From: Deltaproteobacteria bacterium | GTDB taxonomy: Bacteria > Myxococcota > Kuafuiibacteriia > Kuafuiibacteriales > Kuafuiibacteriaceae | Assembly (NCBI GenBank): GCA_040218735.1 | Contig: JAVJQW010000046.1 | Location: forward strand, 64,001 to 128,000 | Length of the DNA: 64,000 nucleotides | Direction: 5' to 3' | Shown: piece by piece, positions 1 through 64,000 of the stretch | How the letters are laid out: each line of letters begins with the position of its first letter | How positions within the stretch are numbered: position 1 is the first letter of the stretch | Translations under genes and position numbers: made by a program | Notes under the pieces: model-generated | What the model saw: only the letters and a program-made list of their open reading frames with translations | What the model was told of the DNA's origin: nothing | Databases searched by the model: none

Positions 1-710
1 GGCAAGTCGTCTTGCAAGGCTCCGTCGGCCCGGTGCCGGTCGAGCAGGTCTTCCACCTCGCCGAGAACATGCCCGGGCGCACCGGCCTCACGTTCACGCG
101 CGGCGAGCAGCGCATCGAGCTGTACTTCGAGGATCGCTACCTCGTCTTCGCGCGCGGCGAAGGGCTCTCGCCCGGTTATGCGCTCGGCGCGTTCCTCGTG
201 GACCAGGGCGCGATCGAACCCGAGGACTTCGAGAAGTTCCTCGCGGAGCAGTCGTCGCCGTTCATCCGCATCGGTGAGCAGCTCGTGCGTCACGGCTACG
301 TCGAGATCGAAGCGGTGAAGAACGCGCTCGTCGCGCAGGTGCAGCTGTACGCCTCCGAGGCGATCCGCTGGATCGGCTCGACGTTCTCGATCCAGCGCGA
401 CGTCGACCTCCCCGAACCGGCGACCACCGCCGACGTCCAGCTCCCCGTCGCGTTCGTCCTGCTCGAAGGGATGCGTCAGCTCGACGAGTGGGACCGTGTC
501 ATCGAGCAGATCGGCGGCCTCTCCGCTGTCCCGGTTCGCCTCGACACCGAGGAGACCGCGGCGCTCTCGCCGCGCGAGCGACACCTGCTCTCCCACGTCG
601 ACGGCACGCGCAGCGTCGAGGACGTCGCCAAACGCGCGTGCCGCCCGACGTTCGACGTCTGCTGCTCGCTCGCCGAGCTCCGCGGGCGGCGCCTGCTCAC
701 CGTCGCGTGA
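1..710 (+). CDS. DUF4388 (PATAN-like) domain protein, 5'-truncated by the window edge
   Basis: Frame is open back to the window start. The pattern L-x-G...TGLTF...IELYF...LG-x-FLV-x-x-G-x-I...LLEGMRQLDEW...VDG-x-RSV is typical of myxobacterial DUF4388 proteins. Confidence 0.75.
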   Translation, partial: QVVLQGSVGPVPVEQVFHLAENMPGRTGLTFTRGEQRIELYFEDRYLVFARGEGLSPGYALGAFLVDQGAIEPEDFEKFLAEQSSPFIRIGEQLVRHGYVEIEAVKNALVAQVQLYASEAIRWIGSTFSIQRDVDLPEPATTADVQLPVAFVLLEGMRQLDEWDRVIEQIGGLSAVPVRLDTEETAALSPRERHLLSHVDGTRSVEDVAKRACRPTFDVCCSLAELRGRRLLTVA

Positions 711-1063
711 ACCGACTCTTCGTCTACGGCACGTTGATGCGCGGCCAGGTCCGAGCCGACCTGCTCGGTGATGCGCCGCGCGTCGCCGCGACGACGCACG
801 GCCGCCTCTACCACCTCCCGCCCGGCTACCCGGCGATCGTCGACGTGCCGGACGGGGTCGTCCACGGCGAGCTGGTCACCATCGACCCCGCGTCCCTCCC
901 GGCGCTCGACGACTACGAAGGGGACGAATACCGCCGCGTGATCCGCCGGGTTTCGACCGCCGACGGGAACGTCGAGGCGTGGTGCTACGTGTTCCCCCCA
1001 GAGGACGAAGCCGCGTGGGTCGCCGCCGGCGCGGTGCTGATCCCCTCCGGCCGCTGGGCTTGA
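707..1063 (+). CDS. Gamma-glutamylcyclotransferase (AIG2-like) family protein
   Basis: LFVYGTLM, GYPA, V-x-GEL and LDDYEG motifs. The GTG start overlaps the upstream stop (GTGA). Confidence 0.85.
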   Translation: MNRLFVYGTLMRGQVRADLLGDAPRVAATTHGRLYHLPPGYPAIVDVPDGVVHGELVTIDPASLPALDDYEGDEYRRVIRRVSTADGNVEAWCYVFPPEDEAAWVAAGAVLIPSGRWA

Positions 1064-1099
1064 AGAAACGATCCGTCTCGTGTGTCGTAGACCTCTCAG

Positions 1100-1687
1100 A
1101 TGACGAACTCGATCGAGACCTCCGCGCTCCCCGGCGAGGCGCGCCGCAGCCTCCCTCAGCCGAAGGCGAACCGGCTCTCGGGCATCGTCATCGCGCTGTG
1201 TCTGTTGGCCGCGTTTGCGTTGGTCGGCCGCCGTATGTGGGCCGTCGCCACGGGCCCGCTCCCGCCGGGGCCCGGCGTGACGGCGCCGGCGATCGTCGGC
1301 GCGACCCCCGACGGCATGGAGCGCTCGCTCGAATCGCTGAAGGGCAAAGTCGTCGTCGTCGACTTCTGGGCGACGTGGTGCCCGCCGTGTCGCGCCGCGA
1401 TGCCCGGCCTCCAGAAGCTCCACGAAGACCTCGAAGGCGAGGGCGTCGTGGTGCTCGGCGTGAACCAGGAGCCCGGCGCCGAGGCGCGTGTGAAGCGCTA
1501 CCTGGAGGGCTCGGGCATCACGTTCGAGAGCGTGATGGATGAAGGTGACATCGCGCGCCGCTGGGGCGTGTACACGTTCCCGACCACGTTCGTCGTCGGC
1601 CGCGACGGTGTCATCCGCGCGACGTACCGCGGCCCCGTCGCCGAGGGGACGTTGCGCACGGTGGTGAAGGACGCGCTAAGCTCCTGA
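1100..1687 (+). CDS. TlpA/ResA-family thioredoxin-like disulfide reductase, membrane anchored
   Basis: N-terminal TM segment, GKVVVVDFWATWCPPC, FPTTFVVGRDG. Confidence 0.9.
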   Translation: MTNSIETSALPGEARRSLPQPKANRLSGIVIALCLLAAFALVGRRMWAVATGPLPPGPGVTAPAIVGATPDGMERSLESLKGKVVVVDFWATWCPPCRAAMPGLQKLHEDLEGEGVVVLGVNQEPGAEARVKRYLEGSGITFESVMDEGDIARRWGVYTFPTTFVVGRDGVIRATYRGPVAEGTLRTVVKDALSS

Positions 1688-1689
1688 AC

Positions 1690-3168
1690 GTGCACGGCTT
1701 CGACAACCCGCTGCTCGCCGCGCTCGCGGATCGCCGAGTGGTGGACGTGTCGTCGTTCGCGGCGGCGCTCGCGCCCTCGTCGACCGGCCCGTTCGAGACG
1801 CTGCGGTCGTTGGCCGGCGCGCTCCCGACCGGCTTCGTGCACGCGGAGCGGGTCTACGTGATGGAGGCGCCGCCGCCCGAGCTGCGGCCGCTCGCGCCGG
1901 ACAGCCCGTGGTACGCGGAGGAGCGCTCGTTGGTGGTCGCGATGGGGCGCGCCTCGTTTTCGCTGGAGGGGTTGCTCGAGCGCATCGGTCGCTACGGTCA
2001 GGTCGCGCGCGCGGTGCACGACCGGCTCGCGGCGCACCCGGAGCTGGTTCAGGCGCTCGCGAGTGGATCGCTCGGGGCGCTGGACGTCACGCAGCTCGCG
2101 ATGAGCTTGGATGCGTCGCCGGCGGCGTTCGCTTCAGTGGAATCGAAGGCGCCGGAGCTGTTCGGTGACCTCGCGGCGATGGCGCAGCGGGTGTTCGATC
2201 CGGAGGTGCACGTACACGCCGACCTCACGCCGGTCGGGCAGACCTCTCGCGGCGAAGCGATCGCGGAGGCGATGCTCGGCCGCGCGGCGCCGGGGACGTT
2301 CAAGCTCCTGGTCAGTGATCACGCGGCGACGATCGAGCTTCTGTCGCCGTACACCCGCGACCTCGGGCACGCGCTCTACCAGTGGTCGCTCGAGAACCCG
2401 GAGCAGATCTTCACGCGCGGGCTCGTCGAAGCGATCCGCGAGACACCCGAGGCGCCGGAGGACGATCTCGCGGCGTTGATCGTGCCCGATCTGTTGCGCG
2501 TGGCGCCCCAGCTGCTCGAAGAGCGGCGCGTGCAGGAGTCGACCGCGGGGTTGTGGTTGCAGGACGTGTTCGGGACGGCACACGGCGTCACCGATGTCGC
2601 GACGCTCGCCGACCCGGATCCCGTCGTCTTCTCGAAGTCGCGCAGCGGTTCGTTGTTGTTGCTCGCGGGGGGCTCGCCCACGGTGTTGCTCGCGGCGTCG
2701 CGCGCGTTGTTCGGGTGCGGACGTGTGTCCGGTTTCGCGGGGGTGTTCGGCGCTGGGCTCGATGATGACCGAGTGGTCATACCGAGCGCGCTCGTCGCGG
2801 AGGACGACGGCGTGCGTTTCTCGACGACGCAAGAGCTCACGTCGGTCGCCGAAGCGCATGACCTCTCGGTCACGAACGCGGGTCCCATTCCGGTCGGTCA
2901 CGACCGCGGTGCATCAACCGTGGCGCTGCGGATCTGTGAAGCGATCCGCAGAGCACGGATCCTCGGATCACTCGAGGCCGATGCATCGGTGTACCTCGTA
3001 TTGCACCCGCGTTCTGGCGGCGGACTTCGACGCGCGCGATGTGTGCTTCGAGCCTCCAGACTCGCACTGCTCGCGCTCCTCGGTGAAAGGTCTCAAAAGG
3101 GATCACCGAAGCGTAAGTCTCCGAAATCAGAAGGCTCAGGTCGTCTCAGCCGTCGGTTTAGGGCTTAG
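1690..3168 (+). CDS. Hypothetical protein (492 aa)
   Basis: Long ORF in operon position 2 nt after the TlpA gene, protein-like composition. No family recognised. Confidence 0.65.
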   Translation: MHGFDNPLLAALADRRVVDVSSFAAALAPSSTGPFETLRSLAGALPTGFVHAERVYVMEAPPPELRPLAPDSPWYAEERSLVVAMGRASFSLEGLLERIGRYGQVARAVHDRLAAHPELVQALASGSLGALDVTQLAMSLDASPAAFASVESKAPELFGDLAAMAQRVFDPEVHVHADLTPVGQTSRGEAIAEAMLGRAAPGTFKLLVSDHAATIELLSPYTRDLGHALYQWSLENPEQIFTRGLVEAIRETPEAPEDDLAALIVPDLLRVAPQLLEERRVQESTAGLWLQDVFGTAHGVTDVATLADPDPVVFSKSRSGSLLLLAGGSPTVLLAASRALFGCGRVSGFAGVFGAGLDDDRVVIPSALVAEDDGVRFSTTQELTSVAEAHDLSVTNAGPIPVGHDRGASTVALRICEAIRRARILGSLEADASVYLVLHPRSGGGLRRARCVLRASRLALLALLGERSQKGSPKRKSPKSEGSGRLSRRFRA

Positions 3169-3260
3169 CCCCCGCACCTTTCTTCGCTTTTGACTCGCAA
3201 CGAGGAGCAGAAACGACTAATGATACGCCCGTAACCTGTTGGGGGTTATCCGTTGGCGCT

Positions 3261-3285
3261 GTTTTGCGGCGCCGCAAAACTTTTT
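3261..3285 (+). terminator. Perfect 20-bp palindrome followed by a T5 tract (terminator/attenuator or operator)
   Basis: GTTTTGCGGC|GCCGCAAAAC at 3261-3280, then TTTTT. It lies in an AT-richer intergenic region before the LuxR-type gene. Confidence 0.5.
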
Positions 3286-3312
3286 GTCCGGGGGGACTAA
3301 GAGGTTGAAGCA

Positions 3313-3996
3313 ATGACCGAGGGTAGTCCCATCATGAGCAACTCCAACATGGCTAGCGTTCATCCGAGCGGTCAAACCGCTGCGGAGGCGCAGCCCCAAG
3401 ATGTCGTGCTGGTGTACGCACCAGTCGTCCCGCCGCAGCTCGAGCACTGGCTTCGCAAGCGTTCGATGCGGCTCACCAAGAACACGTCGGTCGCCGTGGA
3501 CGCCAACGAAGTGCGTTCGAGCGGTGCCCGTTTTGTGTTCATCGATACCGATGCGCTTCCGGCGGGGAGCCAGGCGACGGAGACGATCCGTAACCTGCGC
3601 GCCCAGGTCCCGGACGTTCGCGTCGTGGCCCTCACGCATCACAGCGACGAGGCCACGGCGAAGAGCTTCCAGGACGCGGGTGCCACCGGCGTCGTGATCA
3701 AGCAGCCCTACGTGGCCGACCTGGTGTTTGCGCTCCAGGCCTGCCAGGAGGGTCGTAGCTACGTCTCCGGCGTGGCCACGGATCGCGAGCGCGCATCGGT
3801 CCAGATCACCGCGCGTGAGAAGGAGGTCCTGGAGCTGATGGCGAACGGCCACAGCAACCAGGCAATCGGTGAGCGGCTGTCGATCAGTGTGAAGACCGTC
3901 GAGGCGCACCGCGCCCGGCTGTTCAAGAAGCTCGGGGCGAGCAACGTCGCGGACGCCGTTCTTTTGGCGATCCGGACGGGCCTCGTCATGCCGTAG
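3313..3996 (+). CDS. NarL/LuxR-family response regulator with atypical receiver domain
   Basis: C-terminal ITAREKEVLELMANGHSNQAIGERLSISVKTVEAHR HTH. The receiver-like N-terminus lacks the acidic pair after beta1 (VVLVYAP). Start could be 3313, 3334 or 3349. Confidence 0.85.
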   Translation: MTEGSPIMSNSNMASVHPSGQTAAEAQPQDVVLVYAPVVPPQLEHWLRKRSMRLTKNTSVAVDANEVRSSGARFVFIDTDALPAGSQATETIRNLRAQVPDVRVVALTHHSDEATAKSFQDAGATGVVIKQPYVADLVFALQACQEGRSYVSGVATDRERASVQITAREKEVLELMANGHSNQAIGERLSISVKTVEAHRARLFKKLGASNVADAVLLAIRTGLVMP

Positions 3997-4056
3997 TTGT
4001 TCGTAGCGATCGAGGCGCTCCGCGTTTTGACTTTGCGGGGCGCCTCGTACGCATCT

Positions 4057-5007
4057 TCAGGCGAGCTCGATCGCCTTCACCGCCCAGGCGGGTACCCAAA
4101 TATGATCGATGTTCCCGCGGCGCGGGTTCGGCACGACCGTGAGCGCGTCCGCGCCCTCCTGGTAGTCCGGGCTCATCCCGCTCACCTGGCGATCGTTCAC
4201 CAGCTTCACGATCAGTGACGTCCCCGTCGGGTCGGGGCTGTTCGCGCCGCGGCGCTGTCCGAAGAAGATCGCGAGCACGTCGTCGAGCGTGATGTTCGAG
4301 ACCTGCCCGTTCTTCATCTTCATCTGGAGGTGACCCGAGCTCGGGTCGAAGCCTTCCACCTGACCGCGCTGTGTCCCGCCCGCCATCATGTGGACGATGA
4401 CCGGCGTCCCGGTGGCCGTCGGCGTGTCGACGCGCGACGCTGCGCGCGGCTGCGGCGTCCCGGGGCGAGGGGCCGCGCGTGGATGCGGCGTGGCGGCGCG
4501 CGGCGCCGCGACGGGCGGCGGCGGACGCTCGAGGCCGAGCAACACCCGCGCTTCGCGTTCGAGATCGATCGAGTCGCCGGACGGGTTTACGACGTCGCTC
4601 GGGATGACGTCCGCCGTGACCGAGGCCGGCACGAGGTCGTCGGAGAAGTAGTCCTGCATGAACGCCGGCGTACGCGGCGGTGTGTAGCTGCTCCGCGGGA
4701 CCGTCGCGACGTCGCGGACCTTGCCGCGATCCGCGTCGGACATGTCGAGCGCGTCCGTGAGCGCCGAGGCCATCGAGGGCTTGGGCGCCGCCGTCGCGGC
4801 GGGCGCGGACGGTGCGCTCCCGGGGGCGGCGGTCGGGTTGGCGATGCGCTTCGGCGCGGGCTTCGCGCCGTCGATCGCCTCACGAATCGCTTCGTCGAGG
4901 ACCTCCATGCGCGTTCGTTCGTTCACCGGGAGCGCGCGTTTGCGTCGCTCCATCGCCAGCCCCACGAACTCTTGAATCAGCGCCACGGTCGCCCGTGCGT
5001 CAGACAT
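4057..5007 (-). CDS. Hypothetical protein with Pro/Ala-rich linker and C-terminal DUF6982-like tandem domain
   Basis: C-terminal VIVH...G-x-x-x-RG-x-V-x-x-FDP...DDVLAIFF...IVKL-x-x-x-R-x-V-x-G-x-SPDY...NIDHIWV. ATG at 5007 overlaps the end of the upstream gene. Confidence 0.65.
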   Translation of the reverse strand: MSDARATVALIQEFVGLAMERRKRALPVNERTRMEVLDEAIREAIDGAKPAPKRIANPTAAPGSAPSAPAATAAPKPSMASALTDALDMSDADRGKVRDVATVPRSSYTPPRTPAFMQDYFSDDLVPASVTADVIPSDVVNPSGDSIDLEREARVLLGLERPPPPVAAPRAATPHPRAAPRPGTPQPRAASRVDTPTATGTPVIVHMMAGGTQRGQVEGFDPSSGHLQMKMKNGQVSNITLDDVLAIFFGQRRGANSPDPTGTSLIVKLVNDRQVSGMSPDYQEGADALTVVPNPRRGNIDHIWVPAWAVKAIELA

Positions 5008-5581
5008 TGCCGTAGCCTCCGGGTTCGAAGCGCGACAGGTCCAACGAGAGTCGCTCGAGGTAGTCGGTGCCACCGATGCGTCGCCAGAAGCGCTGCGCGA
5101 CCCGGTTGTGGTGCGCGACGTAGACCTCGACCGACTCGGCGCCGCACTGTCTCAGCCACGCGACGGCGTCCTGCACCAACAGCTCGCCGACGCCCCGTCG
5201 CCGCATCGACGCCGTGACGCACAGATCGTTGATGTACCCGATCCAACGCGCCCGGTAGACCGGGCTGTTCGGGAGGACACACGCGATCGCGAAGCCGACG
5301 ACGGCGTCGTCGTGGACCGCGAGCCGGACCCGGTAGTCGTCGCGGCTCTGCGCGGTGTCGACGTAGTTGAAGAACCGCTGGTCGGCGTTGTCGGAGAGGT
5401 CGAACCTCGGGTCGAGGTCGACGTGCAGATCCATCAGCTCGCGCCAGAGCGCGAGGAGGGCGTCGAAGTCCTCTTCGCGCGCGTCGCGCAAGACGATGTC
5501 TCCCGACCGCGCGGGGAACGGTCGTTCCCGAGCATGCACCACGGATCGAAGTAGCACGCGGCGCCCGGCGGCGACAATCAT
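5000..5581 (-). CDS. GNAT family N-acetyltransferase
   Basis: GYINDLCVTASMRRRGVGELL (motif A) and N-x-x-A-x-x-FW. ATGA coupling with the S8 gene stop. Confidence 0.85.
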   Translation of the reverse strand: MIVAAGRRVLLRSVVHARERPFPARSGDIVLRDAREEDFDALLALWRELMDLHVDLDPRFDLSDNADQRFFNYVDTAQSRDDYRVRLAVHDDAVVGFAIACVLPNSPVYRARWIGYINDLCVTASMRRRGVGELLVQDAVAWLRQCGAESVEVYVAHHNRVAQRFWRRIGGTDYLERLSLDLSRFEPGGYGNV

Positions 5582-7653
5582 CTGCGCCGGGACAGGCCCC
5601 AGGCGAGCACCACGAACACGGCCCAGAACACACCGGAGCGCCCGCCCGTGGTGTGGCAGCCGCAGCCGCCCTCCTGGGCGCCGACCGCGTTCATCAGCGC
5701 GAGCGTGGCGTCGAGGCGCCCGGCGCCCCAGCGGGGGTCGAGCTGCGGATCGGCGTCGCCGTCCTGCACCGCGCCGCCCAGGATGAAGCTCTTGAGGTCG
5801 GTCTTGGACACCTCCGGGCGCGCGCCGAGGATCAGCGCGGCCACGCCGGCGACGTGCGGAGCGGCCATGCTGGTGCCCGCGGCGGCTCGGTACAGCGGCG
5901 AGACGGCGCCGGCGTCGGGGCCCGCGGAGCGGCTCCGCGCGCCGATCACGAGGTGCCCGGGGGCGGCGATGTCGGGCTTCTTGCCGGTCCTGGATTCGGC
6001 GAGCGTGGGTCCCCACGAAGAGAACGGCGCGACCTTCCCCAGCGTCCCACTCACGCTGCGCTCGGTGCCGTCCTCCGTCACGAACTCCGTGCGGGTGACG
6101 TACGCCGACACACTCAGCGCGCTGATCGCCGTGGCGAGGTCCGAGATGGTGTGGTCGGTGTCGCCGAGGGTCTGCTCGTCGACGCCGAGCACGCGGTCGC
6201 GGTCGAAGCGAATCGGCGACGGCTCGGACACCGGGGAGTCGACCCACAGGTCGATGCGGCCTTCACCGCGGAGCCGAATCACGAGGTACCCGGGGCCGTC
6301 CGGTGCGTCCTCCCAGTCGTCGAGTCGGAGCGCGATGCGGATGTGGCCCTGGCGGTTCTCGACGTCGAGCGGGTCGTCGGTGTCGAGGTCGACGACACCG
6401 AACGAACGCCCCTCGCCGAGGAGCACCACGGTGCGTCCGGGATCGCCGGGCGCGATCGTCGCGGTCTCGGCGAGGATCTCCTGGTCGGCGCTCCAAACTT
6501 GGACCTGCGCGCTGACCTCTGGCCCGACGTCGCCCCAGATGTCGACGATCGCTTGGCGCCGAGCGCGCTCCGGGAGCACGGGGAAGTCGAGCGCGACGTT
6601 CGTGATGTCGCCCTTCTCCAACCGCGCGAGCGCGTGCACGGGGAGCGCGCCTTCGTTGCCGGCGGCGGCGACGACGAGGTGGTCGTACGCGTCGATCGCC
6701 TGCGCGTGCAGCGACGTGCCGTCGTGCGGACCTTCCTGCCCGGCGAGCGAGATGTTCACGACGAGCGGGAGCTCTTGGTCCGCCGCGACCTGCGAGAACC
6801 ACGCGAGGGACTCGAGCACGGTGTCGAACGCGGTCGACGTGGCGACGGCAAGCTTCGCCTCGGGGGCGACGCCGCGGTACAGCGGGCCGTTGCTCGCGGC
6901 GATGGCGCTGACGAGTGTGCCGTGGCCGATGACGTCGAGGTGCCCGCAGCGATCCTCCGCGAGCTCTTCGGTGTCACAGTTGTCGCCGAACGTCTGACCC
7001 GGAGGTGGAGCGCCGCCGACGGACTGATCCCACAGCCCCACCACGCGGCTGGGGCCGTCGACTTCGCGGAGGTCGGGGTGCGTGAGGTCGACGCCCGTGT
7101 CGTAGACGCCGATCAGCGCGCCCGCGCCGCGGTAGCTGCGGTCGAAGAGGGTGCCGTAGTCGACGGTGTCCGCGCCGATGGCTTCGCGCGACTTGTCGAG
7201 AGCCGGACGCAGCGCTCGCGGCGCTTCGATGCGTACGGAGGACGGCGCGAGCGCGACGAGCGCGCGGCCGTCGAGCACCCCGGTGACGATCGCGTCGCCG
7301 AACCTCCCGGTGATGCGACCGCCCGCGTCGACGATGGCCGCGGCGTCGAGGCCTTTCGCGATGAAGCGCTGCCGAGCGTCGAGGCCGTCGCGACGTATTC
7401 GCGCCGCGAGGCCGGGGCCGAGGCGGGGGACGTAGGTGTCGAGCGTCGAGACCGATCCGGCGCCGAACGATCCGGCGCCGAACGATCCGGAGCCGACCGG
7501 CCCGGTCGTGCCCTGAGGACCGACGAATTCCTGGGCCTGCGCATCGCCGACGAGGACGAGTCCCAGCAGGATCGGTATGGGGCCTCCGCGAAGCATCGTG
7601 GCCAGGCCCGCGAGCGTAGGACGCCGAACCGCGCCTGTCGAGGGATCCGCCAT
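5578..7653 (-). CDS. S8 subtilisin-like serine peptidase with MYXO-CTERM-like sorting tail
   Basis: Catalytic triad motifs GVYDTGVD, GHGTLV and GTSMAAPHVAG. C-terminus is GGCGC + TM + RRR. Confidence 0.9.
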   Translation of the reverse strand: MADPSTGAVRRPTLAGLATMLRGGPIPILLGLVLVGDAQAQEFVGPQGTTGPVGSGSFGAGSFGAGSVSTLDTYVPRLGPGLAARIRRDGLDARQRFIAKGLDAAAIVDAGGRITGRFGDAIVTGVLDGRALVALAPSSVRIEAPRALRPALDKSREAIGADTVDYGTLFDRSYRGAGALIGVYDTGVDLTHPDLREVDGPSRVVGLWDQSVGGAPPPGQTFGDNCDTEELAEDRCGHLDVIGHGTLVSAIAASNGPLYRGVAPEAKLAVATSTAFDTVLESLAWFSQVAADQELPLVVNISLAGQEGPHDGTSLHAQAIDAYDHLVVAAAGNEGALPVHALARLEKGDITNVALDFPVLPERARRQAIVDIWGDVGPEVSAQVQVWSADQEILAETATIAPGDPGRTVVLLGEGRSFGVVDLDTDDPLDVENRQGHIRIALRLDDWEDAPDGPGYLVIRLRGEGRIDLWVDSPVSEPSPIRFDRDRVLGVDEQTLGDTDHTISDLATAISALSVSAYVTRTEFVTEDGTERSVSGTLGKVAPFSSWGPTLAESRTGKKPDIAAPGHLVIGARSRSAGPDAGAVSPLYRAAAGTSMAAPHVAGVAALILGARPEVSKTDLKSFILGGAVQDGDADPQLDPRWGAGRLDATLALMNAVGAQEGGCGCHTTGGRSGVFWAVFVVLAWGLSRRR
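7453..7490. repeat. 15-bp tandem repeat (~2.5 copies) within the S8 N-terminal region
   Basis: CGATCCGGCGCCGAA repeated; encodes GSFGA repeats on the minus strand. Confidence 0.7.
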
Positions 7654-7693
7654 GCTCGCGTTTTGGGCTGGTTCGGAGTACCGATCGCCCGGC

Positions 7694-9025
7694 ATGGCTG
7701 AAGTCTCGACCGCGACCCTCCACGAGCGCGCCGACGCAGCGGCGGGCCAGGGTGACTTCGCGACGGCGCTCCTCAATGCGGCGGAGGCCCTCCGTGCGGC
7801 GCCTCAGGACCCGAAGGCGCGCGTGAAGGTCGCGATCTGTTTCTCGATGCTTCAGGACGGGCAGACCGCGCTCGACGCGCTGCGCGTCGTCGCGATCGTC
7901 CTCGCGCGCTGCGGGTACATGCTCTCCGCGATCGGCGCATGCCGGGACGCGCTCGGCATCAAACCGGGCGACCCGAACATCCGCCAGATCCTGCACGGCA
8001 TCCACGCGAAGATTCACGGCAAGGTCGGCCGCGGTCGACCGCGGGTGCCGCCGCCCGCTCCGCCGGCGACGGTCGACCCCGAGTCGCCGGACAGCCTGCT
8101 GAAGATCAAGGACCGCGATGCGATGATCGCCGCGGCGAAGCGCATCGCGACCACCGACCCCACGGCCGGCCAGGACGACGTCGACCCCGGCTTCGTCCCG
8201 TTCTTCTCGGACCTGTCCGCCGAAGCCTTCGTCGAGCTCGTCGAGAAGATGCGCTACCACAAGGTCGGCCCCGGTCACGAGGTCGTGAAGCAGGACGACG
8301 AAGGCGCTTCGCTGTTCGTGCTGCTGTCCGGCGAGGTCACCGTCTCGCAGACGAAGGAGGGCGAGACCCACGAGCTGGCGAGGCTCGGGTCGGGCTCGCT
8401 GTTCGGCGAGATGTCGCTCATCACCGCGAAACCGCGCACCGCGACGGTGCGGACGACGCAGGCGGCGGAGCTGTTCGAGATCGACCGCGCGACCGTCGAG
8501 GACGTCGCGACGCGGCACGGCGCGATCAGCGAGGAGATCGTGAAGTTCGCGCGGCGTCGGCTGCTGATGAACGTGATGGCGACGTCGAAGATCTTCGCGC
8601 CGTTCGAAGACAAACAGCGCTTCGAGGTGCTGCGTCAGTTCAAGTCGCGCGTCGTCGAAGCGGGCACCACGATCATCGAAGAGGGCCAGGACGCCCACGC
8701 GCTCTACGTCGTGCTCGAGGGCGAGGTCGAAGTCAGCAAGATCGACGACGCCGGCGACGCCGTGGTGCTCGCGTACCTGAAGACCGGTGACGTCTTCGGC
8801 GAAGTGTCGCTGATCCTCGAGGACAAGACGATCGCCAAGGTCACCGCCGCCGAGAAGTCCGTCGTGCTCGTCCTCGAGAAGGAAAAGTTCGACGCCGTCA
8901 CGAAGGCGCACCCGAAGATCCTCGACTACCTGTCGAACCTCTCCGGGGAGCGGCTCGACGAGACCGAGGAAGCGATGTCCGCGGACGGTGTGATCATCGA
9001 CGCCGACGAGCTCATCATCCTGTGA
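7694..9025 (+). CDS. TPR-like N-terminus plus two cyclic-nucleotide-binding domains
   Basis: Two cNMP domains (LFVLLSGEV...FGEMSL...PRTATV and LYVVLEGEV...FGEVSL). Confidence 0.85.
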   Translation: MAEVSTATLHERADAAAGQGDFATALLNAAEALRAAPQDPKARVKVAICFSMLQDGQTALDALRVVAIVLARCGYMLSAIGACRDALGIKPGDPNIRQILHGIHAKIHGKVGRGRPRVPPPAPPATVDPESPDSLLKIKDRDAMIAAAKRIATTDPTAGQDDVDPGFVPFFSDLSAEAFVELVEKMRYHKVGPGHEVVKQDDEGASLFVLLSGEVTVSQTKEGETHELARLGSGSLFGEMSLITAKPRTATVRTTQAAELFEIDRATVEDVATRHGAISEEIVKFARRRLLMNVMATSKIFAPFEDKQRFEVLRQFKSRVVEAGTTIIEEGQDAHALYVVLEGEVEVSKIDDAGDAVVLAYLKTGDVFGEVSLILEDKTIAKVTAAEKSVVLVLEKEKFDAVTKAHPKILDYLSNLSGERLDETEEAMSADGVIIDADELIIL

Positions 9026-10503
9026 CCACCCTCGCGGAGACGTTCGAAGCGGCGGCGCAACGTGCGCCCGACCGCGATGCGCTGGTGTTCGCCCACGGCG
9101 CGGTCACGTACGGCGAGCTTCGCGCGCGTGTCTACGGCGCGGCGCGTGCGCTCGAAGGCAAGACCCGCGTGGCGATCGTCGCGGGCTCGACGGTGGAGGC
9201 GCTCGCGGTGTTCTGGGGCGCGCAGTGGGCGGGCGCGGAGACGGTCGACGTCCCGCTCCATGTCGGCGCCGACGCGATCGCGAAGATGCTCGAAGAAGCG
9301 CGCCCGGACGCGATCGTCACCGACGCCGCCAACCAGCACCTCGTCCCGGAGGCGCGCGCGGTGCTCGACGCCGATGACGTCGCGGCGCCCGGTGAACCCG
9401 TTTCTCGCACGCCGCGCGCTGCGACGGACGTCGCGCACATCATCTACACGTCGGGCACGACGGGCACGCCGAAGGGCGTGATGTTGTCGCACGAGAACCT
9501 CCTGTTCGACGTAGAGGCCGCGGCGGTGCGGATGCCGCTCGAAGAGGGATCGCGCCTGCTGATCGTGGTGCCGATGTTCTTCATCCACGGGCGGATGCAG
9601 CTGATCGCGCACACGCGCGTCGCGGGGACGCTTTGTTTCTCGCGCGGCTTTCGGTTCCCGCGGAAGGTCGTCGAAGAGCTCGCGCAGCATCGCGTGCACG
9701 GGATGTCGGGCGTACCGTTTCACTTCGCCACGCTCCTCACGCGGACGCGGATCGCCGAGGCGAGCCTCCCGGATCTTCGCTACGTGTTGGTCACCGGCGG
9801 CGCGCTCGACGCGCGCATGATGGGCCGGCTGCGGCGCGCGTTGTCGGGGATCGAAATCCACACGGCGTACGGTTCGACGGAAGCGTCGCCGCGCGTGTGT
9901 CACGCCTCCCCCGCGGAGCTCGCGGCGCGCCCGTCGACGGCGGGGCGCGCGCTCCCGGGCGTTACGATCGAAGTGCACGCGAGTGACGGACTGCCGGTGC
10001 CGAACGGCGGCCTCGGCCAGGTCGTCGTCAGGGGCCCCAACGTGATGGTCGGCTACGTGTCGGGCGACGAACGAACGTCCGGTCGCATCGACGAATCAGG
10101 CGCGCTCCACACCGGTGACCTCGGTCGCCTCGACGCCGACGGCTACCTGTTCCTGTCCGGCCGCCTCTCGGAGATGATCAAGACGGCGGGTGAGCGTGTC
10201 TTCCCGCGTGAGATCGAAGCGGTCCTCGAGCGGCACCCCGCCGTCCTCGAAGCCGCCGTCGTCGGGCTCCCGGACCGTGTCCTCGGCGAGCGCATCGTCG
10301 CGTTCGTCGTCCCGCGCCCCGGTCAGACCGCGGCCCCCGCGGCGCTGGCCGAGCACGCCCGCGCCTGGCTCCCGTTCGTGCGCAGCCCGCGCGAGGTCTT
10401 CGTGGTCGAGGCCCTCCCGAAGACCGCCTCGTCCAAGCTCCGCCGTAACCATCTGATTGCACTGGCGCAATCAGAAGCGTTCAGGAACGCGCAACAAGGG
10501 TAG
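9022..10503 (+). CDS. AMP-binding acyl-CoA synthetase (class I adenylate-forming)
   Basis: YTSGTTGTPKG, YGSTE, TGDLG and GR-x-x-EMIK motifs, and LPKTASSK. Confidence 0.9.
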   Translation: MTTLAETFEAAAQRAPDRDALVFAHGAVTYGELRARVYGAARALEGKTRVAIVAGSTVEALAVFWGAQWAGAETVDVPLHVGADAIAKMLEEARPDAIVTDAANQHLVPEARAVLDADDVAAPGEPVSRTPRAATDVAHIIYTSGTTGTPKGVMLSHENLLFDVEAAAVRMPLEEGSRLLIVVPMFFIHGRMQLIAHTRVAGTLCFSRGFRFPRKVVEELAQHRVHGMSGVPFHFATLLTRTRIAEASLPDLRYVLVTGGALDARMMGRLRRALSGIEIHTAYGSTEASPRVCHASPAELAARPSTAGRALPGVTIEVHASDGLPVPNGGLGQVVVRGPNVMVGYVSGDERTSGRIDESGALHTGDLGRLDADGYLFLSGRLSEMIKTAGERVFPREIEAVLERHPAVLEAAVVGLPDRVLGERIVAFVVPRPGQTAAPAALAEHARAWLPFVRSPREVFVVEALPKTASSKLRRNHLIALAQSEAFRNAQQG

Positions 10504-10549
10504 GTTCGAGTGCGATAACTCCTTCAGGCGGGCAGACCAGCTGGTCTGC
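10491..10549 (+). promoter_or_regulatory. Candidate alternative-sigma promoter (GCAAC-N17-CGATAAC) followed by an 18-bp perfect palindrome
   Basis: GCAAC at 10491, CGATAAC at 10513-10519, GCAGACCAG|CTGGTCTGC at 10532-10549, then a GGGAGG SD before ATG 10566. Confidence 0.35.
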
Positions 10550-10565
10550 AGCCGGGAGGGGTCGA

Positions 10566-11051
10566 ATGCTGAAGAACCTGATGTCGATGCCGTTCGTCGT
10601 GGGCCGCGAGATGATGGACGCCGCGACCGGAGGCAATCGGGTCCACGTCGACACCACGCACCACGTGCAGGGCGACTCGGCGTCGCGCTGGGCGGACGAC
10701 TTCTCTCGGGACCCGACACGAATCTCTCCGATGGCGCACGACACGCAGCGCGTCGGCGGCACGACCTACGGTCGTCCGTTCCCCGGCGCGCCGCAGATCG
10801 GGATCGAAGTGAAGGCGCGTCACGACGAGACACTCGCCGACGGGCGTCAGCGCACGCGCCTCGACGTGCAGTACCGCGGCGGCTTCGAAGGTCCCGGATC
10901 GATCACCGTCGAAGAGGACGGTCGCGGCGGACTATCCGTGCGCGATCGTTGGGACGGTGTCCGCAATCGATCCATGATCCCCAGCCGCGCGGCGGAGATG
11001 GGACACCCGCTCGTCGCCGGGATGGGTTTTTCGCAGTTCGGGAAAAAGTAG
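10566..11051 (+). CDS. Hypothetical protein (161 aa)
   Basis: Good SD (GGGAGG) and typical codon usage. No family recognised with confidence. Confidence 0.65.
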   Translation: MLKNLMSMPFVVGREMMDAATGGNRVHVDTTHHVQGDSASRWADDFSRDPTRISPMAHDTQRVGGTTYGRPFPGAPQIGIEVKARHDETLADGRQRTRLDVQYRGGFEGPGSITVEEDGRGGLSVRDRWDGVRNRSMIPSRAAEMGHPLVAGMGFSQFGKK

Positions 11052-11092
11052 TCTCACCGATCCGGGGACCGCGACGGCGCGTACCCCCGAAG

Positions 11093-12592
11093 ATGAAGCT
11101 CCTCCGCACAACGCTACTGACACTCCCTCTCTGTATCGTCGCTTGCTCGGGCGGTGACGACGACGGCGGTGACGACACCACGGTGACACCGCTCCCCGAC
11201 GCGCCGCTCGGCGGCAACCACGCGCTCGCGCAGTTCCCGACCGGGTACAACGACGCGTTCACGTACACGACGACCGTCGACAAGGAGTCCAACAACCAGG
11301 TCCGCGACATGTACGCGAACGACGTCGCCATCAACAGCGCGTCCGGCGCCGAGCTCGGCCGCGGCTCGGTCATCGTGATGGAGATCCACGGCGCCAAGGT
11401 CGACGGCGACGGCAACCCGATCCTCGACGCGCGCGGTCGGTTCATCCGCGACAGCCTGAACATCGTCGCCGTCATGGAGAAGCAGGAAGGCTTCGGCAAG
11501 TACAGCGCGGCCACGAAGAACGGCGAGTGGGAGTACGCGTTCTACAACCCGGACGGCACCAAGCTCGAGAGCGAAGCGGACTGCTACGGCTGCCACCTCG
11601 AGAACACGGGCGCCGCCACCGACTTCGTCTTCTCGATCGATGGCCTGCGGAGCCCCGCGTCCGTGACCGCCGCACCGAACGGCGGTGACCCGACGAAGGT
11701 CACGTACCCCGCCGACTACGAGAGCACGTTCACGTTCACGACCACCGTCGACAAGGCGTCCAACAACCAGGTGCGCGACGTCTACGCGAACGACACGGCG
11801 ATCGGCAGCGCCGCCTCCGAGGTCCTCGCCCGCGGCTCCGTCCTCGTCATGGAGGTCTACGGCGCGCAGCTCGACATGGACGGCAACCCGGTCCTCGACG
11901 AGAACGGCCGCTACACACGCGGTGAGCTAGCGGTCGTCGCGGTGAGCGAGAAGCTCGAAGGTAACGGCCAGTACCGCCCCGACTCGCGCAACGGCGAGTG
12001 GGAGTACGCGTTCTTCTCCCCGAGCGGCGAAGGCATCAACCCCGACGCCGACTGCTTCGGCTGCCACCTCGAGAACACTGGCACCGCGACCGACTTCATC
12101 TTCACGCGCGACGCGCTCTCGAACCCGGGCACGAAGATGCTCCCCGCGGCGCCCGTCGGCAGCAACACGGCGCTCGTGCAGTTCCCCGAGGAGACGGAGA
12201 GCTTCACGATGATCACCTCCGTCGACAAGGCGTCGAACAACCAGGTGCGCGAGATCTTCGCGAACGACGTCGCGATGACCACGGCGACGGGCGAGGCGCT
12301 CCCGCGCGGCTCGATCCTCCGCATGGACATCTACGCCGCGATCCTCGACGGCAACGGCGACCCGATGCTCGACGGCAACGGTGCGTTCATGAAGGGCGAC
12401 CTCGCGGTCATCGCGATCTCGCACAAGAAGAAGGGCTACGGGCAGTACTCGGCCAACCGCAACGGCGAGTGGGAGTACGCCTTCTTCACGCCGATGGGCG
12501 AGCCGATGGAGAGTGAAGCGGACTGCTACGGCTGCCACGCGATGAACGCGGGCGAGAGCATGGACTTCATGTTCTCCCGCGACGACCTGTAG
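11093..12592 (+). CDS. Lipoprotein with three tandem cytochrome P460/c'-beta family domains
   Basis: Lipobox IVAC. Three repeats, each with R-x-x-(Y/F)AN, GS-x-x-x-M(E/D), NGEWEYAF and CxxCH (CYGCH, CFGCH, CYGCH). Confidence 0.85.
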   Translation: MKLLRTTLLTLPLCIVACSGGDDDGGDDTTVTPLPDAPLGGNHALAQFPTGYNDAFTYTTTVDKESNNQVRDMYANDVAINSASGAELGRGSVIVMEIHGAKVDGDGNPILDARGRFIRDSLNIVAVMEKQEGFGKYSAATKNGEWEYAFYNPDGTKLESEADCYGCHLENTGAATDFVFSIDGLRSPASVTAAPNGGDPTKVTYPADYESTFTFTTTVDKASNNQVRDVYANDTAIGSAASEVLARGSVLVMEVYGAQLDMDGNPVLDENGRYTRGELAVVAVSEKLEGNGQYRPDSRNGEWEYAFFSPSGEGINPDADCFGCHLENTGTATDFIFTRDALSNPGTKMLPAAPVGSNTALVQFPEETESFTMITSVDKASNNQVREIFANDVAMTTATGEALPRGSILRMDIYAAILDGNGDPMLDGNGAFMKGDLAVIAISHKKKGYGQYSANRNGEWEYAFFTPMGEPMESEADCYGCHAMNAGESMDFMFSRDDL

Positions 12593-13379
12593 AGCCGTCC
12601 CGGTAGAGGTCGACGAGGCTCCCCATCACTTCGAGGCCGAGCAGTCGACCGTCGACACGAACCACCTCGCGGCGCTCCGGCGTGGCGTCTTCCAACCCAC
12701 GTTCGAGCGCGGCGAGGTGCACGTCGATGACGTCCCGCGCGCTCGCGTACGACGCGCTCAGATCCGACGCGAGGCGCCGGATCCCTTCGCGGGGACGGGG
12801 GCGCTGCTGCGTCACGTGGTCGAGGTACTCCTCGAGGAGCGCGAGGTACCGTCCGACGAAAGTTTCGTAGGACTCCGGATCGCGTTCCTCGAAGGAGGGG
12901 GCCCCGCTCCGCGCGGACGTCGCCGTGTCCTCCGTCCGCGATACGGCCCGGAGCCGAACCAGGGCCGCTTCGAGGTCCTCGAGGCGTTCCTCTCGCGACC
13001 GAAAGAGCGCGTACCCGATGGCGCGCCGGAGCTGGGACGAGCTCAGCTCCGACTTCGGAAGGTAGTCGTGTGCGCCGGCCGCGAGGCACTCCAGGCCGTC
13101 GTCGGTGGAGATCCTGCCCGTGAGCACGACGATCGGCTGGCGGCACGCCTGGCTCACCGCCGTCACGGTCTTCGTGCCATCGCTGTCGGGGAGCCCGAGG
13201 TCGAGGAGGATGACGTCGGCCCGCTCCGCGTGGGCGGTCGAGAGCGCCTCCGCCAAGGATCTGGCGGCGGAGATCTCGAACTGCGGTGAATGATCCTTCA
13301 GGTACCGCGTGATGAGCGCGGCGTCCGCCGGGTTGTCCTCGACGAGCAGCACGCGCGTCGTCTCGGGCGCAGTCTGCAT
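12567..13379 (-). CDS. Response regulator: receiver plus KaiA-C/RsbU-N-like helical output domain
   Basis: Canonical REC (LLVED, LLDLGLPD, LTG, YLPK). C-terminal DVIDVHL...DGRLLGLEVMGSLVDLYR. Confidence 0.8.
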   Translation of the reverse strand: MQTAPETTRVLLVEDNPADAALITRYLKDHSPQFEISAARSLAEALSTAHAERADVILLDLGLPDSDGTKTVTAVSQACRQPIVVLTGRISTDDGLECLAAGAHDYLPKSELSSSQLRRAIGYALFRSREERLEDLEAALVRLRAVSRTEDTATSARSGAPSFEERDPESYETFVGRYLALLEEYLDHVTQQRPRPREGIRRLASDLSASYASARDVIDVHLAALERGLEDATPERREVVRVDGRLLGLEVMGSLVDLYRDGSTGRRGRT

Positions 13380-13456
13380 CCTGCGACGATTACGTACCCT
13401 GTCCCGCGCCTTCGTCAAGGTTCCCCCGCTCGCGTCGTGTAAGCTCGGGGACGCAC

Positions 13457-14059
13457 ATGGACGCCATCGACGACGCCAAGGCCCTCATGAAGAAACACGC
13501 CGCGAGCGCGCTCGCGCGCAAGGAGGAGCTGGATGGTCAGCTCGAGAAGCTCGTCGCGCAACGCACCGAGCTCGACGAGAGCCGCGCCGCCGCGGAGTCG
13601 GCGGGGGCCTCGGAGCTCCTCGCCGAGATCGACGAGGTTCGCGGCACGCTCGGCGCGAAGATCGAATCGATGGAGGAGCAGATCGCGATCGCCGCGAACA
13701 CCGTCGACGACATCGTGCAGCAGATGAACGACCTGGAGGGCTCGCGGTCGACGTTGGAGCGCGACGCGCTGATGGCGAAGGTCCAGGCGCTCTCCACCAC
13801 CGACGGCTTCTCCGTGGATCCGGTGGATCGCGCGCTGTCGAACGTGCGCGATCACGCCGCGTCGCTCGATGCGCAGGCCGGTGTCGCCGACGTCGGTCTC
13901 GATCCGCAGACCCGCGCGAAGCTTCGCCAGCTCGAAGAGGACAAAAAAGAGGCGGGGCTGCGCGCGCAGCTCGAGGCGCTCAAGGCGAAGAAGCGCGAGG
14001 CGAGCGCGCCGAAGGACGACGACGACGACCCGACGAAGAAGCCGAAACGAACGATGTAG
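13457..14059 (+). CDS. Coiled-coil protein, PspA/IM30-like
   Basis: All-helical heptad pattern, ending in LRAQLEALKAK as in PspA C-termini. Confidence 0.55.
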   Translation: MDAIDDAKALMKKHAASALARKEELDGQLEKLVAQRTELDESRAAAESAGASELLAEIDEVRGTLGAKIESMEEQIAIAANTVDDIVQQMNDLEGSRSTLERDALMAKVQALSTTDGFSVDPVDRALSNVRDHAASLDAQAGVADVGLDPQTRAKLRQLEEDKKEAGLRAQLEALKAKKREASAPKDDDDDPTKKPKRTM

Positions 14060-14061
14060 GC

Positions 14062-15384
<1,323 letters not shown>

Positions 15385-15427
15385 CGCGCGCCCCTGTAGG
15401 GGAGCGGGGCGGCGGGATCAATCGGTT

Positions 15428-17608
15428 TCAGGAGAGCTCAGTGCTGCCGCCGCGTTCGGTGACCAGCGCCTCGAAGGCCCCCTCGTCGATGATCTCGGTC
15501 CCCAGCTTCCTCGCCTTTTGCGCCTTCGACGACGTGGAGCTCGCATCCGAGAGGACGAGGTAGGTCAGCCCCTTCTTCACGCCCGCCGAAACGACGCCGC
15601 CGTTGTTCTCCACGATCGCCTGCAGCTCCTTGCGCGGCCTCGACGCCGGCCCCGAAAAGCAGAACGACAACCCCGCCAAGGGGCCCGACTCCTCGAGCGT
15701 CGTGGTCCGAACCCCCACCGCCTGCAGCCGTTCGATCTCCTCTTTGCGCGACGCGAGGCCGGTGAGGATCTTGTCCGCCTTGATCGACCCCAACCCCTCG
15801 ATCTCCGCGAGCGACTCCGGCGACGCCTCGAGGATCGCGTCGACCGACTCGAAGCCCGCCCCCAAGAGTAGCTTCGCCGTCTCCTTCGACACCGACGGGA
15901 TCCCCAGCGCCGCGATGAACGTCGGCAGCGGCAGCTCCTTCTTCTCCGCGAGCGGCGCGAGTAGCTTCTGCGCCGACAGCTCCCCGTACCCGGAGAGCCC
16001 CGCGATGTCGTCCACGGTCAGCCGGTACAGGTCGGCGGGCTCGGCGACGAGGTCTTCGTCGAGGAGGCGCACGAACGTCTTCTCCCCCCACTCGAGCAAC
16101 CCGAGGTGTTTGACCCAGGTCTTGAGCCGCCCGAGCCGGCGCGCCGGGCACATCAGGTTCTCACACACGAGGTATTCGCCCGAGACGGCCACCGGCTCGC
16201 CACACGCGGCGCACGCGGTGGGCGCCTCCTCCTCGTTCGGCCCGTGCACGACGACCTTCTCCACGTACGGGATCACGTCGTTGCGCCGCGACACGAGCAC
16301 CTGATCGCCCACGCCGATCTGCATCGAGCGCACCTTCGCGATGTTGTGCAAGCTGGCTTGCCGAACCTCGGCCCCCGCCAGGAACACCGGATCGATCTGC
16401 GCGATGGGGGTGATGCGCCCGGAGTCGCCGGTGCTCCACTGAATCCCGCGCAGCGTCGTCACCTGCATCTCGTTGCCGAACTTGAACGCCACCGCGGCGC
16501 GCGGTCGGTGGTTGAGCTCGCCGAGGAGGTGGAACGTACGCAGCCGATTCGCACGCACGACGAGCCCGTCGATCTCGTAGTCGAGCTTCGCGCGTTTTTC
16601 GTCTTCGTAGTGTTTCCAGATCGCGATCATCTGCGCGACGTCACCGAAGTCGACGTACGGCGTCGCGAACCCCTGCTTCACGATGAAGTCGAGTTTGTCC
16701 TTCTCGTCCTCGAGCCCCTCCACGCCCTCCACGTCGTAGAAGAGGATCGTGAGCATCGGGCACCCGGGGAGCAGCTTCGGGTCCTTCGTGCGCGCGATAC
16801 CCGCCGCCGTGTTGCGCAGGCTCTTCACCACCGTGAACTTCGGGTCGACGCGTTTCTTGTGCTCGGCGAAACGCTCCGCGTCCTTCTTCGTCAGGATGAT
16901 CTCACCGCGCACCGAGATGCGCCCTTCGTGCGGGATGTGGCTCGGCACGCCCTGCATCTTCTCGACGTTCGGCGTGATGCGCTCCCCGACGATGCCGTCG
17001 CCGCGCGTGATCGCGGCTTCGATCTCCCCGTGGTCGTAGAGCACCTCGATCGAGATGCCGTCGAGCTTCTCCGTCACGGAGAGGTCGTCGGCGGTCGGCT
17101 CCAGCTCCGCGGCCTCCGCGAGCTCGTCGCAGCGCGCCGCCCAGTCCGTGAGCTCCTGCTCCGTGTTGACCTTGTTGAGCGATCCCATCGGGATCTCGTG
17201 CGCCGCCTTCACCCAGTCACGACCGCGCGGCGGCACCACCCGCGCGAGCGTCGGGTGCTCGGGCGCGGCGCGCTCCAGCGCGACGTACAGGCCGAGGTAC
17301 ATCTTCGGGTCGGCGGTCTTGCCGGCGTAGAAGCGGTTCTGCTCGCTCCGCAGCCGCGTCGCGAGCGCGTCGGCATCGCGATCCTCGACGAGCGCGGCCG
17401 CCTCCGACTCCTGCTCGGCATTCGCCGCTTCGTCGGCGGGCGCCGCGCCGACCTCACCCAGCACCTCGTGGTCGGGAGCGAGGCTGCGCAGCCGATCCTC
17501 GAGCGCGTCGAACTCCGCGTCGGTGATGTCGGGTTCGTCGTTGTAGTAGCGATCCCGATGATGGCGGATCTGCTCGGCGAGGCGTGCGATGGTCTCGGCG
17601 TCCGACAC
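15428..17608 (-). CDS. ligA: NAD-dependent DNA ligase
   Basis: EKLDG, TRGDG, RGE, RN-x-AAG, YEIDG and AFKF motifs, C4 Zn finger, HhH repeats and BRCT. GTG start chosen because TACGGT lies 9 nt upstream. Confidence 0.95.
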   Translation of the reverse strand: MSDAETIARLAEQIRHHRDRYYNDEPDITDAEFDALEDRLRSLAPDHEVLGEVGAAPADEAANAEQESEAAALVEDRDADALATRLRSEQNRFYAGKTADPKMYLGLYVALERAAPEHPTLARVVPPRGRDWVKAAHEIPMGSLNKVNTEQELTDWAARCDELAEAAELEPTADDLSVTEKLDGISIEVLYDHGEIEAAITRGDGIVGERITPNVEKMQGVPSHIPHEGRISVRGEIILTKKDAERFAEHKKRVDPKFTVVKSLRNTAAGIARTKDPKLLPGCPMLTILFYDVEGVEGLEDEKDKLDFIVKQGFATPYVDFGDVAQMIAIWKHYEDEKRAKLDYEIDGLVVRANRLRTFHLLGELNHRPRAAVAFKFGNEMQVTTLRGIQWSTGDSGRITPIAQIDPVFLAGAEVRQASLHNIAKVRSMQIGVGDQVLVSRRNDVIPYVEKVVVHGPNEEEAPTACAACGEPVAVSGEYLVCENLMCPARRLGRLKTWVKHLGLLEWGEKTFVRLLDEDLVAEPADLYRLTVDDIAGLSGYGELSAQKLLAPLAEKKELPLPTFIAALGIPSVSKETAKLLLGAGFESVDAILEASPESLAEIEGLGSIKADKILTGLASRKEEIERLQAVGVRTTTLEESGPLAGLSFCFSGPASRPRKELQAIVENNGGVVSAGVKKGLTYLVLSDASSTSSKAQKARKLGTEIIDEGAFEALVTERGGSTELS

Positions 17609-17767
17609 GGCCGAGGGACCGTAGCCAAAACCGCTTCGGGTGACACTAGGGTCCATTATCTGTAGGCCCACCGGACCTTTACAGATGACACCGTCGCTTT
17701 CGTGCGGACCGAATACGCGCGGCGGCCACATTGACGGGACCGAATGCGATCCGCACGTTCGAAGTCC

Positions 17768-18400
17768 ATGACTACACACTCGAGCTACCAACCCTCCTCC
17801 GCCCGCCTCTGGATCGCGTCGGCCTTCGCGGCCTCGGTCTTGGTCGGCGGCCTCGCCCTGTCGCAGCACGAAGCCGATGCGCACGGTCGGGGCCGGCCGG
17901 TCCACCGGTTCGACGTAGCCTCCGACGGCGCGACATTCCGGGTCGACGGCCCCCTCGACGCGAACGGTCTACCGCAGTCGGGGGCCCACTTCGTCATCGA
18001 AGGCCTCATCTACCCCGCCGGCTTCTTCGATACCTTCGGAGCCAACTCGGGCTTCAACGCGGATGGCACGCCGCAGTTCCCGAACCAGGTCGTCGGCCGC
18101 TGGACCTGCCGTGGTTGGTTCATCCAGGACGGCTTTCCGGGGGGGACCGGAAACTTCGTCGCGACGACGCAGCTGTACGACTTCGATCTGAGCGACAGCG
18201 GAAGCCAGATGCTGGTGAGCGACGGGTTCGAGCGCATCGACTTCAACGTGCCGTACTCTCGCCCGATCACCGGCGGCACCGGCCGATACGGGCGTGAGCG
18301 GGGTGAGGTCCTGGAGACCGCTCGCGGCTTCAACGCGACCGGCTTCTTCAACCTGAGCTTCGACTTCGGTCGTCGCCCCGGTCCGCTGCCCGCGCCGTAG
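17768..18400 (+). CDS. Secreted protein, dirigent/allene-oxide-cyclase-like beta barrel (tentative)
   Basis: Signal peptide ending in ADA. C-terminal RPITGGTGRY-x-x-x-RGEV resembles the dirigent/AOC signature. Confidence 0.55.
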   Translation: MTTHSSYQPSSARLWIASAFAASVLVGGLALSQHEADAHGRGRPVHRFDVASDGATFRVDGPLDANGLPQSGAHFVIEGLIYPAGFFDTFGANSGFNADGTPQFPNQVVGRWTCRGWFIQDGFPGGTGNFVATTQLYDFDLSDSGSQMLVSDGFERIDFNVPYSRPITGGTGRYGRERGEVLETARGFNATGFFNLSFDFGRRPGPLPAP

Positions 18401-18409
18401 CGTGTGTCC

Positions 18410-20038
18410 TCAGAAGATTGAATCCCAGAAGTCACATCGCGCCGTGCGGATGCCGTCGCGTGTCTCGATGGGATCACCCAGCACCAGCGTCCGGTCCGCC
18501 GCGGCGTCGTAGGCGGGCCAGGTCGGGGCACCGTCCCCGTTGGGATCGTCGCCGGCCGCGAACCGGGACCAGTACCCACCGATCGTGTCGGCCAGGGCCT
18601 CCTCCTGTGCGGTGGGGCGGTAGCCACCGATGAAGAGGTTGTCGAACACGAAGAACAGCTCCAGCCCGTGGTACGCGCCGCGGTCGCGCAGGCGCGGCGC
18701 GTTCTCGAGGTGCTGCGTGAAGAAGTACCGGTAGACCGGCTCGGTTTGCCCGGCCGCGAACGCGCGTGCGTCGCGGCGCGCGCCGCACACGAACTTGGAG
18801 TCGGTGGTGACCGCGATGTACGCGTCCTGCGGCGTCGGGAAGTCCGCGGCCGGATACTGCGCGAGCACGCGGTCGCCGAGGATCATGCCGAACTGCGCGC
18901 GCACGAGCTGCGTGTACGCCGCCTCCGTTGCGAGCTCCGGCACCGACGTCGACGTTTCGTCGGAGTTCGCGCCGACGATCGCCGCCACGTGGTTGTGACG
19001 CCCCGCCGCGATCTCCTCGTCGGGCTGCCCCAGCAGCACGACACCGTCGACGTAGGGTTGCAGCTGCGACGAACGCCCCGCGACCTCGATGACCGGCGGG
19101 CGCGTGAGGAGCAGGTCCTCCGCCGTCTTCGTCATCAGGCAGTCGTAGACGTCCGCGACGTCGCAGCCGACGTCCGCGATCTGCGCGTCGGACTCCATCC
19201 GCACCGCCGACTCCGGCGGAACGATGCACCCGCCGCTCTCCATGATGAGCCCGTCGAAGAGCCCGGCGGCGAGCGGCGACGCAGCGAGCACACACACGTT
19301 CCGCGCGCCGGCCGACTCGCCGAAGATCGTCACCCGCGAAGGATCGCCGCCGAACGCCGCGACGTTCTCCCGCACCCACGTGAGCGCGGCGATCTGATCC
19401 AGCGTCCCGAGGTTGCCGTCCCCGGGGAGGCTGTCGTGCAGCAGCCAGGCGAGGGCGCCGAGGCGGTACTGGATCGTCACCACCACCACGCCGCGGTCGC
19501 GGGCGAGGTGCACGCCGTCGTAGACGAGGGTGTTGCCGGCGGTCTGGCCTGCGCTGCCTTGGGCGTTGCCGCCGCCGTGGATGAACACGAGCACCGGCGC
19601 CGCGCCCGCGCGATCCGGGGTCCACACGTTGAGGAAGAGGCAGTCCTCGTCGCCGACGACGGAGCCGTTCGCGAGCTGCGGGCAGGCCGGGGCGAAGGTG
19701 TCGGCGACGACGACGTCGGGCGTGCAGGTCGGCGCGGCGGGTGCGGCCCAGCGGAGCTCATCGACCGGGGGGGCCGCGAACCGGATCCCCGCGTAGCGGG
19801 TGACGTCGCCGAGCGCTTCGCCGAGGTACGCGCCGTAAGTAGTATGGACCGCCGCCGGGTCCGTCACGCCGGCGGTACAGGTCGCGCCCGCGTCCGGCGT
19901 CCCGCCGTCGCGGAACCCGGCGTCACGCGGTGCTTCGCTGCCGCCGTCGTGTGTCCCGGCGTCGGTATCCAGGTCCGTGGTCTCGGTCCCCGAGCACCCC
20001 ACGAACAGGAGCATCAGAACGCACATTCGGCACTTCAC
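18410..20038 (-). CDS. Carboxylesterase type B family lipoprotein
   Basis: Lipobox FVGC, EDCLFLNVW, FIHGGG, FGGDP-x-RVTIFGESAG, and His in AYHGLEL. Confidence 0.92.
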   Translation of the reverse strand: MKCRMCVLMLLFVGCSGTETTDLDTDAGTHDGGSEAPRDAGFRDGGTPDAGATCTAGVTDPAAVHTTYGAYLGEALGDVTRYAGIRFAAPPVDELRWAAPAAPTCTPDVVVADTFAPACPQLANGSVVGDEDCLFLNVWTPDRAGAAPVLVFIHGGGNAQGSAGQTAGNTLVYDGVHLARDRGVVVVTIQYRLGALAWLLHDSLPGDGNLGTLDQIAALTWVRENVAAFGGDPSRVTIFGESAGARNVCVLAASPLAAGLFDGLIMESGGCIVPPESAVRMESDAQIADVGCDVADVYDCLMTKTAEDLLLTRPPVIEVAGRSSQLQPYVDGVVLLGQPDEEIAAGRHNHVAAIVGANSDETSTSVPELATEAAYTQLVRAQFGMILGDRVLAQYPAADFPTPQDAYIAVTTDSKFVCGARRDARAFAAGQTEPVYRYFFTQHLENAPRLRDRGAYHGLELFFVFDNLFIGGYRPTAQEEALADTIGGYWSRFAAGDDPNGDGAPTWPAYDAAADRTLVLGDPIETRDGIRTARCDFWDSIF

Positions 20039-20117
20039 ACCCTCTTAGACCGAGGTTCGTCGCGAAAACGGCAACTGTTTGACCGCCGTCTAACGTGCGG
20101 CCACAGTCCCGACCGCG

Positions 20118-22673
20118 ATGAAGCCCAAGCTCTTCACGGTTCAAGTCACGCCGGTGCTCCCGAAGCCGCTCCTGCCGCTCGAGCACCTCGCTTACAACCT
20201 CTACTGGGATTGGACGCCCGAGATCGCGGAGCTGTTCGCCCGCGTCGATCCGGTGCTCTGGAAGGAGACCGGAAACAACCCCGTCGCGCTGCTGGGACAA
20301 GTGGACCAGAAGCGACTCGAGGCCCTCTCCTCCGACATCGGCTTCCTCGCGCACCTCGGCCGCGCGACGGAGATGCTCGACCGCTACCTCAACGAGCCGC
20401 GCTGGTTCCAGCTCGAGCACCTCGACCACCAGGCCGTGCGCATCGGCTACTTCTCGGCGGAGTTCGGCCTCGCGAGCTGCCTCCCGATCTACTCCGGCGG
20501 CCTCGGCATCCTCGCCGGTGACCACCTCAAGAGCGCCTCCGACCTCGGCATCCCGCTGGTCGGCATCGGGCTGCTCTACCAGGAGGGGTACTTCCGCCAG
20601 TACCTCAACTCCGACGGCTGGCAGATGGAGTCCTACCCGCCGAACGACTTCTACAACATGCCGATGCGCCTCGCCCGCAAGGACGACGGCACGCCGGTGC
20701 GCATCTTCGTCGAGTTCCCCGGGCGCCTCGTGCACGCGCAGGTCTGGCGGATCGACGTCGGGCGCGTGCCGCTGTTCCTCCTCGACACCAACGTGCCCGA
20801 GAACAACGACGTCGACCGGGCGATCACCCGCGCGCTCTACAGCGGCGGCGTCGAGCTCCGCATCCAGCAGCTCATGATGCTGGGCATCGGCGGTTATCGC
20901 GCGCTGGTCGAGATGGACCTCGAGCCGACCGTCTGCCACATGAACGAGGGGCACGCCGGTTTCCTCGGCGTCGAGCGCGCGCGGCACATGATGGGCGCGC
21001 GCCACATCGACTACGAGCTCGCGCGTGACCTCTGCGAGGACGGCAACCTCTTCACGACGCACACGCCGGTCCCCGCCGGGTTCGACGTCTTCCAACGCGA
21101 CCTCGTCGAGCGCCACATGAGCGCGTACATCCAGTCGGTCGGCATGTCCGTGCAGGACTTCATGGCGCTCGGTCGGCGCGACCGTCACAACGACTCCGAG
21201 CCGCTCAACATGGCGGTCGTCGCGATTCGTCACGCGACGCTCCGCAACGGCGTGAGCGAGCTGCACGGCAAGGTGAGCCGCGACCTCGTGCAGAACGGCG
21301 GCGCCTGGGAAGGCTGGCCGACGGAGGAGGTGCCGATCGACCACGTCACGAACGGCATCCACACGCGCACGTGGATCGCGCCCGAGATGGCGATGCTCCT
21401 CGACCGGTACCTCGGGCCGCACTGGCGTCGTGAGCCGGCGAACCCCCGGATCTGGGAGGCGGTGGATCGCATCCCGTCGGAGGAGCTGTGGCGGACGCAC
21501 GTCGCGCTCCGGCACCGCCTCGTGTCGTACGTGCGTGAGCACTTGGTCTGGCAGGGGCGTCGTCGTGCGGCGCCGGAGCGCGAGCTCGACGAGGCGCGCC
21601 ACGCGTTGGATCCCGAAGCGCTCACGATCGGCTTCGCGCGGCGCTTCGCGACCTACAAACGTGCGACGCTGCTGTTCTCGGATCCGGATCGTCTGCGGCG
21701 GATCATCACGAACACCGAGCGCCCCGTGCAGTTCATCTTCGCGGGCAAGGCGCACCCGGCGGACCACCCGGCGAAGGAGTTCATCAAGCTGATCGCGTCG
21801 AAGCTGAAGGACCCGACCTTCGGCGGCGCGATCGTGTTCCTCGAGGACTACGAGATCAGCGTCGCGGCGCCGATGATCAGCGGTGTCGACGTGTGGCTGA
21901 ACACGCCGCAGCGTCCGAAGGAGGCGAGCGGCACCAGCGGGATGAAGGTCGTCCCGAACGGCGGCCTCAACCTCTCGATCCTCGACGGCTGGTGGGCGGA
22001 GGGTTACGATCCCGAGCTCGGCTGGGCGATCGGCGCCGGTGAGAACTACGACGGCACCACCGACGCGGTGGAGGCGAATGCGCTCTATGACCTCCTCGAG
22101 ACGCAGGTGGTCCCGCTCTACTACGACCGGGATCAGCGCAGCGTCCCGCAGAAGTGGGTGTCGATGATGCGCGCGTCGATGAAGAAGCTCGCCGCGCGTT
22201 TCTCGAGTGACCGGATGGTCATGGAGTACGCGACGCGCTTCTACATCCCGACGGCGAGCCGCTTCCTGTCGAACCTGGAACGCGACCCCGCCGCGTCCGA
22301 GCAGATCGTCCACTGGAAGAACCGCGTGCGCGGCGAGTGGCGGCACGTGGCGGTCGACCACGTCGAGGCCCCGCAGGATGCGCACGCGCGGCTCGGCGAA
22401 TCCTTCGTCGTCTCCGCGCGCGTGCGCCTCGGGGGCCTCACGCCGGACGACGTCGACGTGCAGCTCTACCACGGGCTCCTGGACGCCCGGGATGAGCTGC
22501 GGGATTGCCAGAGCCTGTCGATGCAGCACGTGGAGTCGTCGGACGGCGTGCACGCGTACCGGACCGACGCCCAGTTCGCGGCGAGCGGTCGGTACGGCTA
22601 CACGGTTCGCATCGTGCCCCGGCGGGAGGATGTCCTCATCCCGAACGAGCTGACGGTGATTCGCTGGGCGTGA
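20118..22673 (+). CDS. glgP: Alpha-glucan (glycogen) phosphorylase
   Basis: YFSAEFG, YSGGLGILAGDHLKSASD, HMNEGH, FARRFATYKR and EASGTSGMK (PLP lysine). Confidence 0.97.
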   Translation: MKPKLFTVQVTPVLPKPLLPLEHLAYNLYWDWTPEIAELFARVDPVLWKETGNNPVALLGQVDQKRLEALSSDIGFLAHLGRATEMLDRYLNEPRWFQLEHLDHQAVRIGYFSAEFGLASCLPIYSGGLGILAGDHLKSASDLGIPLVGIGLLYQEGYFRQYLNSDGWQMESYPPNDFYNMPMRLARKDDGTPVRIFVEFPGRLVHAQVWRIDVGRVPLFLLDTNVPENNDVDRAITRALYSGGVELRIQQLMMLGIGGYRALVEMDLEPTVCHMNEGHAGFLGVERARHMMGARHIDYELARDLCEDGNLFTTHTPVPAGFDVFQRDLVERHMSAYIQSVGMSVQDFMALGRRDRHNDSEPLNMAVVAIRHATLRNGVSELHGKVSRDLVQNGGAWEGWPTEEVPIDHVTNGIHTRTWIAPEMAMLLDRYLGPHWRREPANPRIWEAVDRIPSEELWRTHVALRHRLVSYVREHLVWQGRRRAAPERELDEARHALDPEALTIGFARRFATYKRATLLFSDPDRLRRIITNTERPVQFIFAGKAHPADHPAKEFIKLIASKLKDPTFGGAIVFLEDYEISVAAPMISGVDVWLNTPQRPKEASGTSGMKVVPNGGLNLSILDGWWAEGYDPELGWAIGAGENYDGTTDAVEANALYDLLETQVVPLYYDRDQRSVPQKWVSMMRASMKKLAARFSSDRMVMEYATRFYIPTASRFLSNLERDPAASEQIVHWKNRVRGEWRHVAVDHVEAPQDAHARLGESFVVSARVRLGGLTPDDVDVQLYHGLLDARDELRDCQSLSMQHVESSDGVHAYRTDAQFAASGRYGYTVRIVPRREDVLIPNELTVIRWA

Positions 22674-22713
22674 CAGTCACGGCGGCGGGCCGATAAGCTC
22701 GCCGCACCCGCGA

Positions 22714-23994
22714 ATGCTGCTGGTTCTGTCGATCCTCGTCGTCCTCGTCACTTCGTTCTTCTGTTCGCTGTCCGAAGCCTCCCTGCTGAGTGTCAGCCGG
22801 GCGCGCATCCACTCGCTCGCGGAGAAGAACGCCGCCGCGCGCCTCGTCGAGCGGATGAAGCAGACGGTCGATCGCCCGATCGCGGCGATCCTGATCCTCA
22901 ACACCATCGCGAACACCGGCGGCGCGGCGCTCGCGGGGCGTGAGTACGACCGCCTCTTCGAAGGGGCCCACATGGGCGCCTTCACGCTGCTCCTCACCTG
23001 CGCGGTGCTGATCTTCTCGGAGCTGCTCCCCAAGACCCTCGGCGTGCGCAACGCGCTGAAGGCGTCGCTCGTGCTCGCGCGGCCACTCGCGGTGCTCGTG
23101 GTGCTGATGCGCCCCTTCGTGTGGATGTTCGAGCAGTTCGTCCGTCTGTTCGGAGAGAAGGCGCCGCGCCAGACGTTTTCGTTGGACGACCTCCGCGCGG
23201 TGGCGCGGCTCGCGGTGAGCTCGCAGTCGATCGGGCGCGGCGAGCAGATGATCATCGAGGCCGCGGCGCGGCTGCCGCGCATCCGCGTCGGTCAGATCAT
23301 GATCCACCGCGAGGACCTCGTTTACCTCTCGCTCTCCGCGGACGACGAGGACAACCTCGTGCGCGCGCGCCGATCGATGCACTCGCGGCTGCTGCTCTGC
23401 CACAACGACCTCGAGGACGTCGTCGGCTACGTCAACGTGAAGGCGTTGCTGTGGCGCCTGGTCCAGGAGCCGGAGGACCGCGAGGAAGAGGGCCTGAAGC
23501 GTCTGCTCGGCGAGTCGGTGCGTGAGCCTCTGCGCGTGGACCCCTCGCTCGAGGTGAGTGTCCTGCTCCAGCAGTTCTCGACGCAGCACGAACACCTCGC
23601 CCTCGTCGAGGCGGACGGTCGTGTGGTCGGGATGGTCACGCTCGAGGACGTCATCGAGGAGCTCATCGGCGAGATCGACGACGAGTACGACAAGTCGCCG
23701 CGCCTCATGGAGCGGCTGAGCCCCGGGCTGTGGCGCTTCGGCGGAGGCACGCTGTGGACCGACGTCGCTGCGGCGCTGAAGTTGCCGGCGGAGGAGTACC
23801 TGCCCCAGGACATCGACCTGGACGGCCGTTACGACGTCAACGATCTTGCCGGCGATCGGCTGCGCGGTAAGCTGCGCACCGGGGGGATCTTCACGATCGA
23901 GAAGTGGCGCTTCAAGGTGACGCGTATGCGTCGTGGCAAGGTGCTCCACGTGGAGGTGAGGCTCCTCGGTCAGCCGATCGGGACGCCGAACTAG
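22714..23994 (+). CDS. CNNM/DUF21-CBS (HlyC/CorC-type) membrane protein
   Basis: FFCSLSEA, ILILNTIAN, FSELLPK, CBS pair, VTLEDVIEELIGEI. Confidence 0.9.
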   Translation: MLLVLSILVVLVTSFFCSLSEASLLSVSRARIHSLAEKNAAARLVERMKQTVDRPIAAILILNTIANTGGAALAGREYDRLFEGAHMGAFTLLLTCAVLIFSELLPKTLGVRNALKASLVLARPLAVLVVLMRPFVWMFEQFVRLFGEKAPRQTFSLDDLRAVARLAVSSQSIGRGEQMIIEAAARLPRIRVGQIMIHREDLVYLSLSADDEDNLVRARRSMHSRLLLCHNDLEDVVGYVNVKALLWRLVQEPEDREEEGLKRLLGESVREPLRVDPSLEVSVLLQQFSTQHEHLALVEADGRVVGMVTLEDVIEELIGEIDDEYDKSPRLMERLSPGLWRFGGGTLWTDVAAALKLPAEEYLPQDIDLDGRYDVNDLAGDRLRGKLRTGGIFTIEKWRFKVTRMRRGKVLHVEVRLLGQPIGTPN

Positions 23995-23997
23995 TCG

Positions 23998-25413
23998 ATG
24001 TCGCTGCTCCGTCGAGCCCCCGCGCGTCGTCGGACGCTCGCGTTCTACGTGAACCACCCCGTCACGGACTTCGTCGTGATGGTGCTGATCATCGCGTCGG
24101 TGGTGTTGCTCGTCTTCGAGGAGACGATGCCCCTTACGAAAGGCTCGTGGATCGTCTACGCGAGTGACGCGATCACCGTGACGTTCGCCGTCGAGCTGAC
24201 GCTGCGGCTGATCGTCGCGAAGAAGAAGGCGCGCTTCTTCCGGCGCTACTGGCCGGACCTCCTCGCGCTGCTGCCGTTGCTGAGGCCGCTGCGGTTCTTC
24301 CGCTTCTTTCGATTGCTGCGGCTGTTCCGCCTGTTCCAGCTCGGGCTGCTCCTCGACCGCCGTGTCTCCGTCCTGCGCGGCGTGCTGCGCGTGAACTTCT
24401 ACTTCCTGTGGATCCTCGTGGTGCTCACGGTGATCCTCGTCGTCGGCAGCGCGGTCATGGCGTTTGTGTTCGAGCACCGCGTCGGGCACGGCTTCGACGA
24501 CCTCTCCGACAACCTGTGGTGGGCCGCGTACACGATCATCGCGGGCGAGCCGATCGGCGGGCGGATGCCGACGACGGACTACGGGCGGTTGCTCCTCGCC
24601 GCGATGATGCTCTCCGGCATGACGCTGTTCGCCATCTTCACCGGCGTCGTCTCCGCAACCATGATAGACCGCCTGCAGGGGACGACGCGCTTGGGTGAGT
24701 TGGACATCGAGGAGCTCGAGGACCACATCATCATCTGCGGCTGGAACGACGGCGGCGAGGCGCTGGTCGGCGAGCTCACGGCCGACGAAGAGCTGAGCGG
24801 GCGACCCATCCTGCTCGTGAACGAGCGCGAGGAGATGCCGGACCTCGCGGGGACGGGCGTGCGACCGGACCTCGTCTACCACCTCGAAGGTGACTTCACG
24901 CAGATCGACATCCTCGCGCGCGCCGGCGTCGAGCGCGCGCACCGCGCGGTCGTGCTCGCGGACGACACCCGAGGGCACCTCGAAGCCGACCGCGACGCGC
25001 GGTCCGTGCTCGCGGCGCTCACCATCGAGCGCATGAAGAAGGGTATCTATTGCGTCGTGGAGCTGATGGACGCACGCAACGAAGCGCACCTCGCGGTGGC
25101 CGGCGTCGAGGCGTTCATCATGCGCAACGATCTCGCGGGTCGCGCGCTCGCCTCCGCGTGCCGTCACCCGCGGCTGATCGACGTGATGATGAACCTGCTG
25201 ACGCTCCGGCGCGGACAGACGCTCCTCCGTCTGCCGGGCCCCAAGGAGCCGACGCGCTTCGGTTCGCTGCTCTCCGGCCTCAAGGCCGAGCGCGGCGCGC
25301 TGCTGATCGGGGTGGAGCTCGACCACGTCCCGGAGATCAACCCGCCGCACGACCTCACGGTGACGCCGGAACACCACCTGCTGGTCATCAGCGACACCCT
25401 CCCGAACGCCTGA
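23998..25413 (+). CDS. Voltage-sensor ion channel with RCK/TrkA domains and non-canonical filter
   Basis: S4-like LRPLRFFRFFRLLRLFRL, pore helix LWWAAYTIIAGEP, P-x-T-x-x-GR, RCK HIIICGW. Confidence 0.85.
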   Translation: MSLLRRAPARRRTLAFYVNHPVTDFVVMVLIIASVVLLVFEETMPLTKGSWIVYASDAITVTFAVELTLRLIVAKKKARFFRRYWPDLLALLPLLRPLRFFRFFRLLRLFRLFQLGLLLDRRVSVLRGVLRVNFYFLWILVVLTVILVVGSAVMAFVFEHRVGHGFDDLSDNLWWAAYTIIAGEPIGGRMPTTDYGRLLLAAMMLSGMTLFAIFTGVVSATMIDRLQGTTRLGELDIEELEDHIIICGWNDGGEALVGELTADEELSGRPILLVNEREEMPDLAGTGVRPDLVYHLEGDFTQIDILARAGVERAHRAVVLADDTRGHLEADRDARSVLAALTIERMKKGIYCVVELMDARNEAHLAVAGVEAFIMRNDLAGRALASACRHPRLIDVMMNLLTLRRGQTLLRLPGPKEPTRFGSLLSGLKAERGALLIGVELDHVPEINPPHDLTVTPEHHLLVISDTLPNA

Positions 25414-25523
25414 GAGAGCGACATTTTGTCGCGCGCCTGGCGCGCCGAATGTCGGGATGTCCGACGCACCGGCGACAAACGCGAAGCGCGCGTCCGGCAC
25501 GAGGGCTGCACTGCGTCCGGGCC

Positions 25524-26726
25524 ATGCGACTCACGTTCTGCCTCGTCCTCCCTCTCGTTGCTTCGGGGTGTGCGGAGGACCTGTTGTACGCCTACGGCGA
25601 CCCCGTCACGGTGACGGTGCGGAGCGAGTCGACGGGGAACGTCGACCTGCTGGTGTCGACGCCGCTCGGTGAGATCGTCGACGTCGTCGGCTTCGAGGCG
25701 CCCGGTCCCGTCGAGGTGCAGGCCCCGCCGGGTGGCTCCCTCTCGGTGTTCGAGGCCTCGACGTTTCACTCCTTCGCGGACGTGGCGGACGGCGAGTCGG
25801 TCCTGTTCCGGGGCTGGCTGCCACCGGCGTCGAGCGTTCAGCTCACGGTCCTCTCGGACCGACGAACACCGGAGCGCGAGCTTCACATCGTTGTGGGCTG
25901 CAACCTCGCGGCGTTTTCGTCCCACGAAGGTGTGACCATCGACGTCCCGTGCCCCAACGACCCGCTCCGGGTCGGGTTCGTGGAGGTCGACGCGTTGGGC
26001 CGTGAGCTCGGCGTCGCGACGCTCGAGGTCCCGCTCGCGGAGATCAACGACGTCACGCCGCCACGCCCCGAGGACTTCCGCGAGGTGCGGCCTTCGCGGA
26101 CCATCACGATCGACTCGACGGAAGCGTCACCGTTTCGCACCGTCTACGCGCAGGGGATCATCGGGTCGCAGACCTTCGGTCTGTACTCGGGGGGGATTCG
26201 GTTCCTGCACGACGCCGAGACGTCCACGACGGTCGCGCTGCTCCCGTTCCACTACGAGGCCCTGGTCGTCGGTGTCTCGGAGGTGACCTCCGGGGGGTTC
26301 GTCAGCGCCACGGATCGGTTCGGGGACGGGGACGTCACGATCGACATGAGCACCCGCCTCCCGAAGATCGACGGGGTGGCGACCAACACCGACGTGTCCT
26401 GGACCTTCGAAGGGAGCACCGCCCCGGTCGACGCGGTCGAGCTTCGTTTCGCGATGGCGTCCGGCGGCGCCCCCACCCTCGGCGTCGAGCAGTTCCGGCA
26501 GTGGTTCGTCAGCAAGCGCACCGACGGCTCATCGAGTTGGGTTCGCCCCGACGTCCCCAGCGACTTCGCGCCGACGCCTACGAGGGAGATGTCGGTCTAC
26601 GAGGCGGCCGTGATCGTGACCGCGAGCCCGCGAAGCGTCGAGGACCTCCGCGCCGACCCCTGGGGCGGCGGCCGGGCCACCGGGCGTACGGAGAGCCGCT
26701 CGATGGGGCTCGCGCTGACTCAGTGA
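25524..26726 (+). CDS. Hypothetical beta-rich lipoprotein
   Basis: Lipobox VASGC after a hydrophobic signal. Beta-rich composition. Confidence 0.65.
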   Translation: MRLTFCLVLPLVASGCAEDLLYAYGDPVTVTVRSESTGNVDLLVSTPLGEIVDVVGFEAPGPVEVQAPPGGSLSVFEASTFHSFADVADGESVLFRGWLPPASSVQLTVLSDRRTPERELHIVVGCNLAAFSSHEGVTIDVPCPNDPLRVGFVEVDALGRELGVATLEVPLAEINDVTPPRPEDFREVRPSRTITIDSTEASPFRTVYAQGIIGSQTFGLYSGGIRFLHDAETSTTVALLPFHYEALVVGVSEVTSGGFVSATDRFGDGDVTIDMSTRLPKIDGVATNTDVSWTFEGSTAPVDAVELRFAMASGGAPTLGVEQFRQWFVSKRTDGSSSWVRPDVPSDFAPTPTREMSVYEAAVIVTASPRSVEDLRADPWGGGRATGRTESRSMGLALTQ

Positions 26727-28516
26727 ACCTGCGCAAGCTGACTTGCGCGCGTCATGAGATCCAGGAACTCGACCTTGTCGGGGTCCCGCTCGCTCTTCGC
26801 GCCGCGCGCGATCGAGATGACCTGCGCGTACGACCACGCCTTCGCGCGCGGGCCCTTCCTCAGCAGCTCCGCGCCGCCCACCACCGCGGTCGCGAAGCGG
26901 AGGTCCGCGGGGGCGCGTTCGAAGCGGCGACGAACCATCGCGGTGGTGATGGTCATCGAGGTCTCCTTCGCGGTGTCCTCGCCGGGGCGCTTCGCCCGCA
27001 CGAAGACCTCGCCGAGCCGGCCCTCGCCAGCGTGGGGATCGAGCACGAGCTCGTAGAGCGCCGTGACCTGGTGGCCGGCGCCGATCTCCCCCGCGTCGAC
27101 CTCGTCGCGGCGGAAGTCCTCGTCGGCGATCGTGCGGTTCTCGTACCCGACGAGGCGGTAGCGCTTCACGACGTGGCTGTCGAACGCGACCTGGATCTTC
27201 ACGTCCTTCGCGACGTCCTGGATCATCTTGTTGAGGTCGCGGCCGAAGACACGCTGCGCCTGGCGCTCGGAGTCGACGTAGAAGTAGTTGCCGTTCCCCT
27301 TGTTCGCGAGCTGCTCCATCATCGCGTCCTTGTAGTTGCCGTCGCCGAAGCCGATCGTGCTGAGCGTGACGCCGCGGTCCACGTAGGTGCGGATGCGTTC
27401 GAGCAGCGCGTCCGGCTTCGTGGCGCCGATGTTCGCGTCGCCGTCCGAGCAGACGATGATCCGCGTCGTCGTGCCCTCGGCCTGCATCTGCGCGGCTTGC
27501 GCGTAGGCGAGGGACAGGCCCGATTCCATCGCGGTCCCGCCGGACGACTCGAGCCGATCGAGCGCCGCGATGATCTCGCCCTTGTAGCGCGCCAGGGTCG
27601 GCTCGAGGACCAACGCGATGCCGCCGGCGTACGTGGCGATCGCGACCTTGTCGTCGGGGCGGAGGTGCTCGACGGCGATCGTCAGGCTCTTCTTGGCGAG
27701 GTCGAGTTTGTCCGCGCTCGACATCGAGCAGCTCGTGTCCACGAGGAACACCAGGTTCGCGGGCATCCGCTCGGCGTTCGTCAGCGGCCGGGCCATGAGG
27801 CCCACGCGGAGCAGGTGGGTGCGGTCCTCGCTGTCGAGCGGCGACGTCGCGCCGTCGACCTCGATCGAGAACAGCCCCTTCGCGAAGCGGGGAGGGCGGT
27901 AGTCGTAGGCGAAGTAGTTGAGGAACTCCTCGGGGCGGACGAGCGTGGGCTCCGGCATCGCGCCCGACAGGAGCGAGCGACGCGCAATCGCGTACGCCGC
28001 GGTGTCGACGTCGATCGCAAACGTCGAGAGGTGGTCGACGACGGTCTTCTCGTCGCGCGCGACCACGTGGTCGGGACGCCCGATGAAGTCCGCGGGGCCG
28101 CCGCGGTGCGGTAGCTGAATGCGGGCGTACTGAAACGGCGCCGCCTCGACCTCGACGCGTTCGCGCGTGTCGCTCTGCTGCCCGTCGAAGTCGCCGCCCA
28201 GCGTGCCCGTGATGCCGAGTCCGCCGGCACCGCCGAAGCCTCCACCCCCGGCGCCGAAGCCGAGGCCGCCCATACCGCCGCTCCCCCTCGCGACGCCGAC
28301 CGTCCCGCGCGCGCGTTTGCCGAAGCGGCCGGAGCGGCCGAGGCCTTCGACGTAGACGGTGCCGACGTAGATCGGCTCGGCGTGTCCGCCGCTCGCTGCG
28401 CGTTGAACGGCGAGCCCCTTCAGCGGCTTCGCTCGTAGTGTCGGTTGCGCGGGGCCGAGTGGCCCGTGGGCGCAAGCGAAGAGGGTGACCCATCCGAGGG
28501 GAGCCAGGCGTCGCAC
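26720..28516 (-). CDS. YfbK-like vWA domain lipoprotein (vWF_A + VWA + DUF3520) with Gly-rich segment
   Basis: STFAIDVDTA, RPEEFLNYF, MIDAS DTSCSM, SDGDANIG, GNGNY, YRLVGYENR and DAGEIGAGH. Start uncertain. Confidence 0.88.
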   Translation of the reverse strand: MRRLAPLGWVTLFACAHGPLGPAQPTLRAKPLKGLAVQRAASGGHAEPIYVGTVYVEGLGRSGRFGKRARGTVGVARGSGGMGGLGFGAGGGGFGGAGGLGITGTLGGDFDGQQSDTRERVEVEAAPFQYARIQLPHRGGPADFIGRPDHVVARDEKTVVDHLSTFAIDVDTAAYAIARRSLLSGAMPEPTLVRPEEFLNYFAYDYRPPRFAKGLFSIEVDGATSPLDSEDRTHLLRVGLMARPLTNAERMPANLVFLVDTSCSMSSADKLDLAKKSLTIAVEHLRPDDKVAIATYAGGIALVLEPTLARYKGEIIAALDRLESSGGTAMESGLSLAYAQAAQMQAEGTTTRIIVCSDGDANIGATKPDALLERIRTYVDRGVTLSTIGFGDGNYKDAMMEQLANKGNGNYFYVDSERQAQRVFGRDLNKMIQDVAKDVKIQVAFDSHVVKRYRLVGYENRTIADEDFRRDEVDAGEIGAGHQVTALYELVLDPHAGEGRLGEVFVRAKRPGEDTAKETSMTITTAMVRRRFERAPADLRFATAVVGGAELLRKGPRAKAWSYAQVISIARGAKSERDPDKVEFLDLMTRASQLAQVH

Positions 28517-28712
28517 GTTCGAGGGACACCACATCGTCGCGCCGGGTTCCGCGGTTCGGCGCACACGGCATACACGCCGAGTCGACGACATCGCGGGGTG
28601 TGCTCGTGTCGAGACACATTCCCTCTCCAGGACGTGAATCTCACTTCGAATCGGCCTCGAAAGAGCACGGCCGCAGCGTGCACGTTGCAGAACGCATCGA
28701 GTACGCTGGCGC

Positions 28713-30776
28713 GTGATGGACGGTCCGGTCGATCTCGATCCGCGCGACGCGGTCGAGCGGCTCGCTGCGTCCGCCGAACAGAGGCTCGCGCAGTGGGAGA
28801 GCGACCTCGCGACCGGCGAGGCGACCTGGTCGCCCGCGATGTTCGAGATTCTCGATTATCACCCTGAGCAGATCGGCCCCAGTCGAGAGGCACTCCTGTC
28901 GCGTGTGCACACGCAGGACCGGCCGCGCGTCCAGGCCCTTCTCGAGGCGGGTGCGCCGACCACGAACCCCGCGCACTGCGACTGTCGGATCGTCCTCGGC
29001 GACGGACGTACGCGTTACGTCTCGATCGAAGTCTTCGTCGCCGAGAACGACGCGAGCCCGGCGCACCTGTTCGGGCTCATTCACGACGAAACGCATCTGC
29101 ACCACGCGCGGCTCGAGCTTCAGCGCACCGCCACCCGACTCGGTCGCCTGAATCGCCTCGGACGGGACGTCTCCTACGACGTCGAGCTGCAAGACATCTT
29201 GCGAGCGGTCGACGAAGCGCTCTCGGATCTCGTGCAGCCGGATCGTCTCTCGGTCGGTCTCCTCGTGGACGGCGACGACGCACAGCAGGAGCTCATCGCG
29301 TTCCGCGGGGACACGGGCGCGTATCGTCGGGGGGCTCGCGTACGCGTGCTGGACGTCCACCAACCCCTCTTCGAAGGTCGCCCGTTCGTCGAAGTGCGCT
29401 ACGACGACAGCGGTGAGCCGGCGGTACGGGACCTGTCCGACCAAGGGTACGTCGTCGGTTACAGCGTCGCGCTCCGTAGCGGCTCGGTGCTGATCGGCTT
29501 CCTCCACGCGGGGTGGAAGCGCGAGGTCGACGCCACGGACGAGCTCCTCGCGACGCTCGGCGCCGTCGCCGATCAGGTCGCACCGTCCGTCGCGCACGCC
29601 CTCGCGGTGCGGCGCGCGCGGGACGAGGAGGCGCGGCTTCGACAGCGGCAGAAGCTCGAGGCCGTCGGCCGCCTCGCGGCCGGCGTGGCGCACGACTTCA
29701 ACAATCTCCTGACGGTCGTCATGACCGCTTGCTCCGTGCTGCAGGAGCGACTCCCCGACGATCCGGATCTGGCGGCGATCGGTACGGCCGCCGACCGCGC
29801 GGCGGCGCTCACGCGACAGCTGATGGCGTTCGGTGGCCAGCAGGTCCTCGTGTCGGAGTCGATGAACCTCGACCAGGTCGTGACGTCGATGCGCGCCCGG
29901 TTGGAGCGCAAGCTCGGCGACGCCATCGAGGTGCGGTTGTTACACACGGAAGAGGACACGACCATTCGGGCGGACCGGTCGTCGATCGAGCAGGTGATCA
30001 CGAACCTGGTGGTGAACGCTCGGGACGCGATGCCCGAGGGGGGCTCGCTGGAGCTGCGTACCGGGCGACGGACGCTCGACGTCGCCGCGGCGGAGGCCGC
30101 GAACGTGGCACCCGGGGACTACGTAACGCTCGACATCGCGGACACGGGACAAGGGATGGACGCGGAGTCGACCGGCCGGGTCTTCGACCCGTTCTTCTCG
30201 ACGAAGACGAGAGCCGACGGTGGTGCGTCGGGGCTCGGGCTGGCGACGGTCTACGGGATCGTGATGCAGAGCCTGGGATTCATCGAGGTCGAGTCGACAC
30301 CCGGCGCGGGGACCAAGTTCACGGTCGCGTTCCCCCGCGCGGACCCGCCGTCGACCTCGGCGTCTGCGCCGTCTCCGGTCGCAGACGCGCGCACGGGCCG
30401 AACGGTCTTGCTCGCGGAGGATCAGGATCAGGTTCGCCGCCTCGTCGCGCGCGTGCTCGTCCGCATGGGTTGGGAGGTGCTGACGGCCGAGGACGGTGAC
30501 CATGCGTTGCGCGTCGCCGCCGAGCACCGCGGCGCGTTCGAGCTCCTCATCACCGACATCCAGATGCCGGGTAGGAGCGGTGTGGAGCTCGCGACGCAGC
30601 TCCTCGCGGAGCGGCCCGATCTGCCCGTCCTGTTCATGTCCGGGCACACGATGGACGACGCCCTTCAGCCGCTCCTCGCCGATGGGCATCGTTTTCTTCA
30701 GAAGCCGTTCTTGCCGTCCGACCTCCGCGCCGCCATCGCGGCGCTCGTTCAACCGGCGAGGCGCGCGCCCGAGTAG
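28713..30776 (+). CDS. Hybrid sensor histidine kinase (PAS-GAF-HisKA-HATPase-REC)
   Basis: LAAGVAHDFNNLL, NLVVNARDAM, DTGQGM, FDPFFSTK, GLGL, and a C-terminal REC (LLITDIQMP, KPF). Confidence 0.93.
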   Translation: MMDGPVDLDPRDAVERLAASAEQRLAQWESDLATGEATWSPAMFEILDYHPEQIGPSREALLSRVHTQDRPRVQALLEAGAPTTNPAHCDCRIVLGDGRTRYVSIEVFVAENDASPAHLFGLIHDETHLHHARLELQRTATRLGRLNRLGRDVSYDVELQDILRAVDEALSDLVQPDRLSVGLLVDGDDAQQELIAFRGDTGAYRRGARVRVLDVHQPLFEGRPFVEVRYDDSGEPAVRDLSDQGYVVGYSVALRSGSVLIGFLHAGWKREVDATDELLATLGAVADQVAPSVAHALAVRRARDEEARLRQRQKLEAVGRLAAGVAHDFNNLLTVVMTACSVLQERLPDDPDLAAIGTAADRAAALTRQLMAFGGQQVLVSESMNLDQVVTSMRARLERKLGDAIEVRLLHTEEDTTIRADRSSIEQVITNLVVNARDAMPEGGSLELRTGRRTLDVAAAEAANVAPGDYVTLDIADTGQGMDAESTGRVFDPFFSTKTRADGGASGLGLATVYGIVMQSLGFIEVESTPGAGTKFTVAFPRADPPSTSASAPSPVADARTGRTVLLAEDQDQVRRLVARVLVRMGWEVLTAEDGDHALRVAAEHRGAFELLITDIQMPGRSGVELATQLLAERPDLPVLFMSGHTMDDALQPLLADGHRFLQKPFLPSDLRAAIAALVQPARRAPE

Positions 30777-32872
30777 TCCAGGAAGTCGGCGCTCGGGAGG
30801 GGCTTCGCGAAGTAGTAGCCCTGCACGAGGTCACACTCGAGCTCGCCGAGGAACGCGAGCTCCTCTGCCGTCTCGACGCCCTCCGCGACGACCTGAATCC
30901 GCAGGCTCTTCGACATGGCGATGATCGCACGAACGATCGCGCCGCGGTCGGCGTGCTCCTGGACGTCCGTGATGAACGCGCGGTCGATCTTCAACGTGTC
31001 GACCGAGAAGCGCGTCAGGTAGCTGAGTGAAGAGAAGCCGGTGCCGAAGTCGTCGAGCGCGATTCGGCATCCGAGCGCACGCAGGTCGCCGAGGATCTCG
31101 ACGGCCGCGGCACTGTCGTTCATGAGGGTGCGCTCGGTGAGCTCCAGCTCCAGGAGCTCGGGCGGCAACCCGGTGCGTTCGAGGGTCGATCGCACGACGT
31201 CGACGAAGCCGGACTCCGAGAACTGCTCGGCCGAGATGTTCACGGCCATGCAGAGGTTCGGCAGCCCGAGGCTCCGCCATCGCACCGCCTCTTCGCACGA
31301 GCGTTCGAGGACCCACTTGTCGATGCGCGTGATGAGGCCGGCGTCCTCTGCGACGGGGATGAAGTCCGCCGGGCTCACGAACCCGAGCTCGGGATCGATC
31401 CACCTGAGCAAAGCCTCTCCGCCGCGTACGCGCTGATCGCCGATGCCGATCTTGGGTTGGAAGACGAGCTTGAAGCCGCCCTCGTCGATCGTCTCGCGGA
31501 GCCGACCTTCAATCGTGAGGCGTTTGGTGCGCTCCGCGTCGAAGCGGTCGTCGTAGAACGCGAGTGAGCCACGGCCCTTGGCCTTCGCTTCGCCGAGCGC
31601 GATCGCCGCCGACTCGAGCAAGCTGTCGGCGTCGTGTCCGTCGCCGGGGAACACGCTGATGCCAAGGCTGCTCGACAGGTAGATCGACTTCCCGAAGACC
31701 GGGTACTGCGCCATGACCTCGGCGCGGATTTGCTCGGCAATCGCCGCGATCTCTTGGGCGCCGCGAACCTTCGGGAGGATGGCGACGAACCCGACGCGAC
31801 CACTGCGACCGAGCAAGCCAGGCGCCGTGGCGGACGTTTCGTGCCGACGCAGCGCCGTTCCGAGTCGCTCCGCGTAGATGCGGAGGAGCTCGTCGCCGTT
31901 TTTGTGCCCGAGGGAGTCGTTCACGCGTTTGAACTGATCCGGATCGATCGCGATGACCGCGACGTTCTCGACGTCGTCGCGCGCGTTGTCGATGTACCGC
32001 TCCAGACGTTCGGTGATCAGGCGCTGGTTCGGTAGGTTCGTCGTCGTGTCGAAGTTCGTGAGGTGCCGAATCCGTCGCTCGGCCTCCTTGCGGAACGTGA
32101 TGTCCTGAACCGTGGCGATCAGCCGAAGCGTGCCGGTCGAGTCCTCGCGACCCACCTCGCCTTCCTGGTACACGATCCGAATCGCCTCGCCTTCCGGTTG
32201 GATGCGGTGCTCGACGCGGAGTGGGTTGCGACGCTCGACGGTGTCGTCGATCGCCTCGAGGAGGCGTGCGCGATCCTCGCGATGGACGAGGGTCAACAGA
32301 TCATCGAGGAGGACCGGGCCATCCTCCGCGAGCCCGAACACCCGGCGTGCGACCGGCGACATCTCGACGTGTTCGTCGCCGACCCGCCACTCCCAGTGTC
32401 CGACGCGCGCGATGCGCTGTGCGTTGGCGAGTCGACGCTCGCTCTCGCGGAGCGCCGCGTTCGCCGTCGTCGCGCGCAGCATGTAGTTGAGGCGGTGGGT
32501 CAGCACCGCGAAGTGGACGGGTTTGATGACGTAGTCGGTCGCCCCGACCGCGTACGCGCGGGCGATGATCTCCGGCTCGTCGTGCGTGGTCATGACGACG
32601 ATCGGGACGTGCGCGCCGGCGGGCATGGATCGGATGCGCTCGCAGCACTCGAAGCCGTCCCCACCCGGCATCTCCAGATCGAGGAGGACCAGATCGAAGG
32701 TGAGCGTCTCGAACAGCGCCGCGCCCTTCGCACCGTCCTGCGCGGTGACGACCTCGAAGTCGGCGCCGTACAGCGCCTCTTCGGCGATGGTCCGCATGAT
32801 GGGGTCGTCGTCGATGACGAGCACACGCGCGTCGTCATCGGGGCGTCGAACCGGGAGGGTGATCGTGCTCAA
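30749..32872 (-). CDS. REC-PAS-GGDEF(degenerate)-EAL c-di-GMP phosphodiesterase
   Basis: REC at the N-terminus. GGDEF is replaced by SGRVG. EALLRW, ELTE, LDDFGTGFSSL, KIDRAF and AEGVE are intact. TTG start inferred. Confidence 0.9.
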   Translation of the reverse strand: MSTITLPVRRPDDDARVLVIDDDPIMRTIAEEALYGADFEVVTAQDGAKGAALFETLTFDLVLLDLEMPGGDGFECCERIRSMPAGAHVPIVVMTTHDEPEIIARAYAVGATDYVIKPVHFAVLTHRLNYMLRATTANAALRESERRLANAQRIARVGHWEWRVGDEHVEMSPVARRVFGLAEDGPVLLDDLLTLVHREDRARLLEAIDDTVERRNPLRVEHRIQPEGEAIRIVYQEGEVGREDSTGTLRLIATVQDITFRKEAERRIRHLTNFDTTTNLPNQRLITERLERYIDNARDDVENVAVIAIDPDQFKRVNDSLGHKNGDELLRIYAERLGTALRRHETSATAPGLLGRSGRVGFVAILPKVRGAQEIAAIAEQIRAEVMAQYPVFGKSIYLSSSLGISVFPGDGHDADSLLESAAIALGEAKAKGRGSLAFYDDRFDAERTKRLTIEGRLRETIDEGGFKLVFQPKIGIGDQRVRGGEALLRWIDPELGFVSPADFIPVAEDAGLITRIDKWVLERSCEEAVRWRSLGLPNLCMAVNISAEQFSESGFVDVVRSTLERTGLPPELLELELTERTLMNDSAAAVEILGDLRALGCRIALDDFGTGFSSLSYLTRFSVDTLKIDRAFITDVQEHADRGAIVRAIIAMSKSLRIQVVAEGVETAEELAFLGELECDLVQGYYFAKPLPSADFLDYSGARLAG

Positions 32873-32873
32873 C

Positions 32874-33263
32874 TCAGGCCTCCGTGAACGGTCGCTCGCG
32901 CACCAGCTCACCGACGGCGCGCTCGTACTCGCGCTGCAGATCGGACATGAGCTCTTGCGTATCGACCTCGGTCACGCCGCGCGCGAAGGACTCGAGCTCC
33001 CGCGCTACGTCCGCGACCGCCTCGACACCGAGGTTGACGCTCTTCGACTTCAAGAGGTGTGCGGCGTCCTTCAGGGCCTCCGAGTCGCCGTAGTAGACGG
33101 CGGTGACGATCTGCCCGATCAGATCGGGCGCGGCTTCGAGGTACATGTCGATCAGACGGGCGAGGACCGGCGGATGCCCCGGGCGTTGCAGCGACCGCAG
33201 TCGTTCAACGACGACGGGGTCGAGGGTTCGTCGCGTGTTCTCTTCGTTGAACCGATACGTCAT
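32874..33263 (-). CDS. Hpt phosphotransfer protein
   Basis: AAHLLKSKSVNLG Hpt motif. ATGA coupling with the GST stop. Confidence 0.85.
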   Translation of the reverse strand: MTYRFNEENTRRTLDPVVVERLRSLQRPGHPPVLARLIDMYLEAAPDLIGQIVTAVYYGDSEALKDAAHLLKSKSVNLGVEAVADVARELESFARGVTEVDTQELMSDLQREYERAVGELVRERPFTEA

Positions 33264-33982
33264 GCTGCCGAGGTGCTCCACGTAGGCTCATCGGCCGACG
33301 TGGGCGCCACTGAAGCGCCGAACCAGATCGGATCGCAAAGACGAGAAACGAGAGACGGGTCGAGCGCGCACTGGGCGTCTCGAACTGCGAGCGCGACGGA
33401 CGGGCGCTGGCGCGCGGCGTCGAACCACTCCAGGAGCTTGGGGAGCCGCGTCTCGTCCATGGGCATCCCGGCCGCGTGGGTCACCTGCACGGCGTACCAG
33501 ACGCTCAGGCAGAACGTCGCGTCGGCGATGCCGAACTTGTCGCCGAAGAACCACGGGGTCGGCGACACGCGGCGCTCCAGGGAGATGAGCTGGGCGTGCA
33601 CGGCGTCGGCGTCCGACGCGGTGACGCGGCCATCCACCATGTGGGTGTACGCGTCCGCGATCACCGGGGCGAGCGTGGCATCGTGGAAGCGCACCAGCGC
33701 GCGGGTGCGCGCCCGGTCGGGAGCGTTCTTCGGCATCATCGACGGGAACGGGTAGCGCTCGTCGAGGTACTCCGCGATCGCCGTGGTGTCCGCGAGCGCG
33801 AGGGTGCCGTCGATCAGGACCGGGGCGTGGGAGAGGGGGTGGACCGACGCGAGGCCCGGGCTCATCGGGCCGCCGCTCTTGGGCCCCGACAGGTCGAGCT
33901 CGATGTGTTTCTCCGACGCGATGATGCGGATGCGTGCGGACAGCGGGCTGATGGGGAGCTGGAAGAGCTTGAGGGCCGACAT
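33260..33982 (-). CDS. Glutathione S-transferase family protein
   Basis: SP-x-S-x-R-x-RI, HP-x-x-x-AP-x-L, AIAEYLDE, FG-x-x-FGIAD. Confidence 0.85.
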   Translation of the reverse strand: MSALKLFQLPISPLSARIRIIASEKHIELDLSGPKSGGPMSPGLASVHPLSHAPVLIDGTLALADTTAIAEYLDERYPFPSMMPKNAPDRARTRALVRFHDATLAPVIADAYTHMVDGRVTASDADAVHAQLISLERRVSPTPWFFGDKFGIADATFCLSVWYAVQVTHAAGMPMDETRLPKLLEWFDAARQRPSVALAVRDAQCALDPSLVSRLCDPIWFGASVAPTSADEPTWSTSAA

Positions 33983-34037
33983 CGATCGGATCGGTCGGCA
34001 TTTCGAGACACGGCTTGAGGCTCGAAATGAGGCAGTG

Positions 34038-34928
34038 TCAGAACTCTTCGAGATCGCTGCCCATCATCGATTTGACCTTCTGCTTGGCACGCCACTTCGA
34101 GAAGGCACCCCAGGCCACCACGAACCCGACGACGAGGAACGCGAGCTTGAGGACGTCGTACAGAATCTCTTCGCCGCCCTCGATCTTGTCCTTCAGGCGC
34201 CGGTACTCGACGTTCATCGGCGCGATCTCCTCGAGCCGGGCCATCAGGTCCTTCATCTCCATCTCGTTCTTGGTCTCGTAGGCCGTCCACGCCTTGGTGG
34301 CGAGCTGCTCGCCCATCCAGATGCGCTCGTCCTCGTCGTCCCGCATCGCCTGCGCTTCGTTGTAGAGCTTCACGGCGCCCGAGATGTCTCCGGCCGACAG
34401 CTTCTTTCGGTACGACTCGCGGATGATCTTCTCGCGGAGCACCGTGTGGCGCGCGGTCGTACCGCCGTACTTCTCACTGCGCGCGAGGAGCGCCTCGGTC
34501 TTGTCGAAGTCGCCGCCGACGAACTTCATCTTGGCGCACTCGTAGAAGGCCTTGCCGGCCATCTTCGTCCCGCGCGGGTGCGACTGGATCGCCTCCTCGC
34601 CGCCCTCGTCGACGATCATGTCGAGCTTCTCACAGGCGTCCTTCCACGCCTGGCCGTCGTGGTAGCGCATGAGGAGCACGAACAGCCCGGGGATGCGTTT
34701 CTTGTCGCCCGGCGGGGGGAGCGTCTCCTCGGTGAGATACTCCTCCGGCTCGTCCCACTGCGCCTGGACCGCCCGCTCCCGCTTCGTGAGGCCGGGGCCG
34801 CCGATACGGCTGGAGCCCAGCTTGATTTCGGGAGAGGACTCCTCGCCTTGCGCCGAGGCCGTCGGCGCCCAGGCCAGGGTGGTGGCGAACGCGAGGAGCG
34901 CCCCGTACGTCTTCAGCTCGAGCATCAC
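34038..34928 (-). CDS. Exported helical (TPR-like) protein with C-terminal membrane anchor
   Basis: Signal peptide (ASA), helical body, C-terminal TM segment followed by a basic tail. Confidence 0.7.
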   Translation of the reverse strand: MMLELKTYGALLAFATTLAWAPTASAQGEESSPEIKLGSSRIGGPGLTKRERAVQAQWDEPEEYLTEETLPPPGDKKRIPGLFVLLMRYHDGQAWKDACEKLDMIVDEGGEEAIQSHPRGTKMAGKAFYECAKMKFVGGDFDKTEALLARSEKYGGTTARHTVLREKIIRESYRKKLSAGDISGAVKLYNEAQAMRDDEDERIWMGEQLATKAWTAYETKNEMEMKDLMARLEEIAPMNVEYRRLKDKIEGGEEILYDVLKLAFLVVGFVVAWGAFSKWRAKQKVKSMMGSDLEEF

Positions 34929-34967
34929 CGGGGCACCCTATGTGGGGGGCCTGGAATTTTCCAGGGG

Positions 34968-36194
34968 TCAGGCGTCGAAGGGCGCTTCGGCGGCGCCGGC
35001 GTGGTCGGCCAACAGGATCGCGTCGAGCTTCTCCCCCGCCGCGAAGGTGCGCTGATCCGCGGGCAGCATGACGAGCGCGTCCACGCCCAGCATCGACGGC
35101 AGCGATCCGGACCCCTGCAACCGCAGCGGCCGCGCCCGGACGACGCCGCCGTCGCGCTCCAGCGTGCACCGGGCCAGCTCCGGCCGGCGCGGGGAGTGTT
35201 CGTGGTCCACCGCCAGCTCCACGGTGTGGCGCACCCTGTACGGCGTCGGGTCGCCGAGCATCCGCCGGATGCCGGGCCGCACGAACACCTCGAACGTCAC
35301 CATCGCGCTCACCGGGTTGCCGGGTAGGCCGACCACCGGCTTGTCCCCCGCCAGCCCGAAGGTCAGCGGCTTGCCGGGTTTGATGCGCACCTTCCAGAAG
35401 CTCGCGTCGATGCCGTTCTTCTCGAACGCGTCCTTCACCAGGTCGTAGTCACCCACCGACACCCCGCCGCACGTCAGCAGCAGGTCCGCGCCGAGGCCTT
35501 CGCGCACACGCGCGACCGTGGCGTCCATGTCGTCCGGGACGTTCGGAATCACCCACGGCACACCGCCCGCCTCGCGGACCTGCGCCGCCAACGCGTACGC
35601 GTTCGAGTTGACGATCGTGCCGGGCTCCTCCGGGTCGGTGACGTCGCGCAGCTCATCGCCCGTCGAGAGGATCGCGACGACGGGTCGACGGTTCACGCCG
35701 ACCGCGCCGATTCGCTGCGCGGCGAGCAGCCCGATCTCCCCCGGACCGATCCGCATCCCCTTGGGCAGCATCACCGCGCCGCCCTCCAGATCACTGCCGC
35801 GGTGGCGGATGTTCTCGCGCGCGATGGGCGCCTGATCGATGGTCACCGCGCCGTCCCCGGCGGTGGTGTTCTCCTGCATCACCACCACGTCGGCGCCGAG
35901 TGGGACGACCGCGCCGGTGAAGATGCGCATCGCCTTACCGGGCTCCAGCGCGGGGGGCGTCGGTCCACCCGCGCGCGACTCTCCGGCGAGTGTGAGCGAA
36001 GCCCCCGCGGTCGCGTCCGACGCGCGCACCGCGTAGCCGTCCATCGCGCTGTTGTCGAACGGAGGGAGGTCGGCGCGGGCGAGCACGTCGCGCGCGACGA
36101 CGCGGCCCAACAGATCGTGCAGCGTCACACGCTCTTCGCCGAGCGTGCGAAACGCCGGCATCATGACTTCGAGGGCCTCTGAGATCCGCTTCAC
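34968..36194 (-). CDS. moeA: Molybdopterin molybdenumtransferase
   Basis: PPFDNSAMDGYA, RIFTGA, STGDEL, GGVSVG-x-x-D, KPGKP, LPGNPVS. Confidence 0.96.
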   Translation of the reverse strand: MKRISEALEVMMPAFRTLGEERVTLHDLLGRVVARDVLARADLPPFDNSAMDGYAVRASDATAGASLTLAGESRAGGPTPPALEPGKAMRIFTGAVVPLGADVVVMQENTTAGDGAVTIDQAPIARENIRHRGSDLEGGAVMLPKGMRIGPGEIGLLAAQRIGAVGVNRRPVVAILSTGDELRDVTDPEEPGTIVNSNAYALAAQVREAGGVPWVIPNVPDDMDATVARVREGLGADLLLTCGGVSVGDYDLVKDAFEKNGIDASFWKVRIKPGKPLTFGLAGDKPVVGLPGNPVSAMVTFEVFVRPGIRRMLGDPTPYRVRHTVELAVDHEHSPRRPELARCTLERDGGVVRARPLRLQGSGSLPSMLGVDALVMLPADQRTFAAGEKLDAILLADHAGAAEAPFDA

Positions 36195-36204
36195 GCGGCG
36201 TGCT

Positions 36205-36696
36205 CTACCGCGCCGCGAACCACCGGTCGAGGAGCTCGCGGTGGTACGGGTAGGTGCCGTCCGGGATCTCGTCCTGCGCGTAGAACCCGCCGCCGACGAT
36301 CTCGGTCTTCGAGCGCGGCACGATCGACGCCGGCGCGGCGTCGAGGGTCGCCGTCAGCGCGACGGAGACGTAGCCGCGCTCGGTGCGCACTTCGGTGTCG
36401 AAGTGCCGCCCGTGTACGCGCACCCCGGTCAGCCCGATCTCCTCGCGCAGCTCGCGCTCCAGCCCGAGCTCGAGTGACTCACCGCGCGTGATGAACCCGC
36501 CCGGGAGCCCCCAACGCCACGGCGTGCGGAAGCGGTGGTCGAGGAGGAGCACGCGGCCCTCGGGATCACTCACGATCCCCACGACGCCGACGAGGAACAG
36601 GTCGTTGGTCAGGAACAGGACCCGCCGACGCGCCGACTGGGGCATCACGTCCCAGAGCGTCTGCGCCGCCGACAGCCAGCGGTCTTTGAGCGTCAC
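36205..36696 (-). CDS. NUDIX hydrolase
   Basis: WGLPGG-x4-GE-x7-RELREEIG Nudix box. GTGA coupling. Confidence 0.85.
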   Translation of the reverse strand: MTLKDRWLSAAQTLWDVMPQSARRRVLFLTNDLFLVGVVGIVSDPEGRVLLLDHRFRTPWRWGLPGGFITRGESLELGLERELREEIGLTGVRVHGRHFDTEVRTERGYVSVALTATLDAAPASIVPRSKTEIVGGGFYAQDEIPDGTYPYHRELLDRWFAAR

Positions 36697-37550
36697 GACT
36701 TCTTGGGCCGCATCGCGGCGAGCATCTGCTTCACGTTGTCGCGGTCGTACTCGACGAAGCGGTTCATCTCGCCCGCGCCCTGCAGCCACTCGCCGCCGTC
36801 GATCACCACGCACTCGCCGTTCACGTACGCGGCCTCGTTGCTCATGAGGAAGACGGCGAGGTTCGCGAGCTCTTGGTGCTCGCCGAAACGTTTGAGCGGG
36901 ATGCGCTTCTTGATCTCGTCCTCCATCGCGGTGTCCGGGACGAGGCGTTTCCAAGCGCCGTCGGTCGGGAACGGCCCGGGTGCGATCGCGTTGCAGCGGA
37001 TGCCGTACGCCGACCCCCACTCCACCGCGAGCGACTTCGTCATCGCGAGCACGCCGGCCTTCGCCATCGCCGACGGCAGCACGAACGCCGAGCCGGTGTA
37101 CACGTAGGTCGTGAGGATCGACAGGATCGATCCGCCCTGTCCCTGCGCGATCATCTGGCGCCCGACCGTCTGCGTCGCGTTGAACGAGCCGGTCATCACG
37201 ATGCCGACGACGGCTTCGTAGCCGCCGACGGTCAGATCCTCCGAAGGGCACAGGAAGTTGCCGGCCGCGTTGTTCAGCAGGCCGTGCACCGCCCCGTACT
37301 TCTCGACGATCTTCGCGACCATCGCCTCGCACGCCTCGTGCGAGCGGACGTCGACCTGCACGCCGAACACTTCGCCGTTCGTCGCCTGCCGCATCTCTTC
37401 CGCGGCGGCTTCGATCTTCTCGATGTTGCGCGACGCGATGACGACGTTTGCACCGAGCTCGGCGTAGCGCGTCGCCATCGACTTGCCGAGGCCCGAGCCC
37501 CCGCCGGTCACGACGATCGTCTGCTCCTTCAGCAGGTCTTCGCGGAACAT
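36693..37550 (-). CDS. SDR family 2,4-dienoyl-CoA reductase-like protein
   Basis: TGGGSGLG, NNAAGNF, SAMAKAG, KSLAVEWG, NAIAPGP, IDGGEW. Confidence 0.9.
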   Translation of the reverse strand: MFREDLLKEQTIVVTGGGSGLGKSMATRYAELGANVVIASRNIEKIEAAAEEMRQATNGEVFGVQVDVRSHEACEAMVAKIVEKYGAVHGLLNNAAGNFLCPSEDLTVGGYEAVVGIVMTGSFNATQTVGRQMIAQGQGGSILSILTTYVYTGSAFVLPSAMAKAGVLAMTKSLAVEWGSAYGIRCNAIAPGPFPTDGAWKRLVPDTAMEDEIKKRIPLKRFGEHQELANLAVFLMSNEAAYVNGECVVIDGGEWLQGAGEMNRFVEYDRDNVKQMLAAMRPKKS

Positions 37551-37554
37551 CGCG

Positions 37555-37974
37555 CTACTTCTTCAGCGTCCGCGCGTACGCGATGATCTGCTTCACCTGG
37601 TCCGGCTTGAACACCGAACCGAACGCCGGCATCTTGCCGCGCCCGTTCGTGATGAGCTGCGCGATCGCGGCGTCGTCGTACTTGTCGTGCGTCGAAGCGA
37701 GCGTGAGGTTGCCGATGTTCGGCATCATCTGCCGCATCATCTCGCCGGACCCGTCGGGCCCGTGGCAGTTGGCGCACGCCGTCATGAACAGCGCCTTGCC
37801 CTTGGTCGCCTCTTCGGAGAGCGCGGCGGCGGGCGGTGCCTTCGCAGGCGGCGCGGCGGGCGGCGCCTTCGCGGCCGTCGTCGTCTTCGCCGTCTCGGGC
37901 GCTTTGTCTTCTTTGCAGCCGACCCCCGCGAGGAGCGAGAGCGTGAACAATCCGATCGTGACAGGTCGCATCAT
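37555..37974 (-). CDS. Monoheme class I cytochrome c lipoprotein
   Basis: Lipobox GVGC, Pro/Ala linker, CANCH, GKMPAF (axial Met). Confidence 0.9.
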   Translation of the reverse strand: MMRPVTIGLFTLSLLAGVGCKEDKAPETAKTTTAAKAPPAAPPAKAPPAAALSEEATKGKALFMTACANCHGPDGSGEMMRQMMPNIGNLTLASTHDKYDDAAIAQLITNGRGKMPAFGSVFKPDQVKQIIAYARTLKK

Positions 37975-38032
37975 CGACGGGCGGAGTAGCACGCCGCCCG
38001 TCTGTGCGCCAAGCAAGGCTGGAGAGGAAGGA

Positions 38033-39373
38033 TCAGGGGAACAGGCCGCGCGTGAGCATGGCCTCGGTGACGCGGTGGATGCCGAGCGCCAACGTCGCGC
38101 TGCGCATGTCCGTGTCGAGCTTCTTCTGGAACGCGATGCACTCCGCGAAGGCTTCGCTGAGGATCCGGAAGAGGCGCTGGTTGATCTCCTTGCGGGTCCA
38201 GAAGAACGACTGCAGGCCCTGCACCCACTCGAAGTACGACACGATCACGCCGCCCGCGTTCGCGAGGATGTCGGGCACCACGAAGATTTCGTCCTGGCGC
38301 TCCTTGAGGATCTTGTTGCCCTCGGAGGTCACCGGGCCGTTCGCACCTTCGGCGACGATACGGCACTTCAGCTTCTTCGCGATCTCCGCGTCGATCACAC
38401 CGCCGAGCGCCGCGGGGATGAGGATGTCGACGTCGAGCGTCAGCAGCTCCTCATTCGTGATCGCCTCACCTCGCGGGTAGTCCTTCAGGACCTTGCGGAT
38501 CTCGACGTACTTGAGCACGTGCCGGACATCGAGGCCGTCCTTGTTGTAGATGCCGCCGGTCACGTCGGACACCGCGACGACCTTGCAACCCATCCGCTCG
38601 AGCTTGCGCGCCGCGTACGTACCCACGTTGCCGAAGCCCTGGATCGCGACGGTCTTCCCTTCGAGCGGGAAGTCGAGGTGCTCCGCCGCCGACGCCACGC
38701 AGTACGCGACGCCGCGACCGGTCGCTTCCTTACGACCCTTCGAGCCGCCGACGTAGATCGGCTTGCCCGTCACGACCGACGGAACCACGTGCCCCTTCAT
38801 CTCGGAGTACGTGTCCATGATCCACGCCATGGTCTGATCGTTCGTGCCCATGTCCGGCGCCGGGATGTCGGAGTCCGGGCCGATCATGTCGAGGATCTCG
38901 ACCGTGAAGCGTCGCGTCGCGCGCTGCAGCTCCTGACGCGACAGCGGCCGCGGGTCCATGCGGATGCCGCCCTTCGCGCCGCCGAGCGGGATGCCCGCGA
39001 CGGCGCACTTGAACGTCATCAGCATCGCGAGCGCCGATACCTCTCCGAGGCTCACCTCTTCGTGGTAGCGGATGCCGCCCTTGAAAGGCCCGCGTGCGTT
39101 GTTGTGCTGGACGCGGTAGCCGATGAAGTTCTTCACCGAGCCGTCGTCCATGCGCGTGGGCACGCTGACGATCATGGCGCGCTGCGGAGTGAGCAGGCGG
39201 TTCCTGATGTTCGGATCGATGTTCGTCGCGTCGCAGGTCTTCTCGACCAGCTCTGCGGTGTCCCGATAGAACTTCGACTCCCACTCGAGATTGGAGCGGT
39301 AGCGGTCGAGGCTCTCGGTCACGGATCCGAGGTCGCCGGTGGTCGGCGGTCCGGGGGTCTTGGGGTCGCTCAA
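38033..39373 (-). CDS. gdhA: Glutamate dehydrogenase (Glu/Leu/Phe/Val family)
   Basis: GPFKGGIRY, GGAKGG, DIPAPDMGT, VTGKP, ATGRG, QGFGNVG, EGANGP, NAGGVIVSYFEWVQ. Confidence 0.95.
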   Translation of the reverse strand: MSDPKTPGPPTTGDLGSVTESLDRYRSNLEWESKFYRDTAELVEKTCDATNIDPNIRNRLLTPQRAMIVSVPTRMDDGSVKNFIGYRVQHNNARGPFKGGIRYHEEVSLGEVSALAMLMTFKCAVAGIPLGGAKGGIRMDPRPLSRQELQRATRRFTVEILDMIGPDSDIPAPDMGTNDQTMAWIMDTYSEMKGHVVPSVVTGKPIYVGGSKGRKEATGRGVAYCVASAAEHLDFPLEGKTVAIQGFGNVGTYAARKLERMGCKVVAVSDVTGGIYNKDGLDVRHVLKYVEIRKVLKDYPRGEAITNEELLTLDVDILIPAALGGVIDAEIAKKLKCRIVAEGANGPVTSEGNKILKERQDEIFVVPDILANAGGVIVSYFEWVQGLQSFFWTRKEINQRLFRILSEAFAECIAFQKKLDTDMRSATLALGIHRVTEAMLTRGLFP

Positions 39374-39442
39374 GGCGGGCGGAAGCTACACTTGTTTGTC
39401 CCGCTTGCGAACCGATATCGACGAGTGTTCATCTTCGGATCG

Positions 39443-40660
39443 ATGCACACCTCGACGCCGCGATTCGCCTCGGGCCTTCTCCTCGCCCTCGTCGTCACCG
39501 CTTGTTCGGGAGGGGAGGAACCACCGCCCCCACCGCCGCCGACCCAGGTCCAGCTCACCGTGGTCGACGCGGTCGACGACGGGCCCCTCGCCGGCGCCTT
39601 CGTCTACGTCGCGGGCTCCGCCGGGTGGACCGAGGTGTCCGCGGACGGGGTCGTGACGCTGGAGGTCGACCCGGGCACCCACGCGTACTGGGTGGTCGCC
39701 CCGATGCACGTCACCGTGCCGCCGCCGCTCACCGACGCGCCGACGGTCGAGGCCGCCGCGAATCAGACCACCGAGGTGCGCGTCGTGGTGGACCGCCGCA
39801 GCGTCGGCGCCGCCGACGGGACGATCCGCGGCACGGTGACCGTAGACGGTACCCCCGCCGAGGGCGTCCTCGTGGTCGCCGCCGGCGTCCCGTCCTACGA
39901 GGGGTACTCGGACGCGACGGGCGCCTACGTGATCGCGGGCGTCGGCAACGGCAGCTTCCAGGTGCGCGCGCGGCAGGGCGGCACCGCCGGTGACGCATCG
40001 CAGAATGTCACGACGACGGCGGGGCAGACCTCGGACGGCGTCGACTTCGCGTTGGTGTCCGGCGGACAGGACGTGACCGGCACGATCGCCGGGGGCACCG
40101 GCTCCGGGCGCGTCGCGTTGCTCGACCCGGATGTTCGCCGTGTCGTCCCGGGGCTCTCGGTCTCGGCGGATCTGGCCTCCGGCTACACGATCACGGGCGT
40201 GCCGGCGGGGCGGTACCGACTGCTCGGCGCGTTCGACGCGGACGCCTACGTGATGGACCCCGAACCGATCCGCGAGAACGGGCTGCCCGTCGTCGACGTC
40301 GACGCCGCCGCCGTGACGCAGGACTTCGGCGTCGCCCCCGCGATCGATGGCCTCGCGCCGACGGGCACGGCGACGGCGACGCCGGAGCTCTCGTGGGCAC
40401 CGTTTGCAGGCGCGGACTACTACGTCGTCGACTTCCGTGACGCAGCGGGTCGAACCATCTGGGGTGGCTTCGACGCGACGGGGAACTGGTCGACGCGGAC
40501 CTTCGACACGTCCGTGATGTATGGCGGTCCGGCGCTCTCGCCGGGGGCGCGGTACACGTTCCGCGTGTTCGCTGCGGTGCAGGACCCGATCGTGCCCTCG
40601 GTGTTTGCGTTGGTCGCGGCGAGCGAGGCGGAGGGGGCGTCGTTCCGCGTGGCCCGGTGA
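39443..40660 (+). CDS. Lipoprotein with carboxypeptidase-regulatory-like beta-sandwich repeats
   Basis: Lipobox VTAC, poly-Pro linker, G-x-I-x-G-x-V...DATGAY-x-I-x-GV repeats. Confidence 0.75.
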   Translation: MHTSTPRFASGLLLALVVTACSGGEEPPPPPPPTQVQLTVVDAVDDGPLAGAFVYVAGSAGWTEVSADGVVTLEVDPGTHAYWVVAPMHVTVPPPLTDAPTVEAAANQTTEVRVVVDRRSVGAADGTIRGTVTVDGTPAEGVLVVAAGVPSYEGYSDATGAYVIAGVGNGSFQVRARQGGTAGDASQNVTTTAGQTSDGVDFALVSGGQDVTGTIAGGTGSGRVALLDPDVRRVVPGLSVSADLASGYTITGVPAGRYRLLGAFDADAYVMDPEPIRENGLPVVDVDAAAVTQDFGVAPAIDGLAPTGTATATPELSWAPFAGADYYVVDFRDAAGRTIWGGFDATGNWSTRTFDTSVMYGGPALSPGARYTFRVFAAVQDPIVPSVFALVAASEAEGASFRVAR

Positions 40661-40701
40661 GGGTTGACGTGGTTTCGAAAGGGTGGTCTGCGAAGAGGAC
40701 C

Positions 40702-42345
40702 ATGCGCGTTCGAACCGGGTTCTTCCTCATCGGCCTCTCGGCCTTCAGCTACGCCTGCGGCGGGATCTCCAACTGCAAGGAGGACGGCGCCGCGTGCGCC
40801 GAGATGCTGAACAAAAACGCGGAGAAGTGTGCCGCGGCCTACCAGCTCCGGCAGTCCGAGAAGAACCGGAAGTACTGCGTCAACGCGATCGACGTGGTGG
40901 GCGACCAGAAGATCGCCGCTGCGCTCCCCGGCCTGAAGGCGGTCCTGGCGGTTCCGGACTCGGACGTGCCGGACGACAAACACCGCGAAGAGGCGGTGAA
41001 GTCCCTCGCGCAGATCGGCGACGCGAGCGCGGTCCCGGATCTGGTCGCGGCGATCAACTTCACGGCGGGCACCAGCTCGGACCCGAAGGACAAGGCGGCG
41101 AACCTCACGAACGAGGCGATCGCGCAGGCGCTCGGTCAGCTGAAGGCGAAGGAGGCGGTGCCGAAGCTCATCGAGCTCACGAACAAGAGCCCGAACAACT
41201 ACGTCGTCCTGAAGTCGGTGCGTTCGCTCGGGCAGATCGGCGCGAAGGAGGCGGTGAAGCCGCTGGAGAAGATCGCGCTCGAGCACTCGAACAAGTTCAT
41301 GCGCAAGAACGCGGTCATCGCGCTGGGTGACATCGGCGATCCGTCGGCGACGGAGACGCTCATCCAGATGATGTTCGTCGAGTACCAGGGGGTGTCGTTC
41401 TACAAGGAGGCTTCGTTCGGCCTGTACCAGATCGGCCCGGCGACCTCCGAGGCGCTGATGAAGACGATGGCCGGCGAGAACAAGGAAGTGAACGCGTACT
41501 TCGAGAGCAAGGGTGGCCTGAAGACGTCGGCCATCAAGGCGAAGTGCGGGTTCGTGCTCGGTGACCTCCGCGACCCGCGCGCCGTCGAGCCGCTCCTCGA
41601 GGCCTTCAAGGAAGCGGCCGAGAAGCCGGACCCGGTGGTGCTCGTCTACGCGGCGGCGCCGCTCGGCGCGCTCGGCGACAAGCGCGCGGTGGGCCCGCTC
41701 GCGAAGGAGATGCTGACGCTCGACGCTTCGCTGCGCGACCCGATGATGCGTGCGCTCAACCACCTCGGCGATCGCTCGGTGGTGCCGGAGATGATCGAGG
41801 CGATGACGAAGGAGCACTTCGTCAAGGCGTGCATGAAGTCGGGCAACTCGAAGGAGGCCTGCACGAGCGACCAGACGAAGGCCTCGCTCTACGGCGCGCA
41901 GAAGGCGGCGATCGACCACGCGTCGAACCTCGCGGGCGCTGAGCACCTCGACGCCTACAAGAAGGCGGTCGAGGCCGAAGAGGACAAGGACATGAAGGAG
42001 TACGCGCAGGCGCGCCTGAAGCGCGTCGAGGCTGCGGGCGAGTGCAAGATGGACCCCGGCTGCTGGGTCAAGAAGCTGCAGGACTCCGACAAGCTGATCC
42101 GCGAGAAGGCCGCGTGGGAGCTCGGCCGCATCAAGGACAAGGGCTCGCTCGACGCCCTCGCGAAGGCGCTCCAGGACAAGAAGTCCGAGCCGCGCTCCGC
42201 CGCGATCATGGCGTACTGGGCCTTCGGCGACAAACGCGCCGTCGAGGCGATCGAGAAGCAGCTGGAAGACGAGGCCGGGATGGCGGACTACGTCCGCGTG
42301 AACGAGGACCTCAAGCGCCTGTTGGTCCACCTGAAGCGCTCGTAG
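40702..42345 (+). CDS. HEAT/PBS-lyase repeat lipoprotein
   Basis: SD GAGG, lipobox SYAC, repeated A-x-x-LG-x-IGD-x-x-AV-x-x-L. Confidence 0.85.
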   Translation: MRVRTGFFLIGLSAFSYACGGISNCKEDGAACAEMLNKNAEKCAAAYQLRQSEKNRKYCVNAIDVVGDQKIAAALPGLKAVLAVPDSDVPDDKHREEAVKSLAQIGDASAVPDLVAAINFTAGTSSDPKDKAANLTNEAIAQALGQLKAKEAVPKLIELTNKSPNNYVVLKSVRSLGQIGAKEAVKPLEKIALEHSNKFMRKNAVIALGDIGDPSATETLIQMMFVEYQGVSFYKEASFGLYQIGPATSEALMKTMAGENKEVNAYFESKGGLKTSAIKAKCGFVLGDLRDPRAVEPLLEAFKEAAEKPDPVVLVYAAAPLGALGDKRAVGPLAKEMLTLDASLRDPMMRALNHLGDRSVVPEMIEAMTKEHFVKACMKSGNSKEACTSDQTKASLYGAQKAAIDHASNLAGAEHLDAYKKAVEAEEDKDMKEYAQARLKRVEAAGECKMDPGCWVKKLQDSDKLIREKAAWELGRIKDKGSLDALAKALQDKKSEPRSAAIMAYWAFGDKRAVEAIEKQLEDEAGMADYVRVNEDLKRLLVHLKRS

Positions 42346-42547
42346 ACACGCCGAGCCCTTCGAGCAGGCCGCGCAGCTCCTTCATCGCTTGGTCGAGCTG
42401 CTCCATCCGATCCGCGTTCCGCACCGCCGCCATCGCGATGTCCTCGCCGCAGTGCGGGCACGCGACCTCCTCCGGTTTCACGAAGCTCTTGCACGCGTGG
42501 CACAGCGCGAGCTGCGGCGGGACTCGGCCTTTCGCTCGGTTCGTCAC
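42311..42547 (-). CDS. Small Zn-ribbon protein (78 aa), third gene of the radical SAM operon
   Basis: CHAC-x9-CPHC followed by an amphipathic helix. GTG start overlaps the rSAM stop (GTGA). Confidence 0.7.
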   Translation of the reverse strand: MTNRAKGRVPPQLALCHACKSFVKPEEVACPHCGEDIAMAAVRNADRMEQLDQAMKELRGLLEGLGVSTSASGGPTGA

Positions 42548-43803
42548 GCGAGCACCACCAGTCGGGGGTGTCCGACCTGCGTGTGGCGCGGCTCGGCGGC
42601 GATGCGCTTCACTTCGGCGCCGTCGTCGATGCGTTCCTCGATCAGCTCGAAGCCGCCGTAGTCGAACGGCTGGCCGGGCGCCGCGCGCACCTTGACGATG
42701 CGCTCGCGGAGGCCCTCTTCGGCGAGCTTGAGCGCGCGGTAGTGGCAGTACGGGTTGTTGCCGCTGCGACCGAACAGCGTGTGCGTCGTCCACGTGCAGC
42801 CCGCGCGGCAGACGTCGGCGTAGTAGCAACCTTGGCAGCGCCCCCACAGGTCCGCCGTGGTGCGCGTGCGGTTGAACGCGAGGGCGTCGGCGTCGTTCCA
42901 GATGTCTTCGAGGCTCAGGTCGCGGATGTTGCCGCCCGAGAACGGCGTAGTCGGGAGCGACGGGCAGCCCTTGATCGTGCCGTCCGCCTCGATGCCGAGG
43001 GTGTTGAGCCCCGCGTTGCAGCCCTTGAAGTGGCTGAACTCACTCCGCCCGCGCCACGCGTGTTCGTAGGGGCCGAAGTAACCGATGTTGTTGCCGGGGA
43101 TGAGGTCGATGCCGTGGACCTTCGCCTTCTCCCAGAGCTCGAACAGCACCGGATAGATCTCGAGCAGCTCGTACGGCTGCACCAGGAGCGCGTCGTTGTC
43201 CGCGGCGCGGCCCATCGCGACGGTGAGTTGGATCTGCCAGGTCGCGATCCCGATCTCGATGAAACGATCGAGCATCGCCGGGAGCTCGCCGAGGATCGAG
43301 CTGTGGATCTGCGTGTTGACGCTCAGCTCCATGCCGTAGCGCTTGCACGTCTCGAGCGCGGTGATCGCCTTGTCGAACGAGCCCGGTACGCCGCGGATCG
43401 CGTCGTGTGTCTCGGCGAGCCCGTCGATCGAAACGCCGATGACGCGCAGCCCCGCCTCCGCCGCTTCGGCGACGCGTTTCTCGGTGAGGTTGCGCGCGCC
43501 GGTCTGAACGCCCGGCAGCATCCCCGCGTCCGCGACGGCGCGGATGAGCGTCGTCCAGTCCTTGCGGAGGTACGCTTCGCCGCCGATCAGCGTGACCTCA
43601 CGGCAGCCGAGCGCCGCGAGCTGCGTGACGACGTCGAGGCACTCCGCAGTGGACAGCTCGTCGGGGCGTCGGCGCGCGGCGCGCGACCCGCAGTGGTTGC
43701 ACTCCAGGTCGCACGCGAGCGTGATCTCCCAGACCGCGTGGGCGGGGAAGGGCGACGTCCAGTCGTCCTCCGTCAGCCTTCGGCCCGAGTCGATCGTCGC
43801 CAT
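42544..43803 (-). CDS. Radical SAM/SPASM peptide/protein maturase, resembling the TIGR03913/PlpX splicease clade
   Basis: VWEITLACDLECNHCGSRA (CxxxCxxC), LIGGEAYLR, WQIQLTVAMGRA, PGNNIGYFGPYE. SPASM C-x-AG...GCPSL...CQGCYYADVCRAGC and NNPYCHYR. Confidence 0.88.
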   Translation of the reverse strand: MATIDSGRRLTEDDWTSPFPAHAVWEITLACDLECNHCGSRAARRRPDELSTAECLDVVTQLAALGCREVTLIGGEAYLRKDWTTLIRAVADAGMLPGVQTGARNLTEKRVAEAAEAGLRVIGVSIDGLAETHDAIRGVPGSFDKAITALETCKRYGMELSVNTQIHSSILGELPAMLDRFIEIGIATWQIQLTVAMGRAADNDALLVQPYELLEIYPVLFELWEKAKVHGIDLIPGNNIGYFGPYEHAWRGRSEFSHFKGCNAGLNTLGIEADGTIKGCPSLPTTPFSGGNIRDLSLEDIWNDADALAFNRTRTTADLWGRCQGCYYADVCRAGCTWTTHTLFGRSGNNPYCHYRALKLAEEGLRERIVKVRAAPGQPFDYGGFELIEERIDDGAEVKRIAAEPRHTQVGHPRLVVLA

Positions 43804-43805
43804 CG

Positions 43806-44429
43806 TCAGTTCCCTTGGATCGCCGCGTTGAGATCCTTGAGCGCTTCCATCGAAGCCGTCACGCCCTGCGGGGTCTCCGTCGAGCCACGCATGACGTTGG
43901 AGGCGCTCGCCGTCGCGAACACCGCAGCGCCGCGGCGCGGTGCGGCCGCGATGCCCGTGCCGTCGGTCGACGTCGTCGCCACAGAGGCGACCGGCGTCAG
44001 CGTGTCGGCCGCGTGCGCGGAGAGCATGCGCGCCATCGCGAGCTTCTCGGGGTTGCTCGGATCAGCGCGGACCTCTTCGGCGGCGCGACGAATCGCCACC
44101 GCGTACAGCGCCACGATCTCGTCGCCCGGGCGCGTGTCGGGGAGCGCGCCCATCATGCGGAGGAACGTCGCGCGCGCGGCCGGCTCCATCGCCTTGCCGC
44201 CGAGCAGCTTCGCGAGGCCTTCGCGGGCCTCCTTCGCGTAGGTCGTGGGCCCGCCGTCCATCGCGCGCGCGGTCGCCGGGTCGGCGTCGAACGCGGCCTT
44301 GATCGCGTTCATCTCCTGCCAGGTGATCTGCCGGCCGCCGAGGCTGCCGGAGTCGGCGAAGGCGTCGACTTGGATCTTCGCGGCGGCGAGGAGCTGTTGG
44401 GTGGTGTTGGGCGTCTTTCCGATGGCCAT
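43806..44429 (-). CDS. Hypothetical 207-aa protein, candidate substrate of the adjacent radical SAM enzyme
   Basis: SD GGAG; stop is 2 nt before the rSAM start; internal PGDEIVALYAVA motif. Confidence 0.75.
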   Translation of the reverse strand: MAIGKTPNTTQQLLAAAKIQVDAFADSGSLGGRQITWQEMNAIKAAFDADPATARAMDGGPTTYAKEAREGLAKLLGGKAMEPAARATFLRMMGALPDTRPGDEIVALYAVAIRRAAEEVRADPSNPEKLAMARMLSAHAADTLTPVASVATTSTDGTGIAAAPRRGAAVFATASASNVMRGSTETPQGVTASMEALKDLNAAIQGN

Positions 44430-44490
44430 GGAGGTTCTCCGAGTGCGTTTCTAGCGGGCGGGGTGTGGGTGCATGACGGCCCGTGTAGTT

Positions 44491-44518
44491 GTTATCGGAA
44501 GCTCGTTTGCCCTGTTGC
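44491..44518 (-). promoter_or_regulatory. Candidate alternative-sigma promoter GCAAC-N16-CGATAAC
   Basis: The minus strand reads GCAACAGGGCAAACGAGCTTCCGATAAC. TCCGATAA resembles the sigma28 -10 (GCCGATAA). The same motif occurs at 10491. Confidence 0.35.
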
Positions 44519-44586
44519 TCGGATCTCGCACCCGAATCCGACGCCGCGATCGGGCCTTTGTCCCGACCGGCGCGTGCCCTCGAGGA

Positions 44587-45237
44587 CTACAGCTGGGTCA
44601 TCGCGTACGCGTAGAGCTTGTACGCTTGGGTGCCGGGGTCGTTGTACGGGACCCCGAGCGTCGCGCAGAGGCGGCGATCGTAGAGCAGGTCGACGACCTT
44701 CTCGTGGATCTGGTGCTGCTGCGCCTGCGTGAGCGTCTCCCACTGCGCCGCGACCTGTGCCTCCGAGAGCACGGGCGTCGTGAGGTCCTCGGCGGTGACG
44801 GTCTGGGCCACCCAGGGGCGCGCGGCGGGTCGAAGCTCGACGTTTGCGCGCGGATCGTTCGTGCGGAGGAGCCGCGCGAGGTCACACGCCTTCGCGAGCG
44901 TCGTCAGGAGCTCGGCGGGAGACCACGGCTTGCCGACGAAACGAAACACCTGCGTCTCGTTGATCGCACGAATGACGGTCGAGCGCCGCGGGTCGCCGGT
45001 CAGCAGAATGGTGACGACGCTCGGGTGCCGCTCCGCGATCCACGCGAGCAGGTCGAGCCCGGTCGACCCCGGCATGAGGTGGTCGGCGACGACGACGTCG
45101 ATGCGCGTGGAGTCGAGGAGCGTCTGCGCGTCGTTGACGCACTCGACCGGATAGACGCGCGCGCCCAACTTCTTCACGACGCGCGAGAGCGTTCGAAGCT
45201 CGGCGCGGTCGTCGTCGACCAACAGCACGTGATCCAC
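44587..45237 (-). CDS. Response regulator (receiver plus unknown C-terminal domain)
   Basis: LLVDDD, VVADHLMP, LLTG, FVGKPW. SD GGAGAGG before the GTG start. Confidence 0.8.
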   Translation of the reverse strand: MDHVLLVDDDRAELRTLSRVVKKLGARVYPVECVNDAQTLLDSTRIDVVVADHLMPGSTGLDLLAWIAERHPSVVTILLTGDPRRSTVIRAINETQVFRFVGKPWSPAELLTTLAKACDLARLLRTNDPRANVELRPAARPWVAQTVTAEDLTTPVLSEAQVAAQWETLTQAQQHQIHEKVVDLLYDRRLCATLGVPYNDPGTQAYKLYAYAMTQL

Positions 45238-45367
45238 CGGCGGTTCCCCTCTCCCCGGAATAACACGAGGGACCGAGTGTGGGTTGCACCGAGTTGAGAT
45301 TAACTTCACGTCGCGCTTGGAGAACGCCCGGACGTTCGGACAGGTCTGCGGCGGCGCGCCGGCCCGG

Positions 45368-45799
45368 TCACCACTCGCCGACGTTGGGCATCGACGCCCA
45401 CGGCTCTTGCACGGGGCGCGCTTCTCCGCGCTGCAACAGTTCGATCGAGATCAGATCCGGTGAGCGGATGAAAGCCATCCGGCCGTCGCGCGGCGGGCGG
45501 TTGATCGTGACCCCCGCGTCCAGCAGGCGCTGGCACAGCGCGTAGATGTCGTCGACTTCGTACGCGAGGTGACCGAAGTTCCGGCCGACGGTGTACGCCT
45601 CCTCCTGGTCCCAGTTGTAGGTGAGCTCGACGTGGGGGGCGTCGGCGTCCTTGGCGCGGGTCGTGGCGAGGAAGACGAGCGTGAAGCGCCCCTTCTCGGA
45701 GTCGCGGCGTCGCACCTCGTGCATGCCGAGTTTGTTCACGAAGAAGTCGAGCGCGGCGTCCAGGTCGCGGACGCGGATCATCGTGTGGAGGTATCGCAT
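45368..45799 (-). CDS. gloA: Lactoylglutathione lyase (glyoxalase I)
   Basis: [38 protein letters not shown]. Confidence 0.92.
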
Positions 45800-45857
45800 C
45801 GCGGACGAGCGTGCGCACAGGGGACGCCTGAAGGCGAGCGCGCTACAATGAACGTCG

Positions 45858-46181
45858 ATGGAGCCGATCACGCGAGGCCCGCTGACCGACATGAAGCGTC
45901 TGCACGCGAAGCTCGACGTGCACGGGATCGCCGCGGAGATCTTGCGCCCGATCGACTGCAACCTCGGCGCTTGAAACGCGACATTCGTGCTCGCGGTCGC
46001 GAGCCAAGACATCGAAGCCACCCGCCGGCTCCTCGACGACGCGTGGCGTGACTCCCTCGACGCCGAGCACCCCGACGTGGTCGTCGACTTCGACCAGGCC
46101 GAGATGACCTGCCCGGCGTGCCTCACCAAGTTCGCGACGGGCCCGCGCGAGTGTCCGGACTGCGGGCTGTTCCTCGGCTGA
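45858..46181 (+). CDS. Putative selenoprotein (107 aa, UGA at codon 39) with C-terminal Zn ribbon
   Basis: MEPITRG...[19 protein letters not shown]...CPAC...CPDCGLFLG is one continuous frame. TGA at 45972-45974 is followed by a SECIS-like hairpin. TACAAT lies 8 nt before the ATG. Confidence 0.75.
45989..46004 (+). promoter_or_regulatory. Bacterial SECIS element candidate
   Basis: GCTCGC-GGTC-GCGAGC: 6-bp stem with a GGUC loop beginning 20 nt after the UGA, like the E. coli fdhF apical GGUC loop. Confidence 0.7.
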
Positions 46182-46721
46182 TCAGTTCTCGACGAGCGGC
46201 CCCTCGACCTCGACGCGGAACGCATCCTCGGGGATCTCGAGCGCGAGGAGGTTCGACTCGACGCAGGCCTTCGCGTCTTCGCTCACCACGCCGTAGTGGA
46301 CGACGCCGGTGAAGTGATCGATGCCGAGCGTCTGCATGTCCTCGATGACGAACACACCCCTGGAGCGGAGCTCGTACCGCCACAGCTGGGCGAAGTCATA
46401 CGTGGTCTTTTGCGGCGTCGCTGGATTGTTGCGCCAGGGGCGCTCGCCGTAGATCTCCACGAGCGCGTCGCGCGCCTGGTCGGCGAGGGCCTGGCTCGGC
46501 TCGACGAGCAGCACCGCGAGGTGCACCTGATCCCGCATGACGTAGGTGCCGCCGAACCCCGGGACGGTCTCGACGAGCGCCGCGAGCGCGCGTTGGTCTT
46601 CGAAGCCGGGGCCGGTCGGGAACGTCTCGGCCGCCGCCGCGACCGTCGGGCACACGAAGGGCTCCGGGGCACATCCCCAGGCGAACGCGACGAGGGCCAA
46701 CGCGAGCGTCCAGCGCATCAT
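46182..46721 (-). CDS. Hypothetical lipoprotein
   Basis: Lipobox AWGC; fills the gap between convergent genes. Confidence 0.65.
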
Positions 46722-46809
46722 GGACCGTCGTACAACAGACGCCCCCGCATTGGCGACGAAGGGAAGTCGCCCCGTGGCGGGACCTGTTGGACACTCCCGA
46801 AATCGCCCC

Positions 46810-48585
46810 ATGTACGAAGAAGAAGACGAAGAAACCTACGAAGGCTTGAGCTGGTCGCGCCGCACCTTCATGCAGGCGACCGTCGCGGCTTCCGTGCTCG
46901 CCGCGAGCCGCGCCGCGCTCGCGAAGAAGACCGCCGGCACCGCCGCCGCGTACATCGCGGGGCAGCTCGCTCGCCACGGCGCGACGACGCTCTTCGGTGT
47001 CCCCGGCGCGACCTGTGATCCGCTCTTCGAGGCGTGCCACGGCAACCCGAAGATGTCGCTCGCGATCACCAGCAGCGATCTCGAAGCGGGCTACGCGGCC
47101 GACGGCTTCGCACGGATGCGCGGACTCAGCGCGCTGTCGGTGACCTACGGCGTGGGGACGATGAGCCTGATGTCCGTCGTCGCGGGGGCGTACGCCGAGC
47201 GGAGCCCGATCGTCGTCTTCAACGGCGGCCCGCACGGCACCGACCTGAGGCTGCAACGCGACTTCGACACGTACTTCTCACACTCCACGGGGCACGCGAG
47301 CAGCGACCTCGAGATGTTCCGCCGTATCACCGCGTACGCGAAGCGCGCGGAGCGGGCGAAGGACGTCCCGCGGGTCGTTGACGAAGCGATCCGCGTGGCG
47401 CTGCAGCAGCGACGCCCGGTCTACGTCGAGATCCCCAAGAGCCTGTGGACCGCGCGGGTGAGCGCGACGGGCGACACGATCGACGGGCGCGTCGCGGCGA
47501 GCGGGAAGGAGGCACAGGTCGCGGAGCGGATCGTCGACGTCCTCGCGAAGGCGAAGCGCCCCGCGCTGCTCCTGGGGGTCGAGCTCGAACGCTACGGGCT
47601 GCACGCGGAGGCGAAGCGCCTCGTCGAGCACCTCGGCGTCCCGTACGCGACGACGATGCTCGCGAAGACGGTCCTCGCCGAGGGGGCGCCGCTGTTCGCG
47701 GGGGTGTACGTCGGCGGTCGATCCGTCCCGGCGATGCGGAAGTTCCTCGAAGGCGCCGATGCCGTCCTCGCGCTGGGCTGTGTGTTCGGCCGGCAGTACC
47801 GGACCGTCGCGACGAAGTCCTCGAACCTGGTCGCGGTGTCGAACGGACGCGCGCGGTTCGGGCTCGGCAAGAAGGCGAGTGAGACGCCGGTGGCGCTCGA
47901 CGCGTTGATCGATGCGCTCCTCGCGAAACGGTTCAGCAAGAACGCTGCGCACGCGGCGACGAACCCACGTCGCGGTCGTTCGTTCGACGAGCGACGCGCC
48001 TCGCTGTCGAAGCGCGCGGCGGAGGGGCCCCTGACTTACGACGGTCTCCTGAAGACGGTGTCGGATCGGCTGCGCCCGGAGCACGTCGTCCTCACCGACA
48101 CGAGCCTGATGATGTACCCGGCGGGGGATCTCGACGTTCGCGGTCGCGGCGCATTCGTCTGCAACGGCGTGTGGCAGGCGATCGGCTTTTCGGCGGGAGC
48201 GGCGGCCGGCGTGGCGATCGCGGCGCCCGACAAGAAGCCGATCGTGATCTGCGGGGACGGCGGCTTCCAGATGACGGCGCAGGCGTTGTCGACGATCGCG
48301 AAGATGAAGCTCCCGGTCACGGTCATCGTCGTGAACAACGGGCACTACGGCATCGAGCAGTTCCTCCTCGACCGCAACTACTTCGACGCGGGGAAGGGCG
48401 GCATCCCGTACCTCGATCTCAACGACTGGGACTACGTCGGTTTCGCGCGCGCGCTGGGGATCACCAACGCCAAGGCGGTCACCACGACGGAGCAGCTCGC
48501 GGCGGCGCTGTCGGGCGACGGTCCCGCGTTCATCGACGCGAAGATCGCGCGGAGTGATCTCCCCGCGCAGCTGAGGAAGGCCTGA
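46810..48585 (+). CDS. Tat-exported ThDP-dependent enzyme, pyruvate/indolepyruvate decarboxylase family
   Basis: SRRTFM twin-arginine signal with ALA cleavage site. FGVPG, AGYAADGFAR, TYGVG and GDG-x-FQMT...NNGHYGIE. Confidence 0.88.
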   Translation: MYEEEDEETYEGLSWSRRTFMQATVAASVLAASRAALAKKTAGTAAAYIAGQLARHGATTLFGVPGATCDPLFEACHGNPKMSLAITSSDLEAGYAADGFARMRGLSALSVTYGVGTMSLMSVVAGAYAERSPIVVFNGGPHGTDLRLQRDFDTYFSHSTGHASSDLEMFRRITAYAKRAERAKDVPRVVDEAIRVALQQRRPVYVEIPKSLWTARVSATGDTIDGRVAASGKEAQVAERIVDVLAKAKRPALLLGVELERYGLHAEAKRLVEHLGVPYATTMLAKTVLAEGAPLFAGVYVGGRSVPAMRKFLEGADAVLALGCVFGRQYRTVATKSSNLVAVSNGRARFGLGKKASETPVALDALIDALLAKRFSKNAAHAATNPRRGRSFDERRASLSKRAAEGPLTYDGLLKTVSDRLRPEHVVLTDTSLMMYPAGDLDVRGRGAFVCNGVWQAIGFSAGAAAGVAIAAPDKKPIVICGDGGFQMTAQALSTIAKMKLPVTVIVVNNGHYGIEQFLLDRNYFDAGKGGIPYLDLNDWDYVGFARALGITNAKAVTTTEQLAAALSGDGPAFIDAKIARSDLPAQLRKA

Positions 48586-49763
48586 TGATCACCCGACGCC
48601 AGCTCCTGATCGCCGGCGCGACGATGCCGTTCGCGCCCGACGCTCTCGCGAAGCCGAAGAACCTCCGCGGCGGTGAGATCCTCCCGGATCCTACGTTCGC
48701 GAAACCGAAGGACTACCTGGTCGGCGTGCGCCCTTACCGCAAGACGGGTGTGCGGCTCGAGCGCGTCGACGCTCCGCTGAAAGGCGCGAACGGCGACATT
48801 CACCTCGTGCACAACTACGGCCACGGCGGCGCGGGTGTGACGTTGAGTTGGGGGTGCGCGAGCGTCGTCGTCGATCACGTCGACGCCATTCGTCAGAAGC
48901 TCAACGTGGAAGCGCCCCCCGCGATCGCGGTGCTGGGCACCGGCATCATCGGGCTGACGACGGCGACGGAGCTGCGGCGCCGGTGGCCGAAGGTGCCGAT
49001 CACGATCTATGCGAAGAGCCTCGACCTGAAGCGCACGGTGTCCTGGGTCGCGGGCGGGCAGTTCGAGCCGTCCGGGATGCACCGGCTCTACAAGGGGCGC
49101 GAGCGTCGCAAGGAGCTGCACGACCTCGTGCGGCGCTCCGCGAAGCGTGTCATCGAGCTGCAGAACTCGGGGAAGCGGCACGACTACGGCGTCGCGGTGC
49201 GGAAGAACTACGCGCTCGATCGGAAGCTCGCGGCGTTCGAGGTCGGGATGCCGCGAGACGTCGTCGCGAAGCCCCGCCGCGGGAACCTCCCGTTCGCGAA
49301 CCTGAACATCCGCGGCCGCGAGTATCAGACCTGGCTGATGACGCCGATGATCCTGATGCCGAAGCTCGTCGAGGATCTGAAGGCGTCCGGCGTGAAGTTC
49401 GTCGAGCGATCGTTTTCGACCCCGGCCGACGTCGCCAAGCTCTCCGAGTCGGTCGTCGTCAACTGCACGGGGCTCGGCTCACGCGAGCTCTTCAGCGACG
49501 GCGCGCTCATCCCGCAGCGTGGTCACAACGTGCTGCTCGAGAAGACCGACCCCAAGCAGTTCTACTTCTTCAGCGGCGGCTGCGAGAACTGGGTCATCGC
49601 GTACGTCTTCTGTCGTCAGAACGACGTCGTGGTGGGCGGCACGATCCAGAAGGGTCGCGACGACGTGAAGATCACGCCGGAGGACAAGAAGGTCTTCGCG
49701 CAGCTCCTCACCAACGGACGCGCGCTGTTCGACGGCAAGGTCTCCGCCTGCGTCCGTCCTTGA
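48585..49763 (+). CDS. Tat-exported, circularly permuted D-amino-acid oxidase-family flavoprotein
   Basis: TRRQLL signal. VGVRP and HNYGHGGAGVTLSWGCA precede the GTGIIG Rossmann motif; VVNCTGLG follows. TGATG coupling. Confidence 0.85.
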   Translation: MITRRQLLIAGATMPFAPDALAKPKNLRGGEILPDPTFAKPKDYLVGVRPYRKTGVRLERVDAPLKGANGDIHLVHNYGHGGAGVTLSWGCASVVVDHVDAIRQKLNVEAPPAIAVLGTGIIGLTTATELRRRWPKVPITIYAKSLDLKRTVSWVAGGQFEPSGMHRLYKGRERRKELHDLVRRSAKRVIELQNSGKRHDYGVAVRKNYALDRKLAAFEVGMPRDVVAKPRRGNLPFANLNIRGREYQTWLMTPMILMPKLVEDLKASGVKFVERSFSTPADVAKLSESVVVNCTGLGSRELFSDGALIPQRGHNVLLEKTDPKQFYFFSGGCENWVIAYVFCRQNDVVVGGTIQKGRDDVKITPEDKKVFAQLLTNGRALFDGKVSACVRP

Positions 49764-49842
49764 AGGACTGCACGCCAGGACTGACCGGCTGCACGCACGG
49801 ACAGGTGGCGTCCTCCGGGGCGCCGACTTAAGCTCCGCCGTC

Positions 49843-50708
49843 ATGCGTTCTCCGTACTTCGCGCTCCTCGCTCTCTCGCTCCTCACCACGCGCGCCGCCC
49901 TCGCGGAGACGCCGCCCGCCGACGTCGCCGCCGCGGGTGAAGAAGATCCGCTCGCGCAGTTCGCGTGGCAGATGGAGGGCCAAGGCAAGCTCGGCACCCG
50001 TGCCACACTCGAGATCCCGCAGGGGTTCCGATTCCTCGAAGCCGCCGAGGCGTCGCGGCTCGTCGAGGCGATGGGCAACCTCACCTCGCGCAAGGAGGTC
50101 GGCTGATCGCGACGCACGACCTCGAGTGGTTCGTCGTCTTCTTCTTCGACGACGTCGGCTACGTGAAGGACGACGAAAAGGACGAGCTCGACGCCGACGA
50201 CATGGCGGAGTCGATGGCCGAGAACCTCCAGTACTCGAACGAAGAGCGCCGCGACCGCGGGCTCGAGGAGCTGTCCTTCGACGGCTGGGCGATCCCGCCT
50301 CGTTACAACGAGACCTCGAACCGCCTGGAGTGGGCGCACCGCCTGCGTTCGGCGACCGGCGTGAGCGTCAACTACAACACCCGCGTCCTCGGCCGGCACG
50401 GCGTCATGCGCGTCATCCTCGTCACCGACCCCGAGCTGCTGGAGGCAACGCTCCCGCAGTACAACAGCTTGATGTCCGGCTTCGACTTCACGAACGGCGA
50501 GCGCTATGCGGAGTACCGGGCCGGCGACAAGATCGCCGAGTACGGCCTCATCGCGCTCGTCGCGGGCGGTGGCGCCGCGGTCGCCGCGAAGACCGGGCTG
50601 CTGACCGCGCTCGTCGCGTTCTTCAAGAAGGGCGCGAAGCTCATCATCGTCGGGCTCGCCGCCGTGGCGGCCTTCGTGAAGAAGCTGTTCTCGGGGCGCC
50701 GGGACTGA
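49843..50708 (+). pseudogene. DUF2167 family membrane-anchored protein interrupted by a 1-nt frameshift
   Basis: N-terminal part (signal, P-x-GFRFL, MGN) stops at 50106. The C-terminal part (GYVKDD, GW-x-x-PP-x-Y, VNYNTRVLGRHG, G-x-RY, GDKIAEYGL) continues in the -1 frame. GGCTG appears where GGCCTG is expected. Confidence 0.75.
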
Positions 50709-50733
50709 CATCGTCGGCGCCGACGCGACCCGC

Positions 50734-51861
50734 ATGGATCCCGCCGACGCCCTCATCCTCACCCTCGTCGCGCTCCACGTCGTGGAGGGCCTGTTCTGGG
50801 TGCACCGTCACGCGCTCGTAATCGCGCGGACGCCGAGCGGCGCGCGTCGCGTCGGCACCGACGGTCCGCTCGGCAACGCGGACCACGTGTTCGTGCTGCT
50901 CGATCCGTGGCCGCCGCTGCGCGAGCGCTTCGTGGTCGAGCCGTGGCCGATCAGCTTTACGGAGGCCGGCGTGGTGCCGGTGCGTCCCGAGCTCCCGATC
51001 GGCACACGCGAGCGACCGGCGGAGGTCGAGCCCATCGCCTGGGCGGCGCTGACGGAGGTGGGCACCAGCGGTAAGGAGGTCGTCACGCGCGACCGACGAA
51101 TCGCGGTCACGAGCAGCGTCGCATTTGCGCAGCAGCTCGCCGAGGACCTCCGCACCATCGCGTCGGCGGACGACAAACCGGCGGCGATCGAGGCAACGTT
51201 GGCGCGGGCCTTCGACGTCGACGCCGCGCGTGCCCGCCACGCGGCGTTCAAGAAACAGACGGGGTTCCTGAACGTGGTCGTGAACCTGGTGCCGGTCGTG
51301 ATGATCGGCGGCGTCGCCGGGATCTTCTACGTGGCGCCGCTGTTTTCGTTCTGGCCGACGCTCCTGACCATCGGCGTCGGGCTCGTGCTCCTCGCTGGCG
51401 TCGACATGTTCCGCGCGCACCGCGAGCTGTACCCGTCGCTCGGCGCGAAGCGCGTGCAGGACTTGTTGCTCATGCTGGTCTCGCTCCCCGCGGTCGCGCG
51501 TGCGCGCGGGTGGATCGCCCGCGACGTCCTCGCCGAGTACCACCCGATCACCGCCGCCGCGGTGCTGCTGGACGACGCCGCGTTCGCGGAGGTCGCGGCG
51601 GAGACGTCGCGGGGACTCGCCCACCCGCTCGCGGTGCCGGGCGCCGCCGCGCCGATCGTCGAGGCCATGCGGGCGCGCCTGCGCGGGTACGTGGAGCGGG
51701 TCTGCGAGTCGCGCGGCCTCGAAGCCGGGGCGTTGGCGACGACTCCGCGGCCCAGCACGGACCGCGTCGTCGGCATCTGCCCGCGCTGCCATGCGGAGTT
51801 CGAGCGCCCGCAGGACGAATGTCCCGATTGCCCAGGCATCGCGCTCGTCGCGACGAAGTGA
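50734..51861 (+). CDS. Hypothetical membrane protein with C-terminal Zn ribbon
   Basis: Several TM segments; CPRC-x9-CPDC at the C-terminus. Confidence 0.7.
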   Translation: MDPADALILTLVALHVVEGLFWVHRHALVIARTPSGARRVGTDGPLGNADHVFVLLDPWPPLRERFVVEPWPISFTEAGVVPVRPELPIGTRERPAEVEPIAWAALTEVGTSGKEVVTRDRRIAVTSSVAFAQQLAEDLRTIASADDKPAAIEATLARAFDVDAARARHAAFKKQTGFLNVVVNLVPVVMIGGVAGIFYVAPLFSFWPTLLTIGVGLVLLAGVDMFRAHRELYPSLGAKRVQDLLLMLVSLPAVARARGWIARDVLAEYHPITAAAVLLDDAAFAEVAAETSRGLAHPLAVPGAAAPIVEAMRARLRGYVERVCESRGLEAGALATTPRPSTDRVVGICPRCHAEFERPQDECPDCPGIALVATK

Positions 51862-51932
51862 GCGCCGCGCCTCACCGCTGACACGGCTGTCCGAGGTCGC
51901 CCGAAACCACGCTCTGCAACGTGCGCCACCGT

Positions 51933-51949
51933 TTGGCACGGGCCTTGGA
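51933..51949 (+). promoter_or_regulatory. Candidate sigma54 promoter
   Basis: TTGGCACG-GGCC-TTGGA versus consensus TGGCACG-N4-TTGCW, just upstream of ATG 51963. Confidence 0.45.
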
Positions 51950-51962
51950 ATGGTCTCGGGTC

Positions 51963-53393
51963 ATGCCGAAGTCACGACACACCCTGCTGCTCACCTCTCT
52001 TCTCGTCACCGCCGCTTGCAGCGGTGACTTCGGCGCGACGCCTGGCGGCGTCCAGGACATGGGCTTCGCCCGCGAGCTGATCGACGCCGGCCGCATCCCC
52101 CCGCCCGAGGCGTTCACCGTCGAAGGCATGTACTCGGAGCACGACCTCCCGCTCGAAGGCGAGCCCTGCGACACGCTGCTCTGCCTCCGCGGCGCGCTCG
52201 GCCTCGCGCCCACGCTCGACGGCGAGGCTTCGGCGTGGCTGCAAGTCGGGTTGTCATCCACCATCGACCCGCAGACGTTTCGGCGCGACGACATCGCGCT
52301 CATCGCCGCGATCGACGTGTCGTGCTCGATGGGGTGGAACTACGGCGAAGACAGCGAGACGCCCGGCAAGGTGACGCGTGAGCTGATGCGCCGAGTCGTG
52401 GCCGAGATGGGCGCGGACGACCGCGTCGCGATCGTCACCTACGGCAGCAGCGTCGACACCAAGCTCGGCTTCACGCCCGGCGACCAGCAGTCGAAGATCC
52501 AGGGCGTCATCGACGACCTCAGCGACGACGGCTCCACGAACATGGAGGCCGGCCTGAAGCGCGCCTTCGAGCTCGCGCGCGGTCTGCAGGGCGACGCGCA
52601 GCAGATCCGCGTCATGCTGTTCACGGACGCGCAGCCGAACGTCGGTGCCACCGAGAGCAGTGAGTTCTCGCGGATGGTCGCGGACGCCGCGGACGACGGC
52701 ATCGGCATCACGATCATCGGCGCCGGCCTCGGGCTGGGGCAGGAGCTGGTCAACGAGATGGCGCACCTGCGCGGCGGCAACGCGTTCTCGCTGTTCGACA
52801 CGGAAGGCGTCGGCGAGCTGATGGCCGACAGCTGGCCGTGGATGGTCAGCCCGATCGCCTACGACATGAAGCTCGAGATCGAGGCCCCCGGCGACTACCG
52901 CGTCGCCGACACCTACGGCTTCCCGGGCTCCGCCGAAGAGGCGGTGCAGGCCAAGCTCGAGGTCGCGTCGGTGTTCCTCAGCCGCCGCCGCGGCGCGCTC
53001 CTCGTGCGCCTCACCAACGGCGACCTCGCCTACGACGGGCTCGACGTTGCGGGGCGCCTCACCTACGTCACGCGCGACGGCGCGACGGTCGAGGACCACA
53101 TCCAAGTGAAGAACGACGGCGCGACGCTCGACGAGCGGGGTCAGTGGTACGCGCAGACCAGCGTAGGTCGTTCGGTCGCGCTCGCGGTGCTCGTCGTCGC
53201 GATGAAGGCGAGCGCAGAGCACTACGCCGCCAACGATCAACCCGCCGCGGTCGAGCTGATGGAGAAGGCGCTGGAGCGGTTCGAGGGCGACGCGGCCGGT
53301 GACGACACGCTCGCGCCCGAGGTCGAGCTCGCGAAGAAGTACCTGGAGCTGCTGCGCGCGTCGGCGCCGCAGGGGAGCCTCTACAGCCGGTAG
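51963..53393 (+). CDS. VWA domain lipoprotein
   Basis: Lipobox TAAC, MIDAS DVSCSM, GSTNMEAGL, LFTDAQPN. Confidence 0.85.
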   Translation: MPKSRHTLLLTSLLVTAACSGDFGATPGGVQDMGFARELIDAGRIPPPEAFTVEGMYSEHDLPLEGEPCDTLLCLRGALGLAPTLDGEASAWLQVGLSSTIDPQTFRRDDIALIAAIDVSCSMGWNYGEDSETPGKVTRELMRRVVAEMGADDRVAIVTYGSSVDTKLGFTPGDQQSKIQGVIDDLSDDGSTNMEAGLKRAFELARGLQGDAQQIRVMLFTDAQPNVGATESSEFSRMVADAADDGIGITIIGAGLGLGQELVNEMAHLRGGNAFSLFDTEGVGELMADSWPWMVSPIAYDMKLEIEAPGDYRVADTYGFPGSAEEAVQAKLEVASVFLSRRRGALLVRLTNGDLAYDGLDVAGRLTYVTRDGATVEDHIQVKNDGATLDERGQWYAQTSVGRSVALAVLVVAMKASAEHYAANDQPAAVELMEKALERFEGDAAGDDTLAPEVELAKKYLELLRASAPQGSLYSR

Positions 53394-53396
53394 GGA

Positions 53397-54071
53397 TCAG
53401 ACGCGACGGACGAGGCCGCGGACGGCGTCGTGGACGCGGCGGTCGAAGAGGCTGGAGACGTGCGCGCGGTCGTCGAGGATCAGCTGCTGCGCGCCGGCCA
53501 AGAGCGCGCTGTCGAACGGCTCGATGAACTGGTCGGCGCGCGCGGCGACGGTGAGGACGCGGTCCTCGAGGCGGCGCAAGCGATCTTGCGTCGCGAGCAC
53601 CTCGGTCATCATCGTGCTGTCGGGGCGGAGCATCCGGAGCTTGGCGCTGGGCGCGAACTTCGAGCGCCACGTCCCGTGCAGCGGCGCGCAGATGGAGACG
53701 AAGCCGGCGACGTGCGGGAGCGCGACCTCGCTCTGCAGCACCATCCGCAGGAGCAACCCGCCGAGGCTGTGGCCGACGACGACGAGGCGATCGACCCGCG
53801 CGCCGAGCTGTTCGATGTGCGCGGCGAGGTCGCGGGCGCGCCCGCGGGGGTCGGTGAGTGAGTTGTACTCGAAGGAGCCGAACCAGTCGGCCTCGTCTTC
53901 GAGGGCGGTCCGCATCGAGAGGAACTGCGCGCCGTTCGCGCCGAGCCCGGGGACGAAGAGCACGCCGACGTCGGCGTGACCCGTGGCGTTGCGGTCGAGC
54001 CGGCGGCGCTGGGGCGCGAGGAGCCCGAGGCGCACGTAGGCGAACGCTTCGTCACGGAGGAGGCGGAACAC
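53397..54071 (-). CDS. Alpha/beta hydrolase (lipase/esterase family)
   Basis: LFVPG, VGHSLGG nucleophile elbow, APLHGT, terminal His. Confidence 0.8.
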   Translation of the reverse strand: MFRLLRDEAFAYVRLGLLAPQRRRLDRNATGHADVGVLFVPGLGANGAQFLSMRTALEDEADWFGSFEYNSLTDPRGRARDLAAHIEQLGARVDRLVVVGHSLGGLLLRMVLQSEVALPHVAGFVSICAPLHGTWRSKFAPSAKLRMLRPDSTMMTEVLATQDRLRRLEDRVLTVAARADQFIEPFDSALLAGAQQLILDDRAHVSSLFDRRVHDAVRGLVRRV

Positions 54072-54076
54072 GTGCG

Positions 54077-54991
54077 TTACTTCTTCCCGGGGACCTTCGG
54101 CACCGGGATGTCGCCGAAGAGGCTCTTGCCGTGGTTGTGGCCGTCGTCCTCGGTGCCGGAGCCGCGTTCGAGATCCTGACCCGTCGACAGCGAGAACCGC
54201 CCTGGTTCGAGGATGGTGTGGAACGCGCGCTCACCGAGCCAGCGGAAGAGGAGGTCGCGGCCCCCGATGCGCACGAGCCAGTCGAGCGCGGCGTTGGCGG
54301 CGACACTCATCTCGTTGGCGGCTTCCGCGCGGAACATGGAGTGGCGCCAGATGAGTTTGCCGTCGCGCCAACTCTCGAGCCCGAGGGTGACTCGGGCGGC
54401 GCGCTGGCGTGGGTTGGGTTGTTTCATCGACTCGACGCCGACCTTGAGGATGACTTCCGCCTGTTTGGCCGGGACGAAGTCGATCGAGAACCCAGCCGTC
54501 TTCAGGCCTTTTTCGAACGCCGCCTGAATCGTCTTCTTGTCGAGGTCCGCGCCGCGCACGAGGAGTGCGGCCTTCAGCGTGCGTTGTTTCTTCGTGCCGA
54601 GTTTTTTCTTCGCGTAGGCGTGGTTTGCGAGCGTGCGATCGAACCAGGCTTTCAGCCCGGGCTCGGTGAGATCGAGCCTCGCGAAGGTCGTGAACGCCTT
54701 CTCCCAGCGGATGGCCTCCGGGAGGCGTTCGTTGCCGCGGAGCTTCTTGCGCAGCTCGATCGCGGCGTCGCGCAGCTTGAGTGAGATGACGAGGTTCGGG
54801 TCGCTGCGGTGTTTGTCTTGCGCGGCGTCGAGGACGGCTTGAGCGTTGGACGGGCCGCGGTTGTCGTCGAGCTCGGCCTCGGCGGCCTGGGCGACGGTGG
54901 CCCGGAGGACCTCCGGCAGCGCCGGGTCGAGGCGTTCGGTCATGCCCGCCTGCGCGGCGAGCGTGAGGGCGATGGCGGCGAGGGCGCTCAC
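54077..54991 (-). CDS. Hypothetical exported protein
   Basis: Short hydrophobic N-terminus; GTGA coupling with the upstream gene. Confidence 0.65.
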   Translation of the reverse strand: MSALAAIALTLAAQAGMTERLDPALPEVLRATVAQAAEAELDDNRGPSNAQAVLDAAQDKHRSDPNLVISLKLRDAAIELRKKLRGNERLPEAIRWEKAFTTFARLDLTEPGLKAWFDRTLANHAYAKKKLGTKKQRTLKAALLVRGADLDKKTIQAAFEKGLKTAGFSIDFVPAKQAEVILKVGVESMKQPNPRQRAARVTLGLESWRDGKLIWRHSMFRAEAANEMSVAANAALDWLVRIGGRDLLFRWLGERAFHTILEPGRFSLSTGQDLERGSGTEDDGHNHGKSLFGDIPVPKVPGKK

Positions 54992-55593
54992 TTCTTCTTG
55001 GGCTTGGCTTTGTCGTGCGCGGCGAGGGTCGTCTCGATCTCGGCCGAGAAGTACTCGACGAGTGAGCCCTTCGCGTCGTGCTTCGACTTGACGACCTTGC
55101 CTTCGCGGTCGATCAGGAACGTAGCGGGGAGGGCGACGACCTTCCCGAGGTACTTCTGCGAGACGTAGTCGGCGCGGTCCACGACGACGGTGAACGGGAG
55201 CTTCTTCTCGTCGAGGTAGCGTTGGAGCTTCTTGGCGTCGTCGTCGCCCTCTTCGACGAGCGCGACGAGGAGCACGTAGAGGCCGCGCGCCTGGTACTTC
55301 TCGTGGGTCTTCACGAGCTCGGGCATGGCGGCGAGGCACGGCTCGCAGTCGGTGCGGAAGAAGTCGAGCAGCACGGGGCGCTTGGGGGCGTAGCTGCGCT
55401 CGCGGCCTTCGTAGGCGAGGTCCGACAGGCGGACCATCGCGCGGTCGAGGGCGCGGAGCTGGAACGCGGGCGCGGCGTCGCCGGGCTTGGGCGTCTTCGA
55501 CTTCTTCTTGGGGCGGGCGGTCGCGGTGCTCGCGGCCATGAGGCCGGCGAGGAGCAGGCACGCGGTCGTCTTGGTCATTCGAAATCCACTCAC
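54988..55593 (-). CDS. Exported TlpA/peroxiredoxin-like redoxin
   Basis: PGDAAPAFQL, LLDFFRTDCEPC, LPATFLIDREG. Start is 55593 or 55578. Confidence 0.85.
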   Translation of the reverse strand: MSGFRMTKTTACLLLAGLMAASTATARPKKKSKTPKPGDAAPAFQLRALDRAMVRLSDLAYEGRERSYAPKRPVLLDFFRTDCEPCLAAMPELVKTHEKYQARGLYVLLVALVEEGDDDAKKLQRYLDEKKLPFTVVVDRADYVSQKYLGKVVALPATFLIDREGKVVKSKHDAKGSLVEYFSAEIETTLAAHDKAKPKKK

Positions 55594-56717
55594 TTGTCGA
55601 GCGCTCCCAGGGAGGTCTGCAGCCAGCTCACCATGTCGGCTTCGGCTTTGCTGCAGCCTTTCTCCATGGCGCCTTTGAAATGGACGTGTCCACCCTTCTG
55701 GGGCTTCACTTCTTTTACGGAAATCACGCGATTGGCGTCCGTGTCGTAGACGACGCCCCGGGCGCCGCAGTGGACGAAGGTGAACCCGTCCTCCTTAGCG
55801 GTCAGGTTGGCGCTGTACTGGACGGCGAGGACGTAACCCGCGTTGCGGAGCGAGGTGGTCGACTCGGGGTTCGACTGGGCGAGGATCTGTCGGGCGAGTC
55901 CGCCGTCGACGGCTTCCGTCGCGACCTTGAACCCGCCGGTGGCGACCTGCTGTTTGATGGCGCCGACGCGGTGGGATTGGCAGGACGCCTCTTTGCCGTC
56001 GTGGTCGCACTCGACGGCGACGGCCATGACGCCCTTCCGCTCCTTGGCCATCGACTCGAGGCGGGTCGAGAGGTCGGCGATGGCGTCGTACAGGAGGGTG
56101 GTGTTGGTCAGCTTGGCGTGTCGGACCGGGACCATGGAGCGCATCGGGCCGAGGGTGGTCTTGGCTTCGGCGCACCGGGTGCGGGCTTCGGACCAGCGTT
56201 TGTTGGTCGCGGCGGTGTCGGCGGCGATGTAGAGGTCGAGCGCGCGCTGGGCGCGGTCCTGCTGGCCTTGGACGACCTCGGCGTAGCGGGCTTTGGGCCA
56301 CTCGATGAGGACGTAGGCGTCGTACGAGCCGTCGCTGCCCTGGCCGATGGCGGCGTCCTTCACTTCGGCTTCCTTGATGGTCATCTCGTCGCCGGCGACG
56401 TCGACGGTGAGCGAGTACGACTGGTTGAGGACGCCGTTCTTCTCGACCTCTTCGGAGACGGCTTCGGACTTGGCCGTGGCGCCGCAGAAGACGGTCAGCT
56501 CGGCGAGGGCGGCCTGGACGGCGAGCTCACGGGCCATGGACTCGTCGGACGCGCCGTTGGCGGCCCCGACGAAGTACAGCTTGCTCACGCCGGTGGGCTT
56601 CTTCGCGTACCAGCCGGGCGCGGGGAAGCTGGTCCGGCTCCCGCCGGTGCTGCCCTTGGTGGTGCCGCAGCCGACGGCGACGCCGAAGACGAGGGGCCAG
56701 AGCCATCCGAGCTTCAT
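55590..56717 (-). CDS. Lipoprotein with LPP20-like N-terminal domain
   Basis: Lipobox AVGC; P-x-W...LYFVG...A-x-x-x-A-x-x-x-AL-x-EL pattern. Confidence 0.65.
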   Translation of the reverse strand: MKLGWLWPLVFGVAVGCGTTKGSTGGSRTSFPAPGWYAKKPTGVSKLYFVGAANGASDESMARELAVQAALAELTVFCGATAKSEAVSEEVEKNGVLNQSYSLTVDVAGDEMTIKEAEVKDAAIGQGSDGSYDAYVLIEWPKARYAEVVQGQQDRAQRALDLYIAADTAATNKRWSEARTRCAEAKTTLGPMRSMVPVRHAKLTNTTLLYDAIADLSTRLESMAKERKGVMAVAVECDHDGKEASCQSHRVGAIKQQVATGGFKVATEAVDGGLARQILAQSNPESTTSLRNAGYVLAVQYSANLTAKEDGFTFVHCGARGVVYDTDANRVISVKEVKPQKGGHVHFKGAMEKGCSKAEADMVSWLQTSLGALDK

Positions 56718-56798
56718 GGACTCTCAATACTTGGTAACCCCGGGGGGAAACAATCCATTTGTCCCCTCGGGGGGGCGATCACGCACGTCGGCGGGGCG

Positions 56799-57443
56799 TC
56801 AGGCGTAGGACAGGGCGGGGGCGCTTCGCAGGTAGGCGGCGGATTCGAGCTGCTGGAGCATGAACCCGGCGACGTCGGCGCGGGAGATCTTCAGCGTGAG
56901 GTCGGCGTCGGGGGTGCCGAGGCCGTGCCAGAAGTCGCCGGTGGAGGGGCCGTCGGTGAGGTTCGGGGGGCGAACGATGGTCCAGTCGAGGCCGCTGGTG
57001 CGGATGATGGCCTCTTGCGCCTCGTGCTCCTGGAGGGGGCGGCGAAGGTACGTCGGGAAGATGATCCAGCGGTAGAGCGCGGGGAGGTCCTTCTTGCTGT
57101 CGCCGGCCCCGAGCACGGAGACGCAGACGAGGCGGCGGACGTTGGTCGCGCGCATGGCGTCGACGATGGTCTGCGTGCCTTCGGAGCGGACGCGGCTCTT
57201 GCTGAGCGCGGGGGCGCCGAGCGCGATCAGGGCAGCGTCGGCGTTCTTGAGCGCGAGGCGGACGACGGCGGGGTCGTGCACGTCGCCTTCGACGACCGAC
57301 AGGCGCGGGTGCTCGGGCAGCTTGCTCGGGTCGCGCGCCAGGGCGGTGACGCGGTGGCCGAGAGCGAGCGCTTGGTCGAGGAGCGCGCGTCCGATGCCGC
57401 CGGTGGCGCCGAAGAGGGTGAGGTGGGTGTTCGTTGTTTTCAT
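56799..57443 (-). CDS. NAD(P)H-binding flavin reductase/BVR-B-like atypical SDR
   Basis: LFGATGGIG, VTALARDP, GLDWTIVRP, ISRADVA. Confidence 0.9.
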   Translation of the reverse strand: MKTTNTHLTLFGATGGIGRALLDQALALGHRVTALARDPSKLPEHPRLSVVEGDVHDPAVVRLALKNADAALIALGAPALSKSRVRSEGTQTIVDAMRATNVRRLVCVSVLGAGDSKKDLPALYRWIIFPTYLRRPLQEHEAQEAIIRTSGLDWTIVRPPNLTDGPSTGDFWHGLGTPDADLTLKISRADVAGFMLQQLESAAYLRSAPALSYA

Positions 57444-57499
57444 GGGCTCAGCATGGCGTTTGGCTGGCCATGAGCCAAATGATTGACGACCATAGCGGC

Positions 57500-58453
57500 A
57501 TGACGGACGTGCATGGTCTGGCGAGCCTCGACGCGAACCTGTTGGTGACGTTGGACGTGTTGCTCGCGGAGCGGAACGTAACGCGCGCGGCGGAGCGGGT
57601 GGGGGTGACGCAGTCGGCGATGAGTCACACGTTGCGTCGGCTGCGGGACTTGTTTGGCGATCCGTTGTTGGTGCGCGGGAAGGGGGAGATGGTGCTGACG
57701 CCGCGGGCCGAGGCGTTGGTGGTGCCGTTGCGGAGTGGGTTGGTGAGTTTGGCGCGGGCGATCGCGCCGCCGGTGGCGTTTGATCCGTCGACGGCGTCGC
57801 GGGTGTTTCGGATCGCTTCGCCGGACTTGTTCGATCTGATCGTGTTGCCGCGGTTGCTGGCGCGGGTTCGTGCGGAGGCGCCGGGGGTGGATCTGGTGTT
57901 CGTGCCGTTGCCGCGCGGCGAGGTGGCGGAGGCCTTGATGACGGGGGAGCTGGATCTGGCGATCGTGCCGGTGCGGATGGGGGAGGGAGAGGCGACGTTC
58001 GGGCCGGTGACTTCGGGTGACTTGATGCGGCGGGTTTTGTTCCGCGACTCACACCGGGTTTTCGTGCGGCGGGAGCACCCGGCGATGGGTAAGCGGGGGA
58101 TCTCGAGGAAGAAGTACGTGGGGCTGCCGCACGTGTTGGTGTCGCCGGCTGGGGCAGGCGTTGGGTTGGTGGACGAGGCGCTGGCGCGGGTGGGTTTGCG
58201 TCGGCGGGTGGCTTTGCGGGTGCCGAACTTCGCGACGGCCGCGGAGATCGTGGCGGGGAGTGACTTGGTGCTCACGGCGCCAGGGGCCTTGGGGCGGGTC
58301 GAGGCGCTGCGGGGGCGTATGAGTGATTGCGCGGTGCCGGTGGAGATGGAGGGGCATGCGCTGACGATGGTGTGGCACCCGAGGTTCGGTGAGGAGGCGG
58401 GGGCGCGGTGGTTGCGCGGGGTGATGGTGGACGTGGGTGGGGGCGCGGGGTGA
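57500..58453 (+). CDS. LysR family transcriptional regulator, divergent from the reductase
   Basis: LDANLL...NVTRAA...TQSAMSHTLRRLR...DPLLVR...LTPRA. Confidence 0.93.
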   Translation: MTDVHGLASLDANLLVTLDVLLAERNVTRAAERVGVTQSAMSHTLRRLRDLFGDPLLVRGKGEMVLTPRAEALVVPLRSGLVSLARAIAPPVAFDPSTASRVFRIASPDLFDLIVLPRLLARVRAEAPGVDLVFVPLPRGEVAEALMTGELDLAIVPVRMGEGEATFGPVTSGDLMRRVLFRDSHRVFVRREHPAMGKRGISRKKYVGLPHVLVSPAGAGVGLVDEALARVGLRRRVALRVPNFATAAEIVAGSDLVLTAPGALGRVEALRGRMSDCAVPVEMEGHALTMVWHPRFGEEAGARWLRGVMVDVGGGAG

Positions 58454-58574
58454 TCTTCGGATCAGGCGGAGGCTGAGGGGCGGCGTGTGATACGCTCGTC
58501 CGCGACACCGTCGTTCTGCGGGACTGCGAGATGGTGTCGCCGCGGGGGGGTATCTCGTTCGTTCTGCAAGACCG

Positions 58575-58594
58575 CGAAACGCTTAGTTAGGCCG
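58575..58594 (+). other. attI-like recombination site at the head of the cassette array
   Basis: CGAAAC-GCTTA-GTTAGGC simple-site layout. GTTAGGCCG (58586-58594) is the exact complement of CGGCCTAAC (59647-59655) at the end of cassette 1. Confidence 0.55.
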
Positions 58595-58610
58595 ATTTGG
58601 AGTTAGAGCC

Positions 58611-59654
58611 GTGTGGAAGTTCAAGCACGTGACCGCCTGGCAACTCGTTGGAGTCCAGCCACCTAAGTCCGATGTCGTGCTGCAATCTGCACGGTCCCTA
58701 CGAATAGTCTTCACCGCCGACATCGCACCGTTCGTCGTCGAGGCCGACCGCGCGCGGGTCGTGCCTGAGATGCTTCTTCGAGGCGAAGCAGGAGAAGGTG
58801 CCGCTTTGCGGCTTCGAAGCAACGTAGAGAAGGTCCGCAGACAGCGTCCCGACCGCGGCGCCTGGCTCGTCTTCGAGATGACCGGAGACGCGCAACCAGT
58901 TGACACAACAGGTGCCGCCGACTGGGAGGATGTTCGCGTCCTCCCGATTCCCGCAACGGAATCGCCAGGACACGCGTCTTCCTATAGCCCCGACGCCCCG
59001 ACGGTTCGCCGTTTAGCCGGGGCAGCCGCCGCCATCCTTCAGCCACGACAGATGCGCCAGTTCGCCAGCAACACGGCGCTCCTTGATGACGCCGGTCGAC
59101 AGGTGTACGCGACACGCCTCGTCATTCCGGGCGCCGAGCTGTTCCTATCGGAGGTTCCCGACCCTGTGCTTCTTGGGCAGTCCAAGAAGCTGTTCGGCAG
59201 GCTCGACACCGACCTCCGGTTGAATTCGGCGCTCGAACTACTTGCGGCTTCGCAGGACGACTGCTTTGACGACCAACGCGAGTTCCATATCTCTTGGGTA
59301 GCCGTCGAGGCCTTTGCGAAGGCACTACGCAAGGATTACAAGGCGAAGTACAAGACAATCGTCAGCAGTCCAATAGGCGGTGGTCAGCTGCTTACGATCC
59401 AGACGAACACGTCGAAGCAGAACGGATCGATTTCAAAAACCATGGTTGCTCTTGCCTACATCTTTGTATGTCTTGACCCCGCGGGTGCCGAGGCCGACTT
59501 CGATGAAGTCGATCGAATTCGCGATCAGCGGAACGACTATGTCCATTCACAACCTGATTCGAAGCTGCAGCATGGTCCCGAGTCGAGGCGACTCCGGGCG
59601 ATCCTCTTCAAGTACGTTTTGCTACACCTTCAGGGGGGCGCGCGAACGGCCTAA
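58611..59654 (+). CDS. Cassette 1: hypothetical protein with C-terminal HEPN-like (Rx4H) domain
   Basis: W-x-A-x-E helix and RDQRNDYVH (R-x4-H). The stop codon lies inside the attC R'' box. Confidence 0.65.
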   Translation: MWKFKHVTAWQLVGVQPPKSDVVLQSARSLRIVFTADIAPFVVEADRARVVPEMLLRGEAGEGAALRLRSNVEKVRRQRPDRGAWLVFEMTGDAQPVDTTGAADWEDVRVLPIPATESPGHASSYSPDAPTVRRLAGAAAAILQPRQMRQFASNTALLDDAGRQVYATRLVIPGAELFLSEVPDPVLLGQSKKLFGRLDTDLRLNSALELLAASQDDCFDDQREFHISWVAVEAFAKALRKDYKAKYKTIVSSPIGGGQLLTIQTNTSKQNGSISKTMVALAYIFVCLDPAGAEADFDEVDRIRDQRNDYVHSQPDSKLQHGPESRRLRAILFKYVLLHLQGGARTA

Positions 59655-59709
59655 CAACCCGTTGAAGACTGACGGGGCTTCGCCCCGCAGCTTAACGGGA
59701 GCGTTAGAC
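59649..59709 (+). repeat. attC site (intact)
   Basis: R'' GCCTAAC, L'' CGTTGAAG, central CTGACGGGGC-TTC-GCCCCGCAG, L' CTTAACG, R' GTTAGAC. Two extrahelical bases in the expected positions; 61 nt. Confidence 0.88.
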
Positions 59710-59727
59710 GTAAGGAGGCCTGAGCAC

Positions 59728-59820
59728 GTGGACTTTAGATCGCACTTCTCTGCAGTCGTCGAGAGACTCCAGGCCGAGTATCGTCTTGCAGCGGCCTACC
59801 CGTATCGTGGAGGCAGTTGA
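59728..59820 (+). pseudogene. Cassette 2: 30-codon ORF or truncated gene
   Basis: Perfect SD TAAGGAGG right after attC, GTG start, MDFRSHFSAVVERLQAEYRLAAAYPYRGGS*. Confidence 0.4.
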
Positions 59821-60001
59821 GGCCTGGGTCGGCAAAGACCTTGTATACGCTGCGGGACGCTTGGGAGACCTCGAATGGACCCTTCGTATCGATCCCCGCT
59901 CCCAACAGGTCGTTCACGTGGAGACCTACGAGTGATTAACAGTGCTCCTCCGGCCGGCCAATGCTGGCACCAGGTTCGCCGACGTTCGTACGAGGAAAGC
60001 T

Positions 60002-60064
60002 GCCGAACAACACGTCGCAGAGGGACGGACGGCTTCGCCGAGCGCTGAACGTGAGTGCTACGGC
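60002..60064 (+). repeat. attC site (degenerate)
   Basis: GCCGAAC-AACACGTCGCAG...CGGCTTCGCCG...CTGAACGTG; the R' box is mutated (GCTACGG). Confidence 0.6.
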
Positions 60065-60103
60065 GACGTGTGGGTGGCTGCCAGAAGTGCTAGGTTAGAA
60101 ACG

Positions 60104-60718
60104 TTGCGAAGGCATGGTTGGTATTCCGTCTCAGGATTCATTCTTCTCTTCTGCTGGAGTGCGCTAGCTGCTTGTCGAGCGTCGAACACTACACGAGTAG
60201 TCGTCACTCGCACGGATAATATCGAGCGTCACGGTCGAGGTGGGCTGTTCATGCCGATGCTTCTTAGCCGTCCATCAAAGCCTTTCCGAACAGTCGCAAA
60301 GCTCTACGGATACCATGATGCCAACCGTGAGGACGACGAACTCTGGTACGCCTTGAGAAGGCGAGCGGCCGATCTGGGGGCGGATGCTCTTGTGTTTGTC
60401 CGACGGGTGATTGTCCCATGCGTGGATGGTGGCAGCAGCGGATACTACGTCTACACGGTCGGCGGTCGCACCTACGGAGGCGGAGGCTCAAAGCAGTCTA
60501 CGGTGATCGAATGCACCGTTATCGAGGCGGCTGGTGTCCTCATCGGCGAGTACGACTGTGAAGAGGAACAAGATTGCAGAACGGATCGAGAGGACGCTCT
60601 GGTGCTAGACGCGCCTCGCCACAACCTCGGTGAAGATCTAGCACCGTCAACCACGGCACTGGGGGACGGAGCGGTCGCAGAGACAAGTTCGGTGAGCCGA
60701 GGTCGCGAGGGCGAGTAG
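60104..60718 (+). CDS. Cassette 3: hypothetical lipoprotein
   Basis: Lipobox LAAC; LRRRAADLGADALV motif (YbjQ-like). TTG start inferred. Confidence 0.5.
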   Translation: MRRHGWYSVSGFILLFCWSALAACRASNTTRVVVTRTDNIERHGRGGLFMPMLLSRPSKPFRTVAKLYGYHDANREDDELWYALRRRAADLGADALVFVRRVIVPCVDGGSSGYYVYTVGGRTYGGGGSKQSTVIECTVIEAAGVLIGEYDCEEEQDCRTDREDALVLDAPRHNLGEDLAPSTTALGDGAVAETSSVSRGREGE

Positions 60719-60774
60719 ACGCCGGTTAGCAGCACACGCGGGCTTCGCCCCGCAGAATAGTCTGAGTGTCAGGG
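60714..60774 (+). repeat. attC remnant (strongly degenerate)
   Basis: Core GCGGGCTTCGCCCCGCAG is nearly identical to the core of the intact attC, between two cassette ORFs. R' is decayed to GTCAGGG. Confidence 0.45.
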
Positions 60775-60788
60775 CTACGAGTAGATAC

Positions 60789-61424
60789 GTGACACGGGAT
60801 CAATTCATCGCTGAACTACTTCGAGTAGAGCACGGCCTCCGGCGACTTGGCGCTGATGTCATAAGGTGCGACGTAGGTGCGCTGGCGACAGCGGACGATC
60901 TCAGCGAAATCGAACGCGCCGTCGGCAAGAAGATGCCAGCTGAGATTCGTCATTTCGTTTTGAACGTAGCGGCGAAGGTGTCGTTCCATTGGAGTCTCGA
61001 TGACGAACGTTCGGACTTGGACCCGTCGCTGGTTCCCTGGGGTGAGTTCTCTTTCGATCTTAGTGAGATTCCAGATCTCGAGACAGGGAGGAGGTCCTGG
61101 GTGGACACCGTATTCCCGGACTCCAACAGTCCCTCCGACGCCGTCTGGCACAACAAGACCGCCTTCCAGGCGGTCGGCAACGGAGACCTTCTTGCATTGG
61201 ACCATGATGAGAGAGTCGTCTACTTGTCTCACGAAGACGGGCTGGGGCACGGCGTGATCTTCGCCCCCAGCTTTATGTCCTACGTTGCTGCCGGTCTCGA
61301 GCTCGCCTTCCCTGGACCCGAAGATGACTTCCTTCTAACGTTCTATTCCAAGGCGAAGTCCTGTATCGATCCCGACAGTGTCCAAGGACTCGCATGGAGG
61401 ACCCTGCTGACGCGCGAGCCCTGA
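60789..61424 (+). CDS. Cassette 4: SMI1/KNR4 (SUKH) family immunity protein
   Basis: AT-x-x-x-L-x-x-IE-x-x-VG-x-x-MP-x-x-IR-x-F, GNGDLLALD, VVYLSHE. Confidence 0.8.
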   Translation: MTRDQFIAELLRVEHGLRRLGADVIRCDVGALATADDLSEIERAVGKKMPAEIRHFVLNVAAKVSFHWSLDDERSDLDPSLVPWGEFSFDLSEIPDLETGRRSWVDTVFPDSNSPSDAVWHNKTAFQAVGNGDLLALDHDERVVYLSHEDGLGHGVIFAPSFMSYVAAGLELAFPGPEDDFLLTFYSKAKSCIDPDSVQGLAWRTLLTREP

Positions 61425-61468
61425 GATGACGGCGATTCCAGACCACTGCTCGCTGGGGTCTGTAGGCG

Positions 61469-61535
61469 GCTGAGCAATCGCGTTCCAACGGCGACACGAC
61501 GCTTCGCCGCCCGCCGCTGAACGCCAGCGCTGAAC
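61469..61535 (+). repeat. attC site (degenerate)
   Basis: GCTGAGC-AATCGCGTTCCA...GCTTCGCCGCCCGCCGCTGAACGC...GCTGAAC; same layout as the 60002 site with mutated R boxes. Confidence 0.55.
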
Positions 61536-61625
61536 AGACCACGGCTTCGCTCCAGCCTGAGACAAACGTCTCCCGTAACAGCTTGATCTTATTGGCCACA
61601 TCGCGAGGTCCTTCGTTTGGGGCTG

Positions 61626-61634
61626 TGGTACACT
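61626..61634 (+). promoter_or_regulatory. Extended -10 promoter for a probable leaderless transcript
   Basis: TGgTACACT ends 6 nt before ATG 61641; no SD. Confidence 0.5.
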
Positions 61635-61640
61635 ATGGCG

Positions 61641-61847
61641 ATGGAGCGTCGCCGGATCGTCGTCTCGAGGGTCGTGCGCCCAGGGGCGAAAGCCGTCCCT
61701 TTCGAAGCCGACGTCGAACAATCGATGGCCGAGCGCATCGATGCTGTCTGGGAACTGACAAAGCTATGCGCGGCGTGGAATCAGGAGACCACCGGTGAAC
61801 TCCGACTTCAGAGATCTGTTAGCCGCGTTGAACGACGCGGGCGCTGA
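61641..61847 (+). CDS. Small protein upstream of the nucleotidyltransferase (putative TA-like partner)
   Basis: 68 aa with ERIDAVWEL and RLQRSV; overlaps the downstream gene by 53 nt. Confidence 0.6.
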   Translation: MERRRIVVSRVVRPGAKAVPFEADVEQSMAERIDAVWELTKLCAAWNQETTGELRLQRSVSRVERRGR

Positions 61848-62241
61848 ATACCTGGTGGTCGGAGCACACGCGCTCGCTGCGCATGGCCACGTTCGGGCGA
61901 CCAAGGACCTCGACGTCTGGGTACGCCCCACCGAAGAGAATGCACTCAACGTTCTCCATGCCCTCACTGCATTCGGAGCACCACTTCACGACCTCACGCA
62001 GGATGACTTGGCCCAGCCTGGCATTGTTTTTCAGATCGGCGTTGCGCCGGTTCGTATCGACGTCATTACCGCGATCGATGGCGTTGAATTTGACGATGCG
62101 TGGAGCGCGCGGATCCCTGTGCAACTCGGTGACATCCAAGTACATGTCCTCTCGCGCCATCACCTGATTCAGAACAAACGAGCGTCCGGGCGACTACAGG
62201 ACCTCGCCGACATCGAGCGGTTGGAAGGAGATCGAGAGTGA
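61795..62241 (+). CDS. Minimal nucleotidyltransferase-fold protein (DUF6036-like)
   Basis: YLVVGAHA-x4-G-x-x-RATKDLDVW, RIDVI, NK-x-ASGR-x-QD-x-x-D. Confidence 0.8.
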   Translation: MNSDFRDLLAALNDAGAEYLVVGAHALAAHGHVRATKDLDVWVRPTEENALNVLHALTAFGAPLHDLTQDDLAQPGIVFQIGVAPVRIDVITAIDGVEFDDAWSARIPVQLGDIQVHVLSRHHLIQNKRASGRLQDLADIERLEGDRE

Positions 62242-62418
62242 AATCAACCGACGACGTGCTGGCGGTCGCCTAGGCGCGATGAGTTCTTGAGCTCCGCCGA
62301 GGCGCTTCGCGTACGCTTGAAGTAGTTTGCCCGAGACACGAAGCTCGTGCGGTCGGGGTGGCGTCACTGAGGCATGAGGGCGAGTCTCGTTGGCGTGACG
62401 CCACGCCGGAGGAAGACC

Positions 62419-62760
62419 ATGGCCAAGTACCTCATCTCATTCCCCGCCGCGGCGATGAAGGTGGCGGACAGCGATCTGGAGACCGTCGGTCGCGCCGCGC
62501 ACGATGTGATTCAAGAGGCGAAGGCAGAGGGCGTCTACGTCTTCGCCGGCGGTATCGACGAAACGGTTCCGCCGGTCCTCGTCGGGCCCGACGGCTCCGT
62601 CGTCGAGGGAGGCTATCCGTGGGCGCCACCCCTGAACGGTGGATTCGCCGTGCTCGAGCTGCCTTCGCGCGAGGCCGCCGTCGCGTGGGCTGCGCGCATC
62701 GCGCAGGCGTGTCGATGTGACCAAGAGCTTCGGGTGTTCGGACTGGACCCCGCGTCATGA
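62419..62760 (+). CDS. YCII-related (DGPF-like) protein
   Basis: SD GGAGG; AGG, EGGYP, GGFAVLELPSREAA-x-x-WA. Confidence 0.8.
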   Translation: MAKYLISFPAAAMKVADSDLETVGRAAHDVIQEAKAEGVYVFAGGIDETVPPVLVGPDGSVVEGGYPWAPPLNGGFAVLELPSREAAVAWAARIAQACRCDQELRVFGLDPAS

Positions 62761-62856
62761 AGACAGACCGCGCACGGATGAGCTCGGGCCACAGTTTCGC
62801 CGAAGCGGAGGTCTGTCGGCCTTGACCGCGAACCCAGCGTGCCGACGCTGCCGCGA

Positions 62857-63231
62857 ATGAGCTGGAGCAAGCTCGCTCAGGATCGCCTGAGCGAAGGGCA
62901 AGACGTCACCGTGCGCCCGAGCGGTCACTCGATGACCGGCGTCATCAACCACCGAGACGAGGTCGTCCTCGCCCCGATCGAACCCGACCGCATCTGCATC
63001 GGCGACGCCGTGCTCGTCCGCGTCGCGGGCCAGGTGTTCCTGCATCTCGTCAAGGCGATCGACACGCCCAAGCGCAGGGCGCAGATCGGCAACAACCGCG
63101 GCGGCGTCAACGGATGGGCCTCGCTCGACAAGGTCTACGGCGTGGCCGTGTGCATCGCCGGAACGCCGACCCAGGCCGCCTCCCGCGCGACCGCGCCGTC
63201 CACGGACGCCCACCCGGACCGCGACGCCTGA
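62857..63231 (+). CDS. S24/S26 peptidase-like protein
   Basis: GHSM (Ser), GDAVLVRV, LHLVK, GNN. Confidence 0.65.
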   Translation: MSWSKLAQDRLSEGQDVTVRPSGHSMTGVINHRDEVVLAPIEPDRICIGDAVLVRVAGQVFLHLVKAIDTPKRRAQIGNNRGGVNGWASLDKVYGVAVCIAGTPTQAASRATAPSTDAHPDRDA

Positions 63232-63284
63232 CCCCCCGCGGTGACCTCGCGGACCGTGCTACGTTCCGCCGCGAGGCCCCCGAG

Positions 63285-64000
63285 TTGGACTACCTACGCA
63301 CCCCCGACGACCGCTTCACCGACCTGCCCGGGTTCTCGTACGCGCCGCGCTACCTCCAGGTCGACGACACCGAGGGCGGCTCTCTGCGCGTGCACTACGT
63401 CGACGAAGGCCCGCGCGGCGGTCCCGTCGTCCTCTGCCTCCACGGCGAACCGAGCTGGTCCTACCTCTACCGGAAGATGATCCCGGTCCTCACCGCCGCG
63501 GGTCTTCGCGTGGTGGCCCCCGACCACCCCGGATTCGGCCGCTCCGACAAACCCACCAAGCCCGAAGACTATACCTACGCGCGCTTCGTCACCTGGATGA
63601 CCCAGGTCATCCACAAACTCGATCTCACCGACGCGACGCTGTACTGCCAAGACTGGGGCGGCCTCATCGGCCTCCGCATCGTCGCCGAGAACCCGGATCG
63701 CTTCGCGCGCGTCGTCGCCTCGAACACGTTCCTCCCCAAAGGCAAGAGCGCCGGCGATGGGTTCTTGATGTGGCAGAAGATGTCGCAGGAGATGGAGACC
63801 TTCGACGTCGGCAGCGTCCTGCAGATGGGCACCGTCACCGATCTCGACCCGGCGACGCTCGCCGCCTACGACGCACCCTTCCCCGACGAATCGTTCAAGG
63901 CCGGCGCCCGCCGCTTCCCCATGCTCGTCCCCATCTCACCCGACGACCCCGCGGTCCCCGCGAACCTCGCCGCGTGGGCCGTGCTCGAGAAGTGGACCAA
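63285..64000 (+). CDS. Haloalkane dehalogenase, 3'-truncated by the window edge
   Basis: Read by hand (not in the ORF track): LRTPDDRF, HYVDEGP, LHGEPSWSYLYRKMIP, GFGRSDKP, QDWGG nucleophile. Confidence 0.92.
   Translation, partial: MDYLRTPDDRFTDLPGFSYAPRYLQVDDTEGGSLRVHYVDEGPRGGPVVLCLHGEPSWSYLYRKMIPVLTAAGLRVVAPDHPGFGRSDKPTKPEDYTYARFVTWMTQVIHKLDLTDATLYCQDWGGLIGLRIVAENPDRFARVVASNTFLPKGKSAGDGFLMWQKMSQEMETFDVGSVLQMGTVTDLDPATLAAYDAPFPDESFKAGARRFPMLVPISPDDPAVPANLAAWAVLEKWT

Follow-up and report, generated by a model that had tools for sequence, protein, structure and literature searches.

The question raised by this locus is whether three closely packed genes in the window, the 64,000-nucleotide stretch of DNA that we analysed, encode a splicing system that acts on a Tyr-Ala site in the middle of a folded protein. 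The initial annotation proposed this for a 207-aa protein (A207), a radical SAM enzyme (X419) and a small Zn-ribbon protein (Z78). Our analysis places the operon as a split, divergent member of the annotated but uncharacterised TIGR03913/DUF1843 family, and suggests that its three parts probably make up a system for protein maturation of the tyramine-splicease kind. The features are listed in Table 1.

Table 1. Features of the A207-X419-Z78 operon, in window coordinates.
Feature	Position	Strand	Basis
A207, 207-aa presumed substrate	43806..44429	-	ORF call
X419, 419-aa radical SAM/SPASM maturase, TIGR03913 type, splicease-like	42544..43803	-	HMM, Pfam
Z78, 78-aa Zn-ribbon plus helix protein	42311..42547	-	TIGR03913 tail match
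GTGA, Z78 start codon over X419 stop codon	42544..42547	-	sequence; translational coupling, -1 frame
GGAG Shine-Dalgarno-like site, 7 nt 5' of the A207 ATG	44437..44440	-	read from sequence
CX3CX2C radical SAM cluster motif (C31, C35, C38)	43690..43713	-	invariant, 29-row alignment
SPASM region, seven Cys (C262, C280, C323, C326, C332, C336, C353)	42745..43020	-	invariant; Pfam
Zn-ribbon knuckles of Z78, CHAC-x10-CPHC (C16, C19, C30, C33)	42449..42502	-	invariant Cys
I105-V106-A107-L108-Y109-A110 codons, proposed splice site	44100..44117	-	invariant in relatives
Y109 codon	44103-44105	-	conserved Tyr
C-terminal amphipathic helix of A207, residues 187-205, with invariant L200; candidate docking element	43815..43871	-	alignment and AF2

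The gene coordinates confirm the tight three-gene operon described in the initial annotation. On the minus strand only 2 nt separate the stop codon of A207 from the ATG of X419, and Z78 starts with a GTG that shares its GTGA with the TGA of X419. The same three genes are found in a congener (identity 72% for A207 and 91% for X419), the order substrate-enzyme-ribbon is kept in all 13 related loci examined, and units of this type are retained in at least four genera. A family scan of the seven neighbouring ORFs found no protease, transporter or PqqD domains, in agreement with the earlier statement that none adjoins the operon. These neighbours are a response regulator, a glyoxalase, a HEAT-repeat protein, a glutamate dehydrogenase, a TPP enzyme, a DAO oxidase and one ORF that matches no family.

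X419 contains every radical SAM motif quoted in the initial annotation, and its placement in the TIGR03913/PlpX-like group is supported both by HMM scores and by similarity to a PlpX-class maturase. Taken alone it scores 571.8 bits against TIGR03913 (profile positions 5-401 of 477; the curated cut-off, 591.75 bits, is about 20 bits higher), and 476.3 bits against TIGR04103, the PlpX class, which is 249 bits below that model's cut-off of 725 bits. The enzyme is 50% identical (187/375) to a PlpX-class protein of Nostoc that PGAP annotates as 'nif11-class peptide radical SAM maturase 3', and the operon of the Nostoc enzyme consists of a Nif11 precursor (ALYGLPP), the enzyme and a 71-aa ORF overlapping by 4 nt. 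Pfam finds Radical_SAM (77.6 bits) and SPASM (36.5 bits, residues 262-327) in X419, and neither the CX3CX2C motif nor any of the seven SPASM cysteines varies in an alignment of 29 enzymes. At three positions that are otherwise conserved, 95 of the 120 homologues nearest to X419 read H22/Q100/G123, in contrast to Y/T/S in PlpX-class and myxobacterial YG enzymes.

The missing part of the TIGR03913 model is found in Z78, which matches its last 58 positions (420-477; 45.1 bits, E = 4.6e-12). Together X419 and Z78 span the model with a summed score of about 617 bits, and neither polypeptide passes alone. Additionally, Z78 aligns at 38% identity with residues 438-514 of a 516-aa Azospirillum maturase of the fused form, and in 94 of the 120 homologues nearest to X419 the ribbon module is fused to the enzyme. 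Judged from these matches, X419/Z78 is a split-gene variant of the TIGR03913 maturase, and Z78 is the detached C-terminal domain of that maturase and not a new partner. In all 13 split loci the ribbon start codon overlaps the enzyme stop codon as (A/G)TGA, and this overlapping downstream slot is the position of PlpY in cyanobacteria. A PlpY-like role for Z78 is suggested by its position and by the domain fusion.

The ribbon gene had been proposed as a conserved partner, and this holds: it recurs next to the enzyme gene in all 13 split loci, and all 12 family members keep its four Zn-ribbon cysteines. The knuckles and the absence of tyrosine were also described correctly, but the spacer between the knuckles counts 10 residues and not nine. 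The Pfam families nearest to Z78 are Zn ribbons and not PqqD-like RREs. Its likeness to the ribbons on precursor leaders is real (hhalign 94% over 27 columns), and related ribbons are present at the precursor N-terminus in sister systems that have no downstream ribbon gene. The idea that the Z78 ribbon was borrowed from such a leader is not upheld.

A207 is a mostly helical protein without a signal and without a match in Pfam or NCBIfam. Homologues with 91, 71 and 50% identity were found, and A207 is the sole match of the substrate profile in its own genome (96.5% complete), which has no DUF1843 match above cut-off. As stated in the initial annotation, it has exactly two tyrosines (Y64 and Y109) and neither a YG nor a Y-x10-GDL motif. 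Y64 is replaced by Phe in the 50%-identical relative. Conservation of the LYA motif among homologues, which had been set as a check, proved complete: IVALYA is unchanged in all 11 YA-type relatives, eight of which are just 14-26% identical to A207. Across an alignment of 14 YA- and YG-type substrates the only invariant columns are Y109 and L200, and Y109 aligns with the splice-site Tyr of the YG substrates. The site in the canonical relatives, IAMYGVVF, is near the splice tag GAVAAGYGVVFPG, which is derived from PlpA3 and given in PMC10533398. An AF2 model of A207 is helical with low to moderate confidence (mean pLDDT 62.5), and the block at residues 187-205 reaches a pLDDT of about 80; a helix of the A-x-K-x-L-x-x-A-L type also terminates YG-type and DUF1843 substrates. 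Taken together, these data suggest that the conserved Tyr in IVALYA is the likely cut site.

Pfam PF08898 (DUF1843) gives no hit to A207 at E values up to 10. When an alignment of the A207 family is compared with an alignment of DUF1843, however, hhalign returns 94% (E = 1.4e-7) over A207 residues 103-151 and sets Tyr on Tyr. Among relatives of A207, the YA-type protein P0041 scores 41.8 bits against DUF1843 and exceeds the gathering threshold of 23.3 bits; P0017 and P0045 reach 23.0 and 15.6 bits. On these profile comparisons A207 is probably a remote relative of the GDL-motif/DUF1843 ("Y-x10-GDL") substrates, though without the GDL itself. In 13 DUF1843 domains the Tyr is followed by G nine times, by A three times and by M once. 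Annotated DUF1843 operons have mixed YG, YA and YM substrates next to one enzyme, and in Aureibacter and Ralstonia YG and YA substrates lie within one operon beside one enzyme. The Tyr-Ala variant site is thus as conserved as the initial annotation required but less singular than it assumed, because YA sites occur in annotated DUF1843 operons as well. None of the refuting conditions in the initial annotation that can be addressed computationally was borne out.

We favour, with some confidence, a model in which tyramine is excised at Leu108-Tyr109-Ala110 and Z78 serves as a detached activator domain. X419 would bind the DUF1843-like module of A207 (the site and the downstream helices), and Z78 would re-associate with X419 in the role of PlpY or of a leader helix, activating the enzyme and helping the substrate to dock. 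Using radical chemistry, X419 would then remove the equivalent of tyramine (C8H9NO, -135.07 Da) from Y109. The product would not be a released peptide but an electrophilic ketoamide within a helical protein of ~200 aa in the cytoplasm, and the precedent for its role is covalent protease inhibition. According to the accessible part of PMC11414181, PlpY lies directly downstream of PlpX and is an activator that acts via a helix, X-Y fusions engineered at the C-terminus are active, and in binary systems the leader helix replaces PlpY. Every characterised splice site that we found described in the literature is X-Tyr-Gly. The DYG of RcsA is a YG site that is not processed, so site context matters. 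More tentatively, the glycine after Tyr may be dispensable: TIGR03913 enzymes might cut at Tyr-Ala and perhaps at Tyr-Met, DUF1843, DUF1842-DUF1843 and A207-like proteins might be natural ketoamide proteins and not RiPP precursors, and the Zn-ribbon tail might be a natural detachable counterpart of PlpY.

It is also conceivable, but in our judgement unlikely, that Y109 undergoes some other radical reaction (a C-C or C-O crosslink, beta-hydroxylation or epimerisation), and that the TIGR03913/DUF1843 enzymes are a sister family of the PlpX spliceases with a function of its own. Two separate equivalog models exist for TIGR03913 and TIGR04103, and the distance of X419 from the TIGR04103 cut-off, the unfixed residue after the Tyr and the H/Q/G residues of most near homologues all agree with such a separation. 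In the papers accessible to us we found no report of the reaction for any enzyme of TIGR03913 or any substrate of the DUF1843 kind, and three papers term these proteins uncharacterised. On the other hand, identity to the PlpX-class enzyme extends over 375 residues with all cluster cysteines in common, and the residues around the site, h-A-M/L-Y-G/A-V, are nearly the same as in the PlpA3 core. Additionally, the accessible part of the review PMC10849128 describes a 2022 survey that confirmed 27 splicease-substrate pairs, taken from the YG-rich PlpX-like systems of 189 genera; this survey may include the TIGR03913/DUF1843 family. That A207 is not processed at all is a still less probable reading, in which Tyr-Ala is a dead site and A207 binds or regulates the enzyme without being its substrate, or belongs to a decaying system. 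The X-Tyr-Gly form of the characterised sites and the lack of a GDL motif and of a Pfam signal in A207 would be in keeping with it, as would relatives that have lost the Tyr: P0012 and P0016 have none at the first site, and P0025 has Ser instead at its one retained site. This reading is difficult to reconcile with a hexapeptide that is unchanged in relatives of such low identity, with an enzyme that keeps every catalytic cysteine in a unit kept across genera, and with the position of A207 as the only candidate substrate in a nearly complete genome. YA paralogues, moreover, persist alongside YG ones in other operons.

A further alternative concerns Z78 only, which might be a rubredoxin-like metal centre feeding electrons to the radical SAM clusters and not a docking or activating module. 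Radical SAM enzymes require an electron donor, and the four invariant cysteines lie in two knuckles of which the second is CPHCG, presumably similar to a rubredoxin knuckle. We regard this as very improbable. Rubredoxins have roughly 28-30 residues between their knuckles, in contrast to 10 in Z78, and the nearest Pfam families are Zn ribbons. Recognition fits better than redox because a related ribbon is found at the precursor N-terminus in the sister systems. The conserved helix that follows the ribbon also parallels the activating helix of PlpY, as far as the accessible part of the PlpY literature describes it.

If Tyr-Ala is processed, the X-Tyr-Gly rule is too narrow both for mining spliceases and for designing splice tags; the 2022 survey, according to the accessible part of its review (PMC10849128), checked candidates by the frequency of YG motifs beside the enzyme. 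If the link to DUF1843 is true, it gives a testable function to proteins that have been crystallised as unknown-function proteins, and that are induced by quorum sensing in Chromobacterium subtsugae and in stationary phase in Burkholderia thailandensis. With its fused and its split forms, the enzyme provides a natural test for the activator-helix idea that, in the part of the source accessible to us, came from engineered X-Y fusions. The system points to a putative backbone-edited intracellular protein that would carry an electrophilic ketoamide.

Among known systems, the TIGR03913/DUF1843 operons (Azospirillum sp. B510 pAB510c; Burkholderia, Ralstonia, Chromobacterium and Aureibacter) have the same enzyme family, of the H22/Q100/G123 type. 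Their substrates lie directly upstream, as here, and like A207 have a conserved Tyr followed by a helical module that ends in an amphipathic helix. Protein-sized substrates of ~200 aa, such as DUF1842-DUF1843 proteins, are known in these operons, and Tyr-Ala sites occur. The locus differs in that the ribbon is a separate overlapping ORF and not fused, in that X419 by itself is below the family cut-off, and in having a single substrate gene in place of several paralogues. A207 also differs, with no GDL but an 8-residue insertion at its location, no Pfam hit and a helical N-terminal half unrelated to DUF1842. The cyanobacterial type I systems PlpA/PlpX/PlpY and PcpAXY (TIGR04103) show the same gene order, with a small ORF overlapping the enzyme stop codon by 4 nt; the enzymes are 50% identical, the hydrophobic site context is akin to the PlpA3 core and the third protein ends in a helix. 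In contrast with PlpA and PcpA, A207 is not a Nif11/NHLP leader-core peptide and has Tyr-Ala in place of Tyr-Gly at its site; Z78 is a Zn ribbon, unlike the PqqD-like RRE fragment PlpY, and no epimerase, protease or exporter lies near the A207 operon. In the type II binary system RhaX/RhaA of Rheinheimera, and in engineered RhaX-leader and PlpX-PlpY fusions, the activating helix can, according to the accessible part of the source, come from the substrate, from a separate protein or from a fusion to the enzyme C-terminus. The fused and split TIGR03913 forms look like a natural counterpart of these arrangements, with the difference that the natural module carries a Zn ribbon and has a putative activating role. 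Finally, myxobacterial two-site YG proteins (175-211 aa, with RPMYGVFIRD and IAMYGVVFRDDL) in eight genomes of the same phylum are encoded in the same unit with the (A/G)TGA overlap. They have two Tyr-Gly sites per protein, and positions 22/100/123 of their enzymes read Y/T/S, compared with H/Q/G in X419. These substrates are nevertheless homologous to A207, with Y109 and L200 in common, and their enzymes form a sister group in a 32-row tree of this phylum's enzymes (99/97 support).

A207, X419 and Z78 belong to an annotated, uncharacterised family, of which they make up a divergent member with a split gene. The three ORFs, which encode the presumed substrate, a radical SAM/SPASM enzyme and a Zn-ribbon protein, respectively, are arranged head to tail in the window sequence.

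Positions and junctions of the A207, X419 and Z78 ORFs in the window
ORF	Position	Strand	Product	Start and junction
A207	43806-44429	minus	207 aa	GGAG 7 nt ahead of ATG
X419	42544-43803	minus	419 aa	ATG 2 nt past A207 stop
Z78	42311-42547	minus	78 aa	GTG start overlaps X419 TGA as GTGA

The seven neighbouring ORFs that we scanned are unrelated (a response regulator, a glyoxalase, a HEAT-repeat protein, a glutamate dehydrogenase, a TPP enzyme, a DAO oxidase and one ORF with no family) and there is no protease, transporter or PqqD domain among them. In the locus of a congener, which lacks the response regulator, the glyoxalase gene directly adjoins the substrate gene, so the conserved unit consists of the three genes. 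The response-regulator receiver gene (44587-45309, minus strand), 157 nt upstream of A207, is therefore probably outside this unit. At the other end, the final 35 nt of Z78 (42311-42345) are shared with a convergent HEAT-repeat gene (40657-42345, plus strand). Relatives do not conserve the terminal residues of Z78 (…VSTSASGGPTGA), so the helix is the true functional end of the protein.

Direct inspection agreed with the initial annotation that A207, whose two tyrosines are Y64 and Y109, lacks both YG and a Y-x10-GDL motif, and that Z78 has no tyrosine. The spacer of the ribbon had been given as nine residues and is in fact ten (CHAC-x10-CPHC). A search around the operon for an overlooked small ORF with Y-x10-GDL found none; the sole regex match in the window, at 59887, lies in an Arg-rich frame.

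X419 scores 571.8 bits (cut-off 591.75) against TIGR03913, the NCBIfam model of its maturase family, over profile positions 5-401 of 477. The NCBIfam model TIGR04103, which describes the PlpX class of tyramine spliceases, comes second at 476.3 bits (cut-off 725). Pfam assigns Radical_SAM and SPASM domains, and the CX3CX2C motif and seven SPASM cysteines are invariant across 29 aligned enzymes. Additionally, X419 is 50% identical (187/375) to a Nostoc plasmid protein annotated as 'nif11-class peptide radical SAM maturase 3'. There is no solved splicease structure; among solved chains, SkfB and PqqE come nearest to X419 in sequence.

Z78 corresponds to the final 58 positions of TIGR03913 (420-477; 45.1 bits, E 4.6e-12). 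We inspected the best 120 of 6834 X419 homologues and found a CxxC...CxxC ribbon after the SPASM domain in 94 of them (465-565 aa); the remaining 26 are shorter (405-443 aa) and have no ribbon. The fused 516-aa Azospirillum enzyme aligns with Z78 over its residues 438-514 (38% identity, E 1e-13), as does a second protein (P0071) over its residues 425-464. Judged by sequence, Z78 is the detached C-terminal domain of the maturase, since it matches the end of the family model, the ribbon is fused in homologues and the alignments fall on the tails of fused enzymes. A ribbon-based search for longer proteins bearing the Z78 ribbon returned none, but this was a false negative, as the fused forms surfaced via the enzyme search.

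At E <= 1e-80, TIGR03913 had matches in 92 of the 401 genomes sampled from the phylum. At all 12 places that scored 560-596 bits the enzyme is followed, in the -1 frame, by a ribbon ORF with an ATG or GTG overlapping the enzyme TGA, and at a thirteenth, metagenomic locus the downstream ribbon ORF overlaps the enzyme stop likewise. The identical overlap in 13/13 loci rules out a frameshift or assembly error as the cause of the split. Programmed -1 frameshifting to give a fusion was also rejected, there being, by inspection only, no slippery heptamer ahead of the stops. The ribbon family has four invariant cysteines, an N-terminal KGR(L/V)PPQL motif and a C-terminal helix. In X419 (residues 404-419) and its relatives a basic-hydrophobic tail is found just ahead of the overlapping stop in 11 of 12 split loci (for example RLPVL(A/P/T), RLVVLA and LPILVSP); the ending of L011 differs.

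No downstream ribbon gene accompanies the sister splicease clades of the phylum or two paralogues in A207's genome. The YG precursors of these systems have a Zn ribbon at the start and, after it, a hydrophobic membrane-type segment. The precursor-leader ribbon matches the Z78-type ribbon at 94% over 27 columns (hhalign), which is modest evidence because ribbons generally look alike. Outside the window, X419's genome has two more splicease-like rSAM/SPASM genes (L002, G000:C67:25215-29435; L003, G000:C28:67344-71492), scoring 452 and 400 bits on TIGR03913. Each is preceded by a precursor with a Zn ribbon, a hydrophobic membrane-type segment and YG motifs, one having four x-YG-LPP/KAPP repeats and the other MACYGLPPC, and neither has a downstream ribbon ORF. 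In another myxobacterial splicease clade (L030 in G290 and L027 in G212) the precursors carry five tandem PPVVARYGVIRPP or PPIAMRYGLPAP repeats and there is no Zn ribbon in the precursor or in a downstream ORF.

A207 itself has no family match in Pfam or NCBIfam, and an atlas search for structural look-alikes gave none that was usable (TM scores all < 0.5). Close relatives are few: a word-based search found three, at 91, 71 and 50% identity. The last of these has Phe at Y64 and retains DEIVALYAVA around the proposed splice site, Y109. Y64 had been considered as a second site on a manual alignment to RPMYG; this was dropped, given the Phe and the failure of MAFFT to align it.

The genes upstream of 11 other high-scoring enzymes are of two types. 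Eight encode YG-type (Tyr-Gly) substrates, 174-194-aa proteins with two sites, RP(M/L)YG(V/I)FIRD and (I/V)AMYGVV(F/L)RDDL, and helices after each. The other three (175, 211 and 359 aa), all from the window's own family of genomes, are YA-type (Tyr-Ala) and have (P/E)IVALYAVAI instead. Only Y109 and L200, the latter in the C-terminal helix, are invariant across 14 substrates of both types. A substrate profile search of 1.84 billion representatives returned 46 proteins at E <= 0.001. IVALYA occurs in eight of these, five of which lack any YG; three long IVALYA forms also have an upstream SPYG and a fourth (one of the five) reads SAFG there. In one further match the first and second sites read LMYGV and SLYAVV, respectively; another 36 contain YG alone and one has lost the site Tyr. 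Among YG-type relatives, the first-site Tyr is gone and the second site kept in P0012 (PITGAS) and P0016 (PLSGGV), and in P0025 Ser replaces Tyr (ALSGAL) at the one retained site, so sites can decay singly.

The substrates beside annotated TIGR03913 maturases in plasmid records are peptides of 54-70 aa with the Pfam domain DUF1843 (PF08898, 'GDL motif peptides') and DUF1842-DUF1843 proteins of about 200 aa. DUF1843 has a conserved h-h-x-Y-x10-GDL motif followed by two helices (e.g. VRPYGPAMVEAISTGDL). A YA-type protein from a locus with an enzyme and an overlapping ribbon ORF (P0041, locus L041) passes the DUF1843 threshold of 23.3 bits with 41.8 bits; P0017 scores 23.0 bits and A207 has no match. 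In a profile-profile comparison, the YA-type alignment with A207 as master matched 13 DUF1843 domains at 94% (E 1.4e-7). The match pairs A207 residues 103-151 with DUF1843 positions 3-43 and places Y109 on the conserved Tyr; A207 has an 8-residue insertion where the DUF1843 GDL sits. By this alignment A207 is a remote, GDL-less relative of DUF1843; its N-terminal half is different and predicted to be helical. Besides A207 there is no substrate-family match in its genome (96.5% complete), and no DUF1843 match there exceeds the cut-off.

The initial annotation had treated Tyr-Ala as a singular site. I-V-A-L-Y-A is invariant in 11 YA-type proteins, eight of which are only 14-26% identical to A207. 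The site is less special than was thought: the residue after the conserved Tyr in the 13 annotated DUF1843 domains is G in nine, A in three and M in one. The Tyr-Ala cases are two of three Aureibacter peptides and one of three Ralstonia proteins, and in both, YG and YA substrates lie side by side with one enzyme. In Aureibacter tunicatorum the third peptide is Tyr-Gly and the enzyme is of the fused form. The Tyr-Met case is Azospirillum PMYMATV, which is paired with a Tyr-Gly peptide. This second DUF1843 peptide of Azospirillum sp. B510 pAB510c (L042:2566-2790) is annotated from MYMATV, with the conserved Tyr as residue 2. Upstream the frame stays open and contains an in-frame Met (MSEKLHFPHYPMYMATV...), so the annotated start probably lies too far downstream.

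The four YA-locus enzymes form one group in the phylum tree (support 99/97); as this grouping follows taxonomy, it counts as a single event. H22, Q100 and G123 of X419 first seemed confined to four YA loci in comparison with 25 others, and a fifth locus agreed. Co-adaptation of the enzyme to YA through these residues was nevertheless rejected, because the nearest homologues most often have this same combination (95 of the best 120 of 6834), including enzymes with YG substrates.

Pattern scans for [HDP][PE]IVALYA gave 17 matching stretches from genomes and 126 from metagenomes, with one locus confirmed per scan. Near-identical copies of the operon are present in contigs from other metagenome runs. 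One 33.5-kb contig covers the whole operon stretch with 63 differences and five gaps, four of which are in the variable region of A207 and leave its net length unchanged. Metatranscriptome contigs (two libraries, one study) cover 229 nt of X419 with two differences and 151 nt of A207 with one, although DNA carry-over is possible and they are not evidence of transcription.

We propose that coupled translation would yield Z78, which would bind X419, and that the pair would then bind the DUF1843-like module of A207. X419 would excise a tyramine equivalent from Y109 to give an alpha-keto-beta-leucine before Ala110 (-135.07 Da). We regard this course, taken as a whole, as probable. A predicted complex of X419 and Z78 with A207 as partner scored 0.00 against a mark of 0.32, which counts neither way. 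The characterised splice sites in the literature examined are all X-Tyr-Gly in the available text of the reports, and one YG site (DYG) escapes processing (PMC11414181, PMC10533398, PMC11626197, PMC9811515). It is unlikely that X419 carries out another Tyr-directed radical reaction, and we think it less likely again that A207 is left without processing. For Z78 only, a rubredoxin-like redox role is highly improbable.

Searches of the literature on TIGR03913, DUF1843 and GDL motif/DUF1842/PF08898, and on spliceotides with XYA, Tyr-Ala or a zinc ribbon, found no paper tying this family to splicing among reports other than the 2022 survey itself (Scott et al., Chem). According to the available part of a review, that survey detected PlpX-like enzymes across 189 genera, used the frequency of YG motifs next to the enzyme to check its candidates, and confirmed 27 pairs (PMC10849128). 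DUF1843-family proteins are treated as uncharacterised in a Chromobacterium subtsugae quorum-sensing transcriptome (PMC12114271) and a Burkholderia thailandensis stationary-phase study (PMC12322963), as is a DUF1842-DUF1843 protein in the accessible text of a crystallography study (PMC10994174).

The available text of Richter et al. (2024) describes a Y protein, encoded downstream of X, that activates the enzyme and is required. In the model it binds by a helix where binary systems have the leader helix; engineered fusions that attach Y or the leader to the C-terminus of X are active, and the non-cyanobacterial pathways have no Y protein (PMC11414181). By analogy, the Zn-ribbon-plus-helix module of TIGR03913 enzymes, fused or split, may be the natural counterpart of a PlpY-type activator. 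The Nostoc type I operon has the same layout as A207-X419-Z78: a Nif11 precursor (…IALYGLPPELF), the enzyme and a 71-aa ORF that overlaps the enzyme stop by 4 nt.

Follow-up and report, generated by a model that had tools for sequence, protein, structure and literature searches.

In the deep-Sep paper (PMC12013277), Xiao and Zhang (2025) predicted a 'hypothetical protein DG' in two Desulfosediminicola genomes; in the accessible part of that source, the prediction is accompanied by homologues with TGA and with Cys and by a SECIS element. The DG family is already in print as a prediction. It is represented by the NCBIfam model NF049953, 'zinc ribbon-containing (seleno)protein DG', with a cut-off of 130 bits, and the accessible part of PMC13188914 tabulates it with the motif GUxG. 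A further described system is DUF3343 (Se_S_carrier, PF11823), for which traffic of selenium or sulfur has been proposed as a hypothesis; according to the accessible text of the same report, DUF3343 genes are located near those of YedF and selenocysteine (Sec) lyase (PMC5322559).

The DNA analysed here, called the window, is a stretch of 64,000 nucleotides from a bacterium of the phylum Myxococcota. On its forward strand, positions 45858 to 46181 hold a frame of 107 codons, with ATG at 45858, the stop codon TGA at 46179-46181 and a single internal TGA, whereas gene callers give just the last 64 aa, from 45987 (mechanical ORF list). This is the extended frame of the original prediction, and both the reading frame and homology point to a selenoprotein gene encoding 107 aa. 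The sequence on either side of the internal TGA looks coding, as had been claimed: GC3 is 0.92 over the 38 codons 5' of it and 0.93 over the 68 codons 3' of it. An in-frame TGA stop lies three codons 5' of the ATG, and there is no Cys motif upstream. The internal TGA is codon 39 (45972-45974, forward strand), the position of the predicted Sec39, as suggested by TGA in homologues and Cys in the aligned column. Cys34 (45957-45959), noticed from the start as standing five residues ahead of the UGA, begins a C-x4-U loop motif and is missing from some Sec homologues.

Residues 1-68 (45858-46061) are predicted to form a beta-alpha-beta-loop-beta-alpha domain that appears DUF2007/DUF3343-like in an AlphaFold2 model, a fold search and profile-profile comparison. 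The C-terminal C4 zinc ribbon (46110-46163), with the predicted zinc ligands Cys85, 88, 99 and 102, was rightly recognized in the original prediction: Cys85, 99 and 102 are invariant in 102 aligned proteins, Cys88 is present in at least 90% of them, and zinc-ribbon Pfam models match. The hexamer TACAAT, a candidate -10-like element, is indeed located 8 nt 5' of the ATG (45844-45849, forward strand), but a sigma-70 consensus scan near it gave 0 full promoter sites. Comparable hexamers are found near the start in several homologues, as judged by eye. If TACAAT served as the -10 element, the mRNA would be leaderless or nearly leaderless.

The UGA is very likely read as Sec39 by bacterial Sec decoding, an assignment based on comparative sequence evidence. 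The genome of the window (G000, 96% complete) contains selA, selB, selD and tRNA-Sec, each over the cut-off, so the machinery that the original prediction had asked for is present; its selD (C18:152317-153240, reverse strand) bears an in-frame TGA of its own. A crude scan of 348 open-frame TGAs in G000 left 34 with a hairpin, mostly evident noise, and the present gene is among them. Other likely Sec codons of this genome are located at C55:398708 (-), C60:322555 (+), C24:97263 (-), C16:53636 (-), C41:100253 (-) and C33:29701 (+); judged by eye and from motifs, they belong to a formate dehydrogenase, a YeeE/YedE-like protein, three thioredoxin-like proteins and one AhpD-like protein.

Homologues had been expected to carry Cys or a conserved TGA at this site, and this turned out to be the case. 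Of 96 database proteins, 66 have Cys in the aligned column, 1 (P0023) has Trp, and 28 have no Cys near the site. Among related loci drawn from genomes and metagenomes, 19 distinct sequences, namely that of the window and 18 others, have their TGA in the same loop. Protein databases mostly hold fragments: 12 of 14 close matches begin just after the TGA site, as do at least 19 of the 150 representatives listed, and one database protein (P0044) stops at residue 38. Of the 12 distinct genomes that carry the TGA form, 11 have a detected selB gene; this co-occurrence separates weakly, since selB is also present in 23 of the 35 entries that lack this form.

The hairpin GCTCGC-GGTC-GCGAGC at 45989-46004 (forward strand) has a 6-bp stem and a GGUC loop (45995-45998) at a spacing of 20 nt from the UGA. 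The bSECIS model in Fig. 2 of PMC13188914, as far as that part of the source sets it out, comprises a loop of 3-9 nt, an upper stem of 4-16 bp, G in loop positions 1-2, a distance of 16-37 nt from the UGA and an energy of -7.5 kcal/mol or lower. The hairpin agrees with every one of these terms (4-nt loop, 6 bp, 20 nt, and -12.1 kcal/mol for 45975-46010). Its folding energy is no better than that of shuffled sequences in four windows (z of -0.08, -0.03, -1.05 and +0.71), and Rfam gives no family match in the hairpin region. The hairpin stands above chance because it is conserved across homologues, and not through its folding energy. The codons CTC GCG GTC GCG are used in 16 of the 18 sequences that encode Leu-Ala-Val-Ala over the hairpin, as against a background of 30 of 243 such tetrapeptides (12%) in long high-GC3 frames of G000. 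Both remaining sequences retain the stem, one by a compensatory change of a C-G to a U-A pair and the other with a loop change. The sole Cys form of the short branch that is available as DNA (L116) uses other codons and has lost the hairpin. Over 17 distinct rows, the six stem pairs are kept in 97.1% of 102 cells, compared with 24-49% in slid controls, and two of the six pairs are altered on both sides; both the codon and the pair counts overstate independence, since the rows are kin. These data agree with the SECIS element of the original prediction. Overall, the locus is one conserved gene with an in-frame UGA that very likely encodes Sec.

By homology, the gene is a short, one-zinc-ribbon relative of the predicted family DG and not a new family. 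NF049953 matches residues 3-106 with model positions 61-171 of 172 (E 2.4e-18). The score of 66.6 bits is below the cut-off because the extra N-terminal zinc ribbon (positions 1-60) of the DG proteins, which are about 172 aa long, is missing from the window protein with its 107 aa; three other short Sec forms score 67.9-81.4 bits. Given the homology to NF049953 and Sec in the same loop, yet a score under the cut-off, the protein is therefore a DG homologue and not a member by NCBI's test. The original prediction placed it outside the classical selenoprotein families, which holds, but its kin had already been described. BLASTP aligned it with a Sec-bearing, over-cut-off DG member at 27% over 111 columns. 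In the window's phylum, NF049953 matches were found in 226 of 301 genomes (a tally that takes in the unpublished G195), over the cut-off in 0 of 301, and 176 of 201 genomes in the order of G382 pass it. In the ESM Atlas, the best structural look-alike of a Cys homologue (P0003) is DG (TM 0.70). The DG loop has the form CxxxCC. TGA was found in 7 of the 150 DG matches listed, all seven in this loop; five of these loci have Sec in place of the first Cys of the CC pair, and two (L224 and L225) have it in place of the second.

The distribution of Sec and Cys was followed in a quick tree of 149 rows, for which 21 DG Cys rows had been dropped from 170, and in a 59-row subset without the loop and SECIS columns. 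In both trees, Sec forms occupy three positions: the window's short branch (support 90, with one Cys row within), L172 among the short Cys forms, and the DG Sec forms among the DG Cys forms. A single clade of all 23 Sec rows was rejected by the AU test (p-AU 7.7e-10). The tree topology shows several Cys/Sec switches, the direction of which lies beyond these unrooted trees of about 100 columns. L172 (G053:C33, TGA at 2578) is likely to be a separate Cys/Sec switch: its Cys and Sec are direct neighbours (C-U), and the sequence of its hairpin is a different one. The spacing from Cys to Sec among the Sec forms ranges from CU to C-x5-U. It is the Sec position that is the constant one, since some Sec forms (L059, L118, L228 and L229) have no upstream Cys. 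Directly upstream of one short gene lies a tandem paralogue (L023:4583-4885 on the forward strand, ends approximate; TGA at 4700), which has the same N-terminal domain, a TGA and GGUC hairpin of its own and the motif U-S-C-C, with a basic tail that replaces the zinc ribbon.

An AlphaFold2 model built from the 102-sequence alignment, with Sec39 modelled as Cys, has pLDDT 91.6 and pTM 0.64. Its order is beta-alpha-beta, a loop of residues 30-42, beta-alpha and zinc ribbon. Cys34 and Sec39 are in the loop, which is the less confident portion of the model. The domain is a small one of the alpha/beta type, and the predicted position of Sec39 is in the connection from strand 2 to strand 3. The best solved matches of the N-terminal domain in a fold search were the EscJ/PrgK ring-building domains (Z 9.3, rmsd 1.3, 56 aligned residues); a function of this kind was rejected, the matches being taken as a shared small fold. 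RPA1041 (PDB 2hfv), which we take to be a DUF2007 representative, matched with Z 6.7. Foldseek gave no match at E 0.001 or better, and a search of solved structures by sequence found only matches at the level of the zinc ribbon (best E 0.0044). PII subunits are four-stranded, ferredoxin-like proteins that form a nucleotide-binding trimer; the modelled domain has three strands, and PII/PstA matches were weak (Foldseek E 0.07 or worse; Z 4.6).

Profile-profile comparison by hhalign, with families rebuilt from the fetched loci (19 sequences for DUF2007 and 28 for DUF3343), gave a probability of 96.2 over 57 columns for DUF2007 and 93.4 over 52 columns for DUF3343, against less than 0.5 with shuffled columns. 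Thus, of the DUF2007/PII-like fold in the original prediction, the DUF2007-like part is borne out by this probability and by RPA1041, whereas the fold matches for the PII-like part are weak. In the hhalign alignment, the invariant Cys of DUF3343 (28 of 28 sequences used) is opposite Sec39. The link to DUF3343 may be one of fold only, because DUF2007 scores higher and the two profiles match each other (87.9). The likeness to DUF2007 (PF09413, putative signal-transducing protein) is likewise at the profile level: 4 of the 102 aligned members match PF09413 at E 0.01 or better, and the window protein itself gives no match and does not reach the gathering score of 25.7 bits. Among the 19 sequences used for DUF2007, no Cys of the loop is conserved, which is a difference from the window protein. 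PF11823 gave no match to the window protein at E up to 1 (gathering score 25 bits, not reached) and no match over the cut-off in G000. DUF3343, a model of 69 positions, has no zinc ribbon, unlike the window protein, and its genes are found near YedF and Sec lyase in the accessible account, whereas the short Sec forms have no such neighbours.

The divergent gene at 45368-45799 (reverse strand) is glyoxalase I-like, as had been noticed (PF00903, E 2e-18; TIGR00068, 111 bits with a cut-off of 120). At the 19 other short-form loci with neighbours listed from crude ORF calls, glyoxalase I was not seen next to the gene; since it does not recur, it gives no functional clue, and a functional link was rejected in favour of a local accident. 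On the other side, a convergent ORF of 209 aa (46182-46811, reverse strand) shows, by eye, a lipoprotein-like signal and is matched by no Pfam or NCBIfam model. Within the same crude ORF calls, no neighbour recurs among the short Sec forms except in close relatives, and no conserved neighbour of selenium or sulfur metabolism was seen beside the short forms; weak neighbour links may be missed because the ORFs were called crudely. In one genome, a short Sec gene is convergent with a selA-selB pair about 24 nt apart (L231:3677-6966, G049:C12). DG proper lies mostly behind hslU, unlike the window gene: in 26 of 40 loci (L188-L190 and L194-L230), which are kin, it directly follows hslV-hslU and is read in the same direction. 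Where the distance was measured, the first Cys motif lies 38-311 nt past the stop codon of hslU. Long Cys-less relatives, the second copy of G000 included, sit behind mutS. This copy (L233; G000:C17:25869-26372, forward strand) is a long member with two zinc ribbons, a mutS-like gene ahead, a loop without Cys and no TGA.

With somewhat less than even probability, we assume from the sequence comparisons that the selenol is the working residue of the protein. Upstream of this function, SelB with Sec-tRNA very probably binds the GGUC loop and inserts Sec39; without selenium the product would end at 38 aa. The four C-terminal Cys would bind zinc, as predicted, and the exposed selenol of the loop would act as the nucleophile, either cycling with a Cys34-Sec39 selenenylsulfide or carrying sulfane sulfur or selenium in the way proposed for DUF3343. 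The redox or S/Se state of the loop would then be handed to a partner protein, with the zinc ribbon as the docking surface. This mechanism is favoured because of the DUF3343 alignment, the repeated Cys/Sec exchange and the Sec forms without a second Cys; it is weakened by the lack of supporting neighbours, by the many Cys-less relatives and by a link to DUF3343 that may be one of fold only.

The same Sec gene might instead encode a metal chaperone or sensor, the loop of which is a soft-metal site where Cys34 and Sec39 bind Cu(I), Hg(II), As(III) or a small cluster. This is a possible but doubtful reading. At least three loop-region Cys are found in 26 of 33 DG Cys forms (crude window), with motifs such as CxxxCC and CCxxxCxC, the Cys-to-Sec spacing varies in a way unlike that of a fixed dithiol, and metal-binding selenoproteins appear in Table 1 of PMC13188914; several Sec forms, however, have no second loop Cys, and no metal-transport or metal-resistance neighbours recur. 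It seems improbable that the family is a protein-interaction module, for example one that regulates the HslVU protease or serves as its adaptor, with a Sec loop that only tunes it to redox stress. The position of DG proper behind hslU, a fold like that of ring-building and DUF2007 domains, and the many homologues that keep the fold without loop Cys would suit such a role, but hslU was not seen to recur beside the short Sec forms, other clades are behind mutS, and the 40 DG loci are kin.

A very remote alternative is that the UGA is not Sec at all, being read as Trp or Cys or serving as a true stop in a split gene, a pseudogene or a sequencing error. It could draw on P0023, a homologue from the short branch that has Trp in place of Sec and is a single Logan sequence known as a protein only, and on one TGA-bearing 3.9 Mb assembly (G304, locus L025) without a match for selB or tRNA-Sec, where 150 of 650 RNA candidates were scored. 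TGA is not reassigned genome-wide, since it terminates this gene and many of its relatives, and the codon, the hairpin and the aligned Cys are kept across many genomes. The original prediction named a sequencing error at the TGA as a way in which it could fail. Contigs from two other studies cover the codon (X2 spans the stretch, X9 covers the codon), and no change at it is among the differences listed, although this comparison is at the contig level only.

In a wider reading, which we regard as rather unlikely, DUF2007 and DUF3343 would form a superfamily in which the loop residue carries sulfane sulfur or selenium, and DG would be the branch of it that bears zinc ribbons. This residue would have changed repeatedly between Cys and Sec, at one or the other of two neighbouring Cys positions, and the SECIS hairpins would have evolved separately. 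If this is true, the short form would use Sec to carry Se/S or to serve as a redox relay, and would offer a natural experiment on why Sec takes the place of Cys. The alignment with DUF3343 offers a first testable function for a family without one. Paired Sec and Cys forms, a length of 107 aa and a SECIS element locked into four codons should make the short form an easy test system for Sec insertion and for the contribution that selenium makes.

In the literature searched, we found no description of the short form, of the second-Cys register or of a link to DUF3343; BSepDB may hold such entries. For that database (PMC13326102), genomes of Myxococcota were scanned for families already known, and the accessible main text does not name DG. 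Searches for papers on selenoproteins in Myxococcota found none, and those for bacterial zinc-ribbon selenoproteins with SECIS returned nothing related. The locus presents neither a new family nor a new decoding mechanism. What it adds is that a family predicted from two sulfate reducers now reaches a short form that is cut in two in protein databases because it falls under the curated cut-off. The window protein and DG have in common the middle domain and the C-terminal CPxC...CPxCGL zinc ribbon, and in both Sec or Cys is in the loop between strands 2 and 3, with a hairpin downstream. The hairpin sequence of the window gene differs from that of DG, and its motif is C-x4-U-N-A (A-U-N-A) instead of the GUxG given in the accessible table, from which the over-cut-off DG members L224, L225, L226, L227 and L230 likewise depart. 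As to register, Sec in the window protein, like that of L224 and L225, aligns with the second Cys of the CC pair in the DG motif CxxxCC, although BLASTP places it one column earlier; in the published type, as far as the accessible source describes it, Sec takes the place of the first Cys of the pair.

Follow-up and report, generated by a model that had tools for sequence, protein, structure and literature searches.

Do two adjacent genes of a Myxococcota bacterium encode a route that takes D-amino acids apart outside the cytoplasm? The question is raised by a locus within a 64,000-nucleotide stretch of DNA (the window), where the gene for a ThDP enzyme is followed directly by the gene for a flavoenzyme resembling D-amino-acid oxidase (DAAO), and where both products begin with a candidate twin-arginine (Tat) signal. 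The original prediction was that the two enzymes form an extracytoplasmic two-step pathway, from D-amino acid to 2-oxo acid and on to an aldehyde or acyloin, and that no equivalent had been described.

Results

The two genes form a translationally coupled operon

The ThDP enzyme gene (46810..48585, + strand) encodes P0001, a PDC/IPDC-type protein of 591 aa, and the oxidase gene (48585..49763, + strand) encodes P0002, a circularly permuted DAAO/DDO-family flavoenzyme of 392 aa. Their reading frames overlap by 1 base, the A that is shared by the TGA at 48583-48585 and the ATG at 48585-48587. The coupling junction (48573..48587, + strand) consists of a Shine-Dalgarno-like run, GAGGAAGG, located at 48573-48580 ahead of the oxidase ATG, and then TGATG. 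Both the ORF coordinates and the junction are read directly in the sequence, confirming the translational coupling through TGATG that had been proposed, and P0001 and P0002 constitute a self-contained two-gene operon. A promoter scan gave no promoter-like site, a terminator scan gave one terminator-like site, which is not above the number expected from shuffles, and an Rfam search of positions 54000-64000 of the window gave 0 matches. Pfam scans of the neighbours found no biosynthetic cluster around the pair in the window. Prediction of a complex between the mature ThDP enzyme and the mature oxidase, run without controls, returned a score of 0.00, which is neutral as to binding.

The oxidase aligns as a circularly permuted DAAO

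Membership of P0002 in the D-amino-acid oxidase family, as first proposed, is supported at the sequence level by a Pfam DAO match and by a PDB sequence search in which 17/17 matches were DAAO or DDO. Using an AF2 model of P0002 (mean pLDDT 86.8), Foldseek placed human, pig and yeast DAAO/DDO on top. Listed ranks through 33 were all DAAO or DDO, with E-values from 3e-14 to 5.5e-11, other flavoenzymes had E-values of 1e-7 or worse, and glycine and sarcosine oxidases were 6-7 orders of magnitude worse than DAAO/DDO. The identity of P0002 to solved DAAO/DDO is 18-23%, and NCBIfam gave weak partial matches to ThiO and DadA.

The order of the parts differs from that of canonical enzymes. Following the presequence, a transposed module (48651..48920, + strand) carries GVRPYR (including R49), HNYGHGGAG...WGCA (including G82) and a long helix, corresponding to the C-terminal ~60 residues of a canonical DAAO. 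Next comes the Rossmann FAD-binding start and substrate domain (48921..49763, + strand), with GTGIIG at residues 118-123, which corresponds approximately to canonical DAAO residues 2-258. In profile alignments, positions 54-115 of P0002 match chain residues 284-342 of human DDO and 280-336 of pig DAAO, while positions 115/121-377 match DAAO/DDO chain residues 2/8-258. Judged by these alignments, P0002 is circularly permuted, with the canonical C-terminal GxRPxR/HNYGHGG module preceding the Rossmann motif. The FAD motif GxGxxG is internal rather than N-terminal, and its three glycines (G118, G120, G123) do not vary among 27 sequences. The signatures GxRPxR and HNYGHGGxG...WGCA lie at residues 47-52 and 75-92, respectively, and the motif HxYGHxGxG is present in 120/121 members of the oxidase family.

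Residues R49, Y340 and G82 are invariant and align with Arg283, Tyr228 and Gly313 of pig DAAO, which we take to be the binders of the substrate α-carboxylate or amino group, suggesting that P0002 keeps the substrate-binding residues of DAAOs. The position of pig Tyr224 is not conserved in the P0002 family, and Arg344, four residues past Y340, is invariant. The canonical enzymes (pig and human DAAO, human DDO, yeast DAAO and a few actinobacterial proteins) are the best matches to P0002 in both structure and sequence, and share with it the fold, the GxGxxG, GxRPxR and HNYGHGGxG...WGCA motifs and the equivalents of Arg283, Tyr228 and Gly313. P0002 is unlike them in placing the last ~60 canonical residues first, in its Tat presequence, in its low identity and in the loss of conservation at Tyr224. 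One word-based search returned 6566 relatives of the permuted oxidase from at least five phyla, and we found no characterised member of this family. In passages of a published account, the motifs GxRPxR and YGHGGxG are listed as characteristic of bacterial DAAOs, glycine oxidases are said to be able to carry the same motifs, and about ten bacterial DAAO genes are counted as known, all from one phylum, printed 'Acinetobacteria' and taken here as Actinobacteria (PMC9844085), whereas the P0002 family occurs in Myxococcota, Alphaproteobacteria and other phyla.

The ThDP enzyme keeps two of four PDC catalytic residues

P0001 has the PYR, middle and PP domains (Pfam TPP_enzyme_N/M/C) and a GDG...N ThDP/Mg motif, in which G482, D483, G484 and N510 are invariant in the homologue alignment. 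Its best PDB relatives are PDC, IPDC, KdcA and PPDC at 249-301 bits, with BAL and ALS at no more than 175 bits. Each of these closest solved relatives is a 2-oxo-acid decarboxylase, and together with the Pfam domains they agree with the earlier assignment to the PDC/IPDC family. PDC-type enzymes are dimers or tetramers with ThDP at the subunit interface, and PDC, IPDC, KdcA and PPDC are cytoplasmic. The best NCBIfam matches of P0001 are IPDC and PPDC, at 208.9 and 208.4 bits where the cut-offs are 554.5 and 946; NF005712, '5-guanidino-2-oxopentanoate decarboxylase', requires 500 bits and gave 160, and P0001 falls below every NCBIfam decarboxylase equivalog cut-off by a wide margin.

We compared P0001 with solved PDCs at four residues that we take to be catalytic, Asp27, His113, His114 and Glu473 (Z. 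mobilis / A. pasteurianus numbering), of which it keeps two. His114 and Glu473 are represented by H158 and E516, both invariant, and Asp27 and His113 are replaced by A67 and S157. The cofactor-activating Glu50 is D90 in P0001, with Asp in 90% or more of the rows and Glu in P0234, a swap that appears conservative yet unusual, and Cys69, two residues past A67, is invariant. Since P0001 lacks two of the four catalytic residues, plain decarboxylation is not assured, and with Asp27, His113 and Glu50 changed to Ala, Ser and Asp the protein may be no plain decarboxylase. What it has in common with PDC, IPDC, KdcA and PPDC is the three-domain architecture, the GDG...N motif and the His114 and Glu473 equivalents; what sets it apart is a 38-residue Tat presequence, the three substitutions and the invariant Cys69. 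Neither this partial catalytic set nor the circular permutation of the oxidase had figured in the original prediction.

Both proteins carry conserved twin-arginine presequences

Residues 1-38 of P0001 (46810..46923, + strand) are MYEEEDEETYEGLSWSRRTFMQATVAASVLAASRAALA, then KK, with an acidic n-region, RR encoded at 46858-46863 and a cleavage-like ALA/KK site. Residues 1-22 of P0002 (48585..48650, + strand) are MITRRQLLIAGATMPFAPDALA, then KP, with RR encoded at 48594-48599 and ending in ALA/KP. The motifs are SRRTFM...ALA and TRRQLL...ALA, and both end in A-x-A. We used a strict Tat rule of our own, under which RR has to be followed by x-hydrophobic-hydrophobic and a stretch of 12 or more uncharged residues. 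Both proteins pass, which is consistent with the twin-arginine signals that had been claimed for them, and the signals are conserved elsewhere, with the RR motif found in 110/120 ThDP homologues and 100/121 oxidase homologues. The strict rule is passed by 101/121 ThDP N-termini as compared to 1/806 windows of 70 aa taken from the interior of these proteins, and by 81/121 oxidase N-termini as compared to 7/474 internal windows, making the pattern ~45-650 times commoner at N-termini. Among homologues the RR is constant while the remaining signal sequence varies.

The P0001 presequence stops where solved PDCs start (profile position 38 corresponds to chain residue 2), and residues 1-20 of P0002 have a pLDDT of 53-63 in the AF2 model, well under the mean for the chain. 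Judged by sequence and model together, both presequences are N-terminal extensions appended outside the catalytic folds. The ThDP n-region is acidic in 76/111 homologues, and the P0002 h-region is short, having 12-13 uncharged residues with a Pro inside and an Asp just past them. TatC is encoded in the same genome (226 bits).

Linkage and signal state are conserved in other genomes

At E ≤ 1e-40 the oxidase was found in 10 of the 301 Myxococcota genomes sampled. One of the 10 is the window's own genome, and in 9/9 of the others a ThDP orthologue lies directly upstream, 3-18 nt away on the same strand. A P0001-like gene adjoins an oxidase relative at 13/80 genome loci, the oxidase being alone at the other 67. 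Pairing recurs in both gene orders, in Myxococcota, Alphaproteobacteria and Actinomycetota. Seven of the 13 paired loci have both RR signals and six, mostly from Actinomycetota, have neither. Where the ThDP gene is upstream both proteins have an RR presequence (7/7), where it is downstream neither does (6/6), and the signal states of the partners therefore agree in 13/13 loci. These comparisons point to a conserved, translationally coupled cassette with predicted localisation co-varying between the partners. Because a signal-less, cytoplasmic version of the pair exists, the module is not intrinsically extracytoplasmic.

In a quick tree of the oxidase with SH-aLRT support, the 14 paired rows all fall inside one 25-row clade (SH-aLRT 100), with 0 in the 56-row sister clade. 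The both-or-neither signals track two subclades, between which gene order changes as well, and on this quick tree a single evolutionary switch may be enough to account for them. Within the Tat subclade, 3/11 oxidase loci (L004, L006 and L008) have no adjoining ThDP gene. We searched these three genomes and two from the other subclade (L017 and L025) for P0001-like genes; 4/5 had none at E ≤ 1e-40, and the fifth had one, 31% identical, elsewhere, on a contig. The absence in four of these five genomes means that the oxidase can do without a ThDP partner. The expected conservation of the pair was seen in 9/9 of the other sampled oxidase-bearing Myxococcota genomes and broke down in related lineages, where the oxidase occurs without its partner.

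Counting the window with the 13 loci gives 14 paired stretches, and no third gene was common to at least three of them. Pfam scans of the neighbours gave unrelated genes, with an aldehyde dehydrogenase at one locus only (L002), and found no conserved aldehyde dehydrogenase, transporter, catalase or electron acceptor beside the pair. The signal-less pair adjoins a SAM methyltransferase in 2/6 loci (L011 and L016) and a BBE-type oxidase in L018. In a natural fusion of 1326 aa, P0327, a flavin amine-oxidase domain and a ThDP enzyme resembling P0001 (33% identity) share one chain. The fusion looks coherent, but its oxidase is of a different family, and it would support the pairing as an analogy only. 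Two other candidate fusions were rejected. In P0207 (863 aa), an apparent ThDP-DAO 'fusion', the junction and tail resemble out-of-frame translation, as from a gene-call or frameshift artefact, and the partner domain in P0252 is an M28 peptidase rather than an oxidase.

Discussion

Beyond the observed gene structure, families, permutation, conserved presequences, conserved linkage and co-varying localisation, we infer actual export, the identity of the substrate, the order of the steps and the fate of the products. We hypothesize that both proteins fold and load their cofactors (ThDP/Mg2+ and FAD) in the cytoplasm and would be exported separately via Tat to the periplasm, possibly beyond. The permuted DAAO/DDO-type flavoenzyme would oxidatively deaminate a D-α-amino acid, probably one derived from peptidoglycan or the environment, yielding a 2-oxo acid, ammonium and reduced flavin, which would be reoxidised by O2 to give H2O2 or by another acceptor. 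The PDC-like ThDP enzyme would then strip CO2 from the 2-oxo acid to give a free aldehyde or a ligated acyloin. We consider it highly probable that the pair is functionally coupled and exported. An operon of Tat-exported enzymes that turn a D-amino acid into a 2-oxo acid, and this into an aldehyde or acyloin, is our best explanation overall, and we hold it with evenly balanced confidence; for the full chemical route, from amino acid through oxo acid to aldehyde or acyloin, our confidence is at that balance or slightly short of it. The coupled cassette, the conserved signals and the DAAO residues favour the extracytoplasmic two-step pathway first proposed, while the ThDP enzyme, lacking two of four PDC catalytic residues, and the existence of a cytoplasmic version count against it. 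The further uses first suggested for it, scavenging of D-amino acids from prey and the making of toxins, are speculative.

The chemistry could differ at either step. The pair might be coupled and exported with a ThDP enzyme that is mainly a carboligase or lyase, joining the oxo acid to a second carbonyl to form an α-hydroxyketone for use as a signal or secondary metabolite. Loss of PDC Asp27 and His113 favours carboligation, so that Ala67, Ser157 and the invariant Cys69 would suit this role, as would scores far under all NCBIfam decarboxylase equivalog cut-offs and the methyltransferase (L011, L016) and BBE-type oxidase (L018) near the signal-less pair, which resemble small-molecule tailoring. 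However, every one of the closest solved structures is a decarboxylase, benzaldehyde lyase and ALS trailing by over 70 bits, the His114 and Glu473 equivalents are retained, and the window has no biosynthetic cluster around the pair, and we regard a main role in carboligation as unlikely. We also assign a low probability to an oxidase whose substrate is not a free D-amino acid, but glycine, an N-alkyl or acidic amino acid, an opine, or an L-amino or hydroxy acid, or which is a dehydrogenase with a periplasmic acceptor, the ThDP partner still taking the oxo product. DAAO or DDO accounts for every PDB match and for the listed Foldseek ranks down to 33, glycine and sarcosine oxidases lie far behind, and the equivalents of Arg283, Tyr228 and Gly313 are invariant. 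Even so, P0002 belongs to a deep permuted branch with little identity to solved DAAO/DDO, Tyr224 is not conserved whereas Arg344 is invariant, the ThiO and DadA matches are weak and partial, and glycine oxidases can share the motifs, as stated in a passage of PMC9844085.

If the presequences were uncleaved membrane anchors or chance motifs, the enzymes would remain at or inside the cytoplasmic membrane. An unusually acidic ThDP n-region, a short P0002 h-region and the frequency of Arg-rich N-termini in 68-70% GC genomes could all be read this way, yet the enrichment of the pattern at N-termini over internal windows, the position of the presequences ahead of the folds and their absence as a block from the signal-less clade, the A-x-A ends and an RR that stays while the rest varies make it very improbable. 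That the two enzymes are neighbours by accident and serve unrelated pathways was already disfavoured and is more remote still. The oxidase is indeed alone at 67/80 loci, but the two genes are linked in 9/9 of the other sampled oxidase-bearing Myxococcota genomes, pairing in one order or the other is seen again in Myxococcota, Alphaproteobacteria and Actinomycetota, the signal states match at every paired locus and the genes are translationally coupled.

Our preferred explanation, the Tat-exported D-amino acid operon, resembles parts of several known systems. In the D-arginine route of Pseudomonas aeruginosa, DauA, an FAD D-arginine dehydrogenase named in PMC5619798, is followed by AruI, a ThDP 2-ketoarginine decarboxylase, both cytoplasmic. 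The logic is the same, in that a DAO-superfamily flavoenzyme yields a 2-oxo acid which a ThDP decarboxylase converts to an aldehyde. Unlike the pair described here, DauA and AruI act in the cytoplasm, their genes form no operon pair and DauA is unpermuted, and P0001 is no AruI equivalog. The Ehrlich pathway employs a transaminase, then a PDC-family 2-oxo-acid decarboxylase, and ends in an alcohol or acid. There, and as we propose for the pair, a PDC-family enzyme decarboxylates an amino-acid-derived 2-oxo acid; in the pair, however, an oxidase replaces the transaminase, the predicted location is extracytoplasmic and no aldehyde dehydrogenase is linked. Cofactor-bearing Tat cargoes include molybdo-, FeS-, Cu-, FAD- and NADP-enzymes. 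The pair is like these in its S/T-R-R-x-F-L type N-terminal signal and in the predicted binding of cofactor before export, and unlike them in its ThDP cofactor, a ThDP-containing Tat cargo being absent from the literature we searched. That search, of literature outside subscription journals, found no Tat-exported ThDP enzyme, no exported or periplasmic DAAO and no permuted DAAO, in line with the original view that no equivalent has been described.

We tentatively suggest, with rather more doubt than conviction, that the locus is the founding example of an undescribed extracytoplasmic module in which a permuted DAAO and the first ThDP-loaded Tat cargo would, outside the cell, remove the nitrogen of D-amino acids that come from the environment or from peptidoglycan, sending the carbon to aldehydes or acyloins with formation of H2O2, and that the cassette spreads horizontally and has a cytoplasmic sister. 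DAAOs are described, in passages of PMC9844085, as important biocatalysts and biosensor enzymes of which very few bacterial examples are known. If export is true, ThDP would join the cofactors carried over the membrane by Tat, and a PDC-type enzyme would be working outside the cytoplasm. A periplasmic D-amino-acid route would bear on bacterial use of the peptidoglycan D-amino-acid pool, on protection of the wall from non-canonical D-amino acids, and on whether bacteria form H2O2 or aldehydes extracellularly. The natural Tat and non-Tat sister cassettes would offer a ready comparison for the joint evolution of localisation in a two-enzyme pathway.

Gene layout and surroundings

Around the gene pair, where GC is 66-71%, codon-position GC marks two co-directional + strand genes (46546/46810-48585 and 48585-49763). 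The first runs from an ATG at 46810 to 48585 and encodes P0001, a 591-residue ThDP enzyme of the PDC/IPDC type; the second, at 48585-49763, encodes P0002, a 392-residue flavoenzyme of the DAAO/DDO type, here called the oxidase. Directly downstream of a GAGGAAGG run lies a TGATG junction, in which the last base of the P0001 stop codon (TGA, 48583-48585) is also the first base of the P0002 start codon (ATG, 48585-48587). With the ORFs as placed and the overlap read in the sequence, the coordinates and the translational coupling in the original prediction were right.

Upstream of the pair, a - strand ORF without a Pfam match (46182-46811) encodes a signal-like hydrophobic stretch ending ...AWGC, from which we read its product as a putative lipoprotein. 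A Pfam scan of the neighbours also placed a glyoxalase-fold gene and a response regulator gene upstream on the opposite strand, and a DUF2167 gene, an unknown gene and a VWA gene downstream; none of the six was found recurring beside the pair in other loci. The DUF2167 gene (49843-50708, +), directly downstream, is broken by a frameshift: one piece, with a signal peptide (49843-50106, +), matches profile positions 5-48, and the other, in a different frame (49965-50708, +), matches positions 53-237, so the gene either has decayed to a pseudogene or was misassembled. Farther away, a radical SAM/SPASM protein gene (42544-43803, -) adjoins the gene for a 207-residue protein without a Pfam match (43806-44429, -), and these two may form a peptide-maturation locus; a HEAT-repeat protein gene lies at 40657-42345. 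Between 58600 and 62000, GC drops to 0.59-0.63 versus about 0.68-0.70 elsewhere, no ORF meets the GC3 filter and no Rfam match was found. Just after a LysR regulator, this possibly acquired stretch holds three ORFs, two without a Pfam match and one encoding an SMI1/KNR4 (SUKH-1) immunity-like protein.

The oxidase is a circularly permuted member of the DAAO/DDO family

Pfam DAO matches P0002 as two stretches, and in NCBIfam residues 63-106 match positions 363-406 of a 429-position D-amino-acid dehydrogenase model while residues 113-191 match positions 3-79 of a related one. When a family profile built from 27 sequences was searched against the PDB, all 17 matches were DAAO or DDO chains, each in two pieces with the order swapped (profile 115/121-377 on chain 2/8-258; profile 54-115 on chain 280-342). 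P0002 does not follow the canonical DAAO order: the GVRPYR and HNYGHGGAG...WGCA module, which canonical DAAOs carry at the C-terminal end, is found at residues 47-92, and the Rossmann GTGIIG only after it, at 118-123. In structural comparison, the AlphaFold model (pLDDT 86.8, pTM 0.85) is closest to human DAAO, pig DAAO and human DDO (E about 1e-13 to 1e-14), with glycine oxidase, sarcosine oxidase and GlpD at 1e-7 or worse. Since HxYGHxGxG lies close to the N-terminus in 120/121 near homologues, and precedes the remaining oxidase match in open frames at all 80 genome loci with a P0002 relative, the permutation is common to the whole family, and it is older than the split between exported and non-exported forms.

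R49, Y340 and G82 are invariant and align with pig Arg283, Tyr228 and Gly313, which is consistent with an alpha-amino-acid substrate. The family has no conserved residue equivalent to pig Tyr224, and an invariant Arg344 follows Y340. Four longer proteins (P0243-P0246, 1042-1185 residues) contain a related domain that shares 32-40% identity with the permuted oxidase, in one of them together with a subtilase domain (PF00082).

The ThDP enzyme has an altered active site

P0001 has all three Pfam ThDP domains. Its best NCBIfam matches, indolepyruvate/phenylpyruvate decarboxylase, score about 208 bits, far short of the 554 and 946 that the equivalog models require. A profile from 26 family members, searched against solved structures, found PDC, IPDC, KdcA and PPDC at 249-301 bits, and benzaldehyde lyase, ALS and pyruvate oxidase at 175 bits or less. 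We mapped the functional residues of A. pasteurianus PDC onto P0001. Asp27 and His113 are lost (Ala67 and Ser157), Glu50 is Asp90 (Asp or Glu in the family), and His114 and Glu473 correspond to invariant His158 and Glu516; of the PDC/IPDC catalytic tetrad P0001 keeps two residues. Cys69 is invariant, also in signal-less relatives. By fold and nearest kin we would say that P0001 is a 2-oxo-acid decarboxylase; given the changes in its active site, it may instead act as a carboligase or catalyse some other variant reaction.

Two natural fusions hint at amino-acid- or peptide-derived substrates: P0327 (1326 residues) joins an N-terminal flavin amine-oxidase domain (PF01593) to a P0001-like enzyme, and P0252 (948 residues) joins such an enzyme to a C-terminal M28 peptidase domain.

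Both proteins carry conserved twin-arginine presequences

The presequences read MYEEEDEETYEGLSWS-RR-TFMQATVAASVLAAS-RAALA/KK in P0001 and MIT-RR-QLLIAGATMPFAP-DALA/KP in P0002. As the structural alignment of P0001 begins at profile position 38 and chain residue 2, residues 1-38 are an appended presequence. Whether the twin-arginine signals are conserved had been asked originally: a loose RR motif is kept in 110/120 ThDP homologues and in 100/121 rows of the oxidase set (query counted), and homologues without it mostly have visibly truncated N-termini. A strict rule (RR, x-hydrophobic-hydrophobic, at least 12 uncharged residues) was satisfied by 101/121 ThDP and 81/121 oxidase N-termini, versus 1/806 and 7/474 internal windows of the same proteins. 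The source genome encodes TatC. From these presequences we strongly infer that P0001 and P0002 would be exported by Tat, and the observation of a coupled pair with twin-arginine signals is confirmed by ORFs, junction and conserved presequences.

In the ThDP presequences the n-region is acidic, a conserved property that is atypical among Tat signals. This n-region spans P0001 residues 1-16 (46810-46857) and recurs in homologues P0123-P0242 (e.g. MSDDE..., MHDDD...). At least two Asp/Glu fall within the 12 residues before RR in 76/111 (mean net charge -1.6), compared with 4/101 oxidase presequences (+0.1). This region might hold back export until ThDP loading or oligomerisation.

Linkage and distribution of the pair

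Within Myxococcota the oxidase is rare and patchy, occurring in 10/301 sampled genomes (the window's own counted): 0/19 in the window's own family, and 6/115 and 3/4 in two others. The predicted linkage held in all 9 other Myxococcota carriers, where a ThDP orthologue (51-58% identity) lies directly upstream on the same strand, but across the 80 loci a P0001-like gene adjoins the oxidase gene at 13 and is missing from that position at 67. Seven of the 13 (Myxococcota, Hyphomicrobiaceae, other Alphaproteobacteria) have the ThDP gene upstream and RR presequences on both proteins; six (Mycobacterium, Nonomuraea, other Actinomycetota and two Alphaproteobacteria) have it downstream and a presequence on neither. 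Two of these six (Mycobacterium, Nonomuraea) have a TPMT/TehB-like SAM-dependent methyltransferase gene directly upstream of the oxidase (L011:2793-3446 and L016:4008-4712), and at locus L018 a BBE-type FAD oxidase gene lies downstream.

A quick maximum-likelihood tree kept all 81 oxidases with no rows dropped, the N-terminus of L023 not being known. All 14 paired rows fall within one 25-row clade (SH-aLRT 100), which divides into one subclade with the Tat-type pairs and another with the signal-less pairs; partner localisation may have become matched in a single event. Unpaired members are L004, L006 and L008 in the Tat subclade and, in the other, L012, L015 and L019 (signal-less) and L017, L021 and L025 (RR signals). 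A 56-row sister clade (Sphingomonadales, Acidobacteriota, others) has RR signals throughout and the partner gene in none. Its appears-uncharacterised family of partner-less permuted oxidases (loci L020-L080, e.g. L037, L038, L041, L049, L060) often has RR followed by a lipobox-like ...LLSGCAT..., which suggests Tat-exported lipoproteins. In 4/5 searched genomes with an unpaired oxidase no P0001-like gene was found at E<=1e-40; the oxidase therefore does not depend on its ThDP partner, which is an add-on. A search of 1.84 billion cluster representatives gave 514 relatives of P0001 at E<=1e-30, with only about a dozen clusters scoring above 400 bits; among these, some forms have the N-terminal extension and others do not.

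A proposed exported two-step route

Both proteins belong to known superfamilies. The accessible part of an article on bacterial DAAOs counts about ten such genes and contains no mention of signals or permutation (PMC9844085). Full-text searches of the main texts of open-access articles turned up no description of Tat export for a ThDP enzyme, nor of a DAAO that is exported or permuted. What the present analysis adds is the oxidase permutation, the changed active site of the ThDP enzyme, the agreement in signal state between partners, the patchy spread of the cassette and the acidic ThDP presequence.

In the mechanism we propose, both enzymes would take up their cofactors in the cytoplasm and then be exported by Tat. 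The oxidase would turn a D-amino acid into the 2-oxo acid, with release of ammonium and formation of either H2O2 or a reduced acceptor, and the ThDP enzyme would take CO2 off that oxo acid. P. aeruginosa uses the same logic in the cytoplasm, with DauA followed by AruI. The originally suggested extracytoplasmic D-amino-acid pathway is partly supported: linkage and signals are conserved, but the ThDP site is altered and the oxidase often has no partner. Decarboxylation outside the cell could possibly pull the reaction forward, keep the oxo acid from quenching H2O2, make a diffusible aldehyde or acyloin, or detoxify non-canonical D-amino acids that would otherwise be incorporated into peptidoglycan; prey scavenging and toxin production, both raised originally, are speculative roles. 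That a sister cassette without signals exists speaks for a core function in metabolism and against one as a weapon.
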